This document shows, in pieces, positions 1 through 64,000 of a DNA stretch of 64,000 bases. Under the pieces are notes generated by a model that searched no databases, was not told where the DNA came from, and saw only the letters and a program-made list of their open reading frames with translations. Positions within the stretch are counted from its first letter, which is position 1. Each line of letters begins with the position of its first letter. The stretch comes from Naegleria gruberi (Eukaryota). The translations under genes and the position numbers were made by a program. Location: the NCBI GenBank assembly GCA_000004985.1, contig GG738889.1; one strand, written 5' to 3'.

Positions 1-2
1 AT

Positions 3-1637
3 TTAATAATTAGTGGAAACACCCAATTTTGTGTTTAAAGCAGCAATGGCAGATTTGACTGCACCAACAGACCATGTACGTTCCAAATGGAATGCTTCAC
101 CAACAAACACAATCTTTTCACCAGTAATCGGATTCAAAGCCCATTGTTGCTTTTGGTCAATTGAGAGAGTAGCACTAGGTTGTTCGAAATACCAAGCATC
201 ATTCCACAATCTGTAGACCAATTCAACTGGAGTAGGAATAGTTGTGTTTGGATAAAGTTCCTTCAAATAATTCATAACAGTTGTTTGAACAAGTGCTGAT
301 CCTCCCATTTCGTATAAATCATTCCATTCCTTAGCACAGTGACCATCAGCATAGGCAGCTCTGAAAGCATTGGTTTCCTTTCCTTGTGGAGAGAGTGGAA
401 TTTCAAGATATTGTAAACAATTTGAATCAGTCCAGATTCTTCTTGCTGGGCTAACTTGTTCCCACCATCTTGAGGCGAATCTCAACAAGATTGTCACAAC
501 TGGAACAGCTTTGGATTGTTTCAAGGCAGGAGAAGCGTTCAAAGCACTACCGAATTGACCAGTTACTTGTTTGAAAGCTTGTGGAGGAATGTTAATAATG
601 ACATTCTTGGCATGAATGAATCTTAATGAAGTTCCAATCAAATATTTCTTGACACTTGAAGTTGAGAATGGAGAAAGATCAATTGACTTGACACTTTCAG
701 ACATGAAGAAAGTAACTCTACCAGTTTGTTGAGCAGCAAGGGTCATCTTTCTAACAAATTCACCCATTCCACCAATTGGATAAAAGTTCAATGGGTCAAC
801 TGAGTCAGCCAAAGCAAATTCAGCATAGGTCTTTCTATCAACTGCTTGGAAATCACCTCTAAATCTAAATGTTGACATGAAATAAGACATTTCCTCAGCA
901 CTTCCCAATCCAGATTGAGTATATGAGAAGGTATCTTGAAGTGGTGAATTTTGGAAAGCAGCGCTTCCAGTATCAAGTAAAACATCCCATCCACTAACAG
1001 CACCACTTGCTAAAGGATAACCTTGAGCTCTGAGAATTTCCTTATCATCAGTTCTGACACCTCTGGAAACCATCAAGACATTACTTGGAATTCCCAAAGC
1101 TTGTGCTTCATATTTATCAACATAGTAACCACTGGTAAAGTTAATATTCAATTCAGCAGCAAGATTCTTCATGACAGTGTGTTGATTATTGACTCTGACA
1201 CCACCAAGGTCATACTTCTTCGAGTTGCCCAATGTGAAAGTTTCCAATCTTCCACCAAGTCTGCTAGTAGCTTCAACAACACAAATATTTTGTTTACCAG
1301 CTTTGGCAAGTTGATAAGCAGTGAACACACCAGCAATACCACCACCCAAAATGGCATAATCACATTGTGTTAAAGTTGCTGATTCGGCAGTTGCAGCAGA
1401 ATCTGTGGATGGAATTTCTGATTCTCTGAGTGAGAATAAAAGTGGAATTTGAGAGGAGAAACCAAGAGTAGTGATGGCTACTGTGGCAAGAATCAAAGAT
1501 GCCAATACCAAACCAAGTATAATGGCTGCTGTAGGCAATACTTTAGTTGTCTTGGTTGACTGTCCATACTCTAATAGATTTGTTAGTGGATCCAAAAGAT
1601 AACATTCAATACGTACCTTTAGATATTGGTTGTTCAA
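3..1637 (-). CDS. Flavin-containing amine oxidase (MAO/L-amino-acid oxidase family) with N-terminal membrane anchor
   Basis: The 544-aa ORF has the Rossmann FAD motif AILGGGIAGVFTAYQLAKAG followed by VVEATSRLGGRL, typical of amine oxidases/LAAO. A hydrophobic N-terminal segment (AAIILGLVLASLILATVAITTLGF) suggests a signal anchor. The stop TAA (plus-strand reverse complement at 3-5) lies inside the window, so the CDS is complete. Confidence 0.75.
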   Translation of the reverse strand: MNNQYLKVRIECYLLDPLTNLLEYGQSTKTTKVLPTAAIILGLVLASLILATVAITTLGFSSQIPLLFSLRESEIPSTDSAATAESATLTQCDYAILGGGIAGVFTAYQLAKAGKQNICVVEATSRLGGRLETFTLGNSKKYDLGGVRVNNQHTVMKNLAAELNINFTSGYYVDKYEAQALGIPSNVLMVSRGVRTDDKEILRAQGYPLASGAVSGWDVLLDTGSAAFQNSPLQDTFSYTQSGLGSAEEMSYFMSTFRFRGDFQAVDRKTYAEFALADSVDPLNFYPIGGMGEFVRKMTLAAQQTGRVTFFMSESVKSIDLSPFSTSSVKKYLIGTSLRFIHAKNVIINIPPQAFKQVTGQFGSALNASPALKQSKAVPVVTILLRFASRWWEQVSPARRIWTDSNCLQYLEIPLSPQGKETNAFRAAYADGHCAKEWNDLYEMGGSALVQTTVMNYLKELYPNTTIPTPVELVYRLWNDAWYFEQPSATLSIDQKQQWALNPITGEKIVFVGEAFHLERTWSVGAVKSAIAALNTKLGVSTNY

Positions 1638-2732
1638 TATCCAGAGTGTTTTCTGGTTTGGAAGTCAAAATGTCCATTATGGCTTGTGTGAAATTTTTTT
1701 AATAAATGATAATATTAGATTTTAGGATGTCAGAATATTAATTGCCTGTTCGCCATGAACCCTTTGTTTGTTGAATGCTATAAATTACCAACAGCTTATT
1801 ATTTTGTGAATTAAATGCCAAAATAGAAAGAGGCTATTTCAATAAGTTACCTTCTATATTTTCATAGTTTACAAAGAATTGGTCTGTAAGATCTGACATT
1901 GAGTCTCATGAAGGAAGATTTCACAAACTGCTGCCGTACGTGTTACTTGAATGCGCTGTAGATGGAATTGTGAACTGATTTGAACTTGGTATTACCTATC
2001 CAATTTCTTTACAGTAAATTTTGCACAAACCTCCTTAACATTTTAAGCTCTCATCTCATTGAGGAAACTCATTGGATATGTTGGAGCAATATCATAAATT
2101 GGACGAACACATATGGGTCTTGGGTATTTGTTGACCTCTCTTATTGAAATACAATTGGTATCATTTAATAAGCTTATTAAGAACTTTGACTACATCAGAA
2201 AAAGGTCGTATGCTTTCATATTGTTTCACAACAGTTGAATTAACTTGATCTCAACATCTACAATATCAGGTCATTTAGTGATCCTATCAGGATCTAAATT
2301 TCCATTTTACCAACATGGTGATATTTTGAAACTAGTTGACCTAATAGAAAGTCCTACTCCATTGTAATGAGTACAAATTGGTCCAAATTGATTGTCTGAA
2401 ACACTTAATTTTTCAAATTCAAAATGTCCATTAGGGATTCTAATAGCACTTGTTCGCAAATCTACGTCCTCTCAATTCTTTCATTAAGTGTCCTCGTCAT
2501 AATGCTCATTCAATCAATCTCCCATTCTTTCGAATCAAATGATAAAGTGAGGAGTAATTTTCTCAAATTGTCCGTCTTTTAATCTCCTTCATCATCTCTG
2601 TAATAATTTCAATCAAAAAAACAAAAATCCAAACACATCATCTGTGCTATACTCTATTGCACAGTAGAAAAAGCTAATAATAACAATACTACAATTATAT
2701 AATTGGATTAGTATTAAATAATTAGAAGAAAA

Positions 2733-4949
2733 ATGTTGAGTAAATTGAGAGTGCTCGGAGTTGGTGCTAACAAACTTTCAAGGAATTTTCTATCGAATAG
2801 AAGTGTTTCCTTGTCTTCATCATCCTATTTATCAGCCAGATATTCACGATTCAGTTGTGCAATTCAAGTAAATAATGCAAAAGTCAATTCTTCACCATCA
2901 TTTAAATTTCCGAATTTAAATTATCAACATAATGAACAGAGAAATTATTCATCATCATCTTTTGATAATAACAATACTAATCAATCATCATCTTCTGGTG
3001 AAAAATCTAAATTCTCCTTCTTTAAATTGGTCAAGAAATTAGCCAAATATCTATTCCTATCAATCAGTGCAGTTTTAACATTGTTGGCAATTTGTATTCC
3101 ACCTGGTTTATTGGTAGATTTTGATGAGGAATCGAGACGTGATAAATCAGCACTATTCTTTTTGATTTTGGATTCCTATAATGATACTTGGAGTATTTTG
3201 AAGAGATTTGTCACTTCATGTATTTCAATTACACAAGTAGCTCAAGCTTATAGAGAAATGAATAAGAGATTTGAACAACAATTGAAGGATATTTCAACCA
3301 ACAAGTATACTGCTGAGGAGGAAGAGAAAATATTGATAGAATATATTAATGCAAGAAGAGAGACTAATTTGAAGGCAGCCAACTTGCTATTGGACTTGTG
3401 TTTGGTTAATGCTGGTGCCTATGTGAAAGCAGGTCAATATCTTGCCTCACTCAATTATGCCATTCCAAAGGAATTTACAGAAACACTTTCTGTTTTACAA
3501 GACAAGTGTCAACAACATGATTTTTCAGTGACTGAAAAGATTTTGAAGGAAGATTTTGATAAGGATTTCGAAGAAATATTTTCCTACTTTGAAAAAGAAC
3601 CAATTGCCAGCGCCAGTATTGCTCAAGTTCACAAGGCAGTATTGAGAGAATCTGGAAAGAAGGTTGCTGTCAAGGTACAACATCCAAACTTGGAGAAAAT
3701 GTTCAAATCTGATTTGAACACTATGAAATTCTTGATGTGGTCCACAAAGAAGTTTTTCGATTTCCCATTTTCATGGTGTTTACCTGAATTTGAAAAGTTT
3801 TTGATCAGTGAATTGGATTTTGTCAATGAAGCAGCCAATTGCACTCATTTCAAAACAATATTCAAGGATTATCCAAATGATCAAATTGATTCACCATATG
3901 TGCATTGGAATTTGACCAGTAAGAGAATTTTAACCATGGATTTTATTGAAGGAGTAAAATTGAACGACTTTGAAGGAATGAAAAAGTTGGGAATTGATGC
4001 TAAGGAAATAAGTCAATTGATTGTGGACAGTTATTCAATTCAGACATTTGTTCATGGATTTATTCACTCTGACATGCACAATGGTAACTTGCTTGTGAGA
4101 AGATCACCAAAAACAAACAGGGCACAAGTTGTCTACCTGGATCATGGATGTTACAAACACTTGGATGAAGAAACTAGAAAGGATTATTGTAATTTGTGGA
4201 AGGCAGCTATTTTCAGAGATCATGAAAATCTCAAACTCTACACTGAAAAGTTTGGAATTGATGGAAAGTACTATCCTCTCTTTGGTCTCTTCTTGACCTT
4301 CTCCAATTATATGGATAAGAGTTCAACAGCAATGGTCGATCAAAGAAAGAACATGTCAAAAGATGAAGTCAAGAAGATGTTCAACAATATTAGAGAAACC
4401 TTCTTCCCAGGCAGCAAACACAAAGCTCAAGATTTATTCAATATCATTGAAGAAATGTTCAAGAATATGAAATTAGATTTAATTCTTCTCATGAGAGCCA
4501 ATATTCAAATTAGATCCATCACCAAAGAATTGGGTAAACCAATCAATAGATTTGCAACAATGGTTGAATACTGTCTCAGAGGTTTGCACTATGAAAGAGA
4601 AAATTATGGAATGTTATGCAAACCACACAGAGAATCCGATTCCAAGACAGTTCTTGTCACTAAGGTTACACCAACTCCATTCTTCCACACTCTCACCTTT
4701 CAATTATTAAGATTCAAATGTGAATTACTAGCTCTGGAAGTTGTCTTTGTTTTGGCCAGAATGTCCATGAGAGTTTTGAACTTTTTCATGCCAGGTAACT
4801 TTGAATCTGAAGAAGCCATGTCTGATGAGAGAAGAGAAACTGAACATGTTAAGGCAAGAATTGAAGGAAGAAGAAAAATGGAACTTGAATCAAAGGAAGA
4901 CATGGAAGAATTATCTACTGAATCAACTACTCCTGCTCCTGCTCAATAA
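2733..4949 (+). CDS. ABC1/ADCK (UbiB-family) atypical protein kinase
   Basis: The 738-aa ORF starts at a real ATG. It carries the ABC1 signature PIASASIAQVHKAVL...GKKVAVKVQHP and the downstream HxDxHxGN-like catalytic block IHSDMHNGNLLV. There is one predicted TM segment (LFLSISAVLTLLAICIPPGLL) and an acidic C-terminal tail. Confidence 0.8.
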   Translation: MLSKLRVLGVGANKLSRNFLSNRSVSLSSSSYLSARYSRFSCAIQVNNAKVNSSPSFKFPNLNYQHNEQRNYSSSSFDNNNTNQSSSSGEKSKFSFFKLVKKLAKYLFLSISAVLTLLAICIPPGLLVDFDEESRRDKSALFFLILDSYNDTWSILKRFVTSCISITQVAQAYREMNKRFEQQLKDISTNKYTAEEEEKILIEYINARRETNLKAANLLLDLCLVNAGAYVKAGQYLASLNYAIPKEFTETLSVLQDKCQQHDFSVTEKILKEDFDKDFEEIFSYFEKEPIASASIAQVHKAVLRESGKKVAVKVQHPNLEKMFKSDLNTMKFLMWSTKKFFDFPFSWCLPEFEKFLISELDFVNEAANCTHFKTIFKDYPNDQIDSPYVHWNLTSKRILTMDFIEGVKLNDFEGMKKLGIDAKEISQLIVDSYSIQTFVHGFIHSDMHNGNLLVRRSPKTNRAQVVYLDHGCYKHLDEETRKDYCNLWKAAIFRDHENLKLYTEKFGIDGKYYPLFGLFLTFSNYMDKSSTAMVDQRKNMSKDEVKKMFNNIRETFFPGSKHKAQDLFNIIEEMFKNMKLDLILLMRANIQIRSITKELGKPINRFATMVEYCLRGLHYERENYGMLCKPHRESDSKTVLVTKVTPTPFFHTLTFQLLRFKCELLALEVVFVLARMSMRVLNFFMPGNFESEEAMSDERRETEHVKARIEGRRKMELESKEDMEELSTESTTPAPAQ

Positions 4950-5231
4950 TTTATAGATTTGGAAAATGGTGAATTGTAAATACAAATTGTAAATATTAAA
5001 TGTAAATGATTCAATATTAAATCAATAGTGTAACATTTATGTCTGTAATTAGCCATCAAATAATATTGTAATAGTGCAATAGATTGAATCATTCACTCCG
5101 TGCCAATCAATTAGACAAGGGCGTACGATTGTATGAGGGAAATAAATGGCGAAAAATTGGGATTACGGCTCAATTATGTTCTATTAATTGTTTTGGATAA
5201 TTTTAATACATAAACAATAAAAAACAAACAA

Positions 5232-5375
5232 AATGAACTCAAACGGTGGATGTGGATGCTCTAATGGTGCTACTTGCAATTGTGGAAGCAATTGTGCATG
5301 CAGCGGATGTGGTAAGGTTGAAGAAAAGCCACAAGAACAATCATGCTGTTCTGGCGGTTCATGCAGCAGAAAGTA
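5232..5375 (+). CDS. Metallothionein-like small Cys-rich protein (47 aa)
   Basis: The CDS runs ATG at 5232 to TAA at 5373-5375 and is absent from the ORF track because it is under 60 aa. It translates to MNSNGGCGCSNGATCNCGSNCACSGCGKVEEKPQEQSCCSGGSCSRK. This has 10 Cys in 47 aa arranged as CxC/CxxC clusters around a charged linker, with no aromatic residues. It sits in an otherwise empty 960-bp intergenic gap with an A-rich leader. Confidence 0.55.
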
Positions 5376-5908
5376 AATGTTGTAAATTTAGTGTATAAAA
5401 TAGAAAAACAACAATTATTGAGTGTTTTGAATAATAAATACAATAGTGTTTATTTAGAAAATTATTATTTATATTTTTATTTTAAATGATTGAAAATTAT
5501 CGTTCCGAACTTGCATCAAACATGTGTCTCTGAAACGAGTCAACGATGAGAAATCATGTTATTTGAATTAATCTTGAAACCAATTAATTTGATGATATAA
5601 AGATATATTGCTTCTCCCTACAATGTTTATTTCTAATCTTCTTCATCTGAACATCATTTATCAAGTGAGGAACAAGTGAAAAGCATTTACAAAAACCAAT
5701 TGCACACTTTACAAAATGTTGATGAACCACCCAGTTGCAAACCAGAAATGAAGGCTTCATGTTGAGAACTTGTCTTATCGCTTGCTGATCAACCAGAAGT
5801 TTGCTGCCAGCAGAAGCAGGAACTTGCCAGCACAATCATTTTAAAAATAAAACACTTTAAAAAAAATTCCTATAACTCTTTTCACCACCACATACAAACA
5901 CAGTCAAA

Positions 5909-8900
5909 ATGTCCAACTTTGATGTGAATTCAATCATTGAAAAGGCTGATTCCAAGGATAAGGATATTCGTCATATGGCCCTCTATGACTTGAGTAACGA
6001 ATTACAAAAGGAAAATTTAAAGTTGNNNNNNNNNNNNNNNNNNNNNNNNNNNNNNNNNNNNNNNNNNNNNNNNNNAATTATTATCATTATTGATCACTTG
6101 AAATATTTTTAACTCTCTCTTCCATCAATTATGTAATATNTGTTTTATCACATTCTATGTGATTAATACAACAAATCTCTACATTGATCATCAACATTGT
6201 GCGATTCACAATTTAATTGTGATTCCTCGTGATGATAACAACAACAACAATAATACTTTTTGATCTTATATAGTTTGCCTCACCTTGTTAACAAGATGAG
6301 CAAGGTTCAAATTGAAAACAGTATTTCATCACTTAGTAGCAATATTCTCAAGGGTGAAGATGAAAAGAGAGACATTGCTGCTATTGCTTTAAAGACTGTC
6401 ATTTCTGAAATTCCAATGGAAAATGCTCAAGCTCCTATCAAGAAATGTATTACACCACTCCTCCAAGGTCTTTCAAGTGATAATCCAGAAATCAAGTTGG
6501 TTGCTCTTGATGTTTTGTCTGATTTATTGGCTCGTTTCGGCGCTATGGTTGCTGATGAACATGAAAAGTTACAAAGTGCCTTCTCTGCCGAATTAAAATC
6601 AAGCAGAGTTTCCGTTCGTAAAAGAGCTATTGCTTGTCTTGCTGCCTTGTCAGTTCATACTAGTGATAAATTATTTGATGCCTTGTTGACAAGTGTTGTC
6701 AATGGTATTGATAATGTTATCAAGACAATGAAGAAGCAAAAGGATAATAGCAAAGTTGAAGAACTTTCTACTTATATTCAATCTTGTAGTGCTATTTCAA
6801 AGACTGCTGGTCACAGATTTGGTAAATATTTGGCTAGAATTATTCCATTGTTCATGGATGCTGCTGAAATTATTGCAGGATCTTTGGATGAAGATGATGA
6901 AGAAATGGTTGATACTAATACTGAAATTAATGATGAAGTTCGTGAATATATTACTCAAGCTTTCGAAGCCTTTGTTACAAGATGTCCAGATGAAGTTGCC
7001 AGATATGTTGATTACGTCATTATTATTTGTAAGGAATACCTCGAATATGATCCAAACTATTCATATGATGATAGTGAAGATGAAGCTGAAGAAGCTGATG
7101 TAATGCAAGATGATGATGATGAAGATGGTTTGGGAGATGATCTTGATGAAGGTGGTTTATCTGAAGATGATGATGTTACATGGAAAGTTCGTAGATCTGC
7201 TGCTAAATGTTTAGGTTCATTGATTAGATCTAGACCAGAATTATTGGCATCTTTCTATACTGAATTGTGTTCTGAAGAAGATATTTCATTGATTCGTCGT
7301 TTCAAGGAAAGAGAAGAACCAGTTAAACTTGATATTTTCAATGTTTTCATTGATTTGTTGCATCAATCATACTCTACAAAGACTTCTCCAAGTGGTGAAG
7401 TTTCATACAAGCAACATGATGAAGTTAAATTTGTTGAACAAACAAAGGATGCTATCATGAAACGTATTAAGAAGCAATTGAAAGAAAAGTCAGAAAAGAC
7501 TAAAGTTGGTGTTTTCCAAATTTTAAAGTCTTTGGTTGTCACTATGCAAGGTGGTTTGTCTAAATATATTAAGGATTTAGTTCCTTCTGTTTGTTCCGCT
7601 TTAGCTGAAAAGGGAGAACAATCTTCATTGAAATTAGAAACTTTATCATTCTTGAAGACTTTCATTCAATTCCACAAGCCAGAAGAATTTAAACCACATT
7701 TGGAAACTTTAATGAAGGCTGTTTTCAATTGTGTTAATGATAAGTATTACAAGATTATCACTCAAGCTTTAAGAGTTTGCGGTGAATTGGTTTTGGTTGT
7801 CAAGACTTGTTCAAGTGATTCTAATTATGGTTCTCTTGTTACTCAATTACAAAATAACGTTTATGAAAAGTTGAAGATTCAAGATATTGATCAAGGTGTT
7901 AAAGAAAGTGCTATTACTACAACTGGTTTAATTGTTTCTCACTTGGCTGACAAGTTACCAAACTTGAAGGATACTTTAAATATTTTAAAGGAAAGATTAC
8001 AAAACGAAATTACTCGTCTCACCACTGTTAGAACTTTCACTGTTATTGCTCAACATAAGGTTGATATTTCATCTGTTTTGGTTGAAACTGTCAAGTTATT
8101 CTCTGATTTCTTGAGAAAGGATAACCGTGCTCTTAGACAAGCTGCTTTGGCTGGTTTGAGTCAATTCTCTGTTTCATACAGTGCTAAGATTGATTCTGGT
8201 TTGTTCAGTACTGTTATTGAAGAAGCTGCTGAAGTTATGAATGAAAAGAAGTCTGACTTGCATTTGGCTCATTTGGCTTTCAAGTTAGTTAAACAAATTG
8301 TTGATGCTAATCCATCAACTTTATCTTTGATTCAAAAGTTCGTTTTGCCAAAGATTTTGGAATTGTTGGCAAGTCCAACTTTGCAAGGTAACTGTTTAGA
8401 ATCTCTCTTGGTTGTTTTGGCTATGTTGGTTTCATCAGTTGGTTTTGATAACATTTTGAAACAAGTTTTGGCTATTCCAAAGGAATCTAAGCAAGTTTTC
8501 ACTAATATTGGTAAGGCTGTTGCTGCCATCTGTTCTGCTGGTTCTCAATCAAATAAGACTTCAACTATTGAAAAGTTTGCTAAGGATTTAAAGTCAAAGG
8601 ATGATTCTGCTAGAATGTTGGCCTTGTTCACTTTGGGTGAAATTGGTCGTACTATTGATTTATCTTCATCTGGTACTGTTAGTCAAGATATTGAAGCTTG
8701 TTTCGAAGAAGAAGGTTCTGAAGAATTGAAGAATGCTGCTTCATATGCTCTTGGTAATATTTCTGTTGGTAATTTGGCCAAGTTCTTACCACAAATCATT
8801 AAGGGTATTAGAGAAAGTCCAAAGAAGAAGTACTTGTTGATCCACTCTTTGAAGGAAGTTATTACTCAAGCTGATGCTAACAAGCTTAAGGAATTCATTC

Positions 8901-9793
8901 CTGAAATTACTCCATTGTTGTTCGATAACTCTCAAGAAGAAGAAGAAGGTGTTAGAAATGTTGTTTCTGAATGTTTGGGTAAGCTTGCTGTCAATGACTA
9001 CAATAATGTTGTTTCTCAACTCAAGGAAAAGTTGAATCAATCAGATGCCACCAAGTCAACTGTTATTGGTGCTATTAAGTATGCTATTACTGATGAAGCT
9101 TCACCAATTGATGACATGTTGAGAGCTGATCTCCCAATCTTCTTACAACAATTGAACAAGCAACAACCAGTTAGTGTTAGACGTGCTGTTGTTCTCTTGT
9201 TGAATAGTGCTGCTCACAATAAGCCAGAAATTTTGAATGATAGTTTAGAAAAGGTCTTACCATCTCTCTATGCTGAATGTGTCTTTGATGCCAATCTTGT
9301 TCGTATTATTCACTTGGGTCCATTCACTCACAAGATTGATGACGGTTTGGATTTGAGAAAGTCTGCTTTCGAATGTATGGATACTGTTTTGGATAACTAT
9401 AGATCAAGAATTGATCCAAACAAATTCATTGCTCAATTACCAGCTGGTTTGGATGATGAAAATGATGATATCAAGATGTTGACTCACTTGATTGTTCAAA
9501 AGTGTTGCGTCCAATTCCCAAGATCATTGTTGACTTCTGCTGATCAACTTGTTGTTCCATTCACTAATACTTTGAAGAAGAAGCTTAAGGAAAATGCTTT
9601 GCAACAAGAAAAGGAAAGATTCGACGAATTGTTGAAGAGTACATTGAAGGCTGTCCACGCTGTCAGATCTATTCCAGGTATTGAAGATTCTGCTCAATTC
9701 ACTGATATGTACAACAAGCAAATCGTTGCTAATGCCAAGTTGAAGCAAACCTATGATGAAATTGCTGAAACTCATGAAGATTTCGAATTTTAA
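5909..9793 (+). CDS. CAND1: CAND1 (cullin-associated NEDD8-dissociated protein 1 / TIP120) homolog; HEAT-repeat protein, interrupted by scaffold gap
   Basis: Exon 1 (5909..~6025, MSNFDVNSIIEKADSKDKDIRHMALYDLSNELQKENLKL) matches the CAND1 N-terminus (…[29 protein letters not shown]). It runs into a 50-N gap. The 1177-aa ORF 6260..9793 continues with HEAT repeats (IAAIALKTVISEIP…) and a TIP120-type C-terminal region. A gap and/or intron lies between 6026 and ~6295. Confidence 0.8.
6026..6075. other. Assembly gap (50 N) inside CAND1 5' region
   Basis: Run of exactly 50 N, plus a single n at 6140. A 50-N run is a conventional unknown-size scaffold gap. Confidence 0.9.
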
Positions 9794-10063
9794 ATGTATC
9801 ATAAATTATTAAAAAAACATTCTCTTTTGTAAATTTATTGAGTTGCTAATATTAATATTTTGAAACATGGCAAATTTTAATTAAATAGAGATTACCATTC
9901 AACAACAAGGAACGTGTACCCCTGCGTCTTCAACTCATCTTCAATTTTTTTACGCTGGTAATAAAAGTCATAATAGCTAAGGGTTAAAGTCAATTGTTTG
10001 AATGAACCTTGTTTACAAAATACTAAGTATGAACTTGTATAAAACAAAAACATCTCAAAAAAA

Positions 10064-11390
10064 ATGTCTCAACTAAAGGATCTTCCAACCGAACTTGTTG
10101 GTACCATTTTGTCCTATTCAACTCTTCAAGATAGTTTTCTATGGAATACAGTCAGTAAACAATGGAATCAATTGCTACGTGAATATGTCTTTTCTCGTGT
10201 CTTTACCTATTGTGAATTGCATGCTAATAATGATTTTTCCTATTCCTCTAAAGAAATCAAGGAAATTACAAACCAGGATGATGCTGGTGATGATGATGAT
10301 GATGAATATGGTGGATATCAATCCTATCAATTGGAAAATATCTTGATGAGAAGAGGACATTCAGCAGTCAGTCTCGATGATGAATCTAAAATTTTGGTAT
10401 TTGGTGGATTTTGTGGAGATAGACATTGTAATGAATTGTTTGTTGTAGATATTGATAAAAAGACAGTTGAAAGAAAGGTTGAGAATAGAACTAGTGATAA
10501 AGATGTTTTAGATGAGAGTATCATGATGGGTAGATCTTTCCATCCAATGGTTTTAATTTCTGAAAACAAGTTTCTTGTAACTGGTGGATATTGTAATTAT
10601 ACTTTGGACAATTGTCCAAATTTGAGAGATACTTGGATTATTGAATTTAGTGAAAATGATTTCAAATTTACCAAACTTAATCAATCGGGAGATGTTCCAC
10701 CTCCAATGGAAAGTCACTCATTGGTTTATTACAATGGTTATTGCATCTCTTATGGTGGAAGTAGCTTTTTTGAAGATGATGATTTGGGAATGAAACATAA
10801 GGATGTCTATGCATTGAATGTTGAGAGTGGATCGTGGACGAAACTGAGAATTAAACAACAGGAAAGAGGACCTCCTGCCCTTACTGGCCATTCATGTCAT
10901 CTCATTGAGGGAACAAACAAGATGATTCTCTATGGTGGTTACGATCAGGAAAATTCCACTCACAATTCATTGTGGATGCTTCACATTGTTCTCCCAGATG
11001 AAACCAAATTCTTCAATGAGTTTAGTTACTGGGAAGAGATTATTCCACAAACCAATTCCTATGTTCCTGAACCAACATTGTATCATCGTTCTCTATTATT
11101 GCAGAATAGATTATTGGTTGTTTATGGAGGTGCATTGGATTGAGAGTTCCATTCACACTGATCAATTCTCTGTCTTTGATTTGGAAACTAGAAAGTGGAC
11201 TAATCTATTGAATGATGAATGTCTTTTGAAGAAAGATCCAGAAGAGGCTCCAATCAGAGTTTATGGACATACATTGACCTATTTACCAAAGAGTGGAAGA
11301 TTTGTGGTTTTGGGTGGATCCAGTTCTGATTCTGATTATTACAAAGGATTCTCTATGAGTGTTGGAATCTTCTCTCCATTTGTAAATTAG
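10064..11390 (+). CDS. F-box/Kelch-repeat protein (apparent +1 frameshift near 11145)
   Basis: An N-terminal F-box (LPTELVGTILSYSTLQDSFLWNTVSKQWNQLL) is followed by Kelch/galactose-oxidase repeats (LVFGGF, LVTGGY, ILYGGYD, LVVYGG, VVLGGS). ORF 10064..11143 ends VYGGALD* and the Kelch repeat continues in the +1 frame (…IHTDQFSVFDLETRKWT…, ORF 10932..11390). No GT..AG intron of length 1 mod 3 fits. A single-base indel in GGATTGAGAG is the simplest explanation. Confidence 0.65.
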
Positions 11391-11512
11391 TAAAATTAGT
11401 GTAAATGTATTGAACATGAAATAATTCCAACCAGTTCCCTTATTACTGGCAGTGAAAGAAGCAAGACGAGTAAAAGAATAAGAATATGTAATAGATAAAA
11501 TTTCATGTTATT

Positions 11513-12875
11513 TTAATCCTCTGATTCTTCATCAGTGTTGGCTTGAGCATTTTCATCTAGCTCATCATAATCAGATTTCATCTCATCAAAGTTAAATAGT
11601 ACCATTGGAAATTCTTCTGATTCCATTCCTTCTCCCACAAACCAGTGGCAAAAAGCTCGTTTGGTATAACTTGGCATGTATGCCTTTTGTATTTCAATAA
11701 AGGTATTCATGATGGCAGTCGTATTATGTGCAACATGAGCAGTATTGGAAAATTTGAAAGGATCATTATTAATGATTGGAGTTTTAGAGAGTGAAGAGCT
11801 GATACTAGTTTGGACATATTTGCTAAATATTGAAGAAGCATCAGGAGATCGGAAATATGAGCTCGTATCAATAATATTTCTCAAAGAGTATCCTGAACCT
11901 CTCCAAGAAACATTTAAGGCAAGTGTTTTACCTGATGCAAGGTCAATATTATTCATTCTATTCGAAGCAGATACTAATTCAGAAGGATTATATTTTCCAA
12001 TTTCTGTGAAATCCGAAAAGTGATTCGAAATAAAGTTGACTCTTTTGAATGGTACCAAATGTTCATAAATTGATTTCATTGATTTTCCACTACGTATTCC
12101 AAATCGTTGACTAGATGTAAGACTGGAAATTGCTTGAGCTATGAGAAAGTTAATATCCTTATATTGTGGATTTTCCAAGCCATGCATTTTGCTTAAATTA
12201 TACAGTGATGTGTTATCAAAGAAAAAGCTTGCATCCACTGCTTCTCTAATTGCAGAAATTGAGAGTAATACATTATAGGAGGCCACTACCTCATTGGCAT
12301 ATTTAGAACATGGCAAGACTGAAAAGGTACTCTTTGAAAATTCAGTAATTTTGCAAATAGTATCAAAAACATACTGTTGAAATTTTCGTTTCATTCGCCA
12401 ATTTTGTACATAATGATTCAGCCCATCCAGATCCTGTTCCTCCAGACAATGAATGTGTCATCATGACTCCCTGTGGCGAATCACATCTCTCCAATAATTT
12501 TCTCAATCTATTCTCGATATCATCACTCTTTTCTTTGTACATCCAATATTTTCCCCTCGAATAAATCGATGCAGCACTTTCCTTTCCTCTTATTAAATTA
12601 TCCTTCTTATGTATTTTTGAATAGGGTGAAGAGGAAACTCCCAATGAATCCAAAACCTCAGGATCCGAATCAACAAACAAACTTCTCGATGAGAAAACAC
12701 CCTCCGAATTTTCATCAAAAACCGATCCAATATTATTATTTTCAATACTATCCACCTCAGAGAGTTGCATCTTTCCATCAGGTCCAACCATGTGCTCTCT
12801 CGCCAACAATTCCCACAATTCCAAACCAATCTGAGAACCAGCGCCACCAACATGAAGGAAAATGAGTTCGTGCAT
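11513..12875 (-). CDS. Highly divergent alpha-like tubulin (2 exons; 43-nt intron at 12332..12374)
   Basis: Exon 1 (12875..12375) reads MHELIFLHVGGAGSQIGLELWELLAREH…PDGKM …IRGKESAASIYSRGKY… SGGTGSGWAESL. These correspond to alpha-tubulin HVGQAGVQIG..CWEL, ITGKEDAANNYARG and the GGGTGSG GTP-binding motif. Exon 2 (12331..11513) has …LPCSKYANEVVASYNVLLSI… and the C-terminal tubulin signature KRAFCHWFVGEGMESEEF followed by an acidic tail. The two ORF-track pieces are joined by a GTATGT…CAAAG intron of 43 nt that restores the frame (167 + 272 codons, about 439 aa). Confidence 0.7.
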
Positions 12876-13006
12876 TTTTTTTGTATTTTTTCGAGTTGTT
12901 GTTGTTCGGTTGCAGGGAACTTAGTTGGAACTTGGTTGTAACAATAGGAACAAGTAATTATTACAGGATAGTATTATGTATTAATTTTGTTAATGTTTAA
13001 CATGAA

Positions 13007-13079
13007 GCCGACATAGCTCAGTTGGGAGAGCGTAAGACTGAAGATCTTAAGGTCCCTGGTTCGATCCCTGGTGTCGGCA
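13007..13079 (+). tRNA. tRNA-Phe (anticodon GAA)
   Basis: GCCGACATAGCTCAGTTGGGAGAGCGTAAGACTGAAGATCTTAAGGTCCCTGGTTCGATCCCTGGTGTCGGCA folds into a 73-nt cloverleaf. It has a 7-bp acceptor stem (GCCGACA/TGTCGGC), a D-loop AGTTGGGAGAGC, anticodon loop CTGAAGA (GAA), a TpsiC arm GGTTCGATCC and discriminator A. It is a near-canonical eukaryotic tRNA-Phe sequence. Confidence 0.85.
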
Positions 13080-13415
13080 AATTTTATAGTTTCCATTTAT
13101 AATTTTCTTCAATCCAATATTTATGAAAATGCTTTTACATGAAACAAATTAGCTTTACTCTGCTCGTTGGCCGTTCAAATAAAATATCATGATTTTTTCC
13201 AAATCTTTTTCTACATGAAATTCATCTCGTTCTATCCAATTAAACATTTTGGCCAAAAAAGCAAACTTTCATCACCAATTTTCAACTTCCATCAACACAA
13301 AAAAAGCCGAAATCCAATAGGCTCTGAACCGTTTTCTTCTTCTACTGCAAGAAATTAGACTAAACTCATACAAAATCAATTCAAACTAAACAACAGTATT
13401 CAATATTGTTGGATA

Positions 13416-15686
13416 ATGAGTTATTCAATTCATCACAATCCGTTGGAAATTCATTCCTCCAACACTCATCATCCTATTAATTCCTCTACATCTTCAACTA
13501 TTCGAAACTCGGAGATTGATAGTATTCATGAAAATAGAAAAACAATTAGTATTGGTGTTAATCATCATTATCCGATTGAAATATTGATGAGTAATAATTC
13601 GAATAATGTTTCGAATAACATGATGATGGTGAATAACAAATTTACAAATTTTCAGGCATTCATGATGAATGGTCAGGCGAGGGCCGATTTGATGCATTAT
13701 TTACGATTGAGGGAGAATGATGAGAATATAGTATTCGTGAATGAAATGTTTCAGATGAGAGAAAGTATTAGAAAGGTTATTCGAATGTTTTTATATGAAT
13801 TAAAATTGACAAATCATGAAAATTTGAGGAAGAGTACTACTACCACTATTGGAACAGCCAATAGTACTGAGAATGAAGAAACAGCTCTCAGTTCACTTGT
13901 TTCTCAACTCATTACAATAATAGATACCATACATAGACATTACTTATTAGGAAATGTTGTAAGTGGTGGAATAATGCTCAATACAACAAGTGCCATCCTA
14001 GAGAAATCAAAGAAGGATTACTCGACCTTCACACGAATATTTAACAAATCTCCACATACAACTGCTACAATGGAAGATCATGAAATTCTGGATACAATTA
14101 ATAGATTTTGTAATTATCTCCTTTTTGAGAAGGATCACAAGATGCATGATAAGGATTTGGAAAAACTGAAAAAGATTTTAATATCAGACGAATGTACTTT
14201 GGAAACGTTGAGCTCACAAATTAATTTCAGTGAGGATTTGGATGAGTTATTGAAACATGAATTATTTGCTCAATTGAAATGGTATCCATTCAGGGATTTG
14301 ATGAATAATATTATGAATCAGATTCGTTTGGAATGTTTTGATTCGTATAAGAATACGGATGATTTTGAAAATTTTGTAAAGAAGAAAATTCAAGAATTGA
14401 CTTCAGAGCAAATGTACAAATTGTTTTGTCAGAATGTGGACATTCTGGAAGGAACTGCTAATGAAAATTTTGTTGGAGATTATGTCATGTCAAAGAAGAA
14501 GAAGAGAAGATCACTTGTGGATGTAATTTTGAGGAGGAGACCAACTGAGGAAAGTGAAGAACAACATTCGCACCATCATCACAGTGATGCAGAGGCCTCT
14601 CAGTTTCTAGGTCTAGATCCGCTGAATACTGATCTAAGAGAATGGTTCTATCCATTACCAATACCCAAATGGACTAGTCGACACGTTATAGTTTTTATAT
14701 CTCATTTCTGTAACTATGAAGATCAGGATTTGGAAATTTATTGTAAACGAATTGAAAAGAAGAATATTGTAGGATTGGATTTGATGTGTCTCCTATCGGT
14801 GAATAGTAGTACGTCTACTTCGATGGGATCAATCCTTTCAAAAGATCCCTCTCAACATTTATTTAAGGAAATGAAAATGAAGAATCACGATCATCAACAA
14901 CGATTCTTTAATAATTTGATCGATTTCAATAGGAAACGAACCTTGATGAAGAGGAGATCGAGTATTAATCTCCTTGCATCAAATCCAATCAATGAAAAGA
15001 TTCTTCCATCGACACTCCAGCACCAACATGTTAGTGTGAAGGATTTGTACATGCCACTTGTGAATGAAGATCATCTCATTATTAAGGTAATTTCCACTGG
15101 CACTGATGAGTCTAGAATTTTCTCAATTGACAGAAATATTCCATTGGAGAGTCTCTATTCTAGGATTGAGGATGAATTTAAAAATTCGAAATTAATTGAA
15201 TTAATGGAAGGTTCTCTCTTTGAATTGAAATCATTGTACACTGAGGATGGACATGCAATACGAGATCAATTTCACTTGGTGGAATATTTGAGTTCCAAAA
15301 GATTGTCATCCACATTAAGCACACCAAGAAAACAATTTCCACAAGAGGAAGTATTGCCGACAGACCCAAATCATTTACTAGTTGGAAGCTATAATAATAG
15401 GATTATTGGAAGTTCCTATTCGAAAGAGGATGAATCAATTCTGGTGGATAGAGCTTCATTTGAAAAATCACTTGGGGATGTATTTGGTATAGAAAATTCT
15501 GTTCATGACGAAAGTGAATGGATAGAAAAAGTGGAGCCATTCACCAATGAAACTATTCTCATTCCACAAGAAGTAGTTACAGAAATGAAACCTGAAACAA
15601 AACCCACAAATGATGATGGTTTTAAAAAGCTTTACATTCAACCTTCGTGTGATAAAAAATTTCAAAGAAGATCAGTCGTCTACTGA
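13416..15686 (+). CDS. Signalling scaffold with RGS-like, SAM and PB1/ubiquitin-like regions
   Basis: The 756-aa ORF starts at a real ATG. An RGS-like block runs from FQAFMMNGQARADLMHYLRLRENDENIVFVNEMFQMRES to DSYKNTDDFENFVKK. A SAM-like block follows (LREWFYPLPIPKWTSRHVIVFISHFCNYEDQDLEIYCKRIEKKNIVGLDLMCLL). A C-terminal beta-grasp-like region (HVSVKDLYMPLVNEDHLIIKVI…) is also present. The His/Asn/Ser-rich N-terminus is low complexity. Confidence 0.5.
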   Translation: MSYSIHHNPLEIHSSNTHHPINSSTSSTIRNSEIDSIHENRKTISIGVNHHYPIEILMSNNSNNVSNNMMMVNNKFTNFQAFMMNGQARADLMHYLRLRENDENIVFVNEMFQMRESIRKVIRMFLYELKLTNHENLRKSTTTTIGTANSTENEETALSSLVSQLITIIDTIHRHYLLGNVVSGGIMLNTTSAILEKSKKDYSTFTRIFNKSPHTTATMEDHEILDTINRFCNYLLFEKDHKMHDKDLEKLKKILISDECTLETLSSQINFSEDLDELLKHELFAQLKWYPFRDLMNNIMNQIRLECFDSYKNTDDFENFVKKKIQELTSEQMYKLFCQNVDILEGTANENFVGDYVMSKKKKRRSLVDVILRRRPTEESEEQHSHHHHSDAEASQFLGLDPLNTDLREWFYPLPIPKWTSRHVIVFISHFCNYEDQDLEIYCKRIEKKNIVGLDLMCLLSVNSSTSTSMGSILSKDPSQHLFKEMKMKNHDHQQRFFNNLIDFNRKRTLMKRRSSINLLASNPINEKILPSTLQHQHVSVKDLYMPLVNEDHLIIKVISTGTDESRIFSIDRNIPLESLYSRIEDEFKNSKLIELMEGSLFELKSLYTEDGHAIRDQFHLVEYLSSKRLSSTLSTPRKQFPQEEVLPTDPNHLLVGSYNNRIIGSSYSKEDESILVDRASFEKSLGDVFGIENSVHDESEWIEKVEPFTNETILIPQEVVTEMKPETKPTNDDGFKKLYIQPSCDKKFQRRSVVY

Positions 15687-15765
15687 ATACTTATAAATAT
15701 AAACAACAAAGATTTCATTTGAATCAACTTTATAGTTTCCTTATTTCACAGTGTTTGCAATTTAA

Positions 15766-17619
15766 TTAAACAGAGGCTTCACTAGCATTAATAGTATCAA
15801 TGCTAGTATTGTTTGGATTATTTACGAGTTCAATGCTATCTCTACTGGTATCTTGATCTTTGGCTGCTTTTTTGCTGCCTTTTGGACCCTTCTTCTTATC
15901 CTTATCCACTGATGCAATAAACACATCCAAGACAAGAAATGCCACTATACACAATAAGAATGTTCCAACCATTAATGATTGAATTGCAATTATTGGTGTA
16001 AAGGTAGGAATAATAAATCCAACTGCTGAACTATTTGCCTGAATAAATCTAAAACCAGAGAAGGCCTCAGAGGTATTTTTCTTCTTGTAGTAATTCTTAC
16101 TACCAAGGATGGAATAAATTGAATTGGTTAAGAAGGCATCACCTGCAGCAAATAATCCCATAGTTACAAAGTGTATCAGCAAGACCTCAAATGGGACTCC
16201 TTCAGTACCATTTGGTTTGTAAATATGACCCCAATAAATCATTTGGAATGAAAGGGCAATGGCTATTGCGTGAATGATCAATCCCATCACCATACTAATT
16301 CGTTTTCCAACCATGTCATTCAATTTTCCTGATAAAAGGGCAGCAATTACTTGAACAATACCAAACAGAATCATAACCCATCCTACCATGAGTTTACCAA
16401 TAATTGGAGGCAAGGTGCCATAGAAAAATCCTTGTGAATATCCAGAATATATACTGATAAAGGAAAAGATGATCATCTTTTTAGAAAATAATACCAATAC
16501 AGTTCCCTTAACAAGTGACAAGAATTCCTTTGCTTGTTCTTTCAACTTTTCAAAACCCTTCAATTCGGATACATTCTCAGTTTCATTGTTTTCGTTGGTG
16601 GAAACCAAGTATTTCTTATCGAGTGGTCTCAATCCAAACAATGTCAAGCAACCTAAAATGCAAATAATTCCCAAAATAATGAATATCAATGAATTTGAAA
16701 TTCCCATATTAAGCAAAATACCAGCCAACAAATTACCACCAATGTAATTTGCCTGGAAAAGGGCAAAGAAAATACCACTGTAGAAACCCAGTAATTCTCC
16801 ACCACTACCACCACTATTACTATTGCCTTCTTCATTTGTCTTGCCTTCTTCTGCTAGCATTGATTTCTTATCAGCCTGACTCTTGGTATCCCTGAGTTCA
16901 ATCTCATTGGATTCTTGTTGCTTTTCCAACTTTCTCCTTCTAACATTTTGTGAATAGGTTGCTGACATGGTTAACATGCTTGCTTGAGCTGTCCACAATA
17001 ATCCAGCACAAAATCCACCATAACCAGAGGCAAGATAGAGTAAGGCAGCACTATTCAAAGCAGCAGAAAACACAAAAAGCACATATCCTGTACTAGCAAT
17101 TAGCAATGAACCTTTTACACCAACAACCTTACAAAAAGATGGAGATAAAAAGCTAGCAAATGCAAACATTGCGTACAATATTGCCAATGCAACAAATCCT
17201 TCCTCCTCTCTAATGGTAGTCAAAAAGTTTTGAGTTGTCTCATAGGAGCAAAACATCAAAAAGAATGAAACTCCAAGATTTGTCACATTAAACAATCCCT
17301 TATCTATAAAATTCATCTTGTTAAATAATTTACCCAAATATTCAAATTTTGAATTTGTCTGTATTTCATTTCGTGTATTATCAAATTCATCAATGGAAGA
17401 AATAGTTCCAGCAGCATCGGAAACAACGTCATCTATGGACGAAACTGGAAACCGTTGAGATGCATTCAGCTGTTCCTCTTTTAAATGGTATTGACTCAGC
17501 TCTACACTAGTGCTAGTGCTACTCATCATACTACCCTCTCCGAGAGCTATACTACCACCCAAAATAAAGTCCTCCTTTCCATCCATTGTTTTATCAACCA
17601 TCATTGTCATGTTATTCAT
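15766..17619 (-). CDS. UNC93-like MFS-type membrane protein
   Basis: The 617-aa polytopic protein has about 11-12 hydrophobic helices. The UNC-93 signature region is GYGGFCAGLLWTAQASMLT (compare GxALLWTxQG.YLT). A large acidic/Gly-rich central loop (EEGKTNEEGNSNSGGSGGE) is typical of the MFS 6+6 architecture. Confidence 0.62.
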   Translation of the reverse strand: MNNMTMMVDKTMDGKEDFILGGSIALGEGSMMSSTSTSVELSQYHLKEEQLNASQRFPVSSIDDVVSDAAGTISSIDEFDNTRNEIQTNSKFEYLGKLFNKMNFIDKGLFNVTNLGVSFFLMFCSYETTQNFLTTIREEEGFVALAILYAMFAFASFLSPSFCKVVGVKGSLLIASTGYVLFVFSAALNSAALLYLASGYGGFCAGLLWTAQASMLTMSATYSQNVRRRKLEKQQESNEIELRDTKSQADKKSMLAEEGKTNEEGNSNSGGSGGELLGFYSGIFFALFQANYIGGNLLAGILLNMGISNSLIFIILGIICILGCLTLFGLRPLDKKYLVSTNENNETENVSELKGFEKLKEQAKEFLSLVKGTVLVLFSKKMIIFSFISIYSGYSQGFFYGTLPPIIGKLMVGWVMILFGIVQVIAALLSGKLNDMVGKRISMVMGLIIHAIAIALSFQMIYWGHIYKPNGTEGVPFEVLLIHFVTMGLFAAGDAFLTNSIYSILGSKNYYKKKNTSEAFSGFRFIQANSSAVGFIIPTFTPIIAIQSLMVGTFLLCIVAFLVLDVFIASVDKDKKKGPKGSKKAAKDQDTSRDSIELVNNPNNTSIDTINASEASV

Positions 17620-18112
17620 TTCTCTTCAAAAAAACCAATTTTCTCTCTCTTCATAAATTTCTCAACCAACTCCCTTTTTCATACTTTTTTCAACAACAAG
17701 CCTTCAAGTTATAAGTTTGTTATTAATTTTCTCTCTCTTCTTTTACTGCGGTATAATAAAGCCTAGAGCGTTCGGTATTTTAAGCTCGTAAGAGTGGTTG
17801 TGTTTTTTTTTTGATTTTTTCAAAATGCACCTTTTATTAATAAATATGCGTTTTTTTTATATTCGGGTATTAGGAGTGCCAAGTTTGGTGGTTAGGTTTT
17901 GCATTTCTTGTGGTGATTGTAAAGTAAGTCAGTGCATGGTGAAAATGAAAGATTTTTTGTGAACTGCTTATGAGATTTTGTTAAGGAGAAATTTACAAGA
18001 TTGCTAAGGAAAAAACGCGAATTTTCCATAAGGAAATCTTGTAATCTGTAATCCAATTGAACTCTTACCAACAGCTGAAAACAACTCCCCAAAACTCCTT
18101 GAATTAATTTTC

Positions 18113-18766
18113 TTGAATCAATTTACAAAAATCTTTTTAAAAAAAATGAGTTTTGTGCAAACTTCATCACTCGACTTGCTTTCCTTGTTGTTTTCCGTCA
18201 GCACTGCCGGATCATCATCAAATATTTTCCATGAACAATTATTACATAGTGAGGTGGATAAAATTTGTGGACATGGTCCTAGCGTTGATTTGAAGCAATA
18301 TTTGTCTTCCGAAGCTCAAGAACAACCATCAGTGGATTTTACAACTGTACAAAAGATTTTAACAGCTGTGGATGCTTTTATATTCCGAGTAATGTCTTTG
18401 GATTTGAGTAGAGAGAGTATTGTTGAGGAACTTTTGGCTTGTAAGCTTACTGCTGAACAAGCTGAAGTTTTTGTTAGAGTATTGGAAGGAAGAAGATCGG
18501 AGCTTGTTAGAGCAATGAAGTATAAATGTATTAGTGAAATTTCACACTCCTATCTTGAAGACTTTGATTGGAAATTAAACTTGGTCGTTGCCAGTGATAA
18601 GTGTTCAAACATTCGTGAACCAATTGTACTTTTGAATTTGTTTGTCAAATCAGAGAATGAACAAAAAGTGAGAGAAGTTTTGGTGGAATTGACAAAGAAG
18701 GATTTGGATAATATTTTGAGCGAATTTGGAAAGATTCAAAATCAATTACAAAAGATTTCAGTGTAA
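18113..18766 (+). CDS. COMM-domain protein (COMMD family)
   Basis: The C-terminal ~70 aa (DFDWKLNLVVASDKCSNIREPIVLLNLFVKSENEQKVREVLVELTKKDLDNILSEFGKIQNQL) fit the COMM-domain pattern DFDW.l..v.sS…..P.v.l.L. The ORF-track start at 18113 is TTG. The first ATG in frame is at 18146 (MSFVQTSS…). Confidence 0.6.
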   Translation: MNQFTKIFLKKMSFVQTSSLDLLSLLFSVSTAGSSSNIFHEQLLHSEVDKICGHGPSVDLKQYLSSEAQEQPSVDFTTVQKILTAVDAFIFRVMSLDLSRESIVEELLACKLTAEQAEVFVRVLEGRRSELVRAMKYKCISEISHSYLEDFDWKLNLVVASDKCSNIREPIVLLNLFVKSENEQKVREVLVELTKKDLDNILSEFGKIQNQLQKISV

Positions 18767-19054
18767 AACAATAATTGTGTAAATATTAAACATATTGAAA
18801 TATTAATAATATTTTCACATACATTATTGTTCGATAACAATTTATTTAATATGTAAAATAGAAAATGATTGTAATAAGACAATTTATTGTTGTGTTTTAA
18901 TGAATTTCAAATTAGAGAAAATATTTACAAAGTTTGTTTTGATTATTTCACAATTGTGTATATTATTTTACAGGAAAAAGGTTCTCATATGGGTAGTGAA
19001 TTGTTACAGTCACAGTGCTCGATTTGGTTAAATTTCATCATCTAAAGTGTGGTG

Positions 19055-20641
19055 TTAAACACAAGTAGAAAGCTTGCTGCCACCATTGGTAGTGATGGTT
19101 GTGGCTCCTATTATTTGTTCTTGTTGTTGTGGAGCTTTCTTAGTTTGTTGTTGTGTAGGTGATGAAGCACTTGTTGATGATGATGAGGCACTTTCTGACA
19201 TTGATTCTCTCTTTGCCAAGACAGCCAAACCAACTTTGCTGTTATTTTCACGATTCAAGTATGTTGAAATGTAATCTCCTGCATCAATAAGTTTGTCCAA
19301 ATCGACTCCAGTATTAATACCCATTCCGTGTAACATATAGACAACATCTTCTGTACTGATATTGCCTGAAGCACCTTTGGCATATGGGCAACCTCCCAAA
19401 CCAGCAACAGATGAGTCTACAGTTTCAACTCCGAACTGTAAAGATGTTAAAATATTCGAGAGAGCTTGTCCATAAGTATTGTGGAAGTGGACTGCAATTT
19501 GTCCTGTTGGAATCTTTTTACACACTTGATGAAGAAGCATTGAAACACTACCTGGTGTTCCGACACCAATGGTATCGCCCAAGCTTACTTCATAACATCC
19601 CATTTTCAATAATCTATAACTGACTTGAGCAACAGTCTCCGGTGACACATACCCAGAGTATGGACAACCTGCAACGCAACTCACATATCCTCTAATTTTC
19701 AAATCATTTTTGATGGCTAGTTCCATAACTTGGTCATATCTTTTGAAGGATTCTTCTACTGTACAGTTAATATTTTTCATACTGAAGGCATCACTGGCTG
19801 CCAAGAAAATGGCAACTTCTTTCACTCCGGCTTCGAGAGCTTGTTCTAGACCTTTTACGTTTGGTGTGAGAACTGGATAGGCAGTACCTTCTCTTCTTTT
19901 AATACCTGTAAAGACATCAAAGTTATCACCCATTTGTGGTACCCATTTCTATTTTATCAAGCAAACAATCACAGTATGAGAATTATGGACATTGAAAAAT
20001 TATTTGATGATAATCAAATGGAGGAGTGCAGCATTTTTGTCACACAATCATCAAGTGAGGATTATCATCCGATAAGAAAGAAATGCAGGTCGTGTAGTGA
20101 ATTGCAATATTTTTGTGATGGTCAAGTTCATAATCGTTAGATTATTGCATAAATACTATCAAATACTTACTGGTGACACAAAACTGGTGACTTCTACTGA
20201 TGGCAAACCAGCTTCTGTTAATTTATCAATTAGGGAAATCTTGACATTGGTTGGGACAAGTTTCTTTTCATTTTGGAGACCATCTCTTGGACCAACCTCA
20301 ACAATTTTAACGAATGATGGCATATTTGACATATTGGAAGAGCCTGTACCAAAGTTTGCAAACATTTCATGATTATTTGAGGAGAAACATCTTGTTTGAT
20401 GCTTATTAAACGATATTAAACTTGCATTGGACTTTTGTGATGCTCCCGAAGAGTGTGAGTTCAATTTAATGGATGAGAATCTCTTGGCATAGCTTGACAC
20501 AACCTTTGCACTTGTCTGAATGCTCAAAACTGCTTGTTGATTCATAGTTGTGTATCTTGTTAATAGTAAAGAGTGTGGCAGTTGTATGTGACTCTGTATT
20601 GAGAAAGAGGACAATGAAGGAGGTAGGTGGTTAGTTATCAA
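19055..20641 (-). CDS. HMGCL: Hydroxymethylglutaryl-CoA lyase (2 exons: 20641..20171 and 19948..19055; intron 19949..20170)
   Basis: Exon 1 ends …[44 protein letters not shown] with a GTAAGT donor. Exon 2 starts [30 protein letters not shown]… and includes [16 protein letters not shown] and [25 protein letters not shown] (HMGL active-site and metal-binding blocks). The acceptor is TATAG. The junction SP|KWVPQM reproduces the conserved SFVSPKWVPQM block. There is a ~95-aa N-terminal extension, probably a targeting presequence, and a Ser/Gln-rich C-terminal tail. Confidence 0.85.
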
Positions 20642-21854
20642 ATATGATTCAAAGTTTCCAGAAGTGACTTTTTTTTCGTTCGATTATTTAAAAAAAGACA
20701 CTGAATAGGAGTTTTTCGACGGATATTGCTCTAGTTTCAATGTCCTTCAATGTGCGGATTTGCGCGTACGTTTTCTAACACGTTGTTTGGTGGTGGAGAT
20801 TGATTTGAGTGGCAAGACACGTCTCTCTCTACGTAGAGTATTATTATTATTTTGTAAGAATTATGATATTGAGGCGATCCTGTTTAAGATTCTCAATAAT
20901 TGTAGTAATGGTTTGCTGGTGGTGGTTGGTGGACTTTGAAAAAAGCAGCAAAATGAATCAGTTAAGAGAAAATGCTTTTCAGTTGTTTGATTGTTTTTTT
21001 GTGAGAGAGATGAAGATCCTTGTGATTCTCTAACTTCTTCAGTCAATGGATTGAATCGAGGCAATTGTTTGTACTTGGGTTTTGCCTCTATTATTAGAAT
21101 GAATGCAAAATTGGATTTTCGCGTTTTTGTATCTTGATCTCAATTGGAATGAATGACCAAAAAGTTCAAAGCCTTGTTGTTTTATAAAATTCAAAATACA
21201 AGAAGATGAAGAAATTGGAGAGAGATGCTTGTGAGATGAACTCGCGCAATGATACTGTTCTTGTTTTTTTTAAATTAGTAATGCATAGAATTGATAGATG
21301 GACTTTGATCAACTCAATGCAGTTTGATGCGGAGGATGGTGGACATTGAAATAACACTGGACATCAACAAAGAACCTAATAATAACCGTAAGAAAGATAA
21401 TACAAAAATCAAAAAAGGTTGATGGAAATAGGTGGTGATGGGTTTCATGGAAGGAGAAAGCCTGTTTAGGTCCTTTTGAATCTCAGGAGAGAATGTTGAG
21501 GAGTTACGCAATGAGGTCATTGAGGTAGTTTCTCAATGCTGAGGACGTCATAATAAACGAAACTATACAACTTACTGTGTTGCAACTTGGGGAAAGTACT
21601 AGCTCTCTTAATTTTCAATATTTTTATTGAATGGGAAAGAGGAGGACAATAAGGACTGATAGGAAAAAAGACCGCGGCTGAAGCGGAGATTGAGCTGAAT
21701 GAAATTGAGTTTACAATAAGTATTACTCCTTCCATGAAACTGCATATTACATCCAAGCATGAATCTATTCTGTACAGAGATTATTGAAATCTACCAACTT
21801 GGCAACATTTTGCAAATAAATTAAATATTTAATAAATTACATTTGAATGTTACA

Positions 21855-23231
21855 TTATTGAATTATGGAAATATCAGAGAGGAGGTTTTTTCTTGAGCAA
21901 TTCAACAAACTCTTGAAAAATCTTTGAACACCCACATTAGCTCTATCCAGATAAAGTACCAAACTATTTGGACCAGTTTTGTAGGTAACTGCTTGTGAGC
22001 TGAATTCCTTTTTCACATCAACAAAAAGGTCATTAACTAAACCTGATGAATTGTATGCATTTCCCTTCAATACTAAAATATCTCCGTCCAATAGGAATGC
22101 CAAATAATCTCTATTCAGTTCCATTGAAATAATTTCTACAGGGAATGGATTGACGATTTGCCTCACATTCAATGATTTGTTTGATGAAGGCAAACCGTAC
22201 TTGTCCTCAATTTCGCTCACTGGAATATTGTTCAGTTTAGGATAATAATCATTACTGGTAGCATATAAATGATAGAATCCATAGATGGATTTTAAGAGTA
22301 AACTATCTGATCCAGCAAATCCAATTGTTGATGCAAAAGCTGGATTGATCCTTCCCATTAATTCCTTTTCTTCAATGCATTGTCCATTAAATGTGCTTCC
22401 TCCTATTATTATTATCATTTGAATAAATATAATATGGTATCAGCAGTATTGACAAGATCATTTCAAATAATTACACTTACCTGTATAAAGAATACCATCC
22501 TGAGTTATTGCACAAACGTGGAAATTACCAGCACACATTTTCATTATTGGAGCATGTGTTCTGACAATGAAATCTGGCCAATTATGTTCGTTACCTCCTT
22601 GAAGCCAATTTTGACCAGTCATGTGTATGTCAGTATTGTTGACAACACAAGTTGAGAAGGAAAATGAACAAGCAATATGAGTGATCTGTCCTCCTGAAGC
22701 CAGTTCAACACCAGGATTGAAGACAGGAATTGGAAAATATGAAAATCTTTCATCTCCACATTCTCTCCGCACTACACTGTTATCAGCCAATTGTCTATAT
22801 TGATTAGTTCCCATTCCATACAATACAGTTTGCTTTTCTTCCACATGTTTAACAAGAAAAATTACTTGTTCAGTGTATGACGATATATCCAACACCTTCT
22901 TTTTAATACCATCAAACTCATCATAGGTTTTCACTAAATATCCAGCATCGGTATTGTTTTGTAGTATTGTGCACTTGTCGTGTCTACTACTATTGGAACC
23001 ATCTTTTTCAATGACAAATACTCTGCCGCTCTCCTCTACAATTCTGATCGTGTTTGGATTGCAATCAACGTGTCTGATCCGAGTAATCTGAGGTATATGA
23101 GCAGTGATCAAATTCAAACGACTAGCAGAGTTGCCAAGAAAATGTGGACCATCAATTGGCTTCTCCTCCTTCGGCGTACTGGCAGAGTAGAAGGCAAATT
23201 TGAGCATTTTTTTTAAAATTTCCAAGTTCAC
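21855..23231 (-). CDS. RCC1-repeat (regulator of chromosome condensation-like) protein, 2 exons (intron 22403..22480)
   Basis: RCC1-type repeats appear in both pieces: LYGMGTNQYRQLA, HIACSFSFSTCVV…IHMTGQNWLQGGNEH, CAGNFHVCAITQDGILYTG and, after the intron, GSTFNGQCIEE. A GTAAGT…AATAG 78-nt intron joins ILYTG|GSTFNGQC in phase 1 and removes the stop of the upstream ORF. The total is about 432 aa. Confidence 0.55.
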
Positions 23232-23369
23232 TTTTCGATTTTTTTGATTTTAAGGAAAATATTGATTTAAGGAAGATATTGTTGTTAAGGAGAAACAGTC
23301 AACAACTGAAGAATTATGTCAGATGCCATACTGATAGCATTGTAAACTTTTATGTGTTAATTTAAAATT

Positions 23370-24692
23370 TTGAAAAAAATGAAAACAATTCAACTTGCGA
23401 GAAGCAAACCATTTTTCGCTTCTAAAACTTGGCAATTAAAAACATCAAATGCTACTAGTATTATTCATCATCACCATCGTCATCATGAAGGAATAAATTC
23501 TTCATGGCGGGAATTTTCATCATCAATTTTATTAAAACAAGAAAAACAAGAGAAATTATCATCAGAAAGTGAAGTTGCTGCGGAAGATGATTCATCATTG
23601 GAATTTATTTCATCATCACAAATGATGAATAATTCCCAACAACAAGTGGTGAATTCTTTTGGTTTTATTACAAGTATGAATATTTTGGAGTTTTCTGATG
23701 ATTCCGAATTGGAGGAATGTAATAGAATTATTTCAACAACAATTTTGAGTGAAAATGGTGCTACTGTCACTGAGGAAAATTTAGTTTTCGGATGTAATGC
23801 ATTGTTGAAGAGAATTTATATTGAAATTTACTTTTTGAGAGATTATGAAAAGGCCAAACAAGATATTGTCTTGGTGAGGAATATAGTCGGAGATAAAATT
23901 ACAGAGGATTTGGATCGATTCCTATCACAATTGAATTCCCATGTCAATATCGAAATTTTGAATGAAAAGATTGCATTGGCCAATACAGAAGGAAATATCA
24001 AATTATTACTTCCACTGGTGGAGAAGAGATGTTTGGAATTGGCTAATGTTGGAAAATATAAACAAAGTTTGGAAGATTTAGATTTTAATATTCAATCCAT
24101 TGAAAAAAGATTGCAGAGTGAAAATGAGGAAGTTACCAAATTGCAAACTCAATTGTTGAACTTGTACAAGCAGAGAATGACTCTATTTGTGAATATTAAA
24201 TTGGAAATGGAAAGATTATTAGTTGTTGGGCAAGAATTATCAACTCTGTCTCATGATTCAAGTCAGGAGTCTGTTCATCTCTATTTCACAACCACCTCTC
24301 TCAATGATTCACGACACAAACTCAATGGTGGCAATATGGATCTCATCAGAGAATTTGAAAATATATTTTTAAAGGAAGAGGAAAAAGCTCGATTGTGGGA
24401 CATTTCACAGGCAAGAACATTCCAGAGAAATCTGTTACCTCTCTCAACAATTGTAGTTGAGAAATGTGTGCGTGAAATTAGGGCCAACCTGAGCAGAGCT
24501 GAACAATTACTCGACAAGACCAACCCATCCTATCACTTTACAGAAATCAAGGAAGCCATCGAGAATGACATTAAGAAACAAAAGACAGAACAAATCAACA
24601 AGTACATTATCTATTTCGGACTTGGTTTGAGTTTAATCTTTCTCATCCTGTCCAGTCCAAGAGTTGGAATTATCAAGATCAAACCACAATAA
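23370..24692 (+). CDS. Hypothetical coiled-coil protein with C-terminal transmembrane anchor (tail-anchored)
   Basis: The 440-aa ORF has a likely true ATG at 23379 and a His-run near the N-terminus. Long heptad-like segments are present (e.g. LQSENEEVTKLQTQLLNLYKQRM). A single hydrophobic segment YIIYFGLGLSLIFLILSS sits at the extreme C-terminus. No recognisable catalytic motifs. Confidence 0.4.
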   Translation: MKKMKTIQLARSKPFFASKTWQLKTSNATSIIHHHHRHHEGINSSWREFSSSILLKQEKQEKLSSESEVAAEDDSSLEFISSSQMMNNSQQQVVNSFGFITSMNILEFSDDSELEECNRIISTTILSENGATVTEENLVFGCNALLKRIYIEIYFLRDYEKAKQDIVLVRNIVGDKITEDLDRFLSQLNSHVNIEILNEKIALANTEGNIKLLLPLVEKRCLELANVGKYKQSLEDLDFNIQSIEKRLQSENEEVTKLQTQLLNLYKQRMTLFVNIKLEMERLLVVGQELSTLSHDSSQESVHLYFTTTSLNDSRHKLNGGNMDLIREFENIFLKEEEKARLWDISQARTFQRNLLPLSTIVVEKCVREIRANLSRAEQLLDKTNPSYHFTEIKEAIENDIKKQKTEQINKYIIYFGLGLSLIFLILSSPRVGIIKIKPQ

Positions 24693-24811
24693 ATCTTAAA
24701 GATTTCTATTGATGTCCTCCATTGGTTTCAGCTGATAATTCCAACTCATTTAATAATTGCCAATTTGGATTCTCATTTCGAACAGATTCCGTTTCAGATG
24801 AACTTTAAAAA

Positions 24812-26455
24812 ATGTCTCGAAAGAAGCAAGCACACAAACGATCATCTCAAAACAAAGAGCAAAAATCAACACACAAACAGCCAAAGAATGAAATTGATCA
24901 GAAGAGAGATTCGACACATAACAATGTGAAGGCACCATATGAGAGAAAAGAAAACAAATTCAATTGTTTACAAGTCCCCGAAGTGGTGATGAATATATTT
25001 TCATTTGCCATTCAACCTGCTGTGTTGTTTAGATATAATTTGGTGTGTCGGGTATGGAATCTAGTGGTAGACAGTGAAAACTTCTATAACAATTATATAA
25101 AGGAGCTGAAACCAGTGGAGGAAATGGATTTGATCGATAGAGTGTTCATGTGGACTGAATATTGCTCAATTTACGAGCCTATTCTGTATGAGCATTATTT
25201 GGATTTTAAGAGAAGAATGATAATAGCGTCTGAGAGTGATAAAAGAGATGTGCATTTAAAGTTAATCTCAAAAGATGAAGTTTTCTCATTCAAACTGAGT
25301 GCTAATAATGATTACACCGTTATTGAAATTGAATCTCTGCAACAACCTTCTTTTAAATTTGTGTCACACAAGTATTCTTATTATAGTCGAGTTGCAGACG
25401 AAATTTTAGAAGATTACTTGACTACCAACGAGAGATACTTGAGCAATTTCAAAGAAGCTCACTTTCCAAATGTTCCCAATAGTGGTTTTTATTCAATTCT
25501 TGAAAGTTTAGTGATGGGTAGATATTGTGAATTATGTTGGTTCTTGAGAGAATTGCAATCCTATACTTCCAGATCCCAAGCTATACAGAGCTATTATAAC
25601 TTCACCAATCCAGATAATAGCATATTGGAAAGAACTTTGGTTTATCAAGACTGGGAACTCACTAGTAAGCTAGTGAATAGAGGCCATTTCATTTCAAAGA
25701 GACAATTGGAAAATATGGTTTGTAGACTTCCGAACTCGAAGCCATTCGTTGCAAGATTTGTTATGACCTATTTGAAATTTAACAAATTGAATATTGAGGA
25801 CTATTTCAAAGCTCCATTAGAAACTCTATTCGATACTGGTACCTTTCATCCTGGAGAATTATGTAAAATTTTCATTGAAGAAGGAGGTGTCAAATGCCCA
25901 GAAGTTCTCATAGATATTGTGGGAGAAATAGGAAGTATGCAAGTCAATTATGAAGCGCTCGACTATCTGAAAAGTGTCTATCCATCACTGATATGTCCAC
26001 TCGATACCAGATCCATTAGAAAACAAAAGAAACCAAATTTACGTTTCATTTTCCAAGATGAACCTCAATATAAGAAAGAATATGATGTTCTATACCTATC
26101 AAAAAATATAGACAATATGTATCAATGTACTTTCCTTCCAAATAGATTTACATCTCTAAATTCTCAAGGACAACATTCCATATTGAAAGAAATGTGCAAT
26201 GGAATATTTGATGCGATTTTGTTTAGACCTGTAACATTTGATAAGGATTTTATAGAGACAATATTGAAAGAAATCAAAGAGGTGGCTCAATCTAAACCAG
26301 TTGCCTTGGTTTGTTTTTATTCGAAGTTGTGTGAACATCGTCAAATGTTGAGAGAATTATTCAAACTATTGAAAGATGTGTATTTAATCATTGAACAAGA
26401 ACCCTATCCAAGCTTTGCCCTTTACAATAACATCTTTCAACAAGACAATTATTGA
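24812..26455 (+). CDS. F-box-like domain protein (hypothetical)
   Basis: The 547-aa ORF starts at a real ATG with a basic N-terminus. It has an F-box-like segment LQVPEVVMNIFSFAIQPAVLFRYNLVCRVWNLVVDSENFYNNYI. The rest is unannotatable from sequence alone. Confidence 0.4.
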   Translation: MSRKKQAHKRSSQNKEQKSTHKQPKNEIDQKRDSTHNNVKAPYERKENKFNCLQVPEVVMNIFSFAIQPAVLFRYNLVCRVWNLVVDSENFYNNYIKELKPVEEMDLIDRVFMWTEYCSIYEPILYEHYLDFKRRMIIASESDKRDVHLKLISKDEVFSFKLSANNDYTVIEIESLQQPSFKFVSHKYSYYSRVADEILEDYLTTNERYLSNFKEAHFPNVPNSGFYSILESLVMGRYCELCWFLRELQSYTSRSQAIQSYYNFTNPDNSILERTLVYQDWELTSKLVNRGHFISKRQLENMVCRLPNSKPFVARFVMTYLKFNKLNIEDYFKAPLETLFDTGTFHPGELCKIFIEEGGVKCPEVLIDIVGEIGSMQVNYEALDYLKSVYPSLICPLDTRSIRKQKKPNLRFIFQDEPQYKKEYDVLYLSKNIDNMYQCTFLPNRFTSLNSQGQHSILKEMCNGIFDAILFRPVTFDKDFIETILKEIKEVAQSKPVALVCFYSKLCEHRQMLRELFKLLKDVYLIIEQEPYPSFALYNNIFQQDNY

Positions 26456-26635
26456 GTGTTCCATTCTTTGTAGCCAATTTGTTCTGAGAAATTAGTACTA
26501 TATTAAGATCTTCCATAAACTTTAATAAATTCAATTCTGAATTGAAATCTATTAAAATTACTTGTTGTAACTCGGTAAATTTCCAATTAGAACCTCCAAA
26601 ACACAATTTCAAAAATTATATATTAATCAAAAAAA

Positions 26636-28213
26636 ATGGCAAACTACAAACGACTGACCCGTGATGTTGAATACTTCATCAGAAAGGAATATCTGGAAAG
26701 ATTGAAGAAGATCGGAGGTGATTTTTCATTGCCCACACGATCACTAAATAATTCCAATAATTCCTTCATGCTAATTGTGAATCCAATGATCATTTCTCAA
26801 CATGTATTTTCTTACTTTGAAGCTTATTCATCTGATTGGACTCGATTCTTGTTGGTTTGTAAAGAATGGTTTGAATGTATTGTCATGCAGGACGATGGAT
26901 TGTTGTGGAGAGAATTGTACAGAAGCATGCTCAACGGAATGACTAAATATTATAAAGTCCTTTCGCCATTCAATTCATTGAATTATCAATTGGAAAGCTT
27001 TGATTCGATTCGCCAACAAGATGTGAATTCATATCGTGTGAATGAGGAAAATTGTAATGATGAGAAATTTAAGGAAATTCCAGACAAGACATGGAAGGAA
27101 AATTATGACGACATTCTGATTCATAGTTTGGGATTGAAGAAACTCGAGACTGAATTCGATTCCAAGACTACGAGATATATTGCCAGATGCTTCCTAGATG
27201 CTGAAGTCAAGTTTAGAAATAGAGGAGAATTAGCAAGTGTCAGAGAACTCTTCCTACACAAATTCCTATTTGATGCCATCTTTCCAATGATTTTAAAGAA
27301 TCGAGTTGAAAGTCAAAAATATGAAAATCCACTATTAAGAAGTGATTTGAAAATTTTGGAAAAGAAATTGTACTTTGTTGAGACATCATGGTGTATTGAT
27401 ACCCTTTTAAATATTATGGAAGTTAAAAAGGGACTCATGTTGAGAATTTCATACTTGTCGAGTGAGGATGGACTGGTTCACCACCAATTCTATGGAACCA
27501 CAGAGAATGATAGAAATTTGAAATTCTTAATTGATGTAGAGGAGAGCTCGATCATTCTAGATGCCATTCCTGTTGACATTCACCAAAATTTGAGACACAG
27601 CACAGAGTTCGAAACTATTCAATTAGCCACTGGAATGGATTCCATCATTCATGAAGAATTCACTCATTATCTTACAACTTTACAAGAATTACTTGAGAAA
27701 AAGTTTGGTAACATTCACTTGGCTGAATTATTCTGTAAATATTGGTACTGTATCAATCGAATTGAAGACCCAGTTTCGGTCTCTTTCTCTGATGAAAATC
27801 CATTCTGGTTCTTGGATATTCTCTCCAAAAAGGCAAAAACCTCAATCGAGAAGAAATTCTTAGATTCACTCTCAGTTTCATGTGTTTCAATTCTTACAAT
27901 GTGCAGACAAACTCAAAAAGATTGGATATCACTTTCATCCTTTCATCTTGGAATTGAAGATAAGAAGAAGAAGAAGAAGAAACAGGAAACCCAACCTGAA
28001 AGTAAGGATCTTACCCAGGTAAATTCGAAACTCGAAACCTTTAATCTCTCGGTGGACGATTGTTGGAATTGGCGAGGAATTTTGATAAGGCAGAAGGATA
28101 GTAGAGTTGTATTAGAAGGATTAATTACCAGTAGAGAGGGAATCCTTCTCTTTGGCTTGGATGTTTATAATGCTGAACAGGGTTGCTTCTTTACATTTAA
28201 AAAATTAAATTAA
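26636..28213 (+). CDS. F-box-like domain protein (hypothetical), tandem to previous
   Basis: The 525-aa ORF starts at a real ATG. It has an F-box-like segment IISQHVFSYFEAYSSDWTRFLLVCKEWFECIVMQDDGLLWRELY and an internal KKKKKKK run encoded by an (AAG)n microsatellite at ~27961-27985. It is in the same orientation as, and immediately downstream of, the other F-box-like gene. Confidence 0.4.
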   Translation: MANYKRLTRDVEYFIRKEYLERLKKIGGDFSLPTRSLNNSNNSFMLIVNPMIISQHVFSYFEAYSSDWTRFLLVCKEWFECIVMQDDGLLWRELYRSMLNGMTKYYKVLSPFNSLNYQLESFDSIRQQDVNSYRVNEENCNDEKFKEIPDKTWKENYDDILIHSLGLKKLETEFDSKTTRYIARCFLDAEVKFRNRGELASVRELFLHKFLFDAIFPMILKNRVESQKYENPLLRSDLKILEKKLYFVETSWCIDTLLNIMEVKKGLMLRISYLSSEDGLVHHQFYGTTENDRNLKFLIDVEESSIILDAIPVDIHQNLRHSTEFETIQLATGMDSIIHEEFTHYLTTLQELLEKKFGNIHLAELFCKYWYCINRIEDPVSVSFSDENPFWFLDILSKKAKTSIEKKFLDSLSVSCVSILTMCRQTQKDWISLSSFHLGIEDKKKKKKKQETQPESKDLTQVNSKLETFNLSVDDCWNWRGILIRQKDSRVVLEGLITSREGILLFGLDVYNAEQGCFFTFKKLN

Positions 28214-28878
28214 AAGAAGTTTAGTCTACTTTCTTCAACTTGATTTTTGAACATTTTGTTGCGAAAATTAATTTTTATCAAATTTTGTTGTCAGGTGAGT
28301 ATTAAATTGATTTGGTTTTCTATTAACCAATTTCGAATAGTGGCCGTCAGAAGTATTCTCTTTCCGATACTCGAGTAGATTTTGTTATCCAACACAACAC
28401 CAAGACGAATCTATTGTAATGTGTGAAAAATCGCACAGTTTGTGTTCAAGTCAACTTTGCACGTTGCCACTTTCAAAATATTCCCTCACCCAAACCGCAA
28501 GCAAGGTTAACACAAAAAAAAACTGTCACTTGCCAGTTGGTCTTTCCCTTGTACATTTTCGCATCCATTATCCAAAAAGGCAAGACACCTTCACACACAT
28601 TATTCTCTCAATAGTGTTGTCGTGCACGCAACAAACACACTCTTGGCTACCACTAAAATACCCAACAGAACAACAACGAGAGTAGAGTAGTATCAAAAGC
28701 GCGCCATAACAACCCATCACTGGACATTAACAATCTATCTTTCACAACACACAGTTTTCAACATCGATATTGTGTTTTTATTTCACTCTCAGATTGATAC
28801 CAACAACAATATTTATATTGAATCTTTTTTATACATCTATTTGCTTTGGAATTTACAAATTGAGAATTTTACCACTTT

Positions 28879-31110
28879 ATGTTGAATATTCACAATTTAC
28901 CAATCACAGCAACAATAACTCTACCTAAACCAACAACACTCAACAATAACTCTAATAACTTTTCAACAACAACTACTCTAAACATGTTACAAGCAGATTT
29001 GAGTATTCTATCCGGTAACAACACTTCCACCACTCAACAAGGAAGAGCTGGAGGTCTTATTCTTGGTAATGGCAATAACAACCTCTCCTCTTCTCCTTCA
29101 CCTTCTGGTGCTGCTACTTCTTCTTTATTGTCTTCCTCTCCACACTTGATGGGAAGTATTCATCATTTGGTATCTGATAATTCTAATATGAACATGAATA
29201 ATAGTAACAATAACAATTTGATGCCTGCTAATAATTTGGTGGGCGTTGGTGCTTCCTATTCATATTTATTGAATAATATGAATAGTAACAACAACAATAA
29301 TAATACTAATAATAATAATATGATTAATAATAATATGAATAATATGAATAATAATAATAATACTATTAATTCATCTACTAATGGTGGAATTAATAGTGGT
29401 AATAATAATAACTCTTATATGGAGTATCAACAATTGTTGTTTGAGAGACAGAGTTTGAGTCCTTTCCAACCAATCATTCCACTCACTATCAAATTATTAG
29501 ATGAACGTATTCAATATTATCAAAATTCATCCATTCTTTCTCAACAACAACAATCGAATACTGTTTCGAATAATCCATCTCCTAACCTAAATGCTCAACC
29601 TCCAAAGAAGAAACTTAACTCTCTCGTTGTTCACCAACCACCCATTCTCTACAATCAACAAACAACATCTCTTACAAGTCCAACTCTATTGAACAGTGGT
29701 ATCAATTCTAATAGCACTCCAACTCCAACTCTTGGTACTGCCTCCTTGTTGAGTGAATTGGTTGCTGCTTCAAATAATAACAGCAGCAGTACTGGTAGTA
29801 CTAATTCTACTGCTAGCACTACTCCAAATGCACAACAACAATTGACTACTTCTTCAAACAATGGTGGAAGTAGTGGAAATGTGAGTGCATCTTCATTGAT
29901 TGATGATGAATCTCCATTCAATTTATCAGCTTCTGCCAATGCTTCCTTTTCTCTATTCAAGAGTCCTAGTAATGCTGGTGGAAACTCAACTATTGGAGCC
30001 AATTTGCAAATTCTCAAGGGAAATTCCCAACAACAATTGAACATTAATAATAATGGAACCATGCCTCCTCCTCAGTCTCCTGCCATGAATATTCCAACCA
30101 ACAATAATAGTATTGCAGTCAATAATTCACAACAATCATCTAATAGTATTGTTGTCAATAACTCTGCCAATAATACTTCTACTACTCCTTCCGGAAATAA
30201 GGCAAGCATTGTTGTTGTGGCAAGTAATAATAATAGCAATAGCACATCAACAGCTCCTGGAGCTAAAAAGTTGCAAGATGGAACTACAAGTAAGATTATT
30301 TCTGCTCTCGATGTTGGTTCTTCAATCATGACTCCAAATAGCACAACTACACCATCCCCAACTGGTTCTACTCAATCATCAACTGCCTCTGATTCAATTG
30401 GTGGTAGTGATGAGTTTACCTTCCTTAGATATGAGAATGTGGACATTAAGCAAAAGATTGTCAATTCCTATACTGTTCTCTTGTTCATTCCTCAAGCAGA
30501 ATTCCCAGAGTACAACTTTATTGGACGTATTTTAGGTCCAAAGGGAAGTTATTTAGATCAAATTAGAAAGAATTCCAATTGTTTTATTAGAATTAGAGGT
30601 AGAGGATTGAACTTGAACAATGGAAGTCCAATTCCACAAATGCCACTCGTACAAAGCAATCCAACCAATGACAGTGATGTCTATGCATCATATCCACTCC
30701 ATGTCTTTATTGAAGGTAAGGGACAAGCAACCAACAAGAGAAAGAACTTGCAAAAGGGAATTCAACTCATGCTTCCTCTTCTTGTTCCAACTGAATATGA
30801 AAAGGACATTTTGAAGAGATGGCAATTACAACAATGGAGAAATGAAAAGAATTCAAATGGAGATAAGATGGTCTCACCTCCTCTCCCTCTTCCAAACTCA
30901 TTTAATTCAAGCAATGCTGACTTGATTTACTCGTCCTCTCCAACTAATATTGGAGGACAACCAGGTGGATACAAAGATTCAGGAAGTTACAGCTCTCTCT
31001 CTTACGATGATGATGAGGGCGATTTTGATAATGAGCTTTCTGAAGATAAATTGAGTCCAAACAGCACCAACTATTTGAACAGATATCACCCATATCGTTC
31101 TCATATTTAA
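28879..31110 (+). CDS. STAR/GSG-family KH-domain RNA-binding protein (Sam68/Quaking-like) with long Asn/Ser/Gln-rich low-complexity arms
   Basis: The KH/GSG core YNFIGRILGPKGSYLDQIRKNSNCFIRIRGRG…YPLHVFIEGKG…LMLPLLVP matches Sam68/QKI ([33 protein letters not shown]…LHVFIEV…FLVP). The N-terminal 500 aa are poly-N, poly-S, poly-Q and poly-T low complexity. Confidence 0.6.
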   Translation: MLNIHNLPITATITLPKPTTLNNNSNNFSTTTTLNMLQADLSILSGNNTSTTQQGRAGGLILGNGNNNLSSSPSPSGAATSSLLSSSPHLMGSIHHLVSDNSNMNMNNSNNNNLMPANNLVGVGASYSYLLNNMNSNNNNNNTNNNNMINNNMNNMNNNNNTINSSTNGGINSGNNNNSYMEYQQLLFERQSLSPFQPIIPLTIKLLDERIQYYQNSSILSQQQQSNTVSNNPSPNLNAQPPKKKLNSLVVHQPPILYNQQTTSLTSPTLLNSGINSNSTPTPTLGTASLLSELVAASNNNSSSTGSTNSTASTTPNAQQQLTTSSNNGGSSGNVSASSLIDDESPFNLSASANASFSLFKSPSNAGGNSTIGANLQILKGNSQQQLNINNNGTMPPPQSPAMNIPTNNNSIAVNNSQQSSNSIVVNNSANNTSTTPSGNKASIVVVASNNNSNSTSTAPGAKKLQDGTTSKIISALDVGSSIMTPNSTTTPSPTGSTQSSTASDSIGGSDEFTFLRYENVDIKQKIVNSYTVLLFIPQAEFPEYNFIGRILGPKGSYLDQIRKNSNCFIRIRGRGLNLNNGSPIPQMPLVQSNPTNDSDVYASYPLHVFIEGKGQATNKRKNLQKGIQLMLPLLVPTEYEKDILKRWQLQQWRNEKNSNGDKMVSPPLPLPNSFNSSNADLIYSSSPTNIGGQPGGYKDSGSYSSLSYDDDEGDFDNELSEDKLSPNSTNYLNRYHPYRSHI

Positions 31111-31831
31111 TTATTAACCATTCACACAATTTTGACTGATACTCACTTTTTCTAAGGTCATTTTCTTTTTAATTGTACTAATTTTTTTCACTCACCACAC
31201 ATTACTTTTTCAAACTCTAAGCACGCTTATAAACACTTGTTATTTGCAAAGAATACATATTCAAATCTTGTGGATTTAGTTTTGTACAAAAATAGTTATC
31301 TTTTCAATAAGTATTCGAAGGAAAATATTAGTATAGAGCATTGTTTGTTTTAAAGCGAAATATTTAGATTTACTAATGCTGATTCACTAGGTTTCGTGAT
31401 GAACATGTTCATTGGTAATGAAACAAGTTTCCAAATCGACATTCAACAATTCAATAGATGTATCTAATTGTAGAGTTTCTTCATATCCAACCACTAAAGC
31501 TAGAAACTGTGCCAAGCATGACTAAAATCATTACAATAACCCTCGCCTTACTTAACATGGATAAAAACAATTTCAGTACGTTATAATGGTGCAAAGATAT
31601 ATATTAAGCCACTCCCACTATCAAGACAAATAAGTTGTCCTTTCCTCAATTCCCTCTCAATCACAAATATCACAAGTGCATCTCAATCGCAAAGTGCCCA
31701 GTTGGACTTCCTGAAATGGCTCATAATTTTATCTACAACAGACCAATTAGATTCGATGGCAATTTCAAGTTCCTTATTTGTGACTAACCCCACTACGCCT
31801 CGTAGTATATTTTCACACCTTAAAAAAAACA

Positions 31832-34800
31832 ATGCAAGTTGCACCTGCAAGAGACCTCAAGCCTTGGAGAACATGTCTAAAACGGCTTGATAATTCTCAA
31901 CTCGAAGCGCTCTATGCTTACTTTTCTGCTTACAAACAACACTCAACAAATACAGCTTCTACCTCTTCTACTCCACCACAACAGGATAATAGTATTGAAG
32001 GAAAGAGAATTGTAATATTGGAAGTCATTGAGAGGAAATTGAGTAGAGGAGAGAGGATTAGTCTCATTGAAGAATTTGTTGATTACTTTGAACAAAATGG
32101 AACGTGGGATTCAATTAAGGATGATGTTATTATTCTAGAAGCGGAGGAGAGAAGATTGAGTGGAGGATTATCTTTTCGAAGTTCTCTTGATGGATTACCA
32201 GCAGGTGCTGGAGGAGGTGCTGCCACTGATGTAACTGGAGGAACACAAGCAACAGCAACCTCATCATCCTCTTCTTCAATGAGTACCTTCACAAAGATAC
32301 AGACAGCAATTTCTAATATCGGAATTGCCTTACAAGAAAAGAGGAGAGTTAAGTCGAAAAAATCCTTCATCTTTTCGATAGTAATGAATATATGGATGAT
32401 GTGGACAAGTATTTTCATGCCCTCGCTGGANNNNNNNNNNNNNNNNNNNNNNNNNNNNNNNNNNNNNNNNNNNNNNNNNNNNNNNNNNNNNNNNNNNNNN
32501 NNNNNNNNNNNNNNNNNNNNNNNNNNNNNNNNNNNNNNNNNNNNNNNNNNNNNNNNNNNNNNNNNNNNNNNNNNNNNNNNNNNNNNNNNNNNNNNNNNNN
32601 NNNNNNNNNNNNNNNNNNNNNNNNNNNNNNNNNNNNNNNNNNNNNNNNNNNNNNNNNNNNNNNNNNNNNNNNNNNNNNNNNNNNNNNNNNNNNNNNNNNN
32701 NNNNNNNNNNNNNNNNNNNNNNNNNNNNNNNNNNNNNNNNNNNNNNNNTGGATATGCCATTCTGTTTACAAGTTTGATTGTTCCCTACTTGATGGCTGGC
32801 TCTTTAGATTGCGACTCTAACAGTAATGTTATCATTGATGAGGTAGCTTATCAGGTTTTGAAAAGATTTCCCACACAGCCATGCTATCTCACTCCAAATG
32901 TCATATTCTATGCTATTTTCATTGCATCGATACCATTGGCAGTGCTTACTGTTGCCATTTCAACCATGTTGGTGGCCAATCTCCATCCAATGAATACTTC
33001 ATGGTTTGCAATGCAACACAGTTTCTTTAAATTATCCTTTAATGTTGTGAATAGTACGAGTATATTCTTCCACTTTCTTATACCAGCTGAATTTGCGTAT
33101 GGAAGAGCTATTGTTCACATTGCTTTTGCTCTTTTGAACATTTACATTTTTTGGAAAATGATACCATACTTTAGAAGAATTGAAAATTCATTCTATTTTG
33201 GAGCTATTACTGGTCGATTGGGTTGTGCTGTTGGTGTTTTAATTTCCTCATTAGTTAATCCAACAGATTCCTCTGAATTGGGTCTTGAAATGATGGGAAT
33301 GACCTTGGGTATTATTCTTTTGTGCTATCTGGTTGGTTTTATTACTATGGAAGTTTACACTCGTTTGGTATTTAGATATGTTAGAGATGTTTTGGCAAGG
33401 AATTCAGAGAGGGAGAAGGAAGCTGTAATGATTTATCACATCTTTGAGGAGAAGGATAGATTGAGGTTTTTACAAATGTTTCTTCGATTTGCATTGAGAG
33501 GTAGTCATGATATTGCAGATTTGGCAACTTCATTTGTCAAGTCAGCTGCTGCCTCAAAATCATTCAATGATCCAGAGTTGTTAATTCTGGGAGCGATGCT
33601 TGCTGCCTATAGATGGGAAGACTATGGCTATTCTTATGCCCAAGTGTTGATTAGAAGAGCCAACAGAGCCAACATTCCATACGCGATTCGTTTCTATTTG
33701 GCCGAAAGATCAAGAGAATTGGAAATTGACCAAACTAAGGATATCAATTCTGGACACAACTTTGTAGAAATCAAACATATTGTTGAGAAGGTTGAAAAAA
33801 AGACAGAAGAGCTCAGATCTCTACACAAACATTTTTGGAAGGAGTTAATTAATGAAGTTCCTAATATGGGCAAGCTGGATCAAGTTAATAGAAGAATGAC
33901 CTCGCTTTCGAGTGATATAGAGACTACCTATTCTAATTTAATGACAAATTACTCAAGGGAGAGACAAGTGCTCAGAGGATACGCCACCTTTCTTGAAAAC
34001 TTCAAATTCGATAAGGATCTAGCTCACGAGCTTGTACAGGAAGTTGCCAAAATTGAAGAGGAGGAATCAATAAGAGTTAAGAGAAAATCCTCTGGTTTGC
34101 ACATTCCCTATAACAGTAAGAGAAAGTTTGAGTCGTACAGCATTAGAAAATCCATTGAAGAACGTCCTATACAACCACAAGCAGATCAAGTTGATGATTC
34201 ATTTTCTGGAGTGGAAACTCAACGTGATGTTTCTAAAAAAGAATCCTTATTCAGAAATGCAATTAGAAATGGTGGAAATTCCAAAGTAATACTTTCTTCA
34301 CTTGTAATATTTGGATTTTTCACACTTACATTTTTCCTCTATTACTTGATTTTTGGTGTATATATTAGTATGAACGCTGGTGAGCATGTTAGTAGTGCTT
34401 ATTATATGTGTAAACCATCAACATCAACCATTGGTTTGCTGAGAGAAATAAGAATGAAACAAAATCTTAATCAGGTGATGACACTATTTCCAGAAGCAAT
34501 AACAATTTCCCCAATTATGGTAAATATTTCATTAGAAGAACACAAGACAAGACTCAGTGAATATGATTCCTTTTTCAAACAAATTACAAAAGAAGCACAA
34601 CAAAATAGATTTACGAGAGAGCTCTACGAGATATTTACCAAACCAGATATTACTATTTTCGTTCCATCTGTTCCAAAAAATAGTGGAACTTTGGATTTTA
34701 CCACAACAGATCAGAAAAATGTTAGTGTATTCGAATTAATTAATATTATTTCTGAATCAGCTACATATTTCAAAAATTGGAAAGGTGCAGATTACAACAA

Positions 34801-37305
34801 CACAATCCAATCGTTTGAGTTTATGTACGTTTGGGATAACAAGTTGATTGCCAGAAATTCTTTTGTAAAATTTTGTGAATCTGCCATTGCTGCCAATTCA
34901 GATGAAACAAACCAATTTTCCTTTATATTGAATGTTTCTTATGGTGCTACTGCTGGTGGTTACTTGATCATTTCTATTATCTATTTGATTGTGACAAGAT
35001 ATCAAATGGCAGAAGTTCCCCATGTTTTGAACATTTTCAAAAATAACCTTTCGAAAAATGTTGTGGGAAAGATCTATCATGAGATGAATGAGAAGAATGA
35101 CGATGATGCCACAACTCACCTTCCAAAAACTTCATTGACCAGACCTAATAATTTATTCTTTCTTTATGGAGTTTTGGTTATAGTATCATTGATACTTGTT
35201 GGTGGTCTTATTCTCATTGAATCGAATGTTAATTGTACTGATTCCATTCAAACTTCACTAAATATCAAACATGGAACATCTGTTCTCAGAGTTATTCACA
35301 GAGCAAGTTTCAGAGTTGGAGAATATTTTGCTTATTTTGGTCTACCAAAAACCCATCTCAACAGTGATTACATGACCACCACAGCAGAGCTTGATGGATT
35401 TTTAACAGATATCAAATCCCTGATGGCTCAATTGTTTACTGATTGGACAGCTTTAGTTTACGGTTCTGGTGGATCTGATGTTAGTGTTGGTAAATATTCA
35501 ACAATTGACAGATTAATTCAAGGAGTATCTTCTTGCAGTGATAATTCCACAATGGATGATACAGAATTAGTGGATTTGTGGAAAAACTGTTATGGATTGG
35601 AAAGAATGATTTCAACCTTTACTACTGACGTTTCCAAACTAAACGAACAGGTATACAATCAAAATTATGTGAAGAATTTTGCAAATTTCTTAAATGGATT
35701 TTTGGATATCTTTGTTCAGACAAATATTCTTTCAGACCACTTGATCAAATTCTTGGATTTATTTGTAGAAAATTCATCTTCACCTAATTTTGAGATTACT
35801 GGTGTATTTGGTGCATTGTTTTGCTTGGTTTGCATCTTTTTGTTCTATTCAATGTTTAATACATTGCAAAATAATCATGCTCAATTGATGTGTTTGAGAA
35901 ATATGTTAAATTATGTTCCAGTTGATGCCTTGGATTCGAATGAAGTGGTTAGAAACTTTATTCTTTACAATGCCATTCCAAGTCCATTCTCCAAGGTCTT
36001 TAAGAGTAAGACCGAGAATCCAACTGATGAAAACTCAAAGGTGAGAAGTGTTTTGAATTCTTCTGTTGAGGGAGCCTTCATTGCAGATGAAAATGGTTTT
36101 GTAGAGCTGATTAATCCAGCAGCTCAAAATATTTTCGGATTCCAACAACAATCTGATGTGGTTGGTACTCCTTTCATTAACATATTCGATACTAAGGATC
36201 ATGAACACATCAAAAAGATTATTCAAACCATGAAGGATAGTATGAAATTGTCAAATCACAAAAATGGAGAAGTTGCTGAGGTGGATTGTGTAAGAAAGAA
36301 TGGAACACAATTCCCAGCTATGGTTAATATGTTTATTGTTATTTTTGATAATTCACCTAACTTGGTTTGTTTCTTGAAAGATGTCACATCAGAAAAGAAG
36401 CATAATGCTATAATTGCAGAAGAGAAGGCAAAATCTGATAGATTATTGAGAAATATTCTACCAGAGTCTGTTGCTGCTCGTTTGAAATCGGGTGATACTT
36501 TTATTGCTGAAAAGTTTGCAGATATTACTTGTTTCTTTAGTGATATGTAAGTATTCAAGTATCAATTTTTATTCGAATGATTTTTAATTATTTTCATAGG
36601 GTTGGATTTACAAATCTATCATCAGGATTGAATCCAAATGAATTGGTAGGCATGTTGAATACAATTGTTAATGGATTTGATGCCTTGACTGATAAATATC
36701 AATTGGAAAAGATTAAGACTATTGGAGATGCCTATTTCGTAAGTAATTTCAATCTCTTCTCATAATTTCTAACACAATATATTTCTATCATAGGCTGTTG
36801 GTGGTATTGGAAATACTCAATCAGATCACCCTGAGAGAACTCTTAGATTTGCAATTTCAACCTTTGATGTGATTAAGGATTTCAATATGAAAAATCCAAA
36901 TACTCAAATTAATATCAGATGTGGAATCAATACTGGTGGTTGTGTTGCTGGTGTAATTGGTACGAAGAAGTTTGCATATGATTTGTGGGGTGTAAGTTGT
37001 CAATTTATTTTACTTTTATTTGAATGATTCAGGATACTATTAATGTTGCTTCAAGAATGGAATCAAATTCAAAACCAGGCCGTATTCAAATATCACGATC
37101 TACTTTTGAAAGAGTTCATGATTTGAAATTTGATTTTGAAGAAAGAAGATTGGATATTAAAGGAAAAGGCCTTTGTGCTTGCTATTTGCTTCACCAAAAA
37201 CATCACGAGAATCCAATAATTGAAAAGAAAGTAGAGGACCCATCCCCTCACATGTCTAGTTCAGTTTCTGCAACTACGATTGCCAGTACAAATGGAACCA
37301 ATTAA
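31832..37305 (+). CDS. Polytopic membrane adenylyl cyclase with PAS domain (class III nucleotidyl cyclase), at least 4 exons, containing scaffold gap
   Basis: The large exon 31832..36546 includes the 32431-32748 N gap. It has two or three TM clusters and a PAS fold (FIADENGFVELINPAAQNIFGFQQQSDVVGTPF…MVNMFIVIFDNSPNLVCFLKDVTSEKKH). The cyclase domain spans exons 36600..36738, 36794..36991 and 37033..37305. Its motifs are FSDM|VGFTNL, KIKTIGDAYF|AVGG and YDLWG|DTINVASRMES. The introns are GTAAGT…CATAG, GTAAGT…CATAG and GTAAGT…TTCAG. The Lys in EKIKTIGD and the Asp in YDLWGDT are the adenine-specifying pair. Confidence 0.8.
32431..32748. other. Assembly gap (318 N) inside the cyclase gene
   Basis: Uninterrupted N run. 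The reading frame shown across it in the ORF track is an artefact of gap length. Confidence 0.9.
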
Positions 37306-37310
37306 ATTAT

Positions 37311-38582
37311 TTACTGGTCTGTCAATTTTTGGATTGCTTGTTTGAGCTCTTTGATTTCGGCATTATTTTCGTTTGTCTTGTTAATCAGAGTCTTGATGGT
37401 TTGCATCAAAGACATTACCAGTTCTTGTTGTTGGCTTAACTGAAATTCTAAAAACTTATTCTCCTGTTTACATTGTTCAATATCTTCTCTCTGCTGTTCA
37501 ATCATGGAAATGAGTGTCAAGTGATCTTCCACTTCTTCTGTTGTGTTGTAATTTCTTGGTTGTTGCTGATTGTATTGTACACTATTTTGTCTTTCTGTGG
37601 TATTAAAAACCGATTCACTCTTATTTACACTATTTGACGAGGAAGAAGGTAAGCCTATCATTAATTCCTCTTGACCTATTTCTTCTAATAGATTTTCCAA
37701 AGCAATTTGGATTCCTCTGGTTGTTCTATAGATGGAGTAGTTCATTATCCTTTCAACATATTTCCTGATATTTTGTTGGTTATTTTCATTGGAACCTGTT
37801 TCTTGTGGCTCAGAAAATAAATAACACTGTTTCGAATCATCCACACTCATTGCATAAGATTTAATCAATTCGAAACATATTTGTGCAGCCAAATCAATAA
37901 GAGCCGAATCTTCACCATCATATTTTTCCAATAATTCCACAAGCCATTCCTTTCTGTACCTATAAATCAATCGCCACTGATCTAAATCTCTTGTCAGATT
38001 TGAACACTCGACCAGAATATCTTCACACAAAGTTAAATCCACAATACTCGAATCAAACGAATGTCTATTTCTTGCAATAATATCAAACAATTGATAAGGT
38101 TTTTGAATTCCAATCAAATACTGTCCATAACAATTCAAAACAGAACCTATCGTTACCTCCTTCAAAATATTAAAAGCAAATAACCAATCCACAATATTGT
38201 AAAAATCCTCATTCTCCTCCGAAGAAGATGCAGAACATTCACTCTTACTTGCTAAAGGTAACAAGTATTGCAAGTAGAGTGCATAATTTTCCAAATTTAC
38301 ATCATTCATAAAACAAGATTCATCATCATCAGCATCTCGTACAATAACACTCTTCAATAATTTCATTCCGAGATTATAAATTTGCTCAACGCTATTTTCC
38401 GAGTCATTATTGTCTTGTTGTTTAATTAAATTGGAAAATTCATTAGAAAATTGATTCCACAACAAATTGGCCAATGCATAATCTTCAGATTCAATAGCTA
38501 ATTTAATTTGATTTTCTAATGAATTTTCAACCGATTGTATTTCTTCTTGTGATGGTGGTTGAATAAGTTCAACTAAAGCCAT
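37311..38582 (-). CDS. Hypothetical acidic protein with C-terminal coiled coil
   Basis: The 423-aa ORF starts at a real ATG. The C-terminal ~70 aa are heptad-rich (EQQREDIEQCKQENKFLEFQLSQQQELVMSLMQTIKTLINKTNENNAEIKELKQAIQKL). No diagnostic motif was recognised. It converges tail-to-tail with the cyclase gene (6 bp apart). Confidence 0.4.
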   Translation of the reverse strand: MALVELIQPPSQEEIQSVENSLENQIKLAIESEDYALANLLWNQFSNEFSNLIKQQDNNDSENSVEQIYNLGMKLLKSVIVRDADDDESCFMNDVNLENYALYLQYLLPLASKSECSASSSEENEDFYNIVDWLFAFNILKEVTIGSVLNCYGQYLIGIQKPYQLFDIIARNRHSFDSSIVDLTLCEDILVECSNLTRDLDQWRLIYRYRKEWLVELLEKYDGEDSALIDLAAQICFELIKSYAMSVDDSKQCYLFSEPQETGSNENNQQNIRKYVERIMNYSIYRTTRGIQIALENLLEEIGQEELMIGLPSSSSNSVNKSESVFNTTERQNSVQYNQQQPRNYNTTEEVEDHLTLISMIEQQREDIEQCKQENKFLEFQLSQQQELVMSLMQTIKTLINKTNENNAEIKELKQAIQKLTDQ

Positions 38583-38618
38583 TTTTTAATTATTATTATT
38601 TATTGAGTAAGCAACAGT

Positions 38619-40069
38619 TTACAACTTGTTCAAGATCTTATCAGCAGCCTTTTGCAAACGGTTAGTCTTGAGGTCTCTCTTTTCCAGCAATTCTCTCTTT
38701 CCTTGCATCTTCATCTTGGCTCTATCTCTACAACAGCAGCAGAAGATACAGAAACCAAGGATACAAGCAAAGACGGCACAAACAACAATGACAAGAATGG
38801 AAACACCAACAGCAATATAAATACCATTTTCAGCAATAACAGTCAAAAGATAGAATGGATCAACACTACACTTTCCAGAATCAGATTCAGCATATGGATT
38901 GTAAACGTAGGCCTTTGGATTTGTACAACCAGTAGCACATTCTTCACCAGTACAGGCGATTCTAGATCTCAAAGTGGCAACATCAGAAGCTGCAGGTGGT
39001 TCGAAAGAAACAGTCTTAAGACTTGGCTAATTTAAAATTAATTGAAAAGTTCAAATCAAAACAACTTACCAAATAGAATGGAACTGGAGTACCAAGTTGA
39101 ACGCTCTTGGCAATGTTGGCCTTCAAAGGATCCTTTGGAATAACATATTGTTCAGTATTTTGGACAACTGGAGCAACAAAGTCCAAAACCTTACTTCTAA
39201 TTTCAGACATGGCAGTTTCAATTGAACGAGCCCCAGATGGACACCAAGCTGGATAAGCAGTAGTGTCAGTACATGTTGAACTTCCTCCAAAGTTATCGAA
39301 TTTGAAACCATCTTCAGAGTAGAATCTACTACAAGTGTACTTGTAACTAGAAGCATCACTGCTACAATCGCAAGTTGAAAGGAGGGTTTGACAGTGGTCA
39401 ATATTCATAAAGTGTTCAGAACAGGATCCGAGCTTAGTGAAAAGATCTGGCAACTTTGGAACAATACATGTAAGCAAACTATAATTTTCAATTGAGAGAG
39501 TCTTTGTTTGACATGATTTTCCGTAACTATCAATAACACACAAGCCAGAGTTTGCACAACAAAAGCCACTACATGACTTTCCAATTTCAGCAAGATAGGA
39601 CAAGTAATTATTAGCAACACAACTAATATAACCATTCTTTGGGAAAGCATTTGCACAATAAGAATACTTCAACTTTTCAATACAGGATGGACAACTTGTA
39701 ACACCCTTTCCAAGCAAATAGGCTTGCATACTGTTGAAGGAATCTATACAGATCATTATATTCATCACATCATCATATTGAAAACCTACCTTCAAGGAAC
39801 TTATCCATATATTCAGCATAGGTAGAGTATGTTCCGTTTCCTGTAACGATTGGTTTTGAGAAGAAAGCCTTATCGGTATATCTTCCGTTCATCATTGAAC
39901 AGAAAGTAAGATTTGAAATTATTGTTTCTCCACAATGCAATTGATCACCCATACTAGCAACCAAATTTTTACATTGACCCTTAACGAGTGGTATATTATT
40001 AATCAAGGCTAATAAAACAATAACCGCAACAGCGAAAATTTTCAATGCCCTCATTGGAATTTGATTCAT
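38619..40069 (-). CDS. Cys-rich type I transmembrane glycoprotein (3 exons: 40069..39790, 39743..39070, 39026..38619)
   Basis: Exon 1 encodes a signal peptide (MNQIPMRALKIFAVAVIVLLALINNIPLVKGQC). The ectodomain has more than 30 Cys in CxxC/CC arrangements and several N-x-S/T sites. A TM segment IYIAVGVSILVIVVCAVFACILGFCIF is followed by CCCC and a basic tail. The introns are 46 nt (GTAGGT…TATAG, phase 1) and 43 nt (GTAAGT…ATTAG, phase 0), and both joins keep the frame. The total is about 453 aa. Confidence 0.55.
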
Positions 40070-40367
40070 TTTTTTAAGGTTCCTTTTTGAATTTTATAAA
40101 AAATAAAAAGTTCTTTCCCGCCTTAATAATGAACCACCCTCGCTCTATTTTGCTTCATCTCTTCTTAGATGGAAGGTTTTCCGAATAGGAACTCAATAAG
40201 AAGAAGAGAATGATTTGTATTTGATATTACTATTATATTTAAAATGATTATAATTACAATTTGCAAAATCTTACTTTTCCTTCTTGCTTCCAAGATGTTA
40301 AGATTCTAAAGATCAATTTGATGGTGATGCTAATCAAAATAATGAAATTTGAATATTATTATTCTTA

Positions 40368-41423
40368 TTACTTCTTCTTATTCAAATAGAATAAGGCACT
40401 TCCTACAGCTGGATCCACTCTTGGTTTTTCAATAATTTGAATCAAGTCTCCAAAACTCTCCTTCAATTTCTCAATTAATCCCTCAGCAACAATTGAATTT
40501 TCATGAGTGAGAATACTTCCACAGAATACCAATGAAAACTTTTCCGATCCATTTGTGAAATTCAATTTAGTTGCAGTGGTTTTCACTAAATGAAACAAAT
40601 CATTGACCATTTGTTGAATAATCTTCTTTGAGACAGCATCATCAGATTCACTAATGGCCTTGAAAGCAAGTGGTGCAAATTGAGCAATTCTACTCCATTC
40701 TGTATTCTTGTAAATATATGGAATTAAATTACTCAAATTCTTTCCATCATATGCATCTCCTAAATGAATTTTCAATTCATCCTTAACCAATTGAGTAAGA
40801 ACAGTTTGTTCTCCATATTCATCCTCACAATCAACTGCACTTAACAAGACTTGAGAGCCAAGCCAGAATCCACTTCCTCTATCACCCAACAATGGTCCCC
40901 ATCCTCCAGTTCTCTTATAATTTTGACCATCATCATTGGTTCCGAGACAAATCGATCCAGTACCTGCAATCAAACATATCACATGATGCAAACTACCCAA
41001 TGTTCCACTACAGATAGCAGCTACAGCATCATTGAATATGTGAATTTCAGGATATTTGTTGTTATTTTCTTCGCAATTTGATGATGATGATGATAAAGGA
41101 ATGTTAAATAATTCACAAATCCATGATCTCACTTCAGCAATATCATCTGGACGATCTACACCACTCAATCCCAAACAGACAGCAGAAACTCTTTCCAATT
41201 GTTGTTCTTGTGCTTCAGATGAACAACACTCTGCCAATACTTGTCTAATACCATCAAGAATGACTTGTTTAGCTTTATCAGCTCCAACACTATTCTTATT
41301 GGAAGATGGACAGTGAGCTGTTGAGAGGATGGCTTGTGTGGAATTGTCGAGAGCTACGATGGTGGTGCCTGTTGATCCGCCATCAATGCCAATGGTGATG
41401 TTTCTTGTTGTTGATGATGACAT
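40368..41423 (-). CDS. N-acetylglucosamine kinase-like ATPase (BadF/BadG/BcrA/BcrD family, ASKHA superfamily)
   Basis: 351 aa. The N-terminal phosphate-1 motif is ITIGIDGGSTGTTIVALD. The central motif is CLIAGTGSICLGTNDDGQNYKRTGGWGPLLGDRGSGFWLG (GTGS…GD.GSG). This is the NAGK/BadF-type fold. Confidence 0.75.
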   Translation of the reverse strand: MSSSTTRNITIGIDGGSTGTTIVALDNSTQAILSTAHCPSSNKNSVGADKAKQVILDGIRQVLAECCSSEAQEQQLERVSAVCLGLSGVDRPDDIAEVRSWICELFNIPLSSSSSNCEENNNKYPEIHIFNDAVAAICSGTLGSLHHVICLIAGTGSICLGTNDDGQNYKRTGGWGPLLGDRGSGFWLGSQVLLSAVDCEDEYGEQTVLTQLVKDELKIHLGDAYDGKNLSNLIPYIYKNTEWSRIAQFAPLAFKAISESDDAVSKKIIQQMVNDLFHLVKTTATKLNFTNGSEKFSLVFCGSILTHENSIVAEGLIEKLKESFGDLIQIIEKPRVDPAVGSALFYLNKKK

Positions 41424-41605
41424 TTTTTTATTGTTTGCTTTCGGAGATTCGGATTAAAACTTTAGGTTGACTGTGTGAAAGATTTTTAATAAGTGATTGT
41501 TTGAAGAAGCAAATTCTATTCTTCAATATTTCTCAAATGTTATTTTCCATTCAATGAATTTCTTTTCATTTCTCTTGATTTTCCTTCCAACTAATGGGAC
41601 GATTG

Positions 41606-44600
41606 TTATTGAAGAAGCAAATCCCATTCTTCAACCTTTTTCAATATCACATCAATAGAAGGTCGTTTACCTGGCTCATGACTCCACATCTGGCGAATCA
41701 CTTTTGTCATTTCAAAAATCAATTCATGGTGAATTACTTGTTCCTTATCAAGAAATTCCTCACACCATTTCTTACACTCTTCACAAGTTGAGAATGGAAT
41801 GATTGGCCTCAAATTCTCCTCACAAACACTCTTATGGAAGTGATACGAACTACTAAATGGTGTTGGTTTGGTGATTTTCAACTTTTTGAGAACGTTTGGA
41901 TCTGAGCTATGGTAAGGTTCAATAATTTCGAATAATAATTGCCACATAATGATGGCCAAACTGTAGATATCAATAGAACGGGCGTCCTCTCTCTCAATTT
42001 CACCAGAGAAAAGCTCCGGAGCCATAAATGAGCTGGTTCCAATCTGACTGGTAATTGCTGAAATTGTGTGAGAACAAAAAGCTCGTCCTAATCCAAAATC
42101 ACACAGTTTGGCAGTTCCACTTTTATCGAGAAGGATATTGGCTGGTTTCAAATCTCTATTCCACAAATGAAAGATTATTTTAGGTGAAATTTAGTATTAA
42201 TACATACCTGTGGACAATGAAATTCGGTTCCAAATGATGCAAATAATAAATTCCACTCACAATGTTCCTCAATATTGCCAATTTTTCATTGAGAGTGCAT
42301 TTGGAATAGCCACGTTGCATGGATGCAATCATTGCCTCTAAACTCTTATCCATGCACTCCATGGCAATGAATCTCTTTGTTGGTGTCGATGAAACACCAT
42401 AGAAATTGATAATATTTGGATGCCTTAATTTGCTTAATAAAATTGCTTCCACTTTGAAATCATTTTCTGAAATACTCAAATTATTCAAATCGAATACCTT
42501 GACTGCAATTGTCATTCCATTGAATTTGGTTGCAAAAACAGAACCCATTCCACCTTCTCCGAGTCTCTTGATTGGTTTGTCCATATTGAGTTGTTCTATT
42601 GGAATGATGAATTTATCTGCCTCTTCCACATAGTAAGAACTAGATCCCATACTTGATTCATAATGGTCCAACAATCTTTCATCTAAAACCAGATCAGTTT
42701 CAGTCAGTTTCTTATTCTTTCGTTTTACAGAAATATACGAAATAAAGATAATGAAACAAATGGCAGTAACGATGAGTAAAACAATGGCAGATGAGAGTCC
42801 CAATCCGAGGGCAATCGTGTTGATACTACAATCCTTTCCAAAGTAGGAAGATTGACAAAGACACTCATCCTGTTTTACACATGTTCCATGTCCTGAGCAA
42901 GCACTTGATCCTGATTGACCAAAACAAATAGCAACCCCACAATCTTTTCCTGTATATCCACTATTACAAACACAATTATCTGGTGCTGTACAAGATCCAT
43001 TTCCATGTGAGCAAACTTCCACAGATGTCTTTGGATAATTAAAGCAAATTGGTAATTGACAGTTATTGCCAAAAAAACCTTGATTGCAAGAACATTGATT
43101 AATATCGAAACAATTTCCGTTTCCACTACACACTGATTCTGAAATATTTGCTGGTATTCCAAAACATATTGGAATACACATTGTCAAATCTCTACTCAAA
43201 AGGTAACCCTCTCTACAAAATGGTGTCAGTTGTCTCACGACATTTTGAGTAGAATCTGATAAGTAAATCGATCCAGAACTAGGGGAAATTGTAAATCCTT
43301 GTGGAGATGCCAAATAATCACTCGTTGCCAAAATTTCATTCAAATCCAATTCTTTCACAGTTGAATTTCCAGCAATTGTGTAAACTAGATTAATTCCATT
43401 TCGTCTACTTATTTTCCTAATCATTGCATTCAGTGAATCAATGAAAATAATATCCACAAAATCAGGAGGTACCAATTTCACTATAGTTGGATAATTAAGC
43501 TCTGCCTGTTCAGCAATTCCATCTATGTATCCAGGATTTCCACTGCCTGCAATGGTGGAAATTGATCCATTCACATGAATCATTCTAATTCTATTATTAT
43601 TCGAATCGGCGAATATAATTTCATTATCCAAATTGATGGCAATTCCGGTTGGCTGAGCCAAAAGTGCAGACTTAGCATCATTTGAATCTCCATTAAAACC
43701 ATATCCCTTTCCTGCAATTGTTGAAATTATTCCATTTCTATCAATCTTTCTAATCTTGTTATTTCCAAAATCGGTCACATAAATTTCTCCATTGAGAGGA
43801 GAAACAGAAACCGCATAAGGTTTAATTGAAGCATAGGATGCCAATCCCTTATCACCTATTCCACCAACTATAGTCTTGACGATACCAGTTTTAAAATTGT
43901 AAAGTTTCACCAAATTACTGTAAGTATCAGCAATTGCCAGATATTGAGTTCCACCACTTGGTAACTGGAGATATCTGACGCTTGAAGGATAGCTGAGCTT
44001 GGATTTGATTCCCAATCCCTCCTCAAATTCTCCACCTCCAATCAATGTATCAGCAATTCCAGTAGAAATCGAGACAGTCCTAATCCTATTATTATTAGTA
44101 TCAGCTATAAACATGGTATTCTGTGAAATGGTTATACTTTTAGGGAGATAGAGTTCCATATTTCTAACAAATCCACCGTCACCTCCATTACCAATTTCAC
44201 CTGTGCCTGCATAGGTATCTGTAACACCATTAATAGTGGCATATCGAATTCTGTGATTACCCGTATCGGCAATGCAAATCATTTGGCTATCTACCACGAC
44301 AACATCCTCAGGAAAGCTCAATTGAGTTTCAGTTGATAAAATATTATCACCATTGAATCCTTCATGTCCAGAACCAGCAACTGTCTTTACCATTTGAGAT
44401 GTACTACTGCCCAAGTAAATTGATCTAATTCTATGATTTCTAGAGTCGGCAACCAGTAAAACTTTATCAGCAGAGTCAATATGAATTCCTTTTGGCTATA
44501 GAGTTTGTAAATATTGCAAATTATCAAAAATTTCAAACTTACACTATTAAATGTTGTGTTCAACAGTGTGTTATCTCCATTAAAACCCTTCACTGTTGGT

Positions 44601-46402
44601 ATTCCAGCAAATAGTTCCAATTTTCTAGTTCTAATATTCACTCGCCACAAACAATGTTTTTCACTATCTGAAAAATAAACATAATTACTTATATAGGCAA
44701 TGCCAACTGGAGTGCCAATACCACTGTCCTTTGAAACCAGTGTTTGGGATATTCCAGTACTAACATCTACCATTAAAACTCTATAATTCTTTGTGTCTGA
44801 AACAAATAGAGTGACATTCTTTTCGAGATTGTAATTCACTACTGCAACACAAACTCCTTGTGGACTGTTGAGAACTTCTGATAAACCATCAACCATTTGT
44901 GTATTGGTTGAATTAAAGAAGAATGATCCAGTCATTGGTTGAGATTCTAGAGTATTCAAATTGAATTTCACAAGAAAATTCGAAGCCCAATAGTTAATAT
45001 TATTAACTACGAGTAAGTTTGATTGGTGATCAGTGGTAATTGATATTGGATCAGTAAATATAGGAATCTTACTGTGTAATCCACGTTTCAAATCTAATAG
45101 AGAAGTGCTAATCCTTTCAGATATTCCACTCATAAATGAATATTTCAGTAAACGAGCTGATTGAGAATCAGAAATCAGCAATTCCTCTTCTCCATTCTTA
45201 TTCTTAATAATGATCAAATCTTTTGGTGATCTGAGACCAGTCATTGTTCCTCTGGTTTTTTCAGCAAAGGGAACCCTACTCGAGTAAATTGTTGAAATTA
45301 ATCCTGACCTTCTATCCACCATTCTCATTTCATCTGAAACATCCACAAAAACAATTGCTCCTCCAATGGAAATTGTGACTGATATTGCATTGGTTATTTG
45401 AGCTTCAATGGCTAGCCCTCCATCGCCCAATGATCCTGTGTTTGTTCCCTTAATGACATGTTCGAAAACTCCCATTTCGAGTGAATTCACACTTTCATCC
45501 TGATTGTAAACAGTTGTAAATTTCTTAGATGTCACTGCTTGAGGTCCAGAAAAATAAAAAGTTTCTTCCACAATCGTATTAAGTCCATTTTGATATGTTT
45601 TCAAAGAGGTAACATCAAAAGCAAAAGACATACTATTCCTACAGTCAAAAACAGTACGTGTTCCATTTCTGAATATTCTTTCACCTTTTGATTGAAGTAA
45701 AACTTGCCATTCATCTCTTTCATTAATGATAATTCCTTGAATTGACTCTGAAAAAGTCCTGTACAGAGATACATAACCATTCCTTAACAAGAATACATTG
45801 TAATCTTGTGTGAAATAAACATCAATTTCATCCATATTCGAATACTTGTTAATTGGAACGGAGATTGTTTGGGGATAAATAGAAATTGATGTGGCATTCA
45901 CTTTTTCTGTGGAATCCAAAAATTTACATTGACCATCTCCAGCCAAAGTTGTGATCATTCCATCTGCAGTGTTTAGTCTCTTCAAAAAACAATCCGAATA
46001 GAAATAAATTAAATCAATTGCTCTAGTTGACGACGATTGAAAGGAAACAACCTGAAACTTGGGCCAAACATTGGACCGAACAAAACTGATATCACCTGTT
46101 TCAATGTTCAATTTTGCAAGTTGATATCCTTCACTACCTGTGTTTGATGTGAAATAAATAATGTTTGGATCAACTTTTGAGAACATTGCCCTCGCAGCAA
46201 CGCCAGACAGCTGGTTCTTCTTCTCCAAATATCCAATAACAGGTTTTGATTTATATTGCACAAGTCTCTTCCGAACTAAACTTTCCGTTGTTGGTATTTC
46301 TTGTTGACAAAAAACTGGTGATGTGAAAAACAATGTCACGATTAAAAAACACATCAAAACAGATGCCTCTTTACTGAAAGATAATGATGACATTTTTTTC
46401 AC
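41606..46402 (-). CDS. NHL-repeat receptor protein kinase (signal peptide, about 14 NHL beta-propeller repeats, Cys-rich EGF-like region, TM, Ser/Thr kinase); 3 exons 46402..44543, 44495..42208, 42155..41606
   Basis: The signal peptide is MKKMSSLSF…CFLIVTLFFTSPVFCQQ. There are many NHL-type blades (GNHRIRYATINGV, ADTNNNRIRTV, ADSNNNRIRMI, SDTKNYRVLMVD…). The EGF-like Cys clusters include CSGNGNCFDINQCSCNQGFFGNNCQ. The TM is AIVLLIVTAICFIIFISYISV. The kinase has GEGGMGSVF, AVKVF, HRDLKPANILLD (split IVHR|DLK by a 52-nt GTATGT…AATAG intron), DFGLG and APE. A second 47-nt intron (GTAAGT…CTATAG) joins TTFNS|PKGIHIDSADKV. Together these merge three ORF-track entries into one protein of about 1565 aa. 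The ORF-track M at 44414 is a TTG inside exon 2. Confidence 0.7.
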
Positions 46403-46413
46403 TCTCTTACAAG

Positions 46414-49400
46414 TTATTTATTATTGGAAGGATTGTTAGGGGTATTCAAGTCTGAAAGTTTTCCAATGAAAGATGAACGAAGTCTACCAGCAGTGTTTGT
46501 CAATTTTCCTGCAATGGTAGCACCTCTTTCTCTGAGTGATGGTGTAGATAATCCATTGTTTGGTTGACCTGTGGTTGGTCGTTGGTTTGGTGGTAAAACT
46601 GGAAGTGTTGGGAGATTCTTTTGTGGGATGGTTGGCAATGGTTTTCTATCATGGTCATCAGTAGGAGAACTAGCTCCATTATTATTGGCTAGGAGTTTGT
46701 CTTTACCAGAAAAGCTCAACACTGTTTCAAGTTTGATTTCACCTGTTTGAGCAGGAGAAACTTCATCTTGAGGTTCGGTAAGTTTGTCTTGCAATAGTTT
46801 GGTTTGCAACTCCAAATTTTGCATTTGAAGGTTTTGGTTTTGTTGTTTTAACTCCGCCAACTGCACATACAAATCAGAAATGATATTCTTCAATTCTGCA
46901 TTGACTAATTGTTGGTCATTAATTTCACCTCTGACGATTTGAGCTGATTCACCCTTCTTTTCCATTTTGAGAGCTCTCTCAGTTTGTTGAATTTGTCTCT
47001 TTACAAGTACATTATACTCCTTCTCAACCTTTCCCTTGTCGATTTGAGTCTTTTGTAAATCTTGTTGTAATTGAATGATATGTTCACGAAGAGTTCTATG
47101 AAGAGCATTTGTTTCCTCTTGAGCCTTCTTGAACTTTTTCTTTTCTTCCTTTAGTTTAAAGTCCAAATCGGTAATCTTTCTATCTCTGAGATCACATTCA
47201 GATTGTAATTGTTTGGTCAAGTGCTTTTGTTGGTTCAGCAATTTACGTGTTTCACTCTCCTGAGTAAGGTAAGTGGAGATACTTTGCTCACGGTTTTCCT
47301 GCTCCTTTCTAAAAGATTGGATATATTCATGGAGTTGACTGAATTCAACTCTGAGAGAAAATTCTTCTTCAGCAGCAACACGAAGAGAATTCTTGATAAT
47401 TTCGAATTGCTTTTGCATGCCTCTCAACTCACGATTTTGATGTTCAATACTTTCATCTGTTAAAACTCTATTAACAATTTCTTCATTCTTCTTATCATCA
47501 ACTTCTTGCTTCCTTGTTTCAAAGAAATCTCTGCCAATATCTGTTTGAACACTCATGTCAATACGCATATTTTTGATACGGAGTTCTTCAATTACTCTAG
47601 CACTTAATCTAATCCAGTCTGCAAGTTGGTTAGGAGTTTCTGGATAGATGAAAAGTCTCTTTTCATTACCATTAATGATGGCCAAAACTTCCTTTGGCAT
47701 TGGTTGATTTTCTTCAATTGGTACTTGTGTCTTGATATACTCTGTTGTATCAGACAAAGCCATATGATAGAACAAGTACTTATCAATGGCATTTGTAGAA
47801 TCCTTTACAAAGCTTTGAGGTGGAAGTTTTTGAGTGAGACACAAAATTTCACAAGTATCTAACAAGACACAGTGAATTCTCTTGAAAGTATTTGAACTGT
47901 GAGTGAGTACTTTACAAGGTCCTTCAATAAGAATATTCTTCTTATTGTCATCAACTTTTGGTGTGTTGGTAACAGCTTGGGGTTGTTTAGAAGGAGTCTT
48001 GATAGATGATTGTTGGTTTTGCATATCGGCCAATACTTCTGTAAGGTGAATCTTACTCTTGATGGCTTCATTCAAAGCTTCTGTCTTATCATTGAGTTCA
48101 GAGTGCATATTATTGAAAAGTCTTGTCAAACTATAATGTTCAATAAGAGTCTTTGTGAAGGATCTTTGTGATTCTGCTATTAAATCTCCCAAATTTTGGA
48201 ATTTTTTGATAATCAAGAGAGTCTTCTTATCAGCAAACATGGCAAAATAACCTTGTAACATATCTGCCCATTGTTTGATATCCTTGAATTGGCTTCTCAA
48301 GAGCTTGGAAATTACATAAACCATCTCTGGTTTGATTTCAATACGCAAAGAGTTCTCTGAATGTCCAAGGGAAGGATCCATAGCTTGGAACCAAATACCT
48401 CTCTTACTCAATGGCTTGGTATAATCATTGATAAGTCCAATCATCCAATCAACTGGTGCCGAGGTGAGTGGAACAACTTCCAAATTGTCAAATGTTGAAG
48501 TCTTTGGAGCACTGTTAATATCATCCAATGACTTGAAAGGAACACCAGTCTTAATCAAACAGTGAACATTTGTACCAGTACCATAGAGCTTGAGTTCATA
48601 TTCATGAGATCTATTACTAAAGCTTTGAACAGGTTGTTTTGATATTCTGTCCAAATGTTCAATACGGTAGAGACTATCAAACATTGGTAGGGTAGCACCC
48701 TCCATGATACTTCTTGTTGGCAAGTGAGTGACCCCCAATGTCTTGATTTCCACACCAACAGCATTTGGTCCTTGACCTTTTCCGATGACATAAACTTCAA
48801 CCTCCTCAAGAGAAATGTCGAACAACATTGGATAGAAAGTTTGGTGAGTGGTGGCCAAGAATTCTTGAACTGTCTTCTTGTCCTCTTCCTCCTCCGTAAG
48901 TTCTTGTTCCTCTGATTGTTCTTTAACAACTTGTGGTTTCTTCTTTGTATCTTTGATCTTTTTAGCAACAGTCTTGATGACTGGAATTAATTCAGTCTTG
49001 ATGGTTGGAATGATTTCTTCCTTAATGACTGGAATAATTTCAGCAGTACTTTCTTTGGTTTTTCTCTCAATTTTGGCAGGTTCTATGGTACGAATTGTTG
49101 GTGTGGAAATGCCTGTTGCTATGGAAATAGGTTCTGGCTTTTTCTCTGACGAATCAACTTCCACAGAAACAAATGAGTCAATTTCTTTCATTGTCAATGT
49201 TAGAGTTGGTGTTTCCTTTGGAGTATCGAAGGCCGATTCTGAAGTAATAATCTCAAATGAGTCATCACCTTCTTCGGTATTCATTTCTTCATCAGTCAAT
49301 GGTTCTTCATCCTCTTCATCCTTTTCTGAAGGTGAAGTAGCAGCCGATTTCGACTCTGCTTCCTGTCCAGCTACTTGTGGTAAAGAAGATTCTTGTTGTT

Positions 49401-52400
49401 GCTGTGTTTGTTCTTCTTGGTTTTCCTCTAAAACTTCAACTGAGTCTTTTGGTGAAAGAGACTCTTCAACCTTTGGTGAAGTAATTCCTGTTTCGCTCTC
49501 CAAAAAGTCAGTAGGCAATTGTGAAACCAATTCCTCTTCTTCCTCTTGAGCCTTCTTCTTTTCAGGCAAGTACTTTTCACGAATCTTACTGTATGTTCTC
49601 TTCACTGTTCTATTCATAATTTCCATAGGTGATACATCAAATGCATTTTCTCTGGAATTTAAGAAATGAAGAACATGGTATGCAGTGTCAGTATTTAAAC
49701 CAATGTGAAGTCCGTTTGCTTTCAAAATAAGTCTTGGATTTCTCAAAAAATTTGAATTTCTGTGAGGTTCCATCTGTGGTTGGTCACTAGGAGTTGCTGG
49801 TGACTTTTTAGTATCAGCATTCAAATCCATTGGATGTTCATATCTGAAAACTATCATGTGACCAGGAGATTTGGTTTTATCATACATTGGGAATACATAT
49901 GGAGACTTTTGTGAAATGCTCGAATGCATATGGCTTACCATGATCGAAGAAGGATTTTCACCATTTTGTGGAGAAGTTATTTCAAAGTGAGCAATCTTAC
50001 TCTTCACCGTTAAAAAGTTGCTAACCTTTGTAGTATTGTTGGTTTCTACTAAAACCTCAGCTCCACTCAAAACCATAGTCAATAATTTTGCATCCAAAGA
50101 AGGGTCATACTGTGAGGAGAAGAATGCCTCCATTGAGGTGGCAGATGAAGCAGTAATTGAAACTTCAAGCTTGGCAATCTTGGACATGAACATGAGAGGG
50201 ATGAGACGAATATCTTCCTTTGGAGCTTCAATAATAGGTTGAGGTTGATTTGGTTTTTTGAAAAGATCAATATTATGGTCATGGAATGATTTGGTACTTT
50301 GAATTAGGAAGGACTTGATCATTGGAGGATCATCAACAAATGTACGTATGAATTCCAACAATAAAATCACTTGAGATTGGTTCATGTGGAAATTCAAATT
50401 TTCAATAAAGGTAAGAAGTACAATTTTTGGTAACTTGGCATGGTAATCTGACAAGGTTTCATCATTGATACCCAAATCAAAAGTCAAGGAAAGAGGTTCC
50501 ATAATTCTCTGTGGTGGTGAGTGAATGGAAGGCATGATTTGAATCAAAAAGTCGGATATTTTGACCTTGAACTTGTTTGGCAAAACTTCCCATAGAGAAG
50601 AATGTAACGAACTGTAATCTGAACCACTTGATGGGAATGTATCAATTGATTTTGGAGCAAAGAGTGAATCCTTATCCTTCTTTCCCCATTCCGATTGTTT
50701 TCTAATTCTAGGATCACTAGTGATGATCAATTCTCTATTATCAATACAAACAATTTCATTCACATCGGTCATTAGATCTGGTGAGTAATTTGAAGGAATA
50801 AAAATTTTTGGACTTCTAATTTCCACAAGGAAGGAGAAGCTCTTCTCATCTCCTCCACTTTCTTCATCTGAATTGTAATCAGAATTTGATGAATTGATAG
50901 AGTTACTGGATGGTGAAACTTTCAACTTTTCTGCACTTTTAGTTGTGGATGCCATAGAGCTGAGTGAACCAGTTGGATTAAGAGGTTTACCAAGTTGTAT
51001 GATACTATCCACAGGAGGTTTGACGGACATGTCTGGTAAACATTCTAGAGAAAATTCCAATAATCTAATAAGTCTACGAACATCGAGCATGATATTGATA
51101 GGATTCACTCTACATTCTAAAATGAATTCCATTCCTTCACCCTTAACAAACTTTAACCTGACCATTTCTTTCCCTTCCTCAAAGAATTTTCTTTTAATGA
51201 CAGAGTTTGGTCGGTATACTCTATCAGTTTTAGTATAGTCAGGATAGTATCTGTGTGTTGATAAAAATTCAGGCCAGACGTCCAAATTGACTGTATAACT
51301 GTGTGATCCTGTAACTGTAGGACTCACTATTTTTGTAGTTTCTGCATGATGACTCACAAAATCATCCTCTTCAAACTCTTCTTTAAATATTTGAGGTTGA
51401 ATAATATAATTTTCATCTTTCAATTCATTATCTGTAGTATTGTGATTTCCAATGAGTTCCAAATCCAAGAAAGAAGCTGCTGTTTCTGATAAATTTCCTT
51501 GTCCCTTGAAACTTGTAGTAATTTCCTTAAATTGGATGAAAGGAATTCCGAGTTGAATATTCTTATCCTCAGGTGTATCCTCTGGCATGACCAAGCCTAA
51601 CTGGAATCCCAACATTTCAAAATAGTACCCAAGTACACGTCTATTTTCTCTTCCAACAACTTGTTTAGGTTGATTATTCTCATCACGACTATACAAAAAT
51701 GTCATTGAAAACTCGTTTAAATTTACAACTATACACTTTCTGACAGTGTCTTGTGGAGTTGAGGATTTCTTAATCATATCATCTGTAATAATTTCCATAT
51801 CATTTAAATCTCCATCCATTTCTGCCAATTCCTCTTCAAGTTTGGCTTCATCATCCGAATCCTCCTCATCACCATTATTATCAACAAAGAATTTAGAAAT
51901 TGCTTTAGATTGTCTAGCTGTTGTTGTTGTGTTGGTCATTGATGTTTTGCTAGATTTTGATGAAAGACTAGATTGACTGCCTGATCTTTTTGTTCTCTTT
52001 ACATATGTTGTTAGTGGATCTTTTGGTTGAATTAAATCCTGTCTTGCTGATGCTGATTTAAAAGCTAACAAGACTCTGATAAGTGCTTTAATATCGTCCT
52101 GTCTTAGTGTTATTGCTATTTTAGGAAGAATAATTTCAGCATTGATACTCAGTAGTGATGATTGTTTACCCACTGTTACTGCTCGCTTTTTCATTGTTAT
52201 AAAGATATTACAAGTTATATCATTTAAAAGCTTGATAGGGTCTGAGTTTGGTAAGAAACTATTTGCTGATGGTGTACTCTTTATACCTGTGCTAGAAAAG
52301 ACTGAACTAGGTATGAGAGAGATGGATATTGATTCAATAGTACCCATACGATGCACCCAAACAAAAGGATTTTTATCAACCTTTGGGATGGCTTGTTTTA

Positions 52401-52977
52401 AATCTGGTACAGGTTTAAATCTATAATCTGTTGTTTGAAGGGTAAATCCCTTGACTAGAATTTGCAATACATGAGGTGTATATGGTCCAATTTGTGTTGA
52501 AGGTATTGGCCCGAGAGTTTTAATATTAATTTCAACTCTATTTACCACAATCTTGAGACCATCAATAATTCTATCCACAAATCCATACTTGCTGGTACCT
52601 GTTTTTGATGAAGAAGAACCTTCATCACCCTGAGATCCTCTGTTCTTTTCCAGAAAATCCTTCAGTGGTGTCTTTTTAACAAAAGGTTTTGTTGGTTCCT
52701 CCAAGTTGATAACCAACTTATCGAGAGTGATGATGAGAGGATCATTTGTTAAACGTGTAAGACCTGGTAAACGTATGGAGAGTTGATTGACGTGAGCATC
52801 CATTACTTGAAGAAAATCAATAGGTAAAACCTCTTGAATAACTTGTTCATTGACGAATAAATTATTCAGAGACCCTGATCCCTTCATAAACGATAGAGAC
52901 AAGGCATCCTTTCCCCAGTTTTTAATAAAGACGGAAAGATATTTTCCCAACACACTAGAAATCAATCTATCAGCCAT
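46414..52977 (-). CDS. Chorein-N bridge-like lipid-transfer protein, BLTP3/SHIP164 (UHRF1BP1)-like, with acidic region, PH-like domain and long C-terminal coiled coil
   Basis: The 2187-aa single exon starts at a real ATG. The N-terminus MADRLISSVLGKYLSVFIKNWGKDALSLSFMKGSGSLNNLFVNEQVIQEVLPIDFLQVMDAHVNQLSIRLP…LDKLVINLEEP aligns closely with the SHIP164/UHRF1BP1 chorein-N domain (…LSTLKGEGELKNLELDEEVLQNML…ASIRIPW…LDKV…EEP). Near residue 1700 there is a PH-like fold (ILIEGPCKVL…KRIHCVLLDTCEILCL…KRLFIYPETPNQLADWIRLSARV). The last ~450 aa are heptad-rich and end in a Pro-rich tail. Confidence 0.6.
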   Translation of the reverse strand: MADRLISSVLGKYLSVFIKNWGKDALSLSFMKGSGSLNNLFVNEQVIQEVLPIDFLQVMDAHVNQLSIRLPGLTRLTNDPLIITLDKLVINLEEPTKPFVKKTPLKDFLEKNRGSQGDEGSSSSKTGTSKYGFVDRIIDGLKIVVNRVEINIKTLGPIPSTQIGPYTPHVLQILVKGFTLQTTDYRFKPVPDLKQAIPKVDKNPFVWVHRMGTIESISISLIPSSVFSSTGIKSTPSANSFLPNSDPIKLLNDITCNIFITMKKRAVTVGKQSSLLSINAEIILPKIAITLRQDDIKALIRVLLAFKSASARQDLIQPKDPLTTYVKRTKRSGSQSSLSSKSSKTSMTNTTTTARQSKAISKFFVDNNGDEEDSDDEAKLEEELAEMDGDLNDMEIITDDMIKKSSTPQDTVRKCIVVNLNEFSMTFLYSRDENNQPKQVVGRENRRVLGYYFEMLGFQLGLVMPEDTPEDKNIQLGIPFIQFKEITTSFKGQGNLSETAASFLDLELIGNHNTTDNELKDENYIIQPQIFKEEFEEDDFVSHHAETTKIVSPTVTGSHSYTVNLDVWPEFLSTHRYYPDYTKTDRVYRPNSVIKRKFFEEGKEMVRLKFVKGEGMEFILECRVNPINIMLDVRRLIRLLEFSLECLPDMSVKPPVDSIIQLGKPLNPTGSLSSMASTTKSAEKLKVSPSSNSINSSNSDYNSDEESGGDEKSFSFLVEIRSPKIFIPSNYSPDLMTDVNEIVCIDNRELIITSDPRIRKQSEWGKKDKDSLFAPKSIDTFPSSGSDYSSLHSSLWEVLPNKFKVKISDFLIQIMPSIHSPPQRIMEPLSLTFDLGINDETLSDYHAKLPKIVLLTFIENLNFHMNQSQVILLLEFIRTFVDDPPMIKSFLIQSTKSFHDHNIDLFKKPNQPQPIIEAPKEDIRLIPLMFMSKIAKLEVSITASSATSMEAFFSSQYDPSLDAKLLTMVLSGAEVLVETNNTTKVSNFLTVKSKIAHFEITSPQNGENPSSIMVSHMHSSISQKSPYVFPMYDKTKSPGHMIVFRYEHPMDLNADTKKSPATPSDQPQMEPHRNSNFLRNPRLILKANGLHIGLNTDTAYHVLHFLNSRENAFDVSPMEIMNRTVKRTYSKIREKYLPEKKKAQEEEEELVSQLPTDFLESETGITSPKVEESLSPKDSVEVLEENQEEQTQQQQESSLPQVAGQEAESKSAATSPSEKDEEDEEPLTDEEMNTEEGDDSFEIITSESAFDTPKETPTLTLTMKEIDSFVSVEVDSSEKKPEPISIATGISTPTIRTIEPAKIERKTKESTAEIIPVIKEEIIPTIKTELIPVIKTVAKKIKDTKKKPQVVKEQSEEQELTEEEEDKKTVQEFLATTHQTFYPMLFDISLEEVEVYVIGKGQGPNAVGVEIKTLGVTHLPTRSIMEGATLPMFDSLYRIEHLDRISKQPVQSFSNRSHEYELKLYGTGTNVHCLIKTGVPFKSLDDINSAPKTSTFDNLEVVPLTSAPVDWMIGLINDYTKPLSKRGIWFQAMDPSLGHSENSLRIEIKPEMVYVISKLLRSQFKDIKQWADMLQGYFAMFADKKTLLIIKKFQNLGDLIAESQRSFTKTLIEHYSLTRLFNNMHSELNDKTEALNEAIKSKIHLTEVLADMQNQQSSIKTPSKQPQAVTNTPKVDDNKKNILIEGPCKVLTHSSNTFKRIHCVLLDTCEILCLTQKLPPQSFVKDSTNAIDKYLFYHMALSDTTEYIKTQVPIEENQPMPKEVLAIINGNEKRLFIYPETPNQLADWIRLSARVIEELRIKNMRIDMSVQTDIGRDFFETRKQEVDDKKNEEIVNRVLTDESIEHQNRELRGMQKQFEIIKNSLRVAAEEEFSLRVEFSQLHEYIQSFRKEQENREQSISTYLTQESETRKLLNQQKHLTKQLQSECDLRDRKITDLDFKLKEEKKKFKKAQEETNALHRTLREHIIQLQQDLQKTQIDKGKVEKEYNVLVKRQIQQTERALKMEKKGESAQIVRGEINDQQLVNAELKNIISDLYVQLAELKQQNQNLQMQNLELQTKLLQDKLTEPQDEVSPAQTGEIKLETVLSFSGKDKLLANNNGASSPTDDHDRKPLPTIPQKNLPTLPVLPPNQRPTTGQPNNGLSTPSLRERGATIAGKLTNTAGRLRSSFIGKLSDLNTPNNPSNNK

Positions 52978-53349
52978 CTTGTTTAAATTTTAATTATCAA
53001 ACGTGGGTCGTGTTGTTGTTGTTGATTTGTAGTGATGATGATGATGATAACGACTCGAAAGAGAATAGTTCTTCCTTTTTATCGGCTGATTCTTCAATTA
53101 TTCCTTTTCTTGTTGTTGGAGTGTTGTGTTGTTTGGTATGGAGTTTTTTTTCTATTGTTTTCTGAACAACAGCAACTCCACCTCATCAATCGAAGGTGCT
53201 TGGAATCGAACACGAATATTTGAGTGTTTGAAAAGAACAGCTTGTTATTTAAGGTTACATCCTTGATGAATGCAAGATAACTCTTTGATAAATTCTTATT
53301 AGTACAATATTTGTCAATATTCCATACTATAAAGTAAGATGATTGATTT

Positions 53350-54330
53350 GTGAAAGAAGAAAAAATGTTTCATCGTGATGAAGAAGAAAAGGTTTGCATT
53401 AGCTTGTGCGATTTCCAGTTTGATGATGATTGTAAAAGAAGATTGCACTCCATGCTGAAAGGAAAACTCTGCTCTTCTTCTATCGAATTAAAACCCTTCT
53501 CCAAACAATTTAATCTTTTAAATACTATTTCATTGTCTCCCTATGCTTCTTCTTCGAATACTTCCTTTTATCAGGATGTTAGAATTGTGTACAAGTACAA
53601 TTTGATCATCATTACACAGGGAAGTGACTTGATTCTCCTGGATTATCAATCTAAACAATATCTAAAATCAATTTCAATTGAAAATGGCATTACTTCCATT
53701 GAAATTGATAATGCCGAAGAGTTTCTCTATTTATTGGTCATTAATTATTCGACAAAATGTTTTTCCTTGCAAAAACATGATTTGAATCAATTGGTTAGTA
53801 GTGGTGGTAATAATTCATTACTATGGAAGAATAGCTATGGTTTTTATTTTAGAGATGACGAGCATATCTCACAAAGAAAGATAGCCCTAAAGGAAGTCAA
53901 TTCAAAACAATATGTTTACCTAATGTACTTTACCGATGGACTGGTTGTTTACAATGGCAGTAATGGTGAATTAGATCATTCATTTGTGGATCTTTACTAT
54001 AATTACTTTATGAAGTTCAATGAAAAAGGCCAGATTTTAACATCAAGTCTTAATGGATTAGGAAAATATACTTTTTGCTTGGAAGAAAACAAATGGAAAG
54101 AAGAGGAAACTGAGCCTCTCTATGCATCAGTGGAGGGAATACACTATGAGAAAAGTTCACAATTGATTTATACTATTGAAGATTCATATTTCATTGCGTG
54201 GTATGATGAACAGTTTAATGTAGAAAATAAGAAATTGGATTTACAGCAGATAACAGCAATGACTATTGATGAGAGAAGAGGAGAAATTTATATAATTTCT
54301 TCAGATAGAAATTTAAATATTTACAATTAA
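53350..54330 (+). CDS. Hypothetical protein (possible beta-propeller)
   Basis: The ORF-track start is GTG. The first ATG is at 53365 (MFHRDEEEKV…). It has repeated hydrophobic/aromatic blocks but no recognisable motif. Confidence 0.35.
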   Translation: MKEEKMFHRDEEEKVCISLCDFQFDDDCKRRLHSMLKGKLCSSSIELKPFSKQFNLLNTISLSPYASSSNTSFYQDVRIVYKYNLIIITQGSDLILLDYQSKQYLKSISIENGITSIEIDNAEEFLYLLVINYSTKCFSLQKHDLNQLVSSGGNNSLLWKNSYGFYFRDDEHISQRKIALKEVNSKQYVYLMYFTDGLVVYNGSNGELDHSFVDLYYNYFMKFNEKGQILTSSLNGLGKYTFCLEENKWKEEETEPLYASVEGIHYEKSSQLIYTIEDSYFIAWYDEQFNVENKKLDLQQITAMTIDERRGEIYIISSDRNLNIYN

Positions 54331-54370
54331 TTTCCCTTTCAGCTCGATAAATAGTGAATGTGTCAATTCA

Positions 54371-55654
54371 TTATTTATATCTCAAGTTTAGTAGCATGTT
54401 TAGATGTCCTAAAAATACAGTGAATTCTGATTCACTTAGAGTTTGAGCTTTGGCCTTTCCACAGCTCTCTACATATTTACATTTTTCAAACGTGTCAATA
54501 TATTCCATCCAAATGTCATACACTTCAGGATTTTTAGTCATGTTGTGGTATTTAGATAAGACAATATCACAAATATATTGTCTTACTGTTACATTTGCTG
54601 GAAAATATAATTCTGGATCCTTTGATGCCACAGATCGTTCAATGAGCAGTGGAGAATACAGTACAAACTCACAAAATGAAAAGTAATTCCTCTGAATAAT
54701 CCTATACAAATCATCCATGTGTAAATTTACAATATTTTGCTCTGCCATAACAACAGTTCCAGTAGAAGAGTTTAAATTTCCCTTTGAAAGAGATGAAAAA
54801 TATTTTCCTCCATTGGCCATATTAAGTTGAGATGTTGATTGGGAGAGAATTTTAGTGGATGATGATTGAACAATACCAGTGGATGGTGGAATTGGTTGAG
54901 TGGATGGTGGTGGAGTAGTGATTGAGATTCCAACATTTGAAGGATTTCTAAATTCAAGTTCAATATTTTCCAAAGATGCTCCAGCAATGGTTGAAGAAGT
55001 TGGCTTCCTTTCCAATAATATACCCTTTCTCAATTCAGTTAAATCTGTAGATTGATGAGCAGCAACTCTTGAACTATTCAAAATTGAAATATTCGAAAGA
55101 GAACTTCCCATTGAATCTCTCACATTATTGTAGAATACATATCCTTCACATTGTGGATGATTGGTTGAACTGCTCACTACATATAAATGAGCAAAGTGAG
55201 GAAGAGCTTTCAATTGGAAAACAGGTGGTTTCCAATTTTGAAAAATTTCATTAGCTTGAATAGAATAGGCCTTTACCGAATTAGAAACTGTCCAATGTGA
55301 TGCTTTTGATTTGAAATATTCCTTATCAAATTCTCGGGGTTGTTTTTCTCTCTTTTGAAATTGATAAAATTTATATTTTCCTATTTAATTTTCGAATATA
55401 TTTAATGATAATATTATTCGAAACCTACTTTTTGAATTTCTCAAGATGGCACACGTAATTAAAATCAACAAGAATAATACAATAAACACCGAACCCATGA
55501 TGAGGATAATAGATGTATAATCGACTTGAGTAGTTGAAATGGCTTGGTTGATGGCCATTACAACTGGTTGTTGTTGGTCGATTAAATTATTCTCGTTATC
55601 ATTCAAATAGTCCGAAATGTATTCGAATGTGTGATGAAGAATATCCGAATCCAT
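54371..55654 (-). CDS. Hypothetical type II (signal-anchor) membrane protein, 2 exons (55654..55429 and 55380..54371; 48-nt intron)
   Basis: Exon 1 encodes MDSDILHH… followed by a single TM (IILIMGSVFIVLFLLILITCAIL). A GTAGGT…AAATAG intron of 48 nt (phase 1) joins it in frame to the 54371..55213 ORF (…AILRNSK|RKYKFYQFQKRE…). That ORF otherwise starts at a TTG. The total is about 411 aa. The luminal part is Ser/Thr/Pro-rich with a conserved-looking C-terminal block. Confidence 0.45.
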
Positions 55655-55834
55655 CCTATTTTTTTTTAAATTTTATTAAAATCCTAATAATAATTACTAC
55701 ATATTTAAATACGTTATACATTAAAGAGCTAATGAAACAATTATTGATAATTTTTGAAACCCACCTATTAAAGGAAATTTTATTACATATTTACAATTCA
55801 TTACAAAACTCAATATTTAAAAACAAATTAAAAA

Positions 55835-56401
55835 ATGCGATGCAAAGCTTCAAGTGAATCCCTAGAAGCGATCCAATCCTTCTTCATATCAAATTCCATC
55901 ATTCATAATAGTAATGAAATTAATCACCAACAACATGAATCAAAAAGTAACAAACAAAAGGAACAAGATTCAAATTCTTCATTGTTTGGAAACTTTTCCT
56001 TGATCGGAAGGGATGTATGGCAAGAGGTGATTATGAAATTTATTAATCCGATAGAATTGATGCATATGAGAAGAGTTTCAAGTGAATTTAATTTTTGGAT
56101 TGAATGTTTGGATGATGAATTGTATTGGAAAGAGTGCCAGATGAAGAATATGAGAGGAATGATCAAGGGAATGATCATTGATCCGATATCGGAAAAGTAT
56201 TTTCTCAGATATTGGAAAATATTGATGGAAAAAACACGGAATAATACTGATGAAAAGTTTTCCTATAGAAAAATTACCTTAGATATTTGCAAAGATTTAC
56301 AAATGGAAAGGAGGATTAATGTAAATTATAGAATTTATTTGAATAAGGGATTAATTGATGAGAAACATTTGAAAATTCCACAAAAGGATGAGTCAATTTA
56401 G
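55835..56401 (+). CDS. F-box protein
   Basis: The ORF starts at a real ATG. The F-box is VWQEVIMKFINPIELMHMRRVSSEFNFWIECLDDELYWKECQ. It ends at a TAG (56399..56401) that is in frame with the next ORF. Confidence 0.5.
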   Translation: MRCKASSESLEAIQSFFISNSIIHNSNEINHQQHESKSNKQKEQDSNSSLFGNFSLIGRDVWQEVIMKFINPIELMHMRRVSSEFNFWIECLDDELYWKECQMKNMRGMIKGMIIDPISEKYFLRYWKILMEKTRNNTDEKFSYRKITLDICKDLQMERRINVNYRIYLNKGLIDEKHLKIPQKDESI

Positions 56402-56404
56402 AAT

Positions 56405-57016
56405 GTGAGAACTGCTATTATTATTGAGGGAAAACTAGCAACAACAAATGCACTCTTGTTCACTTATCATGATGGCATATTTCCATATGATTACATTCCA
56501 ACTATTTTCTCTAATACAGATATTAAGGGATTGGTCCTCAAATCGGAGAGTTCACAAGCCAAGATTACATATTCCAATTTTCCAATGATGTGTTTCGAGA
56601 GTGTGAGTGCACATTTAACATTTTACAATAATGCAGTTGTTTTAATTTTTTTTAACAAGTTATTGAGATCGAGTTGGAATGAAGTTGCCCATTCTATCAT
56701 TCCTTCACTTTCTATAAAACCTGGATGTATTTATATTCTGATAGGACTAAATTGGGGTGCACTATCTCAGAATAGCTCAATGTATAATTTGAAGTATACA
56801 TGCGAGCATTATTCGGATGAATTTGTGGCAAATAGTGAAATTTTGGAATATATTCATGGAAAGAAGTTTCTTGCATATGTTGATTTGAAACCAAGAAGTG
56901 AGAAGGAAATATTTACATTTATGGATTCGATTGTTAAATTGGTCGTTATGAAAGATAAGGGATATAATTTATTTGAAAAGGATTTTCTTGCCAAAGTTGA
57001 CGATATTTCTCGATAG
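56405..57016 (+). CDS. Rho-family-derived pseudo-GTPase domain (no ATG; in frame with upstream F-box ORF across a single TAG)
   Basis: The 203 codons are open in an AT-rich genome. The residue immediately after the TAG is N, and the next codon, GTG (56405), occupies the position of the Rho initiator Met. Then comes [36 protein letters not shown], versus Rho/Rac (M)[38 protein letters not shown]. Later blocks are [17 protein letters not shown] (compare VFLICFSLVSPASFENV) and YILIGLNWG (compare ILVGTKLDL). The P-loop GxxxxGKT, DTAGQE and NKxD are all destroyed, so the domain cannot bind GTP. Confidence 0.5.
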   Translation: [203 protein letters not shown]

Positions 57017-57294
57017 TTTATCTTTTTAGAGACTTATGTTCCTGGCTTGACTCTAAACAAAGTTTATTTGACATGCTTCAGATATTCAAGTTCCCTCAAA
57101 TAAGAAATTAAACAAGATAGGGAATTCGTTTTTAGATATAGTCTTGGCTTCCCGTAAAGAAATCTGGATAAACACTTTGATATATTTCAGAATGAAAAGA
57201 TTCATTTCCTTAATATCACAACTCAGTTTTACAGTAATAAATTTAACAAATAAAGAGTTTGATTGTAAAGTTTTTTTGAATATTTTTGAAAAAA

Positions 57295-59262
57295 ATGGGA
57301 CAATCACTCCAGAGTCAATTAGTGAGCAGTTGCCAATCGGATCAAGTCGAATTGTGCAAAAGTATTCTCAATCAAGATTTAAATCTATTCAATTATGAAG
57401 ATGATAAGGTAAGTATTAGTGCCTGCCTTCGGAATTGGTTATTAATAATTAATACATTAAATAGTCGATGGTTTGTATTGAAACTCTAAATTAACGTTTA
57501 AACTTTGGATGAATATATTGAATAATATTGAATAATTGGAATATGAAGAATATATTATTGATGTGTGCCAAGTATGAATCGGTTGGAATTATCAAAATGT
57601 TATTTTCCGATTTTAAAACACAAGTGATGGCAATTATCGATAAGACTGATGTAGGTTTAACCTCTGTTGAAATTACGATTATATCATCATTATTGATTTT
57701 AATAGTGGCCTTCGAATTATGTAGGTTTATAAAATTGTTGAGGATTATTGGAAATATTGTTGTGATGAATGATGGAATTATTATATGAAATATTGGAAAA
57801 ATTAGACGGCTTTGCATTGGGCTTGTTATAATCAAAATTTGGAGATTGTGAAAATTCTGGTGGAGAATGGAGCCAACACAACACTTGAAAATGTAGGTTA
57901 TTGTTAAAGGTTATTTCAAAAACGAAACTTGAATAGGCGGATGGTCATAAAGCAATTGATTTGTGTGAGAAAAATTCATCAGTTTATTCATATTTAGCAA
58001 GTGATAGAGCTTCATTGTTTGATTGGATGAAAAAGACTCTTCAACCAAACAAGTACAATCATTCGAATTATAAACCATCGGGAAATGAGGACTATGTCAC
58101 AACAGATACTGATGATGGGTTAGTATTTATTTATTCGAATGTATTATTCACACATGTGAAATCTTAGTTTTGTGGAAATTGAAAAGGTGGAGGTTATTGA
58201 AACGGAGAAAACTCAACGAGAGGAATCAAAGCCACTCACAAGCAAATTACAAATTTTGGAAAATATTACAAAGAGCTTTGCCAAAACTTTTAAAATTGAA
58301 TCGACACTTTCACATGACATTACATCGAGTGTTAGATTTTCCAAAGTTAATGACATGGAATTAATGGATCCTATTGCCTCGGGAAGTGAAGGAAAGGTAT
58401 TCTATGGAAGGTGGAAAAAGCAATCAGTTGCCATCAAGGTCATTGAAGTGCCCTACCTCACTGAGGGGCTTGTGGAAAATTTAAATTTAATTCTCAACAT
58501 TTCACACAAGTATTGTGTCTCTCACCATTCATTTTCCTATGATGAGGAAAATTGTAAATTGTACATAATTATGGAACTTATGAATACCAACCTGTTCAAG
58601 TATATTTTCAGACAAAGGAAAGAATTGACTCTAAAAGAAAAGGTTCATGCATTACATAGTATTTCTATTGGAATGTTCTATTTGCACGATATGAATCCTC
58701 CTGGTAGGTTAGGAATTTCATTAGATTGTTAACAATATTATTTTACATAATATTGAAAATAGTTTTAAATTTGGATTTGAAATTGGAAAATATCTTGATT
58801 AATATTGGAAATGATGGAAGACCTTCAGATATCAAAATTTGCGACTTTGGATTGTCAATGTTTAAGAGCAAGGCAGAATTCATTAAATTGACAGATCCAG
58901 TGGGTACTTTGAGAGCCATTGCCCCAGAAATTCTTCATAATTTCACATGTTCTGAAAAATCAGATGTCTACTCATTTGGAATTTTAATGTATGAATTATT
59001 ATTCGGAAGAGTTGCTTATTATGACTATTTGGAAAATGCAAATGAAAATGATGGAGATGACTTGTTGTTGAATATTGTCAATAATCACAAACGACCAACT
59101 ATTCCATCTGACTATACAATGCCAACTCTCAATCAAGAACGAACAAGTGTGGAAACCTTAATAGATATGATGCAGAAATGTTGGGTGGAAGATCCAAAAC
59201 AACGACCAACCTTTGACCAAATTACTACAGAATTGGAAAAGATTGTTTTGCCGTGCAAATAA
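57295..59262 (+). CDS. Ankyrin-repeat protein kinase (TKL-like) with N-terminal MGxxxS myristoylation motif; 6 exons
   Basis: The exons are 57295..57408 (MGQSLQSQLVSS…NYEDDK|GTAAGT), ~57549..57650 (ANK-like NILLMCAKYESVGIIKMLF…; acceptor uncertain), 57806..57892 (TALHWACYNQNLEIVKILVENGANTTLEN), 57937..58118, 58168..58703 (GSEGKVFYG, AIKVI, …YLHDMNPP) and 58763..59262 (VLNLDLKLENILI, DFGLS, APE, stop). The introns are 43-140 nt with GTAAGT, GTAGGT or GTTAGT donors. All joins remove in-frame stops of the ORF-track pieces and preserve frame. The catalytic loop reads NLDLK instead of HRDLK. Confidence 0.62.
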
Positions 59263-59522
59263 TAATTCTATTACTGTGAGTGTGTTGAATGCAAAAAAGA
59301 AAGGTCAGAGGGTAGTGCATGATATGAAACTCATCACATTTTCTTATGAAGGCTTGGGTTGTTAAAGTTTGTCATCATTAAGTTTGGTCCTAAGATCGTC
59401 CTCCCAAAATTTTTCCCAAGCATCAACAAGAATAAACTTATGGTTGTGGCTTTTTTTAAAAATAATAATAAATTAATATTTTTCACACAACACTGTTTCG
59501 CAAAAATTTAAATTCAAGTTAT

Positions 59523-62500
59523 TTATTCTCTTTTAAATGTAATGGTGCCCATTGTTCTATCCAACATTTCAATTCTTTGGTCTTCATAGTCAGCACTACA
59601 CACAGATCTCAATTCATCTCTATGATCCAAAGTTGGCACAATACTCACCATTCTAGTAACATTTTGAACTTTGTATCTTCTAGAAATTATAATTAAGGCA
59701 ATAATGGAACTAACACAGACAAACAAGACGGCAACATAACCACCAATGACAGAACCAACAATAATACCAACCAAGTTGATATACGTAACTGGAATACTAC
59801 AATCCTCTCCAAGATAACCCAAATCGCATTTACAAACACCACTCAAACACTTGCCGTTCAATGAACAGAAGTTTGGACATACCAAAACTGCTGTGCATGA
59901 ACCATTATTGCTGCATGAATCTTGAGCAACGGCTGTAGCAGAAGCCATAGCATATTCAACCAAACCAGTTGACAAGACATCGAACATACATGATTCGTAG
60001 AATGATGCTGTCAATCCCAAACTATTACAAGCCTTTTCAGCCAAAGCTTGTAGAGTAGCATTTTCCGAAGAGGCCTTCATAATAGGCTTAAAGTCAAGAA
60101 CATTAAGGTCTTCATATTGAGATCCAACAGTATAAGTAAAGAAGGATTCATTCTTTGAAATTCTCCAACTTTCACCAAAAACTTGGTGAATTTGTTCAGC
60201 AGTAGGTGAAGGAAGAACAGTACCATCTCTCAATGTAAATTCATTGTCCTTATTTCCATCGAGTGTACCATACAAACCTCCAAGTTCAGTACCAGTAAAG
60301 TTAACATCCTTTGATGGAGCAAATGAAACAGCCAACCATCCAAGTCCATCATTTCTCAATTTGATTTGACCCTTGAAATCACCACTATACTTGACAGTAA
60401 TGGATTTGTAATAAAACTTCAAACCATTAACCATGTAATAACTTGATGTATCATCTTCTTGGGTAATTGTGGCACCTCCATTCAAAACAAGAATTGGGGT
60501 ATCTGGTTCCTTATACACAAGTTGTGATTCTGTGATATTGGCAACTTGGTTAGTGTCTGGATCGACTTGACCCTTAATTTGTTCTACTAACTTTTGAAGA
60601 TCCTTTGGAATTTCAAACTTGGTATCAGCTTCAACAGGTTGAACATTGACTTTTGTTTCATTGAGATAAACTTGAACATCATTGACAAGAACCTTAACAC
60701 CAGTCTTACCATCAGACAAGATTGAAACCTTATCCGATCCGCTCATGAATGAAATACCCTTCATACATGATGTCTTTGAATCTGCTGTACATTTCATCAA
60801 TCTACCTTGTAATCCCAATTCATTAGACTTGTACAAGTAGAATTCACCAATTGAATTGAATGTATATTCTGCAGCATCAACAGTTCTAAGGTGAATATCA
60901 CCAAAGGCCAAAACCTTATTGACCAAATCAAATATGTGAACAAGACTACAATCTGATCCTCCAAAACCTGGGAAACAAGCACAAGTATTTGGACCAACAC
61001 AAGTACCTCTTCCTCCACACCAATTTCTATGGACACAATGGAATGATGAACAGGTTTCAGTGTACCAACCCCATCTACAGACACATTCATTTGGTCCAAC
61101 ACATTTACCTCTCTTAGCACCACCACAACTTGATCTATTAGCACACAAATCAGTATCAATGACAGCAACACAATTAGATCCAGGAGGAACATAGGTAGCC
61201 TCTTCAATATAGACAGTTGCTTCCTTCTTGACTGGAAGAGTGACAATATTATTCTTACAATCATAAGTAGTTAGACCATCTGTGAAATTGGATGGTGAGA
61301 GATTTCTAGTTGGTGAACCATCAGTAAATTCAATCTTAACTTTCAATGGTCCCCATTTGACAAATCCAATGGAAACACTCAAAGTTGTGGAACCTTGCCA
61401 ATCGAGTCTTATCTTTTCAGGTGTACCAACAACACCAAGCCAATCAATGGAATATCTATAGATACCATAATCCATGTAAAGTGCTCTGTACCACCATTCA
61501 CCCCAATATTGCAATCTACCATTCAACTTTTCACTATATCCATTAGTACTATTCACTCTAGCTCTATCAATACCATTGGTAATGGCTGGAGTTGTAATTT
61601 CAAATCTCTTGAAATTCACAGATTCGTCACAAATGAAAGCATTCCATTCCTTAACATAGGCACACAAAATTGGATCGACCATGATCATAGTACTTGGAAT
61701 AATTCTAGCACCAGCTCTTCTGATTTTAGAAGGTACAGTAATATTTCTAGATAAAGTGCCGTCAGTATCAATAATAACTTCATGTCTATAAACATCAGAC
61801 AATGATGATTCCTTAGAAGCCAAACCAGCAAGTAAATACATAACGTTAGCATTGTGGAAATACATTCTATTGGTAACATAATCACCTTGATTCATTGAAG
61901 CCCAATCATCATTTCTAAGATCAATGGATGATAGCTTTCTTTCACAATTATCAACAAAATCAAAGAATTCCAAATCTTGAAGAAGTAAAGTATTACCATC
62001 ACGATGATATAAAACACCGATAAATGGATCATTTCTACTGTATGAAGGAAGTGATCTATAATATGGTGAGGATGGATTCTTGTAATCAGTTCCACATCTA
62101 TAACATTGACCATCATTACAATTATTTGGATTACCCTTATTTTGTGTAAAACCAATAAAGATGGCACCACTAACAACAATTGGACTCATAATGATATTAA
62201 GGACAGTATAACTAACTGGATTGTCTGCAAAGATACTTCCCTTCAAATTGAGTTTTCCTTGAACGTGGGAGTATTGACCATTTTGTCTATTCTTCCAAAT
62301 GTTCATATTCTCAAATACTGGTTCAGACCAAGGATTCTTATCAGTACCACAATTAGTTGAATCATACATTTCCATCTTTGGATTTGTGCATGTGTAAAAG
62401 TTTGGATACAACATCATACCATGTTGATTATTACTGTGGGCAGTGTTGTTAACAAATTGTCCCCAGTACCATCTATTAGGTCTAATATATGGAGTTTGAG

Positions 62501-64000
62501 AAGCACCTGTAGCATAGGAATCCAAATGATACCAGAAACCAAAAGCATCACTTCCAGCTGCACGATTTCCAATGAAAATATTGTTTGGATTGGTAATGTA
62601 GAAGGTGGCTGGATTATTGTCTTGATTGTCTGGAAGCATGACAGATCTTGAATCTGGAATGACCTTTGAAAGTATACCAAGATTATTTTCGAAAATGTTA
62701 TACTGTTCAGCACCATCTTCAAGGAAGAAAGTATGTCCATAAATATTGAAAGCAACAACTCCTTCAACGTGTAAATAATTGGTTCCTTGCAATGCAACAG
62801 CTCTTTGATAGGTATCATAGACTGAAACCTTGTGGACATAGGAAGTATTGGCATCACCAAACAATTGGAAGTAAATTGGATAACGACCTGGAATACCAGC
62901 TTGACCCATTCGTGTGAATTCAACATTATCAAGTCTGACATATTGAGCAGTTCTGAGGAAGGCAGTGTGACCACCAAACATTGAATCTTCACTTGTTGCC
63001 AAATCACCTCTAATCTTAATATTGTGCGATAACAAACCAACTTCACCACGTTCATCAAATGTAACAACAGTTCCATTAGCCTTTTGATAGTATTCTGTAT
63101 TGGCATAGTGACCATAGACGAGTGGTTTAACAAATCCAAAACATGTACTATTGAAACGGACTGAAATTGTTCTTCTTTCAGCTTGATTGTGATAGTAATC
63201 AGTGGAAGCTAGAACAATTTCATCACCAACTTGCCATTCAGTTGGTTGTTTAAGATGAACGGAAGTATCACCAACTTGAGCTGATTTACCCAACAAAGTC
63301 CAAGAAACTTCATGTTTCTTACCATGCAAGCTCAAAGCACCTCCACTGGTTACAATGATATTCTTAACACCAAATCCAATTAAAGTTCTATTGAGATTTC
63401 TTTCACCGTGAAGTGTAATTGTGGCATTGTGTTGATGAGGGCTGGTTTCATTACCTATTTGGAGAGAACCAGTAACAATCATCGATTTAAAGTGCATTTC
63501 CAAATCAAGCTCATCACTGAAAACTAAACAACCAAATACATGAACAACGTCCAATTTTGGAGGAATGACATCCAAAATAACAGTATAGTTTTCTGGAACA
63601 ACCAAAATTCTTTCGGGTTCAAGATAGAGAGAATCATCCTCTTCTTCTTCATCAATATAGTTGTTGGTAGAATTGGTTGTAGAGTTGGTGGAATTGTGTG
63701 AAATGAGAGTATTATTAACAAGAATGAATGTTGAATTATCGCCATAGCAATTTGTAACATTGAAAATGGTTCTATTAAGGGAACAAACTGTTGAGGTATT
63801 TACAGTAATTTGATTACAGACAACACTGGTAACATTCTCTGAAATGTAGGTAGTATTGCTGCAGTTTGAATTAGTTACTGAAATACACATGGCATCTCCA
63901 TTGGAACAAGTTGAACAATTAGCACTATCACAAGTGAATGAATCAATATGAGTGAAGATGACACAATCAGTATGGTTTGTATAGTAGAATCCATCGAATG
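59523..64000 (-). CDS. Large type I membrane glycoprotein with G8 domain / right-handed beta-helix (CEMIP/TMEM2/fibrocystin-like), EGF-like modules and VWD-like domain; 5' end outside window
   Basis: The G8-like block is PERILVVPENYTVILDVIPPKLDVVHVFGCLVFSDELDLEMHFKSMIVTGSLQIGNETSP…ATITLHGE. Behind it are many beta-helix-like repeats rich in N-glycosylation sites. The EGF-like clusters include CGGAKRGKCVGPNECVCRWGWYTETC and CGGRGTCVGPNTCACFPGFGGSDC. The VWD-like block is FGDIHLRTVDAAEYTFNSIGEFYLYKS…LMKC. A C-terminal EGF (CSLNGKCLSGVCKCDLGYLGEDC) is followed by a TM (LVGIIVGSVIGGYVAVLFVCVSSIIALIII) and a short tail. The frame stays open upstream of the first ATG (63890) to the window edge with no signal peptide, so the true start lies beyond 64000. 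Confidence 0.55.
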   Translation of the reverse strand, partial: FDGFYYTNHTDCVIFTHIDSFTCDSANCSTCSNGDAMCISVTNSNCSNTTYISENVTSVVCNQITVNTSTVCSLNRTIFNVTNCYGDNSTFILVNNTLISHNSTNSTTNSTNNYIDEEEEDDSLYLEPERILVVPENYTVILDVIPPKLDVVHVFGCLVFSDELDLEMHFKSMIVTGSLQIGNETSPHQHNATITLHGERNLNRTLIGFGVKNIIVTSGGALSLHGKKHEVSWTLLGKSAQVGDTSVHLKQPTEWQVGDEIVLASTDYYHNQAERRTISVRFNSTCFGFVKPLVYGHYANTEYYQKANGTVVTFDERGEVGLLSHNIKIRGDLATSEDSMFGGHTAFLRTAQYVRLDNVEFTRMGQAGIPGRYPIYFQLFGDANTSYVHKVSVYDTYQRAVALQGTNYLHVEGVVAFNIYGHTFFLEDGAEQYNIFENNLGILSKVIPDSRSVMLPDNQDNNPATFYITNPNNIFIGNRAAGSDAFGFWYHLDSYATGASQTPYIRPNRWYWGQFVNNTAHSNNQHGMMLYPNFYTCTNPKMEMYDSTNCGTDKNPWSEPVFENMNIWKNRQNGQYSHVQGKLNLKGSIFADNPVSYTVLNIIMSPIVVSGAIFIGFTQNKGNPNNCNDGQCYRCGTDYKNPSSPYYRSLPSYSRNDPFIGVLYHRDGNTLLLQDLEFFDFVDNCERKLSSIDLRNDDWASMNQGDYVTNRMYFHNANVMYLLAGLASKESSLSDVYRHEVIIDTDGTLSRNITVPSKIRRAGARIIPSTMIMVDPILCAYVKEWNAFICDESVNFKRFEITTPAITNGIDRARVNSTNGYSEKLNGRLQYWGEWWYRALYMDYGIYRYSIDWLGVVGTPEKIRLDWQGSTTLSVSIGFVKWGPLKVKIEFTDGSPTRNLSPSNFTDGLTTYDCKNNIVTLPVKKEATVYIEEATYVPPGSNCVAVIDTDLCANRSSCGGAKRGKCVGPNECVCRWGWYTETCSSFHCVHRNWCGGRGTCVGPNTCACFPGFGGSDCSLVHIFDLVNKVLAFGDIHLRTVDAAEYTFNSIGEFYLYKSNELGLQGRLMKCTADSKTSCMKGISFMSGSDKVSILSDGKTGVKVLVNDVQVYLNETKVNVQPVEADTKFEIPKDLQKLVEQIKGQVDPDTNQVANITESQLVYKEPDTPILVLNGGATITQEDDTSSYYMVNGLKFYYKSITVKYSGDFKGQIKLRNDGLGWLAVSFAPSKDVNFTGTELGGLYGTLDGNKDNEFTLRDGTVLPSPTAEQIHQVFGESWRISKNESFFTYTVGSQYEDLNVLDFKPIMKASSENATLQALAEKACNSLGLTASFYESCMFDVLSTGLVEYAMASATAVAQDSCSNNGSCTAVLVCPNFCSLNGKCLSGVCKCDLGYLGEDCSIPVTYINLVGIIVGSVIGGYVAVLFVCVSSIIALIIISRRYKVQNVTRMVSIVPTLDHRDELRSVCSADYEDQRIEMLDRTMGTITFKRE

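What the first reader, a model, noticed from the sequence alone, without database searches (positions are those of the whole stretch)
55835..57016. F-box ORF and a Rho-derived pseudo-GTPase share one frame, separated only by a single TAG; the GTPase-like part has no ATG
The 203-codon ORF at 56405..57016 clearly descends from a Rho/Rac GTPase. [12 protein letters not shown] matches [29 protein letters not shown] matches VFLICFSLVSPASFENV, and YILIGLNWG matches ILVGTKLDL. Every nucleotide-binding motif is lost: the P-loop becomes [14 protein letters not shown] is gone, and NKxD becomes LNWG. The position of the Rho initiator Met is a GTG. The frame is continuous with the upstream F-box ORF (55835..56401) across one in-frame TAG at 56399-56401. 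No intron of plausible size (43 nt or more in this genome) can remove the stop. A 600-nt open frame in AT-rich DNA is unlikely without selection. Three explanations are possible. (a) It is an F-box/pseudo-GTPase fusion protein made by stop-codon readthrough or with a sequencing error at the TAG. (b) It is a very recent pseudogenised fusion. (c) It is a GTG-initiated dead GTPase used as a protein-interaction module. An F-box fused to a catalytically dead Rho fold would be an unusual substrate-adaptor design.
Basis: partly seen in the sequence, partly recalled or inferred. Interest (0 to 1): 0.7.

Follow-up and report, generated by a model that had tools for sequence, protein, structure and literature searches.

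The report
F-box–dead-Rho gene split by TAG
This is one Naegleria gruberi gene for an F-box protein with a Rho-like domain that has lost its nucleotide-binding motifs, and the stop codon splitting it in the reference genome is a one-base change absent from a near-identical wild strain, so it is a strain-specific truncation (or a base-call error), not unusual decoding.

Summary
ORF-A (55835-56401) and ORF-B (56402-57016) share one frame and are separated only by TAG at 56399-56401. ORF-B descends from Rho/Rac: every significant PDB hit is Rac, ROP, Cdc42 or RhoG, and Foldseek ranks Rac1 first. Its G1, G3, G4 and G5 motifs and the CAAX box are gone.

The window is N. gruberi. The reference annotation splits the locus into two "predicted proteins", 71286 and a truncated 71287.

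The decisive result is a metagenome contig, L047. It is about 98-99% identical to the window and has the same flanking genes. It carries one uninterrupted 392-codon ORF with GAG (Glu) where the window has TAG.

Both N. lovaniensis homologues also read straight through the aligned position. The N. lovaniensis orthologue's upstream ORF passes Pfam's F-box cut-off.

So the F-box + pseudo-Rho fusion is ancestral and real. The TAG is a private G-to-T change. GTG initiation and an 81-nt candidate intron are both rejected, and programmed readthrough is not needed.

The architecture resembles RhoBTB and seems undescribed, but the stop itself is ordinary.

The parts
55835..57016 (+). Whole gene: F-box / linker / pseudo-Rho. 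It is a single 392-codon ORF in the near-identical strain (L047) and is interrupted once in the window.
55835..56398 (+). ORF-A, annotated in the reference as NAEGRDRAFT_71286 (XP_002673644.1, 188 aa, 'predicted protein').
56000..56143 (+). F-box-like motif, LIGRDVWQEVIMKFINPIELMHMRRVSSEFNFWIECLDDELYWKECQM.
   Evidence: It is 38% identical over 48 aa to N. lovaniensis L001 9690-9833. That ORF passes Pfam PF00646 (26.7 bits against a 20.5 cut-off). The N. gruberi excerpt itself scores 14.8 bits. The best PDB hit of the two-sequence profile is the KDM2B/FBXL10 F-box, but E=0.28 is not significant.
56261..56398 (+). Conserved linker (…RIYL…EKHLKIP…) that leads into the Rho-like domain.
   Evidence: It aligns collinearly with the N-termini of P0003 and P0004 in one HSP that spans the stop. 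The last 26 codons score z=4.3 against the N. lovaniensis orthologue. The codon-usage signal is specific to this frame.
56321..56401 (+). Rejected candidate intron: GTAAAT…ATTTAG, 81 nt, phase 0, whose AG is the AG of the TAG.
   Evidence: Read. It is rejected because the stretch is conserved coding sequence and is retained in the intact ORF of L047.
56399..56401 (+). In-frame TAG. It is GAG (Glu) in L047, so base 56399 is T in the window and G in L047. The aligned N. lovaniensis codon is TCT (Ser).
56402..57013 (+). ORF-B: Rho-derived GTPase-like domain with its nucleotide-binding motifs lost.
56426..56446 (+). Position equivalent to the P-loop (G1): EGKLATT instead of GDGAVGKT.
56480..56515 (+). 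Retained switch-I / beta2-like segment [12 protein letters not shown]. It is the stretch most like true Rho.
56747..56758 (+). Position equivalent to G4: LNWG instead of TKLD. The NW pair is invariant across the family.
56879..56893 (+). Position equivalent to G5: VDLKP instead of ECSAL. [FY][VI]DxKP is a family-specific motif.
56588..57016 (+). Reference gene model NAEGRDRAFT_71287 (XP_002673645.1, 142 aa). It starts at an internal ATG and lacks beta1-beta3, so it is an annotation artefact of the stop.

Best explanation
What it is. 55835-57016 is one gene of Naegleria gruberi. It has three parts: a short N-terminal tail with an F-box, a roughly 85-residue linker, and a C-terminal domain that descends from a Rho/Rac GTPase. 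That domain has lost G1, G3, G4, G5 and the prenylation box.

The stop. In the reference sequence, Glu codon 189 (GAG) has become TAG by one G-to-T change. I take this as a real, very recent truncating allele peculiar to the sequenced strain. It may sit on only one haplotype. It leaves an F-box + linker product of 188 residues, and the pseudo-Rho part is no longer made beyond background readthrough.

What is shown: the fusion, the Rho descent, the motif loss, and that the stop is private to the reference.

What is inferred:
- The intact protein is a substrate receptor of an SCF (Skp1-Cul1-F-box) ubiquitin ligase.
- Its nucleotide-free Rho fold is the target-binding module.
- The best-kept Rho surface, the switch-I/beta2-like FPYDYIPT(I/V)F, may bind a protein that normally recognises Rho (a GEF, GAP, GDI or effector).

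My confidences: about 0.9 for one ancestral fusion gene with a derived stop; about 0.72 that the stop is a real allele (the figure given as this explanation's confidence); about 0.4 for the SCF/decoy mechanism.
For: 1. Intact copy. Contig L047 (ENA ERZ929261, 1992 nt) aligns with window 55570-57547 at about 98-99% and has the same neighbouring genes. It holds one 392-codon ORF, P0007, with GAG at the TAG position.
2. Differences against L047. The CDS has 7 substitutions in 1179 nt and one 3-nt in-frame indel. The upstream spacer has 18 substitutions in 177 nt and indels of 7 and 3 nt.
3. N. lovaniensis. Both homologues are open across the aligned position, in one HSP from the linker into the domain.
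4. No room for a second gene. There is no intergenic space between the two ORFs. ORF-B's first in-frame ATG is codon 62 (the reference model starts at the second, codon 63), either of which would remove beta1-beta3.
5. Coding signal. Codon usage is frame-specific in ORF-A, in the 81-nt stretch and in ORF-B, at the level of control genes.
6. Long-term constraint. Non-synonymous differences are well below synonymous ones (N. gruberi against L003: dN 0.42, dS 1.78). Family-specific motifs NW, SW and DxKP are conserved.
7. Rho descent and the F-box.
8. Real allele or error (my estimate). The two strains differ at about 6 per 1000 sites in this CDS. That is far above the error rate I assume for a Sanger consensus (own knowledge), so a real difference is the likelier reading.
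Against: - No reads, traces or RNA data for the reference strain could be examined, so a base-call error or a heterozygous site is not excluded.
- Differences from L047 in the CDS are 5 non-synonymous to 1 synonymous. The N. gruberi lineage has about four times as many private amino-acid changes as the L003 lineage (23 against 6, chi-square 10). The gene may already have been under weak constraint.
- The closest other relative (L003) also has one in-frame TAG, at another site but inside the same 9-mer TTTAGAATG. I cannot explain this.
- The N. gruberi F-box does not reach Pfam's threshold by itself.
- Skp1 binding and the absence of nucleotide binding are untested.
- The AF2 model is of low confidence in the N-terminal half of the domain.
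Confidence: 0.72

Rival explanations
1. The gene is intact in the sequenced strain too. The T at 56399 is a base-call or assembly error in the draft reference.
For: The window is draft sequence with an N-filled gap. Only one base separates TAG from the GAG of L047. The frame has no other defect.
Against: The other six CDS substitutions against L047 look like ordinary strain differences, at about 0.6%. That rate is well above the error rate I assume for a Sanger consensus (own knowledge). The 5:1 non-synonymous to synonymous ratio suggests weak selection against damaging changes.
Confidence: 0.1
2. There is functional (programmed) readthrough of TAG. The full-length protein is still made in N. 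gruberi, and the stop acts as a dosage control.
For: The downstream 204 codons are still open and look like coding sequence. A second relative (L003) has an in-frame TAG elsewhere in the domain, inside the identical 9-mer TTTAGAATG. I estimate the chance of that coincidence at about 1e-3.
Against: The stop is not conserved: it is GAG in the 98-99% identical L047 and TCT in N. lovaniensis. The base after the stop is A, which I recall as favouring termination (own knowledge). No other long same-frame ORF pair in the window is split by TAG. TAA, TGA and TAG all behave as stops here. No paper in the library reports readthrough in Naegleria.
Confidence: 0.07
3. The whole small family is decaying. 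These are old pseudogenes and there is no functional F-box-pseudo-Rho protein.
For: Three loci each carry an interruption: the window (TAG), L003 (TAG) and N. lovaniensis L001 (the F-box ORF is out of frame with the rest). Evolution is fast in the N. gruberi lineage. Only four relatives exist among 1.84 billion cluster representatives.
Against: L047 and P0004 are intact. Homologues that are only 26-47% identical each keep roughly 170-260 open codons around at most one defect. About 5.8% of random substitutions in this sequence would create a stop. Non-synonymous change is below synonymous change, and family-specific motifs are conserved. The N. lovaniensis frame break falls in an A4 run in a PacBio-only, Quiver-polished assembly, so it may be an artefact.
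Confidence: 0.05
4. An 81-nt intron (56321-56401, GTAAAT…TTTAG) removes the stop and joins …QMERRIN to NVRTAIII….
For: The segment is GT..AG, phase 0 and a multiple of three in length. Its GC is 25%. Its size lies within the 52-222 nt range of introns inferred in the window.
Against: The 26 codons it would remove are conserved in N. lovaniensis (RIYL…EK.LKIP, z=4.3, 16 of 5000 shuffles). They have a strong in-frame codon-usage signal. They are part of the uninterrupted ORF of L047. The donor has A at +5, whereas every intron inferred here has G there (GTAAGT, GTAGGT or GTATGT).
Confidence: 0.01
5. These are two separate genes, and the pseudo-GTPase is initiated at GTG 56405 or at the internal ATG used by the reference annotation.
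For: The reference annotation lists two proteins, 71286 and 71287.
Against: There is no spacer or promoter room between the ORFs. The sequence upstream of the GTG is conserved coding sequence that is continuous with the domain in three homologues. The 142-aa model would lack beta1-beta3 of the G fold.
Confidence: 0.02

Closest known systems
RhoBTB proteins (RhoBTB1-3; Dictyostelium RacA)
   Same: A Rho-derived, atypical GTPase domain is joined in one polypeptide to an adaptor module of a cullin-RING ubiquitin ligase. In RhoBTB the BTB domains assemble Cul3 ligases (PMC4931677). The GTPase-like part is non-canonical.
   Different: The ligase-docking module here is an F-box (Cul1/Skp1 type), not BTB, and it is N-terminal rather than C-terminal. 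No BTB domain was detected. The Rho-like domain here has lost all of G1, G3, G4 and G5. I treat the origin as independent, and the family was found only in Naegleria-like sequences.
Class I pseudoGTPases (p190RhoGAP pG1/pG2; AAGAB N-terminal domain)
   Same: A G-domain fold with degenerate G motifs, used as a protein-interaction module (PMC5593906, PMC12490416).
   Different: Those domains are not clearly Rho-derived by sequence and are not attached to an F-box. Absence of nucleotide binding is only inferred here.
Canonical Rho/Rac/Cdc42/ROP GTPases
   Same: They are the best and only significant sequence and fold matches. The alignment is collinear over the whole domain. FP.(D/E)YIPT.F.N is retained, and there is an insert-length region after G4.
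   Different: There is no P-loop, DxxG, [NT]KxD, SA[KL] or CAAX. Identity is 16-20%. Pfam's Ras family is below threshold.
F-box proteins with other C-terminal modules (FBXW, FBXL, Kelch; for example window 10064-11143)
   Same: An N-terminal F-box followed by a distinct C-terminal domain, which in SCF receptors is normally the substrate-binding part.
   Different: The C-terminal module is a dead small-GTPase fold. I found no description of such a combination (one search returned no papers).

Membership tests
Rho family small GTPase | Significant sequence similarity to Rho, Rac or Cdc42 over the whole G domain | tested here: met
   The PDB phmmer best hit is E=5e-5 over residues 10-181, and every listed hit is a Rho-family protein. 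The family profile's best hit is E=7e-6.
Rho family small GTPase | G1 P-loop GxxxxGK[ST] | tested here: not met
   EGKLATT in N. gruberi, ESEKAIA in P0003, and absent in P0004.
Rho family small GTPase | G3 DxxG(Q), G4 [NT]KxD, G5 SA[KL] | tested here: not met
   G3 is absent, G4 is LNWG and G5 is DLKP.
Rho family small GTPase | Switch-I threonine (G2) and the effector loop | tested here: met
   YIPT is retained in N. gruberi and L003; it is IPS in P0003.
Rho family small GTPase | C-terminal CAAX prenylation box | tested here: not met
   The protein ends …VDDISR.
Rho family small GTPase | Small-GTPase fold | tested here: inconclusive
   The AF2 model has pLDDT 58 and pTM 0.63. The top Foldseek hits are Rac1, at E about 1e-3 and TM 0.44-0.49.
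PseudoGTPase (no nucleotide binding) | G-domain ancestry with loss of the nucleotide-binding motifs | tested here: met
PseudoGTPase (no nucleotide binding) | Experimental absence of GTP/GDP binding | not testable with these tools
   This needs a binding assay on the recombinant domain.
F-box protein (SCF substrate receptor) | F-box motif recognised by Pfam PF00646 or PF12937 | tested here: inconclusive
   N. gruberi: no hit on the whole ORF and 14.8 bits on an excerpt against a 20.5 cut-off. The N. lovaniensis orthologue ORF scores 26.7 bits, above the cut-off, and is 38% identical to the N. gruberi motif.
F-box protein (SCF substrate receptor) | Binding to Skp1 | not testable with these tools
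   The AF2 model of ORF-A alone was unusable (pLDDT 36).
RhoBTB | Tandem BTB domains C-terminal to the Rho domain | tested here: not met
   No BTB or any other Pfam hit.
Programmed stop-codon readthrough gene | The stop codon is conserved among relatives, with coding conservation downstream | tested here: not met
   The downstream sequence is conserved, but the stop is GAG in L047 and TCT in N. lovaniensis.
Variant genetic code (TAG read as sense) | TAG appears in frame in conserved genes and is not used as a terminator | tested here: not met
   ORF statistics fit the standard code. TAA dominates and TAG also terminates ORFs. There are no other TAG-split long ORF pairs.

The most novel reading that the evidence does not exclude
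The intact protein (P0007 and its N. lovaniensis orthologue) is an SCF ubiquitin-ligase receptor whose target-binding module is a nucleotide-free Rho decoy. The decoy would capture a Rho regulator or effector through the retained switch-I/beta2 surface. This would be an independently evolved, Cul1-based counterpart of RhoBTB in Heterolobosea. A smaller possibility (about 0.05) is that the two independent in-frame TAGs inside TTTAGAATG mark a context-specific readthrough or mutational signal.
Probability: 0.35. Interest if true: 0.55.

Novelty: new variant of a known kind. Interest (0 to 1): 0.3.

Why it matters
- It corrects the reference annotation. NAEGRDRAFT_71286 and 71287 are two halves of one gene, and the N. 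lovaniensis model C9374_004600 probably lacks its F-box exon or frame.
- It adds an architecture that appears undescribed: an F-box joined to a dead Rho fold. This parallels RhoBTB and would be a compact case for studying how pseudoGTPases serve as recognition modules.
- It shows that the apparent "readthrough candidate" is an ordinary strain-private nonsense change. That is a useful caution for scans that flag same-frame ORF pairs.
- The biological reach is modest. The family is tiny, fast-evolving and seen only in Naegleria-like sequences.

Tried and rejected
- Variant genetic code. Rejected from ORF statistics.
- 81-nt intron 56321-56401. This was my own first idea, and it was rejected by conservation and by L047.
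- GTG or internal ATG start. Rejected.
- The search for homologous proteins with the fused sequence and an X at the stop found nothing, not even the identical reference proteins. The X probably spoiled the query, because later alignment queries found those proteins.
- The look-up of encoding contigs on N. gruberi products found nothing. The reference genome is not in that position index.
- JGI metagenome scans:
  - The single-protein scan found no relative.
  - A degenerate FN[KR]xxRxSW…NW DNA pattern gave 43 loci, and tblastn showed none to be homologous.
- AF2 of ORF-A alone was unusable (pLDDT 36), so no fold search was run on it.
- Homology between the N. gruberi N-terminal tail and the N. 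lovaniensis upstream frame-2 ORF is not significant. I therefore claim only one frame break in L001.
- No F-box was found upstream of the paralogue P0004.
- A splice solution for the N. lovaniensis frame break exists only with weak splice sites. It is left open.
- Literature searches for the locus tag, the ENA project, Naegleria readthrough, and pseudoGTPase + F-box found nothing relevant.
Full report
**1. What is in the sequence.** The window is AT-rich (30-38% GC). It is gene-dense eukaryotic DNA that uses the standard genetic code, with TAA as the dominant stop and TAG the rarest. Introns are short and begin GTAAGT, GTAGGT or GTATGT; those I read mostly end in ATAG.

ORF-A (55835-56401, ATG start, 188 codons) and ORF-B (open from 56402 to 57016) are in the same frame. 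A single TAG at 56399-56401 separates them. No other pair of long open frames in the window is split in this way.

**2. Source and current annotation.** An exhaustive HMMER search of 1.84 billion cluster representatives with ORF-B found only four relatives. One is 100% identical to ORF-B residues 63-204. It is N. gruberi XP_002673645.1 (NAEGRDRAFT_71287), a 142-aa "predicted protein" that starts at an internal ATG.

ORF-A is annotated separately as NAEGRDRAFT_71286 (XP_002673644.1, 188 aa). The reference genome therefore carries this TAG, and its annotators split the locus in two.

**3. The C-terminal half is a Rho derivative without its nucleotide-binding motifs.**
- Pfam finds nothing in ORF-B.
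- phmmer against PDB returns 100 hits at E<=10, and all 60 listed are Rho-family proteins. The best is rice Rac1 4u5x, E=5e-5, aligned over residues 10-181.
- A five-sequence family profile gives 98 hits at E<=0.01. The 60 listed are all Rac, ROP or Cdc42, best E=7e-6.
- The paralogue P0004 touches Pfam's Ras family below threshold (16.2 bits).
- An AlphaFold model built from three sequences is only moderately confident (pLDDT 58, pTM 0.63; the C-terminal half is at 67-85). Its best Foldseek matches in PDB are Rac1 complexes, followed by other Rho proteins.
G1 GDGAVGKT becomes EGKLATT. DTAGQE is lost. TKLD becomes LNWG. CSAL becomes DLKP. The CAAX box is missing.
- [12 protein letters not shown] keeps 8 of 12 residues of Rac1's [12 protein letters not shown].

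Across the family, the replacement motifs are themselves conserved: FNKL.R.SW, NW and [FY][VI]D.KP. This is a protein family with its own constraints, not random decay of a GTPase.

**4. The N-terminal half carries an F-box.** The N. gruberi sequence alone is sub-threshold. The full ORF gave no Pfam hit, and a 61-aa excerpt scored 14.8 bits against PF00646.

In N. lovaniensis an unannotated ORF (L001 9657-9947) lies immediately upstream of the homologue P0003 on the same strand. It is 38% identical to N. gruberi residues 56-103. It passes Pfam's F-box cut-off, with 26.7 bits against 20.5 (23.8 bits in the reconstructed protein).

The two-sequence profile's best PDB hit is the F-box of KDM2B/FBXL10, but E=0.28 is not significant. 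I accept the F-box by this transitive evidence and mark it as not proven for the N. gruberi sequence itself.

**5. The segment 56321-56401 (GTAAAT…ATTTAG, 81 nt, phase 0) would excise the TAG and keep the frame. That idea fails on four counts:
- The 26 codons it would delete align with the N. lovaniensis orthologue (RIYL…EK.LKIP; z=4.3, 16 of 5000 shuffles).
- tblastn gives one continuous HSP from the linker through the stop position into the domain. This holds in both N. lovaniensis homologues, where the aligned codon is TCT.
- The stretch has the strongest in-frame codon-usage signal of the locus.
- The donor lacks the G at +5 seen in every inferred intron.

The same continuity rules out a GTG or internal ATG start for a separate pseudo-GTPase gene.

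**6. The decisive evidence.** The 90%-identity cluster of the ORF-A protein contains a 392-aa member from an ENA metagenome assembly, P0007. Its sequence is ORF-A + Glu + ORF-B.

Its contig is L047 (ERZ929261, run ERR1078381, 1992 nt). It aligns with window 55570-57547 at about 98-99% and has the same upstream and downstream genes. It reads TCAATTGAGAATGTG where the window reads TCAATTTAGAATGTG.

| Region | Substitutions vs L047 | Indels |
|---|---|---|
| CDS (1179 nt aligned) | 7 | one, 3 nt, in frame |
| Upstream spacer (177 nt aligned) | 18 | 7 nt and 3 nt |
| Downstream spacer (280 nt aligned) | 3 | 14 nt and 2 nt |

The seven CDS substitutions are one synonymous, five non-synonymous and the stop/Glu change.

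The fusion gene is therefore real and intact in a wild, near-identical strain. The TAG of the reference is a derived single-base (G-to-T) difference.

**7. Real allele or error?** I could not see reads. The strains differ at about 0.6% in this CDS. The error rate I assume for a Sanger consensus is far lower (own knowledge). The 5:1 non-synonymous to synonymous ratio suggests that damaging changes are only weakly removed here. From these I estimate:
- real nonsense allele, possibly on one haplotype: about 0.72;
- base-call error: about 0.1;
- functional readthrough: about 0.07.

Nothing else in the 393 codons is broken, although 5.8% of random substitutions would create a stop. The interruption must therefore be very recent.

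**8. Constraint on the family.** Synonymous sites are saturated between homologues (pS 0.56-0.85), while pN is 0.32-0.50. For N. gruberi against L003, dN is 0.42 and dS is 1.78. That indicates purifying selection over most of the divergence.

A relative-rate test with N. lovaniensis as outgroup shows faster protein evolution in the N. gruberi lineage (23 private changes against 6, chi-square 10). This fits weak or relaxed constraint before the stop arose.

**9. Unresolved oddities.**
- The closest other relative is the 779-nt ENA contig L003, 47-52% identical. It has its own in-frame TAG inside the domain (GINWGIL*NDPVM). It lies at a different site from the window's TAG but inside the same 9-mer, TTTAGAATG. 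I estimate the chance of that coincidence at about 1e-3, and I have no explanation for it.
- In N. lovaniensis the F-box ORF (frame 0) and the linker + domain ORF (frame 2) overlap at L001 9932-9947. One extra A in the AAAA run there would join them. That assembly is PacBio-only and Quiver-polished (PMC6125883), so this may be a homopolymer error. A weak-site intron is also possible.
- The paralogue P0004 has the linker and domain but no detectable F-box upstream.

**10. How it most likely works.** Shown: one ORF with an F-box, then a linker, then a Rho-derived domain whose nucleotide-binding motifs are replaced by family-specific ones.

Inferred from what is established for F-box proteins (own knowledge): the F-box docks on Skp1-Cul1, and the C-terminal domain selects the target. 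The only strongly Rho-like surface left is the switch-I/beta2 region. That surface is where effectors, GAPs, GEFs and GDIs bind true Rho proteins (own knowledge). My working model is therefore a nucleotide-independent Rho mimic that presents a Rho-binding protein to the ligase, with confidence about 0.4.

In the reference strain the allele would yield only the 188-residue F-box + linker fragment.

**11. Comparison with known systems.** The nearest analogue is RhoBTB. It joins an atypical Rho domain to BTB domains that assemble Cul3 ligases (PMC4931677). The logic is the same, but the docking module, the domain order and the origin differ.

As a domain, it belongs with the class I pseudoGTPases such as p190RhoGAP pG1/pG2 and AAGAB (PMC5593906, PMC12490416). 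It is not a functional member of the Rho family, because four of the five G motifs and the CAAX box were tested and are not met. A search for papers combining pseudoGTPase and F-box found none.

**12. Verdict.** The striking feature, the stop, has an ordinary explanation.

The architecture is a new variant of known kinds. It is confined to a tiny, fast-evolving family seen only in Naegleria-like sequences. Interest is modest (0.3).

Noticed in passing
L003 277-279 (ENA ERZ27254845, contig k141_1595075): The closest non-gruberi relative of the pseudo-Rho domain also has one in-frame TAG. It is at a different codon from the window's TAG but inside the identical 9-mer TTTAGAATG. An F-box gene follows it on the same strand (L003 583-777).
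   Followed up: partly
L001 9657-9947 and 9932-10756 (N. lovaniensis PYSW02000021.1): The orthologue's F-box ORF is unannotated and one frame off from the annotated 251-aa model C9374_004600. One extra A in an AAAA run would fuse the two. The assembly is PacBio-only. A tRNA-Met gene sits just upstream (L001 9234-9305).
   Followed up: partly
window 24812-26455 and 26636-28213 (+): Two tandem genes of about 530 aa each have an N-terminal F-box-like motif (Pfam PF12937: 21.6 and 24.3 bits, cut-off 24.3). Their C-terminal parts match no Pfam family. They may be another lineage-specific F-box family.
   Followed up: partly
window 10064-11143 (+): An F-box-like + Kelch beta-propeller protein. This 64-kb window is rich in F-box genes.
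   Followed up: no
window 58704-58762 (+), 42156-42207 (-), 19949-20170 (-), 36739-36793 (+), 57411-57464 (+): The inferred introns begin GTAGGT, GTAAGT or GTATGT (always G at +5) and mostly end in ATAG. Lengths range from 52 to 222 nt. GTAGGT is an unusually common donor.
   Followed up: partly
window 31832-36550 (+): A long ORF (1572 codons) contains an N-filled assembly gap. This shows that the window is draft sequence.
   Followed up: no
window 41606-46402 (-): ORFs that look like a receptor-type gene, judged from reading the translation only: long repeat-rich extracellular part, cysteine-rich EGF-like stretches, a hydrophobic segment and a protein kinase domain interrupted by a 52-nt intron.
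   Followed up: no
window 53350-54330 (+) vs L001 8087-9091 (-): The neighbouring gene is weakly homologous between N. gruberi and N. lovaniensis (E=5e-6) but in the opposite orientation. Synteny around the F-box-pseudo-Rho gene is therefore partial, with an inversion.
   Followed up: partly
protein cluster of P0005: The 90% cluster also lists P0006, an unrelated 45-aa ENA sequence. This looks like a clustering artefact.
   Followed up: no
window 13007-13079 (+): A tRNA-Phe (GAA) gene. It is the only tRNA in the window, and no suppressor tRNA is present.
   Followed up: yes

What the first reader, a model, noticed from the sequence alone, without database searches (positions are those of the whole stretch)
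57295..59262. Intron-dense ANK-repeat kinase with a myristoylation motif and a non-canonical NLD catalytic loop
Six exons, five introns in 2 kb, rebuild a protein of about 506 aa from six ORF-track scraps. It has an MGQSLQS N-terminus (Gly2 and Ser6 fit the N-myristoylation consensus). Three or four ankyrin repeats are followed by a kinase with Gly-loop GSEGKV, VAIK Lys, DFG and APE. The catalytic loop is VLNLDLKLEN rather than HRDLK. The catalytic Asp is retained, but the His and Arg are replaced. This may be an unusual active kinase that is not regulated through an RD pocket, or a pseudokinase. The ANK plus kinase layout resembles the ILK / ankyrin-repeat-kinase family, where ILK itself is a pseudokinase.
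Basis: partly seen in the sequence, partly recalled or inferred. Interest (0 to 1): 0.5.

Follow-up and report, generated by a model that had tools for sequence, protein, structure and literature searches.

The report
Unannotated Naegleria ankyrin-repeat protein kinase gene
This is a real but so far unannotated Naegleria gruberi gene for an ankyrin-repeat protein kinase, one of a small amoeba-specific family with an unusual catalytic centre; it is an ordinary kind of signalling protein with some uncommon details.

Summary
The gene is real. The window is Naegleria gruberi. The locus 57295-59262 (+) encodes an N-terminal ankyrin-repeat (ANK) module, a disordered linker and a protein kinase of the TKL (tyrosine-kinase-like) group.

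Full-length orthologues exist in N. lovaniensis, N. fowleri, Willaertia magna and two environmental contigs (40-49% identity). No N. gruberi protein for this locus is in the public sets searched.

The gene has 8 exons and encodes 513 aa, not 6 exons and 506 aa.

NLD is present. Its Leu is a family trait, because all five orthologues read HLD, so this is a non-RD kinase family. Only the His-to-Asn change (CAT to AAT) is specific to N. gruberi.

The family also lacks the canonical alpha-C Glu (N/H/Q instead). It has an invariant Glu at the tip of the Gly-rich loop (GGEG).

The beta-3 Lys, catalytic Asp and Asn, DFG and APE are invariant, and N. gruberi shows no extra decay.

MGQ is conserved, but residue 6 is Gln, not Ser, so the myristoylation consensus is imperfect here.

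It is not an ILK relative (21% identity). Catalytic competence is undecided. Interest is modest.

The parts
57295..57408 (+). Exon 1 (114 nt, phase 0). Encodes MGQSLQSQ... up to ...NYEDDK: the N-terminal helix and the first ANK-like unit.
   Evidence: It holds the first in-frame ATG, preceded by an A-rich context as in the orthologues. The donor is gtaagt. The exon end falls at the same alignment column and phase in all six species.
57465..57470 (+). Micro-exon, 6 nt, TCGATG = Ser-Met. Probable.
   Evidence: It is the only in-frame AG..GT candidate in intron 1. A 2-codon micro-exon lies at the same place in L003 (TCAAGG), N. fowleri-like L005 (TCAAGG), L004 (ATGAGA) and W. magna (DR). In N. 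lovaniensis these codons are fused to the next exon. Against it: the donor gtttgt is weak, and the Pfam Ank_2 score drops from 72.9 to 47.8 bits when it is included.
57549..57650 (+). Exon 3 (102 nt). Encodes NILLMCAKYESVGIIKMLFSDFKTQVMAIIDKTD, the second ANK repeat.
   Evidence: It is 102 nt long in five of the six species, 108 nt in N. lovaniensis where the two micro-exon codons are fused on. The end phase and column are the same in all six.
57706..57720 (+). Micro-exon, 15 nt, TGGCCTTCGAATTAT = WPSNY. It encodes the loop tip between ANK repeats.
   Evidence: It is flanked by taatag and gtaggttta, and that donor is identical to the donor of the preceding intron. Homologous micro-exons are WAKY (N. 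lovaniensis annotation and N. fowleri-like locus), WYHN (L003), LHQN (L004) and FF+GN (W. magna). Including it raises Ank_2 from 69.3 to 72.9 bits.
57806..57892 (+). Exon 5 (87 nt). Encodes TALHWACYNQNLEIVKILVENGANTTLEN, the canonical ANK repeat.
   Evidence: It is 87 nt with the same boundaries in all six species. Pfam Ank scores 37 bits.
57937..58118 (+). Exon 6 (182 nt, ends in phase 2). Encodes the capping ANK half-repeat and the start of the linker.
   Evidence: The phase-2 intron at DDG|FVEIE is shared by all six species.
58168..58703 (+). Exon 7 (536 nt). Encodes the linker, the kinase N-lobe (ASGSEGKV, VAIK Lys259, alpha-C with Glu272-Asn273), the hinge, and alpha-D/E up to DMNPP.
   Evidence: Pfam Pkinase match and residue map. 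The donor is gtaggttag.
58704..58762 (+). Intron 7 (59 nt, phase 1), found only in N. gruberi. It lies directly before the catalytic loop.
   Evidence: Reading through it without splicing meets a stop codon. Removing it restores gap-free colinearity with the orthologues (DMNPP-VLNLDLK against DMKPP-ILHLDLK).
58763..59262 (+). Exon 8 (500 nt, including the stop). Encodes the catalytic loop VLNLDLKLEN, DFG, the activation segment, APE and the C-lobe.
58768..58770 (+). Codon AAT = Asn350, at the position of the His of HRD.
   Evidence: All five orthologues have CAT (His) here. The difference is a single C-to-A change.

Best explanation
The locus is a functional, spliced Naegleria gruberi gene of 8 exons and 513 aa.

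**Anatomy (shown).** It encodes a lineage-restricted signalling kinase with these parts:
- an N-terminal Met-Gly start
- three to four ankyrin repeats, which would serve as a protein-docking module
- a disordered linker of about 100 residues
- a C-terminal Ser/Thr-type kinase domain of the TKL group.

It belongs to a small orthologous family known only from Naegleria, Willaertia and two environmental heterolobosean-like contigs.

**Mechanism (inferred).**
- The family is 'non-RD': HLD replaces HRD. Its activity should therefore not depend on a phosphorylated activation loop docking onto the HRD arginine. Control would instead come from localisation and ANK-mediated partners.
- The conserved Gly2 may carry myristate for membrane tethering.
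- The family keeps the beta-3 Lys, catalytic Asp and Asn, DFG and APE. It lacks the canonical alpha-C Glu and carries an invariant Glu at the tip of the Gly-rich loop.
- I read it as a catalytically competent but atypical kinase.
- In N. gruberi alone, the regulatory-spine His of the catalytic loop has become Asn. This probably lowers turnover but does not make the gene dispensable.
For: **Gene and family (shown)**
- Exact matches of six other window ORFs to N. gruberi RefSeq proteins identify the organism.
- Full-length orthologues were found or rebuilt.
- Five intron positions, with their phases, are shared by all six species.
- Domains come from Pfam. The AlphaFold2 model of the N. lovaniensis orthologue has pLDDT 81, with confident ANK and kinase domains and a disordered linker.
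- TKL placement: the best solved relatives by sequence are RIPK3, CTR1, BMX and ZAK. By fold they are CTR1, Roco4, RIPK2/3, TNNI3K and IRAK4.

**Catalytic residues (shown)**
- K259, D352, N357, D375 (DFG), E403 (APE), D415 and R495 are invariant in all six.
- HLD occurs in five members and NLD here.
- LDLKxEN and GT..APE are the Ser/Thr-type signatures (established knowledge).

**No decay in N. gruberi (shown)**
- In the kinase domain, N. gruberi has 6 unique departures at columns where the other five species agree. L003, L004 and W. magna have 8-10.

**N-terminus (shown)**
- MGQ is conserved in all six N-termini.
Against: - The canonical alpha-C Glu column is E in 86 of 94 aligned kinases. 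In the family it is N/H/H/H/Q (Asn273 here).
- The aromatic residue at the Gly-loop tip is replaced by Glu only in this family. By position this resembles an inhibitory phospho-Tyr mimic; this point rests on my own knowledge of CDK Tyr15.
- The His of HxD is nearly universal in kinases. Replacing it in Aurora A abolished activity (H254R, H254F) or impaired it (H254Y) (PMC4650784). None of the 94 aligned kinases has Asn there. Among 76 metagenomic xLD kinases, one has it.
- Residue 6 is Gln, which does not fit the PROSITE myristoylation pattern (recalled from memory).
- No expression data were available.
- The gene is absent from the public N. gruberi protein set.
Confidence: 0.55

Rival explanations
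1. The family, or at least the N. gruberi member, is a pseudokinase. It would bind nucleotide and partners through the ANK repeats and a kinase-fold scaffold but would not transfer phosphate.
For: - There is no canonical alpha-C Glu in any member.
- A Glu sits at the tip of the Gly-rich loop.
- HRD Arg is lost family-wide, and the regulatory-spine His is also lost in N. gruberi.
- Mutations of the HxD His inactivated or impaired Aurora A (PMC4650784).
- ANK + degenerate-kinase scaffolds exist. ILK is one, and plant ILK1 is described as an atypical pseudokinase in the abstract of PMC9403797.
Against: - The three residues used to call pseudokinases (VAIK Lys, catalytic Asp, DFG Asp), plus the catalytic Asn, are invariant across six taxa that share only about 40% identity. 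That is unexpected if catalysis had been given up.
- Non-RD kinases with HLD are active enzymes. Mos and Myt1 are examples (my own knowledge, not tested here).
Confidence: 0.32
2. The Asn is a base-calling or assembly error. The true N. gruberi protein would read HLD like its orthologues.
For: AAT differs from the orthologous CAT by a single base. No second N. gruberi sequence of this locus was found in any collection.
Against: A finished reference assembly has a per-base error rate far below the rate of real substitutions seen here. There are six N. gruberi-specific changes at otherwise invariant kinase columns. The surrounding sequence is clean and in frame.
Confidence: 0.05
3. The locus is an unexpressed or decaying gene relic in N. 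gruberi, which would explain its absence from the annotation.
For: It is not in the public N. gruberi protein set. It has lost a near-universal catalytic-loop residue.
Against: - The 513-codon frame is intact across eight exons.
- All seven introns have GT-AG boundaries.
- There is no excess of unique substitutions.
- Micro-exons and high intron density are a sufficient reason for a gene finder to miss it.
Confidence: 0.04
4. It is the Naegleria orthologue of integrin-linked kinase (ILK).
For: It has the same N-terminal ANK + C-terminal kinase-fold layout. BLASTP aligns the two end to end.
Against: - Identity is only 21% and the score 57 bits.
- ILK's catalytic loop (PRHALNSRSVMI) and ADVK lack the Asp, Asn and DFG that are kept here.
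- ILK is absent from the ten best PDB sequence hits and the top 50 fold hits. RIPK, CTR1, ZAK, Roco4 and TNNI3K all rank above it.
Confidence: 0.02

Closest known systems
Hypothetical proteins C9374_003538 (Naegleria lovaniensis, P0001), ABK040_008939 (Willaertia magna, P0002) and FDP41_003983 (N. fowleri, XP_044561401.1, a truncated model)
   Same: They are orthologues. They share the full-length layout, the MGQ start, the ANK repeats, the linker motif DDGFVEIE, the GGEG Gly-loop, the missing alpha-C Glu and xLDLKxEN. Intron positions are shared, including the micro-exons.
   Different: They have His (HLD) where N. gruberi has Asn. Overall identity is 40-49%. N. gruberi has its own intron before the catalytic loop. 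It lacks the introns at SFLE|FMKK (also absent in W. magna) and DVYSF|G.
Non-RD protein kinases (for example Mos and Myt1 with HLD, and plant and animal innate-immunity non-RD kinases)
   Same: The Arg of HRD is replaced by a non-charged residue while the catalytic Asp is kept. This implies independence from activation-loop phosphate docking.
   Different: There is no specific sequence relationship. Those kinases keep the alpha-C Glu and the HxD His. The comparison with Mos and Myt1 rests on my own knowledge and was not tested here.
ANK-repeat TKL kinases: TNNI3K, plant ANK-kinases ('ILK1-6', Raf-like group C1), and Entamoeba and Dictyostelium ANK-TKLs
   Same: N-terminal ANK repeats are followed by a TKL-type kinase domain. 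TNNI3K is among the top fold matches. Entamoeba ANK-kinases P0013 and P0019 are sequence hits with the same Pfam layout.
   Different: Identity is only 22-26%. Those proteins have HRD and the alpha-C Glu. The shared architecture may be convergent.
RIPK3 and CTR1 kinase domains (best solved relatives)
   Same: They give the highest sequence scores, about 90 bits. The alpha-E to catalytic-loop segments are similar (GMFYLHDQNPVLLHRDLKPSNVLL against GMFYLHDMNPPVLNLDLKLENILI). CTR1 is the top fold match.
   Different: They have no ANK repeats, a canonical HRD, and the alpha-C Glu is present.
Integrin-linked kinase (ILK)
   Same: ANK + kinase-fold layout.
   Different: Identity is 21%. ILK has lost the catalytic Asp, Asn and DFG, which this protein keeps.

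Membership tests
Eukaryotic protein kinase superfamily (Pfam PF00069 / PF07714) | Significant match to the kinase-domain profile over its full length | tested here: met
   Pkinase scores 138.5 bits (cut-off 31.7), profile positions 4-258 of 263. PK_Tyr_Ser-Thr scores 132.2 bits.
TKL group of protein kinases | Closest characterised relatives are TKL kinases; Ser/Thr-type catalytic loop (D-L-K-x-x-N) | tested here: met
   Best PDB sequence hits are RIPK3, CTR1, BMX and ZAK. Best fold hits are CTR1, Roco4, RIPK2/3, TNNI3K and IRAK4, alongside some tyrosine kinases. No formal kinome classifier was available, so the sub-family is unassigned.
Ankyrin-repeat proteins | Tandem 33-residue helix-loop-helix repeats recognised by ANK profiles | tested here: met
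   Ank_2 scores 72.9 bits over residues 12-105 and Ank scores 37.8 bits. The AlphaFold2 model of the orthologue shows four helix pairs within residues 18-134.
Naegleria/Willaertia ANK-kinase orthologous family | Full-length colinearity, shared intron positions, shared GGEG / no alpha-C Glu / xLD signature | tested here: met
   Identity is 40-49% over about 500 columns. Five intron positions are shared by all six species. The signature residues are shown.
Non-RD kinases | Arg preceding the catalytic Asp is replaced by an uncharged residue while the Asp is kept | tested here: met
   Leu351-Asp352. Leu is found at this column in all six family members, against Arg in 80 of 94 aligned kinases.
Pseudokinases (standard sequence criterion) | Loss of at least one of: VAIK Lys, catalytic-loop Asp, DFG Asp | tested here: not met
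   K259, D352 and D375 are all present and invariant in the family.
Pseudokinases (functional definition) | No phosphotransfer activity | not testable with these tools
   Enzyme assays are needed. The missing alpha-C Glu, the Gly-loop Glu and His350Asn leave the question open.
Integrin-linked kinase (ILK) family | Specific sequence relationship to ILK | tested here: not met
   The human ILK sequence was recalled from memory and validated against PDB entries 3KMU and 3F6Q. It aligns at 21% identity and 57 bits. It is not among the ten best PDB sequence hits or the top 50 fold hits.
Integrin-linked kinase (ILK) family | Degenerate catalytic loop and DFG (no catalytic Asp or Asn) | tested here: not met
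   The window protein has LDLKLEN and DFG where ILK has RHALNSRS and DVK (alignment).
N-myristoylated proteins | Gly at position 2 after the initiator Met | tested here: met
   MGQ is present in all six orthologues.
N-myristoylated proteins | Small uncharged residue (S/T/A/G/C/N) at position 6 (PROSITE PS00008, recalled from memory) | tested here: not met
   N. gruberi has Gln6 and L003 has Glu6. The other four have T, A, T and S.
N-myristoylated proteins | Actual attachment of myristate | not testable with these tools
   Metabolic labelling or mass spectrometry is needed.

The most novel reading that the evidence does not exclude
The Naegleria/Willaertia family could be a previously undescribed catalytic variant of the kinase fold. 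In this reading, the acidic partner of the beta-3 Lys has moved from helix alpha-C to the tip of the Gly-rich loop (the invariant GGEG). This would be a counterpart of the relocated Lys in WNK kinases. It would be combined with RD-independence, and N. gruberi would additionally tolerate Asn in place of the regulatory-spine His.
Probability: 0.1. Interest if true: 0.6.

Novelty: new member of a known kind. Interest (0 to 1): 0.27.

Why it matters
- **Annotation.** The work adds a missing gene to the N. gruberi model-organism annotation. It also shows that 6-15 nt micro-exons exist and are conserved in Heterolobosea, which explains why gene finders missed or truncated this family. The N. fowleri model is cut short at an intron, and the environmental copies appear only as fragmentary gene calls.
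- **Kinase biology.** The family is a natural experiment. Six orthologues share a non-RD catalytic loop, lack the alpha-C Glu and carry a Gly-loop Glu. One of them also replaces the near-universal HxD His with Asn. Simple enzyme assays on the HLD and NLD forms would show how much of the canonical catalytic core is really needed.
- **Limits.** Lineage-specific atypical kinases are common in protists, and nothing here points to a new kind of system.

Tried and rejected
- The spliced N. gruberi protein could not be handed to the representative search. I did not try it for structure prediction, which has the same rule. I used the orthologues instead.
- **Listing annotated genes at the locus.** Exact look-ups of five neighbouring window ORFs all failed (and part). 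The 'unannotated' statement therefore rests on the two exhaustive protein searches.
- **Metagenome DNA scan.** I scanned for L[HNYD]LDLKxEN[IV]L. No further family member or N. gruberi-like copy was found.
- **AFDB fold search.** It was unavailable.
- **Literature.** Searches found nothing on micro-exons in Naegleria and no systematic Naegleria kinome analysis. Two papers consulted on myristoylation gave nothing decisive.
- **Synteny.** The N. lovaniensis and N. fowleri-like loci have an EF-hand gene upstream and a V-SNARE gene downstream. The Pfam scans of the two upstream ORFs and the one downstream ORF flanking the gene in the window show neither domain. No direct sequence comparison of the neighbours was run.
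- **Paralogue in the window.** The only other kinase, at 41606-44414 (-), is an unrelated NHL/EGF receptor-like kinase.
Full report
**1. Where the window comes from**

Six long ORFs elsewhere in the window are exact matches to Naegleria gruberi RefSeq/GenBank proteins on one 348,446-bp scaffold, for example XP_002673719.1 and XP_002673640.1. The window has about 34% G+C, and most of its long ORFs are uninterrupted.

**2. The observation**

- 57295-57408
- 57549-57650
- 57806-57892
- 57937-58118
- 58168-58703
- 58763-59262

They give an open 506-aa frame with GT-AG introns of 44-155 nt. The introns have 20-27% G+C, lower than all but one of the exons (29-38%).

Pfam finds Ank_2 (residues 13-100, E 2.7e-11) and Pkinase (228-495, E 3.5e-40).

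**3. Orthologues**

A search of 5.8 billion proteins gave two full-length relatives:
- N. lovaniensis C9374_003538 (P0001, 538 aa, E 1.5e-135)
- Willaertia magna ABK040_008939 (P0002, 510 aa, E 8.5e-88)

All other hits were generic kinases at 33% identity or less over the kinase domain (a few short partial hits reached 40%).

An exhaustive HMMER search of 1.84 billion cluster representatives, using a profile of these two, added only three clear family members:
- P0130, whose cluster contains N. fowleri XP_044561401.1, a truncated model
- P0144, from a Logan assembly of SRR15442820
- P0169, from an ENA metagenome

I fetched their loci (L003, L004, L005) and rebuilt full-length genes of 516, 518 and 526 codons.

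Neither search returned any N. gruberi protein. The gene therefore appears to be missing from the public N. gruberi protein set.

**4. Corrected gene model**

The NCBI models of the two annotated orthologues contain micro-exons. N. lovaniensis has a 12-nt exon encoding WAKY. W. magna has four 6-nt exons encoding DR, FF, GN and NE. All have canonical AG and GTAAGT-type flanks.

The same two sites hold micro-exons in the three loci I rebuilt:
- site 1: SR, MR, SR
- site 2: WYHN, LHQN, WAKY

The window has matching candidates at exactly these sites:
- 57465-57470, TCGATG = SM. This is the only in-frame AG..GT candidate in intron 1.
- 57706-57720, TGGCCTTCGAATTAT = WPSNY. Its donor gtaggttta is identical to that of the preceding intron.

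With them the introns become 56, 78, 55, 85, 44, 49 and 59 nt, instead of including two outliers of 140 and 155 nt. The protein becomes 513 aa.

WPSNY raises the Ank_2 score from 69.3 to 72.9 bits. SM lowers it to 47.8 bits. I therefore rate WPSNY as very likely and SM as probable, the latter resting on positional homology in five of six species.

Mapped onto the six-way alignment, five intron positions with their phases are shared by all six species. A sixth is shared by five. This strongly supports the model, including exon 1 and its MG start.

The intron directly before the catalytic loop (58704-58762, phase 1) is unique to N. gruberi. Removing it gives gap-free colinearity with the orthologues, and reading through it meets a stop.

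**5. The catalytic centre**

All five orthologues read PPILHLDLK(L/M/T)EN, so Arg-to-Leu is a family trait. Only the His-to-Asn change is specific to N. gruberi. The codon is AAT against CAT in all five orthologues, a single C-to-A change.

In a 94-kinase alignment containing five family members:

| Column | Across the 94 kinases | In the family |
|---|---|---|
| HxD His | H 88, Y 6, never N | H in the five aligned; N. gruberi has N |
| HRD Arg | R 80; the 5 L are all family members | L |
| alpha-C Glu | E 86 | H/N/H/H/Q; N. gruberi Asn273, with Glu272 one residue earlier |
| Gly-loop tip (usually aromatic, e.g. F/Y) | E in 5 of 94, all of them family members | E (GGEG; ASGSEG in N. gruberi) |

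The nine-residue spacing from the alpha-C Glu to the H-x-N motif (established knowledge) points to the same alpha-C assignment. So does the three-residue gap that phmmer opens opposite the CTR1 Glu.

K259, D352, N357, D375-F-G, E403 (APE), D415 and R495 are invariant in all six members. By the usual three-residue sequence criterion this is not a pseudokinase.

N. gruberi shows no accelerated decay. In the kinase domain it has 6 unique departures at columns where the other five species agree, against 8-10 for the similarly distant L003, L004 and W. magna. Apart from H350N and a Gly-to-Ser change in the Gly-rich loop, its departures are conservative.

NLD is rare but not unique. Among 76 metagenomic kinases matching x-L-D-L-K-x-E-N, 71 had H, 4 had Y and 1 had N.

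Published work on Aurora A shows that the HxD His is close to universal in the human kinome. H254R and H254F abolish activity, and H254Y impairs it (PMC4650784). Asn was not tested there.

**6. N-terminus**

All six proteins start with MGQ, preceded by an A-rich context.

The PROSITE myristoylation pattern, recalled from memory, wants S/T/A/G/C/N at position 6. This is met in four orthologues (T, A, T, S) but not in N. gruberi (Q) or L003 (E). The conserved Gly2 argues for a functional N-terminus. Myristoylation is plausible but not predicted by the standard pattern here.

**7. Fold and relatives**

An AlphaFold2 model of the N. lovaniensis orthologue has mean pLDDT 81. It shows:
- a confident ANK module (residues 1-146, four helix pairs)
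- a confident kinase domain (250-538)
- a disordered linker (146-244)

The best solved relatives by sequence are RIPK3 (E 1.3e-24), CTR1, BMX and ZAK. By fold they are CTR1, Roco4, RIPK2/3, TNNI3K, IRAK4 and some tyrosine kinases. These are TKL-group kinases together with some tyrosine kinases, so I place the domain in the TKL group.

I recalled the human ILK sequence and validated it against PDB entries 3KMU and 3F6Q. It aligns at only 21% identity and 57 bits. At the aligned positions ILK lacks the catalytic Asp, Asn and DFG. ILK is not in the top 50 fold hits. The ILK resemblance is one of layout only.

**8. Interpretation**

Shown:
- a real gene, orthologous across Naegleria and Willaertia
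- ANK + TKL kinase architecture
- a non-RD family, with no alpha-C Glu and with a Gly-loop Glu
- His-to-Asn only in N. gruberi

Inferred:
- The strict conservation of Lys, Asp, Asn and DFG across about 40% identity indicates continuing selection for nucleotide or metal handling, and most simply for catalysis. I favour an atypical but competent kinase (0.55) over a pure pseudokinase scaffold (0.32).
- Non-RD status implies regulation by localisation and partners rather than by activation-loop phosphate.
- Asn350 probably lowers turnover.

A sequencing error (0.05), a gene relic (0.04) and ILK orthology (0.02) are unlikely.

**9. Novelty and verdict**

The kind of protein, an ANK-repeat TKL kinase that is non-RD, is known, and orthologues are already deposited as hypothetical proteins. 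What is new is threefold:
- the N. gruberi gene itself
- its correct 8-exon structure with micro-exons
- the recognition of a family-wide unusual catalytic signature, plus the N. gruberi His-to-Asn change

This is a new member of a known kind and of modest interest. The most novel reading not excluded is that the Gly-loop Glu functionally replaces the alpha-C Glu.

Noticed in passing
window 57465-57470 and 57706-57720; L001 8364-8375; L002 8205-8210, 8403-8408, 8464-8469, 8652-8657; L003 964-969, 1166-1177; L004 758-763, 939-950; L005 3298-3303, 3549-3560: Micro-exons of 6-15 nt with canonical splice signals are conserved at the same two sites of this gene in Naegleria, Willaertia and two environmental relatives. 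They encode the loop tips between ankyrin repeats. A full-text search found no paper on micro-exons in Naegleria.
   Followed up: partly
window 57295-59262: The gene has no counterpart in the public N. gruberi protein set, although other ORFs of the window are exact RefSeq matches. The N. fowleri RefSeq model XP_044561401.1 (359 aa) is a truncated version of the orthologue. The fragmentary metagenome gene calls end at the DVYSF|G intron.
   Followed up: partly
window 41606-44414 (-): A second, unrelated kinase gene. It has NHL repeats, EGF-like domains and a Pkinase domain split between two ORFs (42180-44414 and 41606-42166), so it looks like a receptor-like kinase with an intron in the kinase domain.
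   Followed up: no
window 59523-63890 (-): A single 1455-codon ORF with G8, CEMIP beta-helix, EGF/teneurin-like, VWD and RGM_C-like matches and a C-terminal hydrophobic stretch. It resembles a CEMIP/TMEM2-like surface protein. This exact ORF is not in the protein collection, so the public model differs.
   Followed up: no
window 56405-57016 (+) and 55835-56401 (+): Two adjacent ORFs just upstream of the kinase gene, separated by one stop codon. The second looks Rho-GTPase-like by eye (..FPYDYIPTIFSN..) with a degenerate P-loop, but it has no Pfam match even at E <= 1.
   Followed up: no
window 24812-26455 and 26636-28213 (+): Two tandem F-box-like ORFs of 547 and 525 aa. The 525-aa ORF is present as such in an ENA assembly. 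It clusters at 90% identity with an 1188-aa N. gruberi model, XP_002673641.1. That model may fuse neighbouring genes; this was not checked.
   Followed up: no
L017 9427-9458 (-): One metagenomic kinase with TLNLDLKPENVL, that is, Asn at the HxD-His position as in the N. gruberi protein. It was the only such case among 76 xLD kinases recovered by the pattern scan.
   Followed up: no
L001 and L005 flanks: The N. lovaniensis and N. fowleri-like orthologues share neighbours: an EF-hand_7 gene directly upstream and a V-SNARE gene downstream. Pfam scans of the three ORFs flanking the N. gruberi gene show neither domain, and the W. magna locus has different neighbours. No direct sequence comparison of neighbours was made.
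   Followed up: partly
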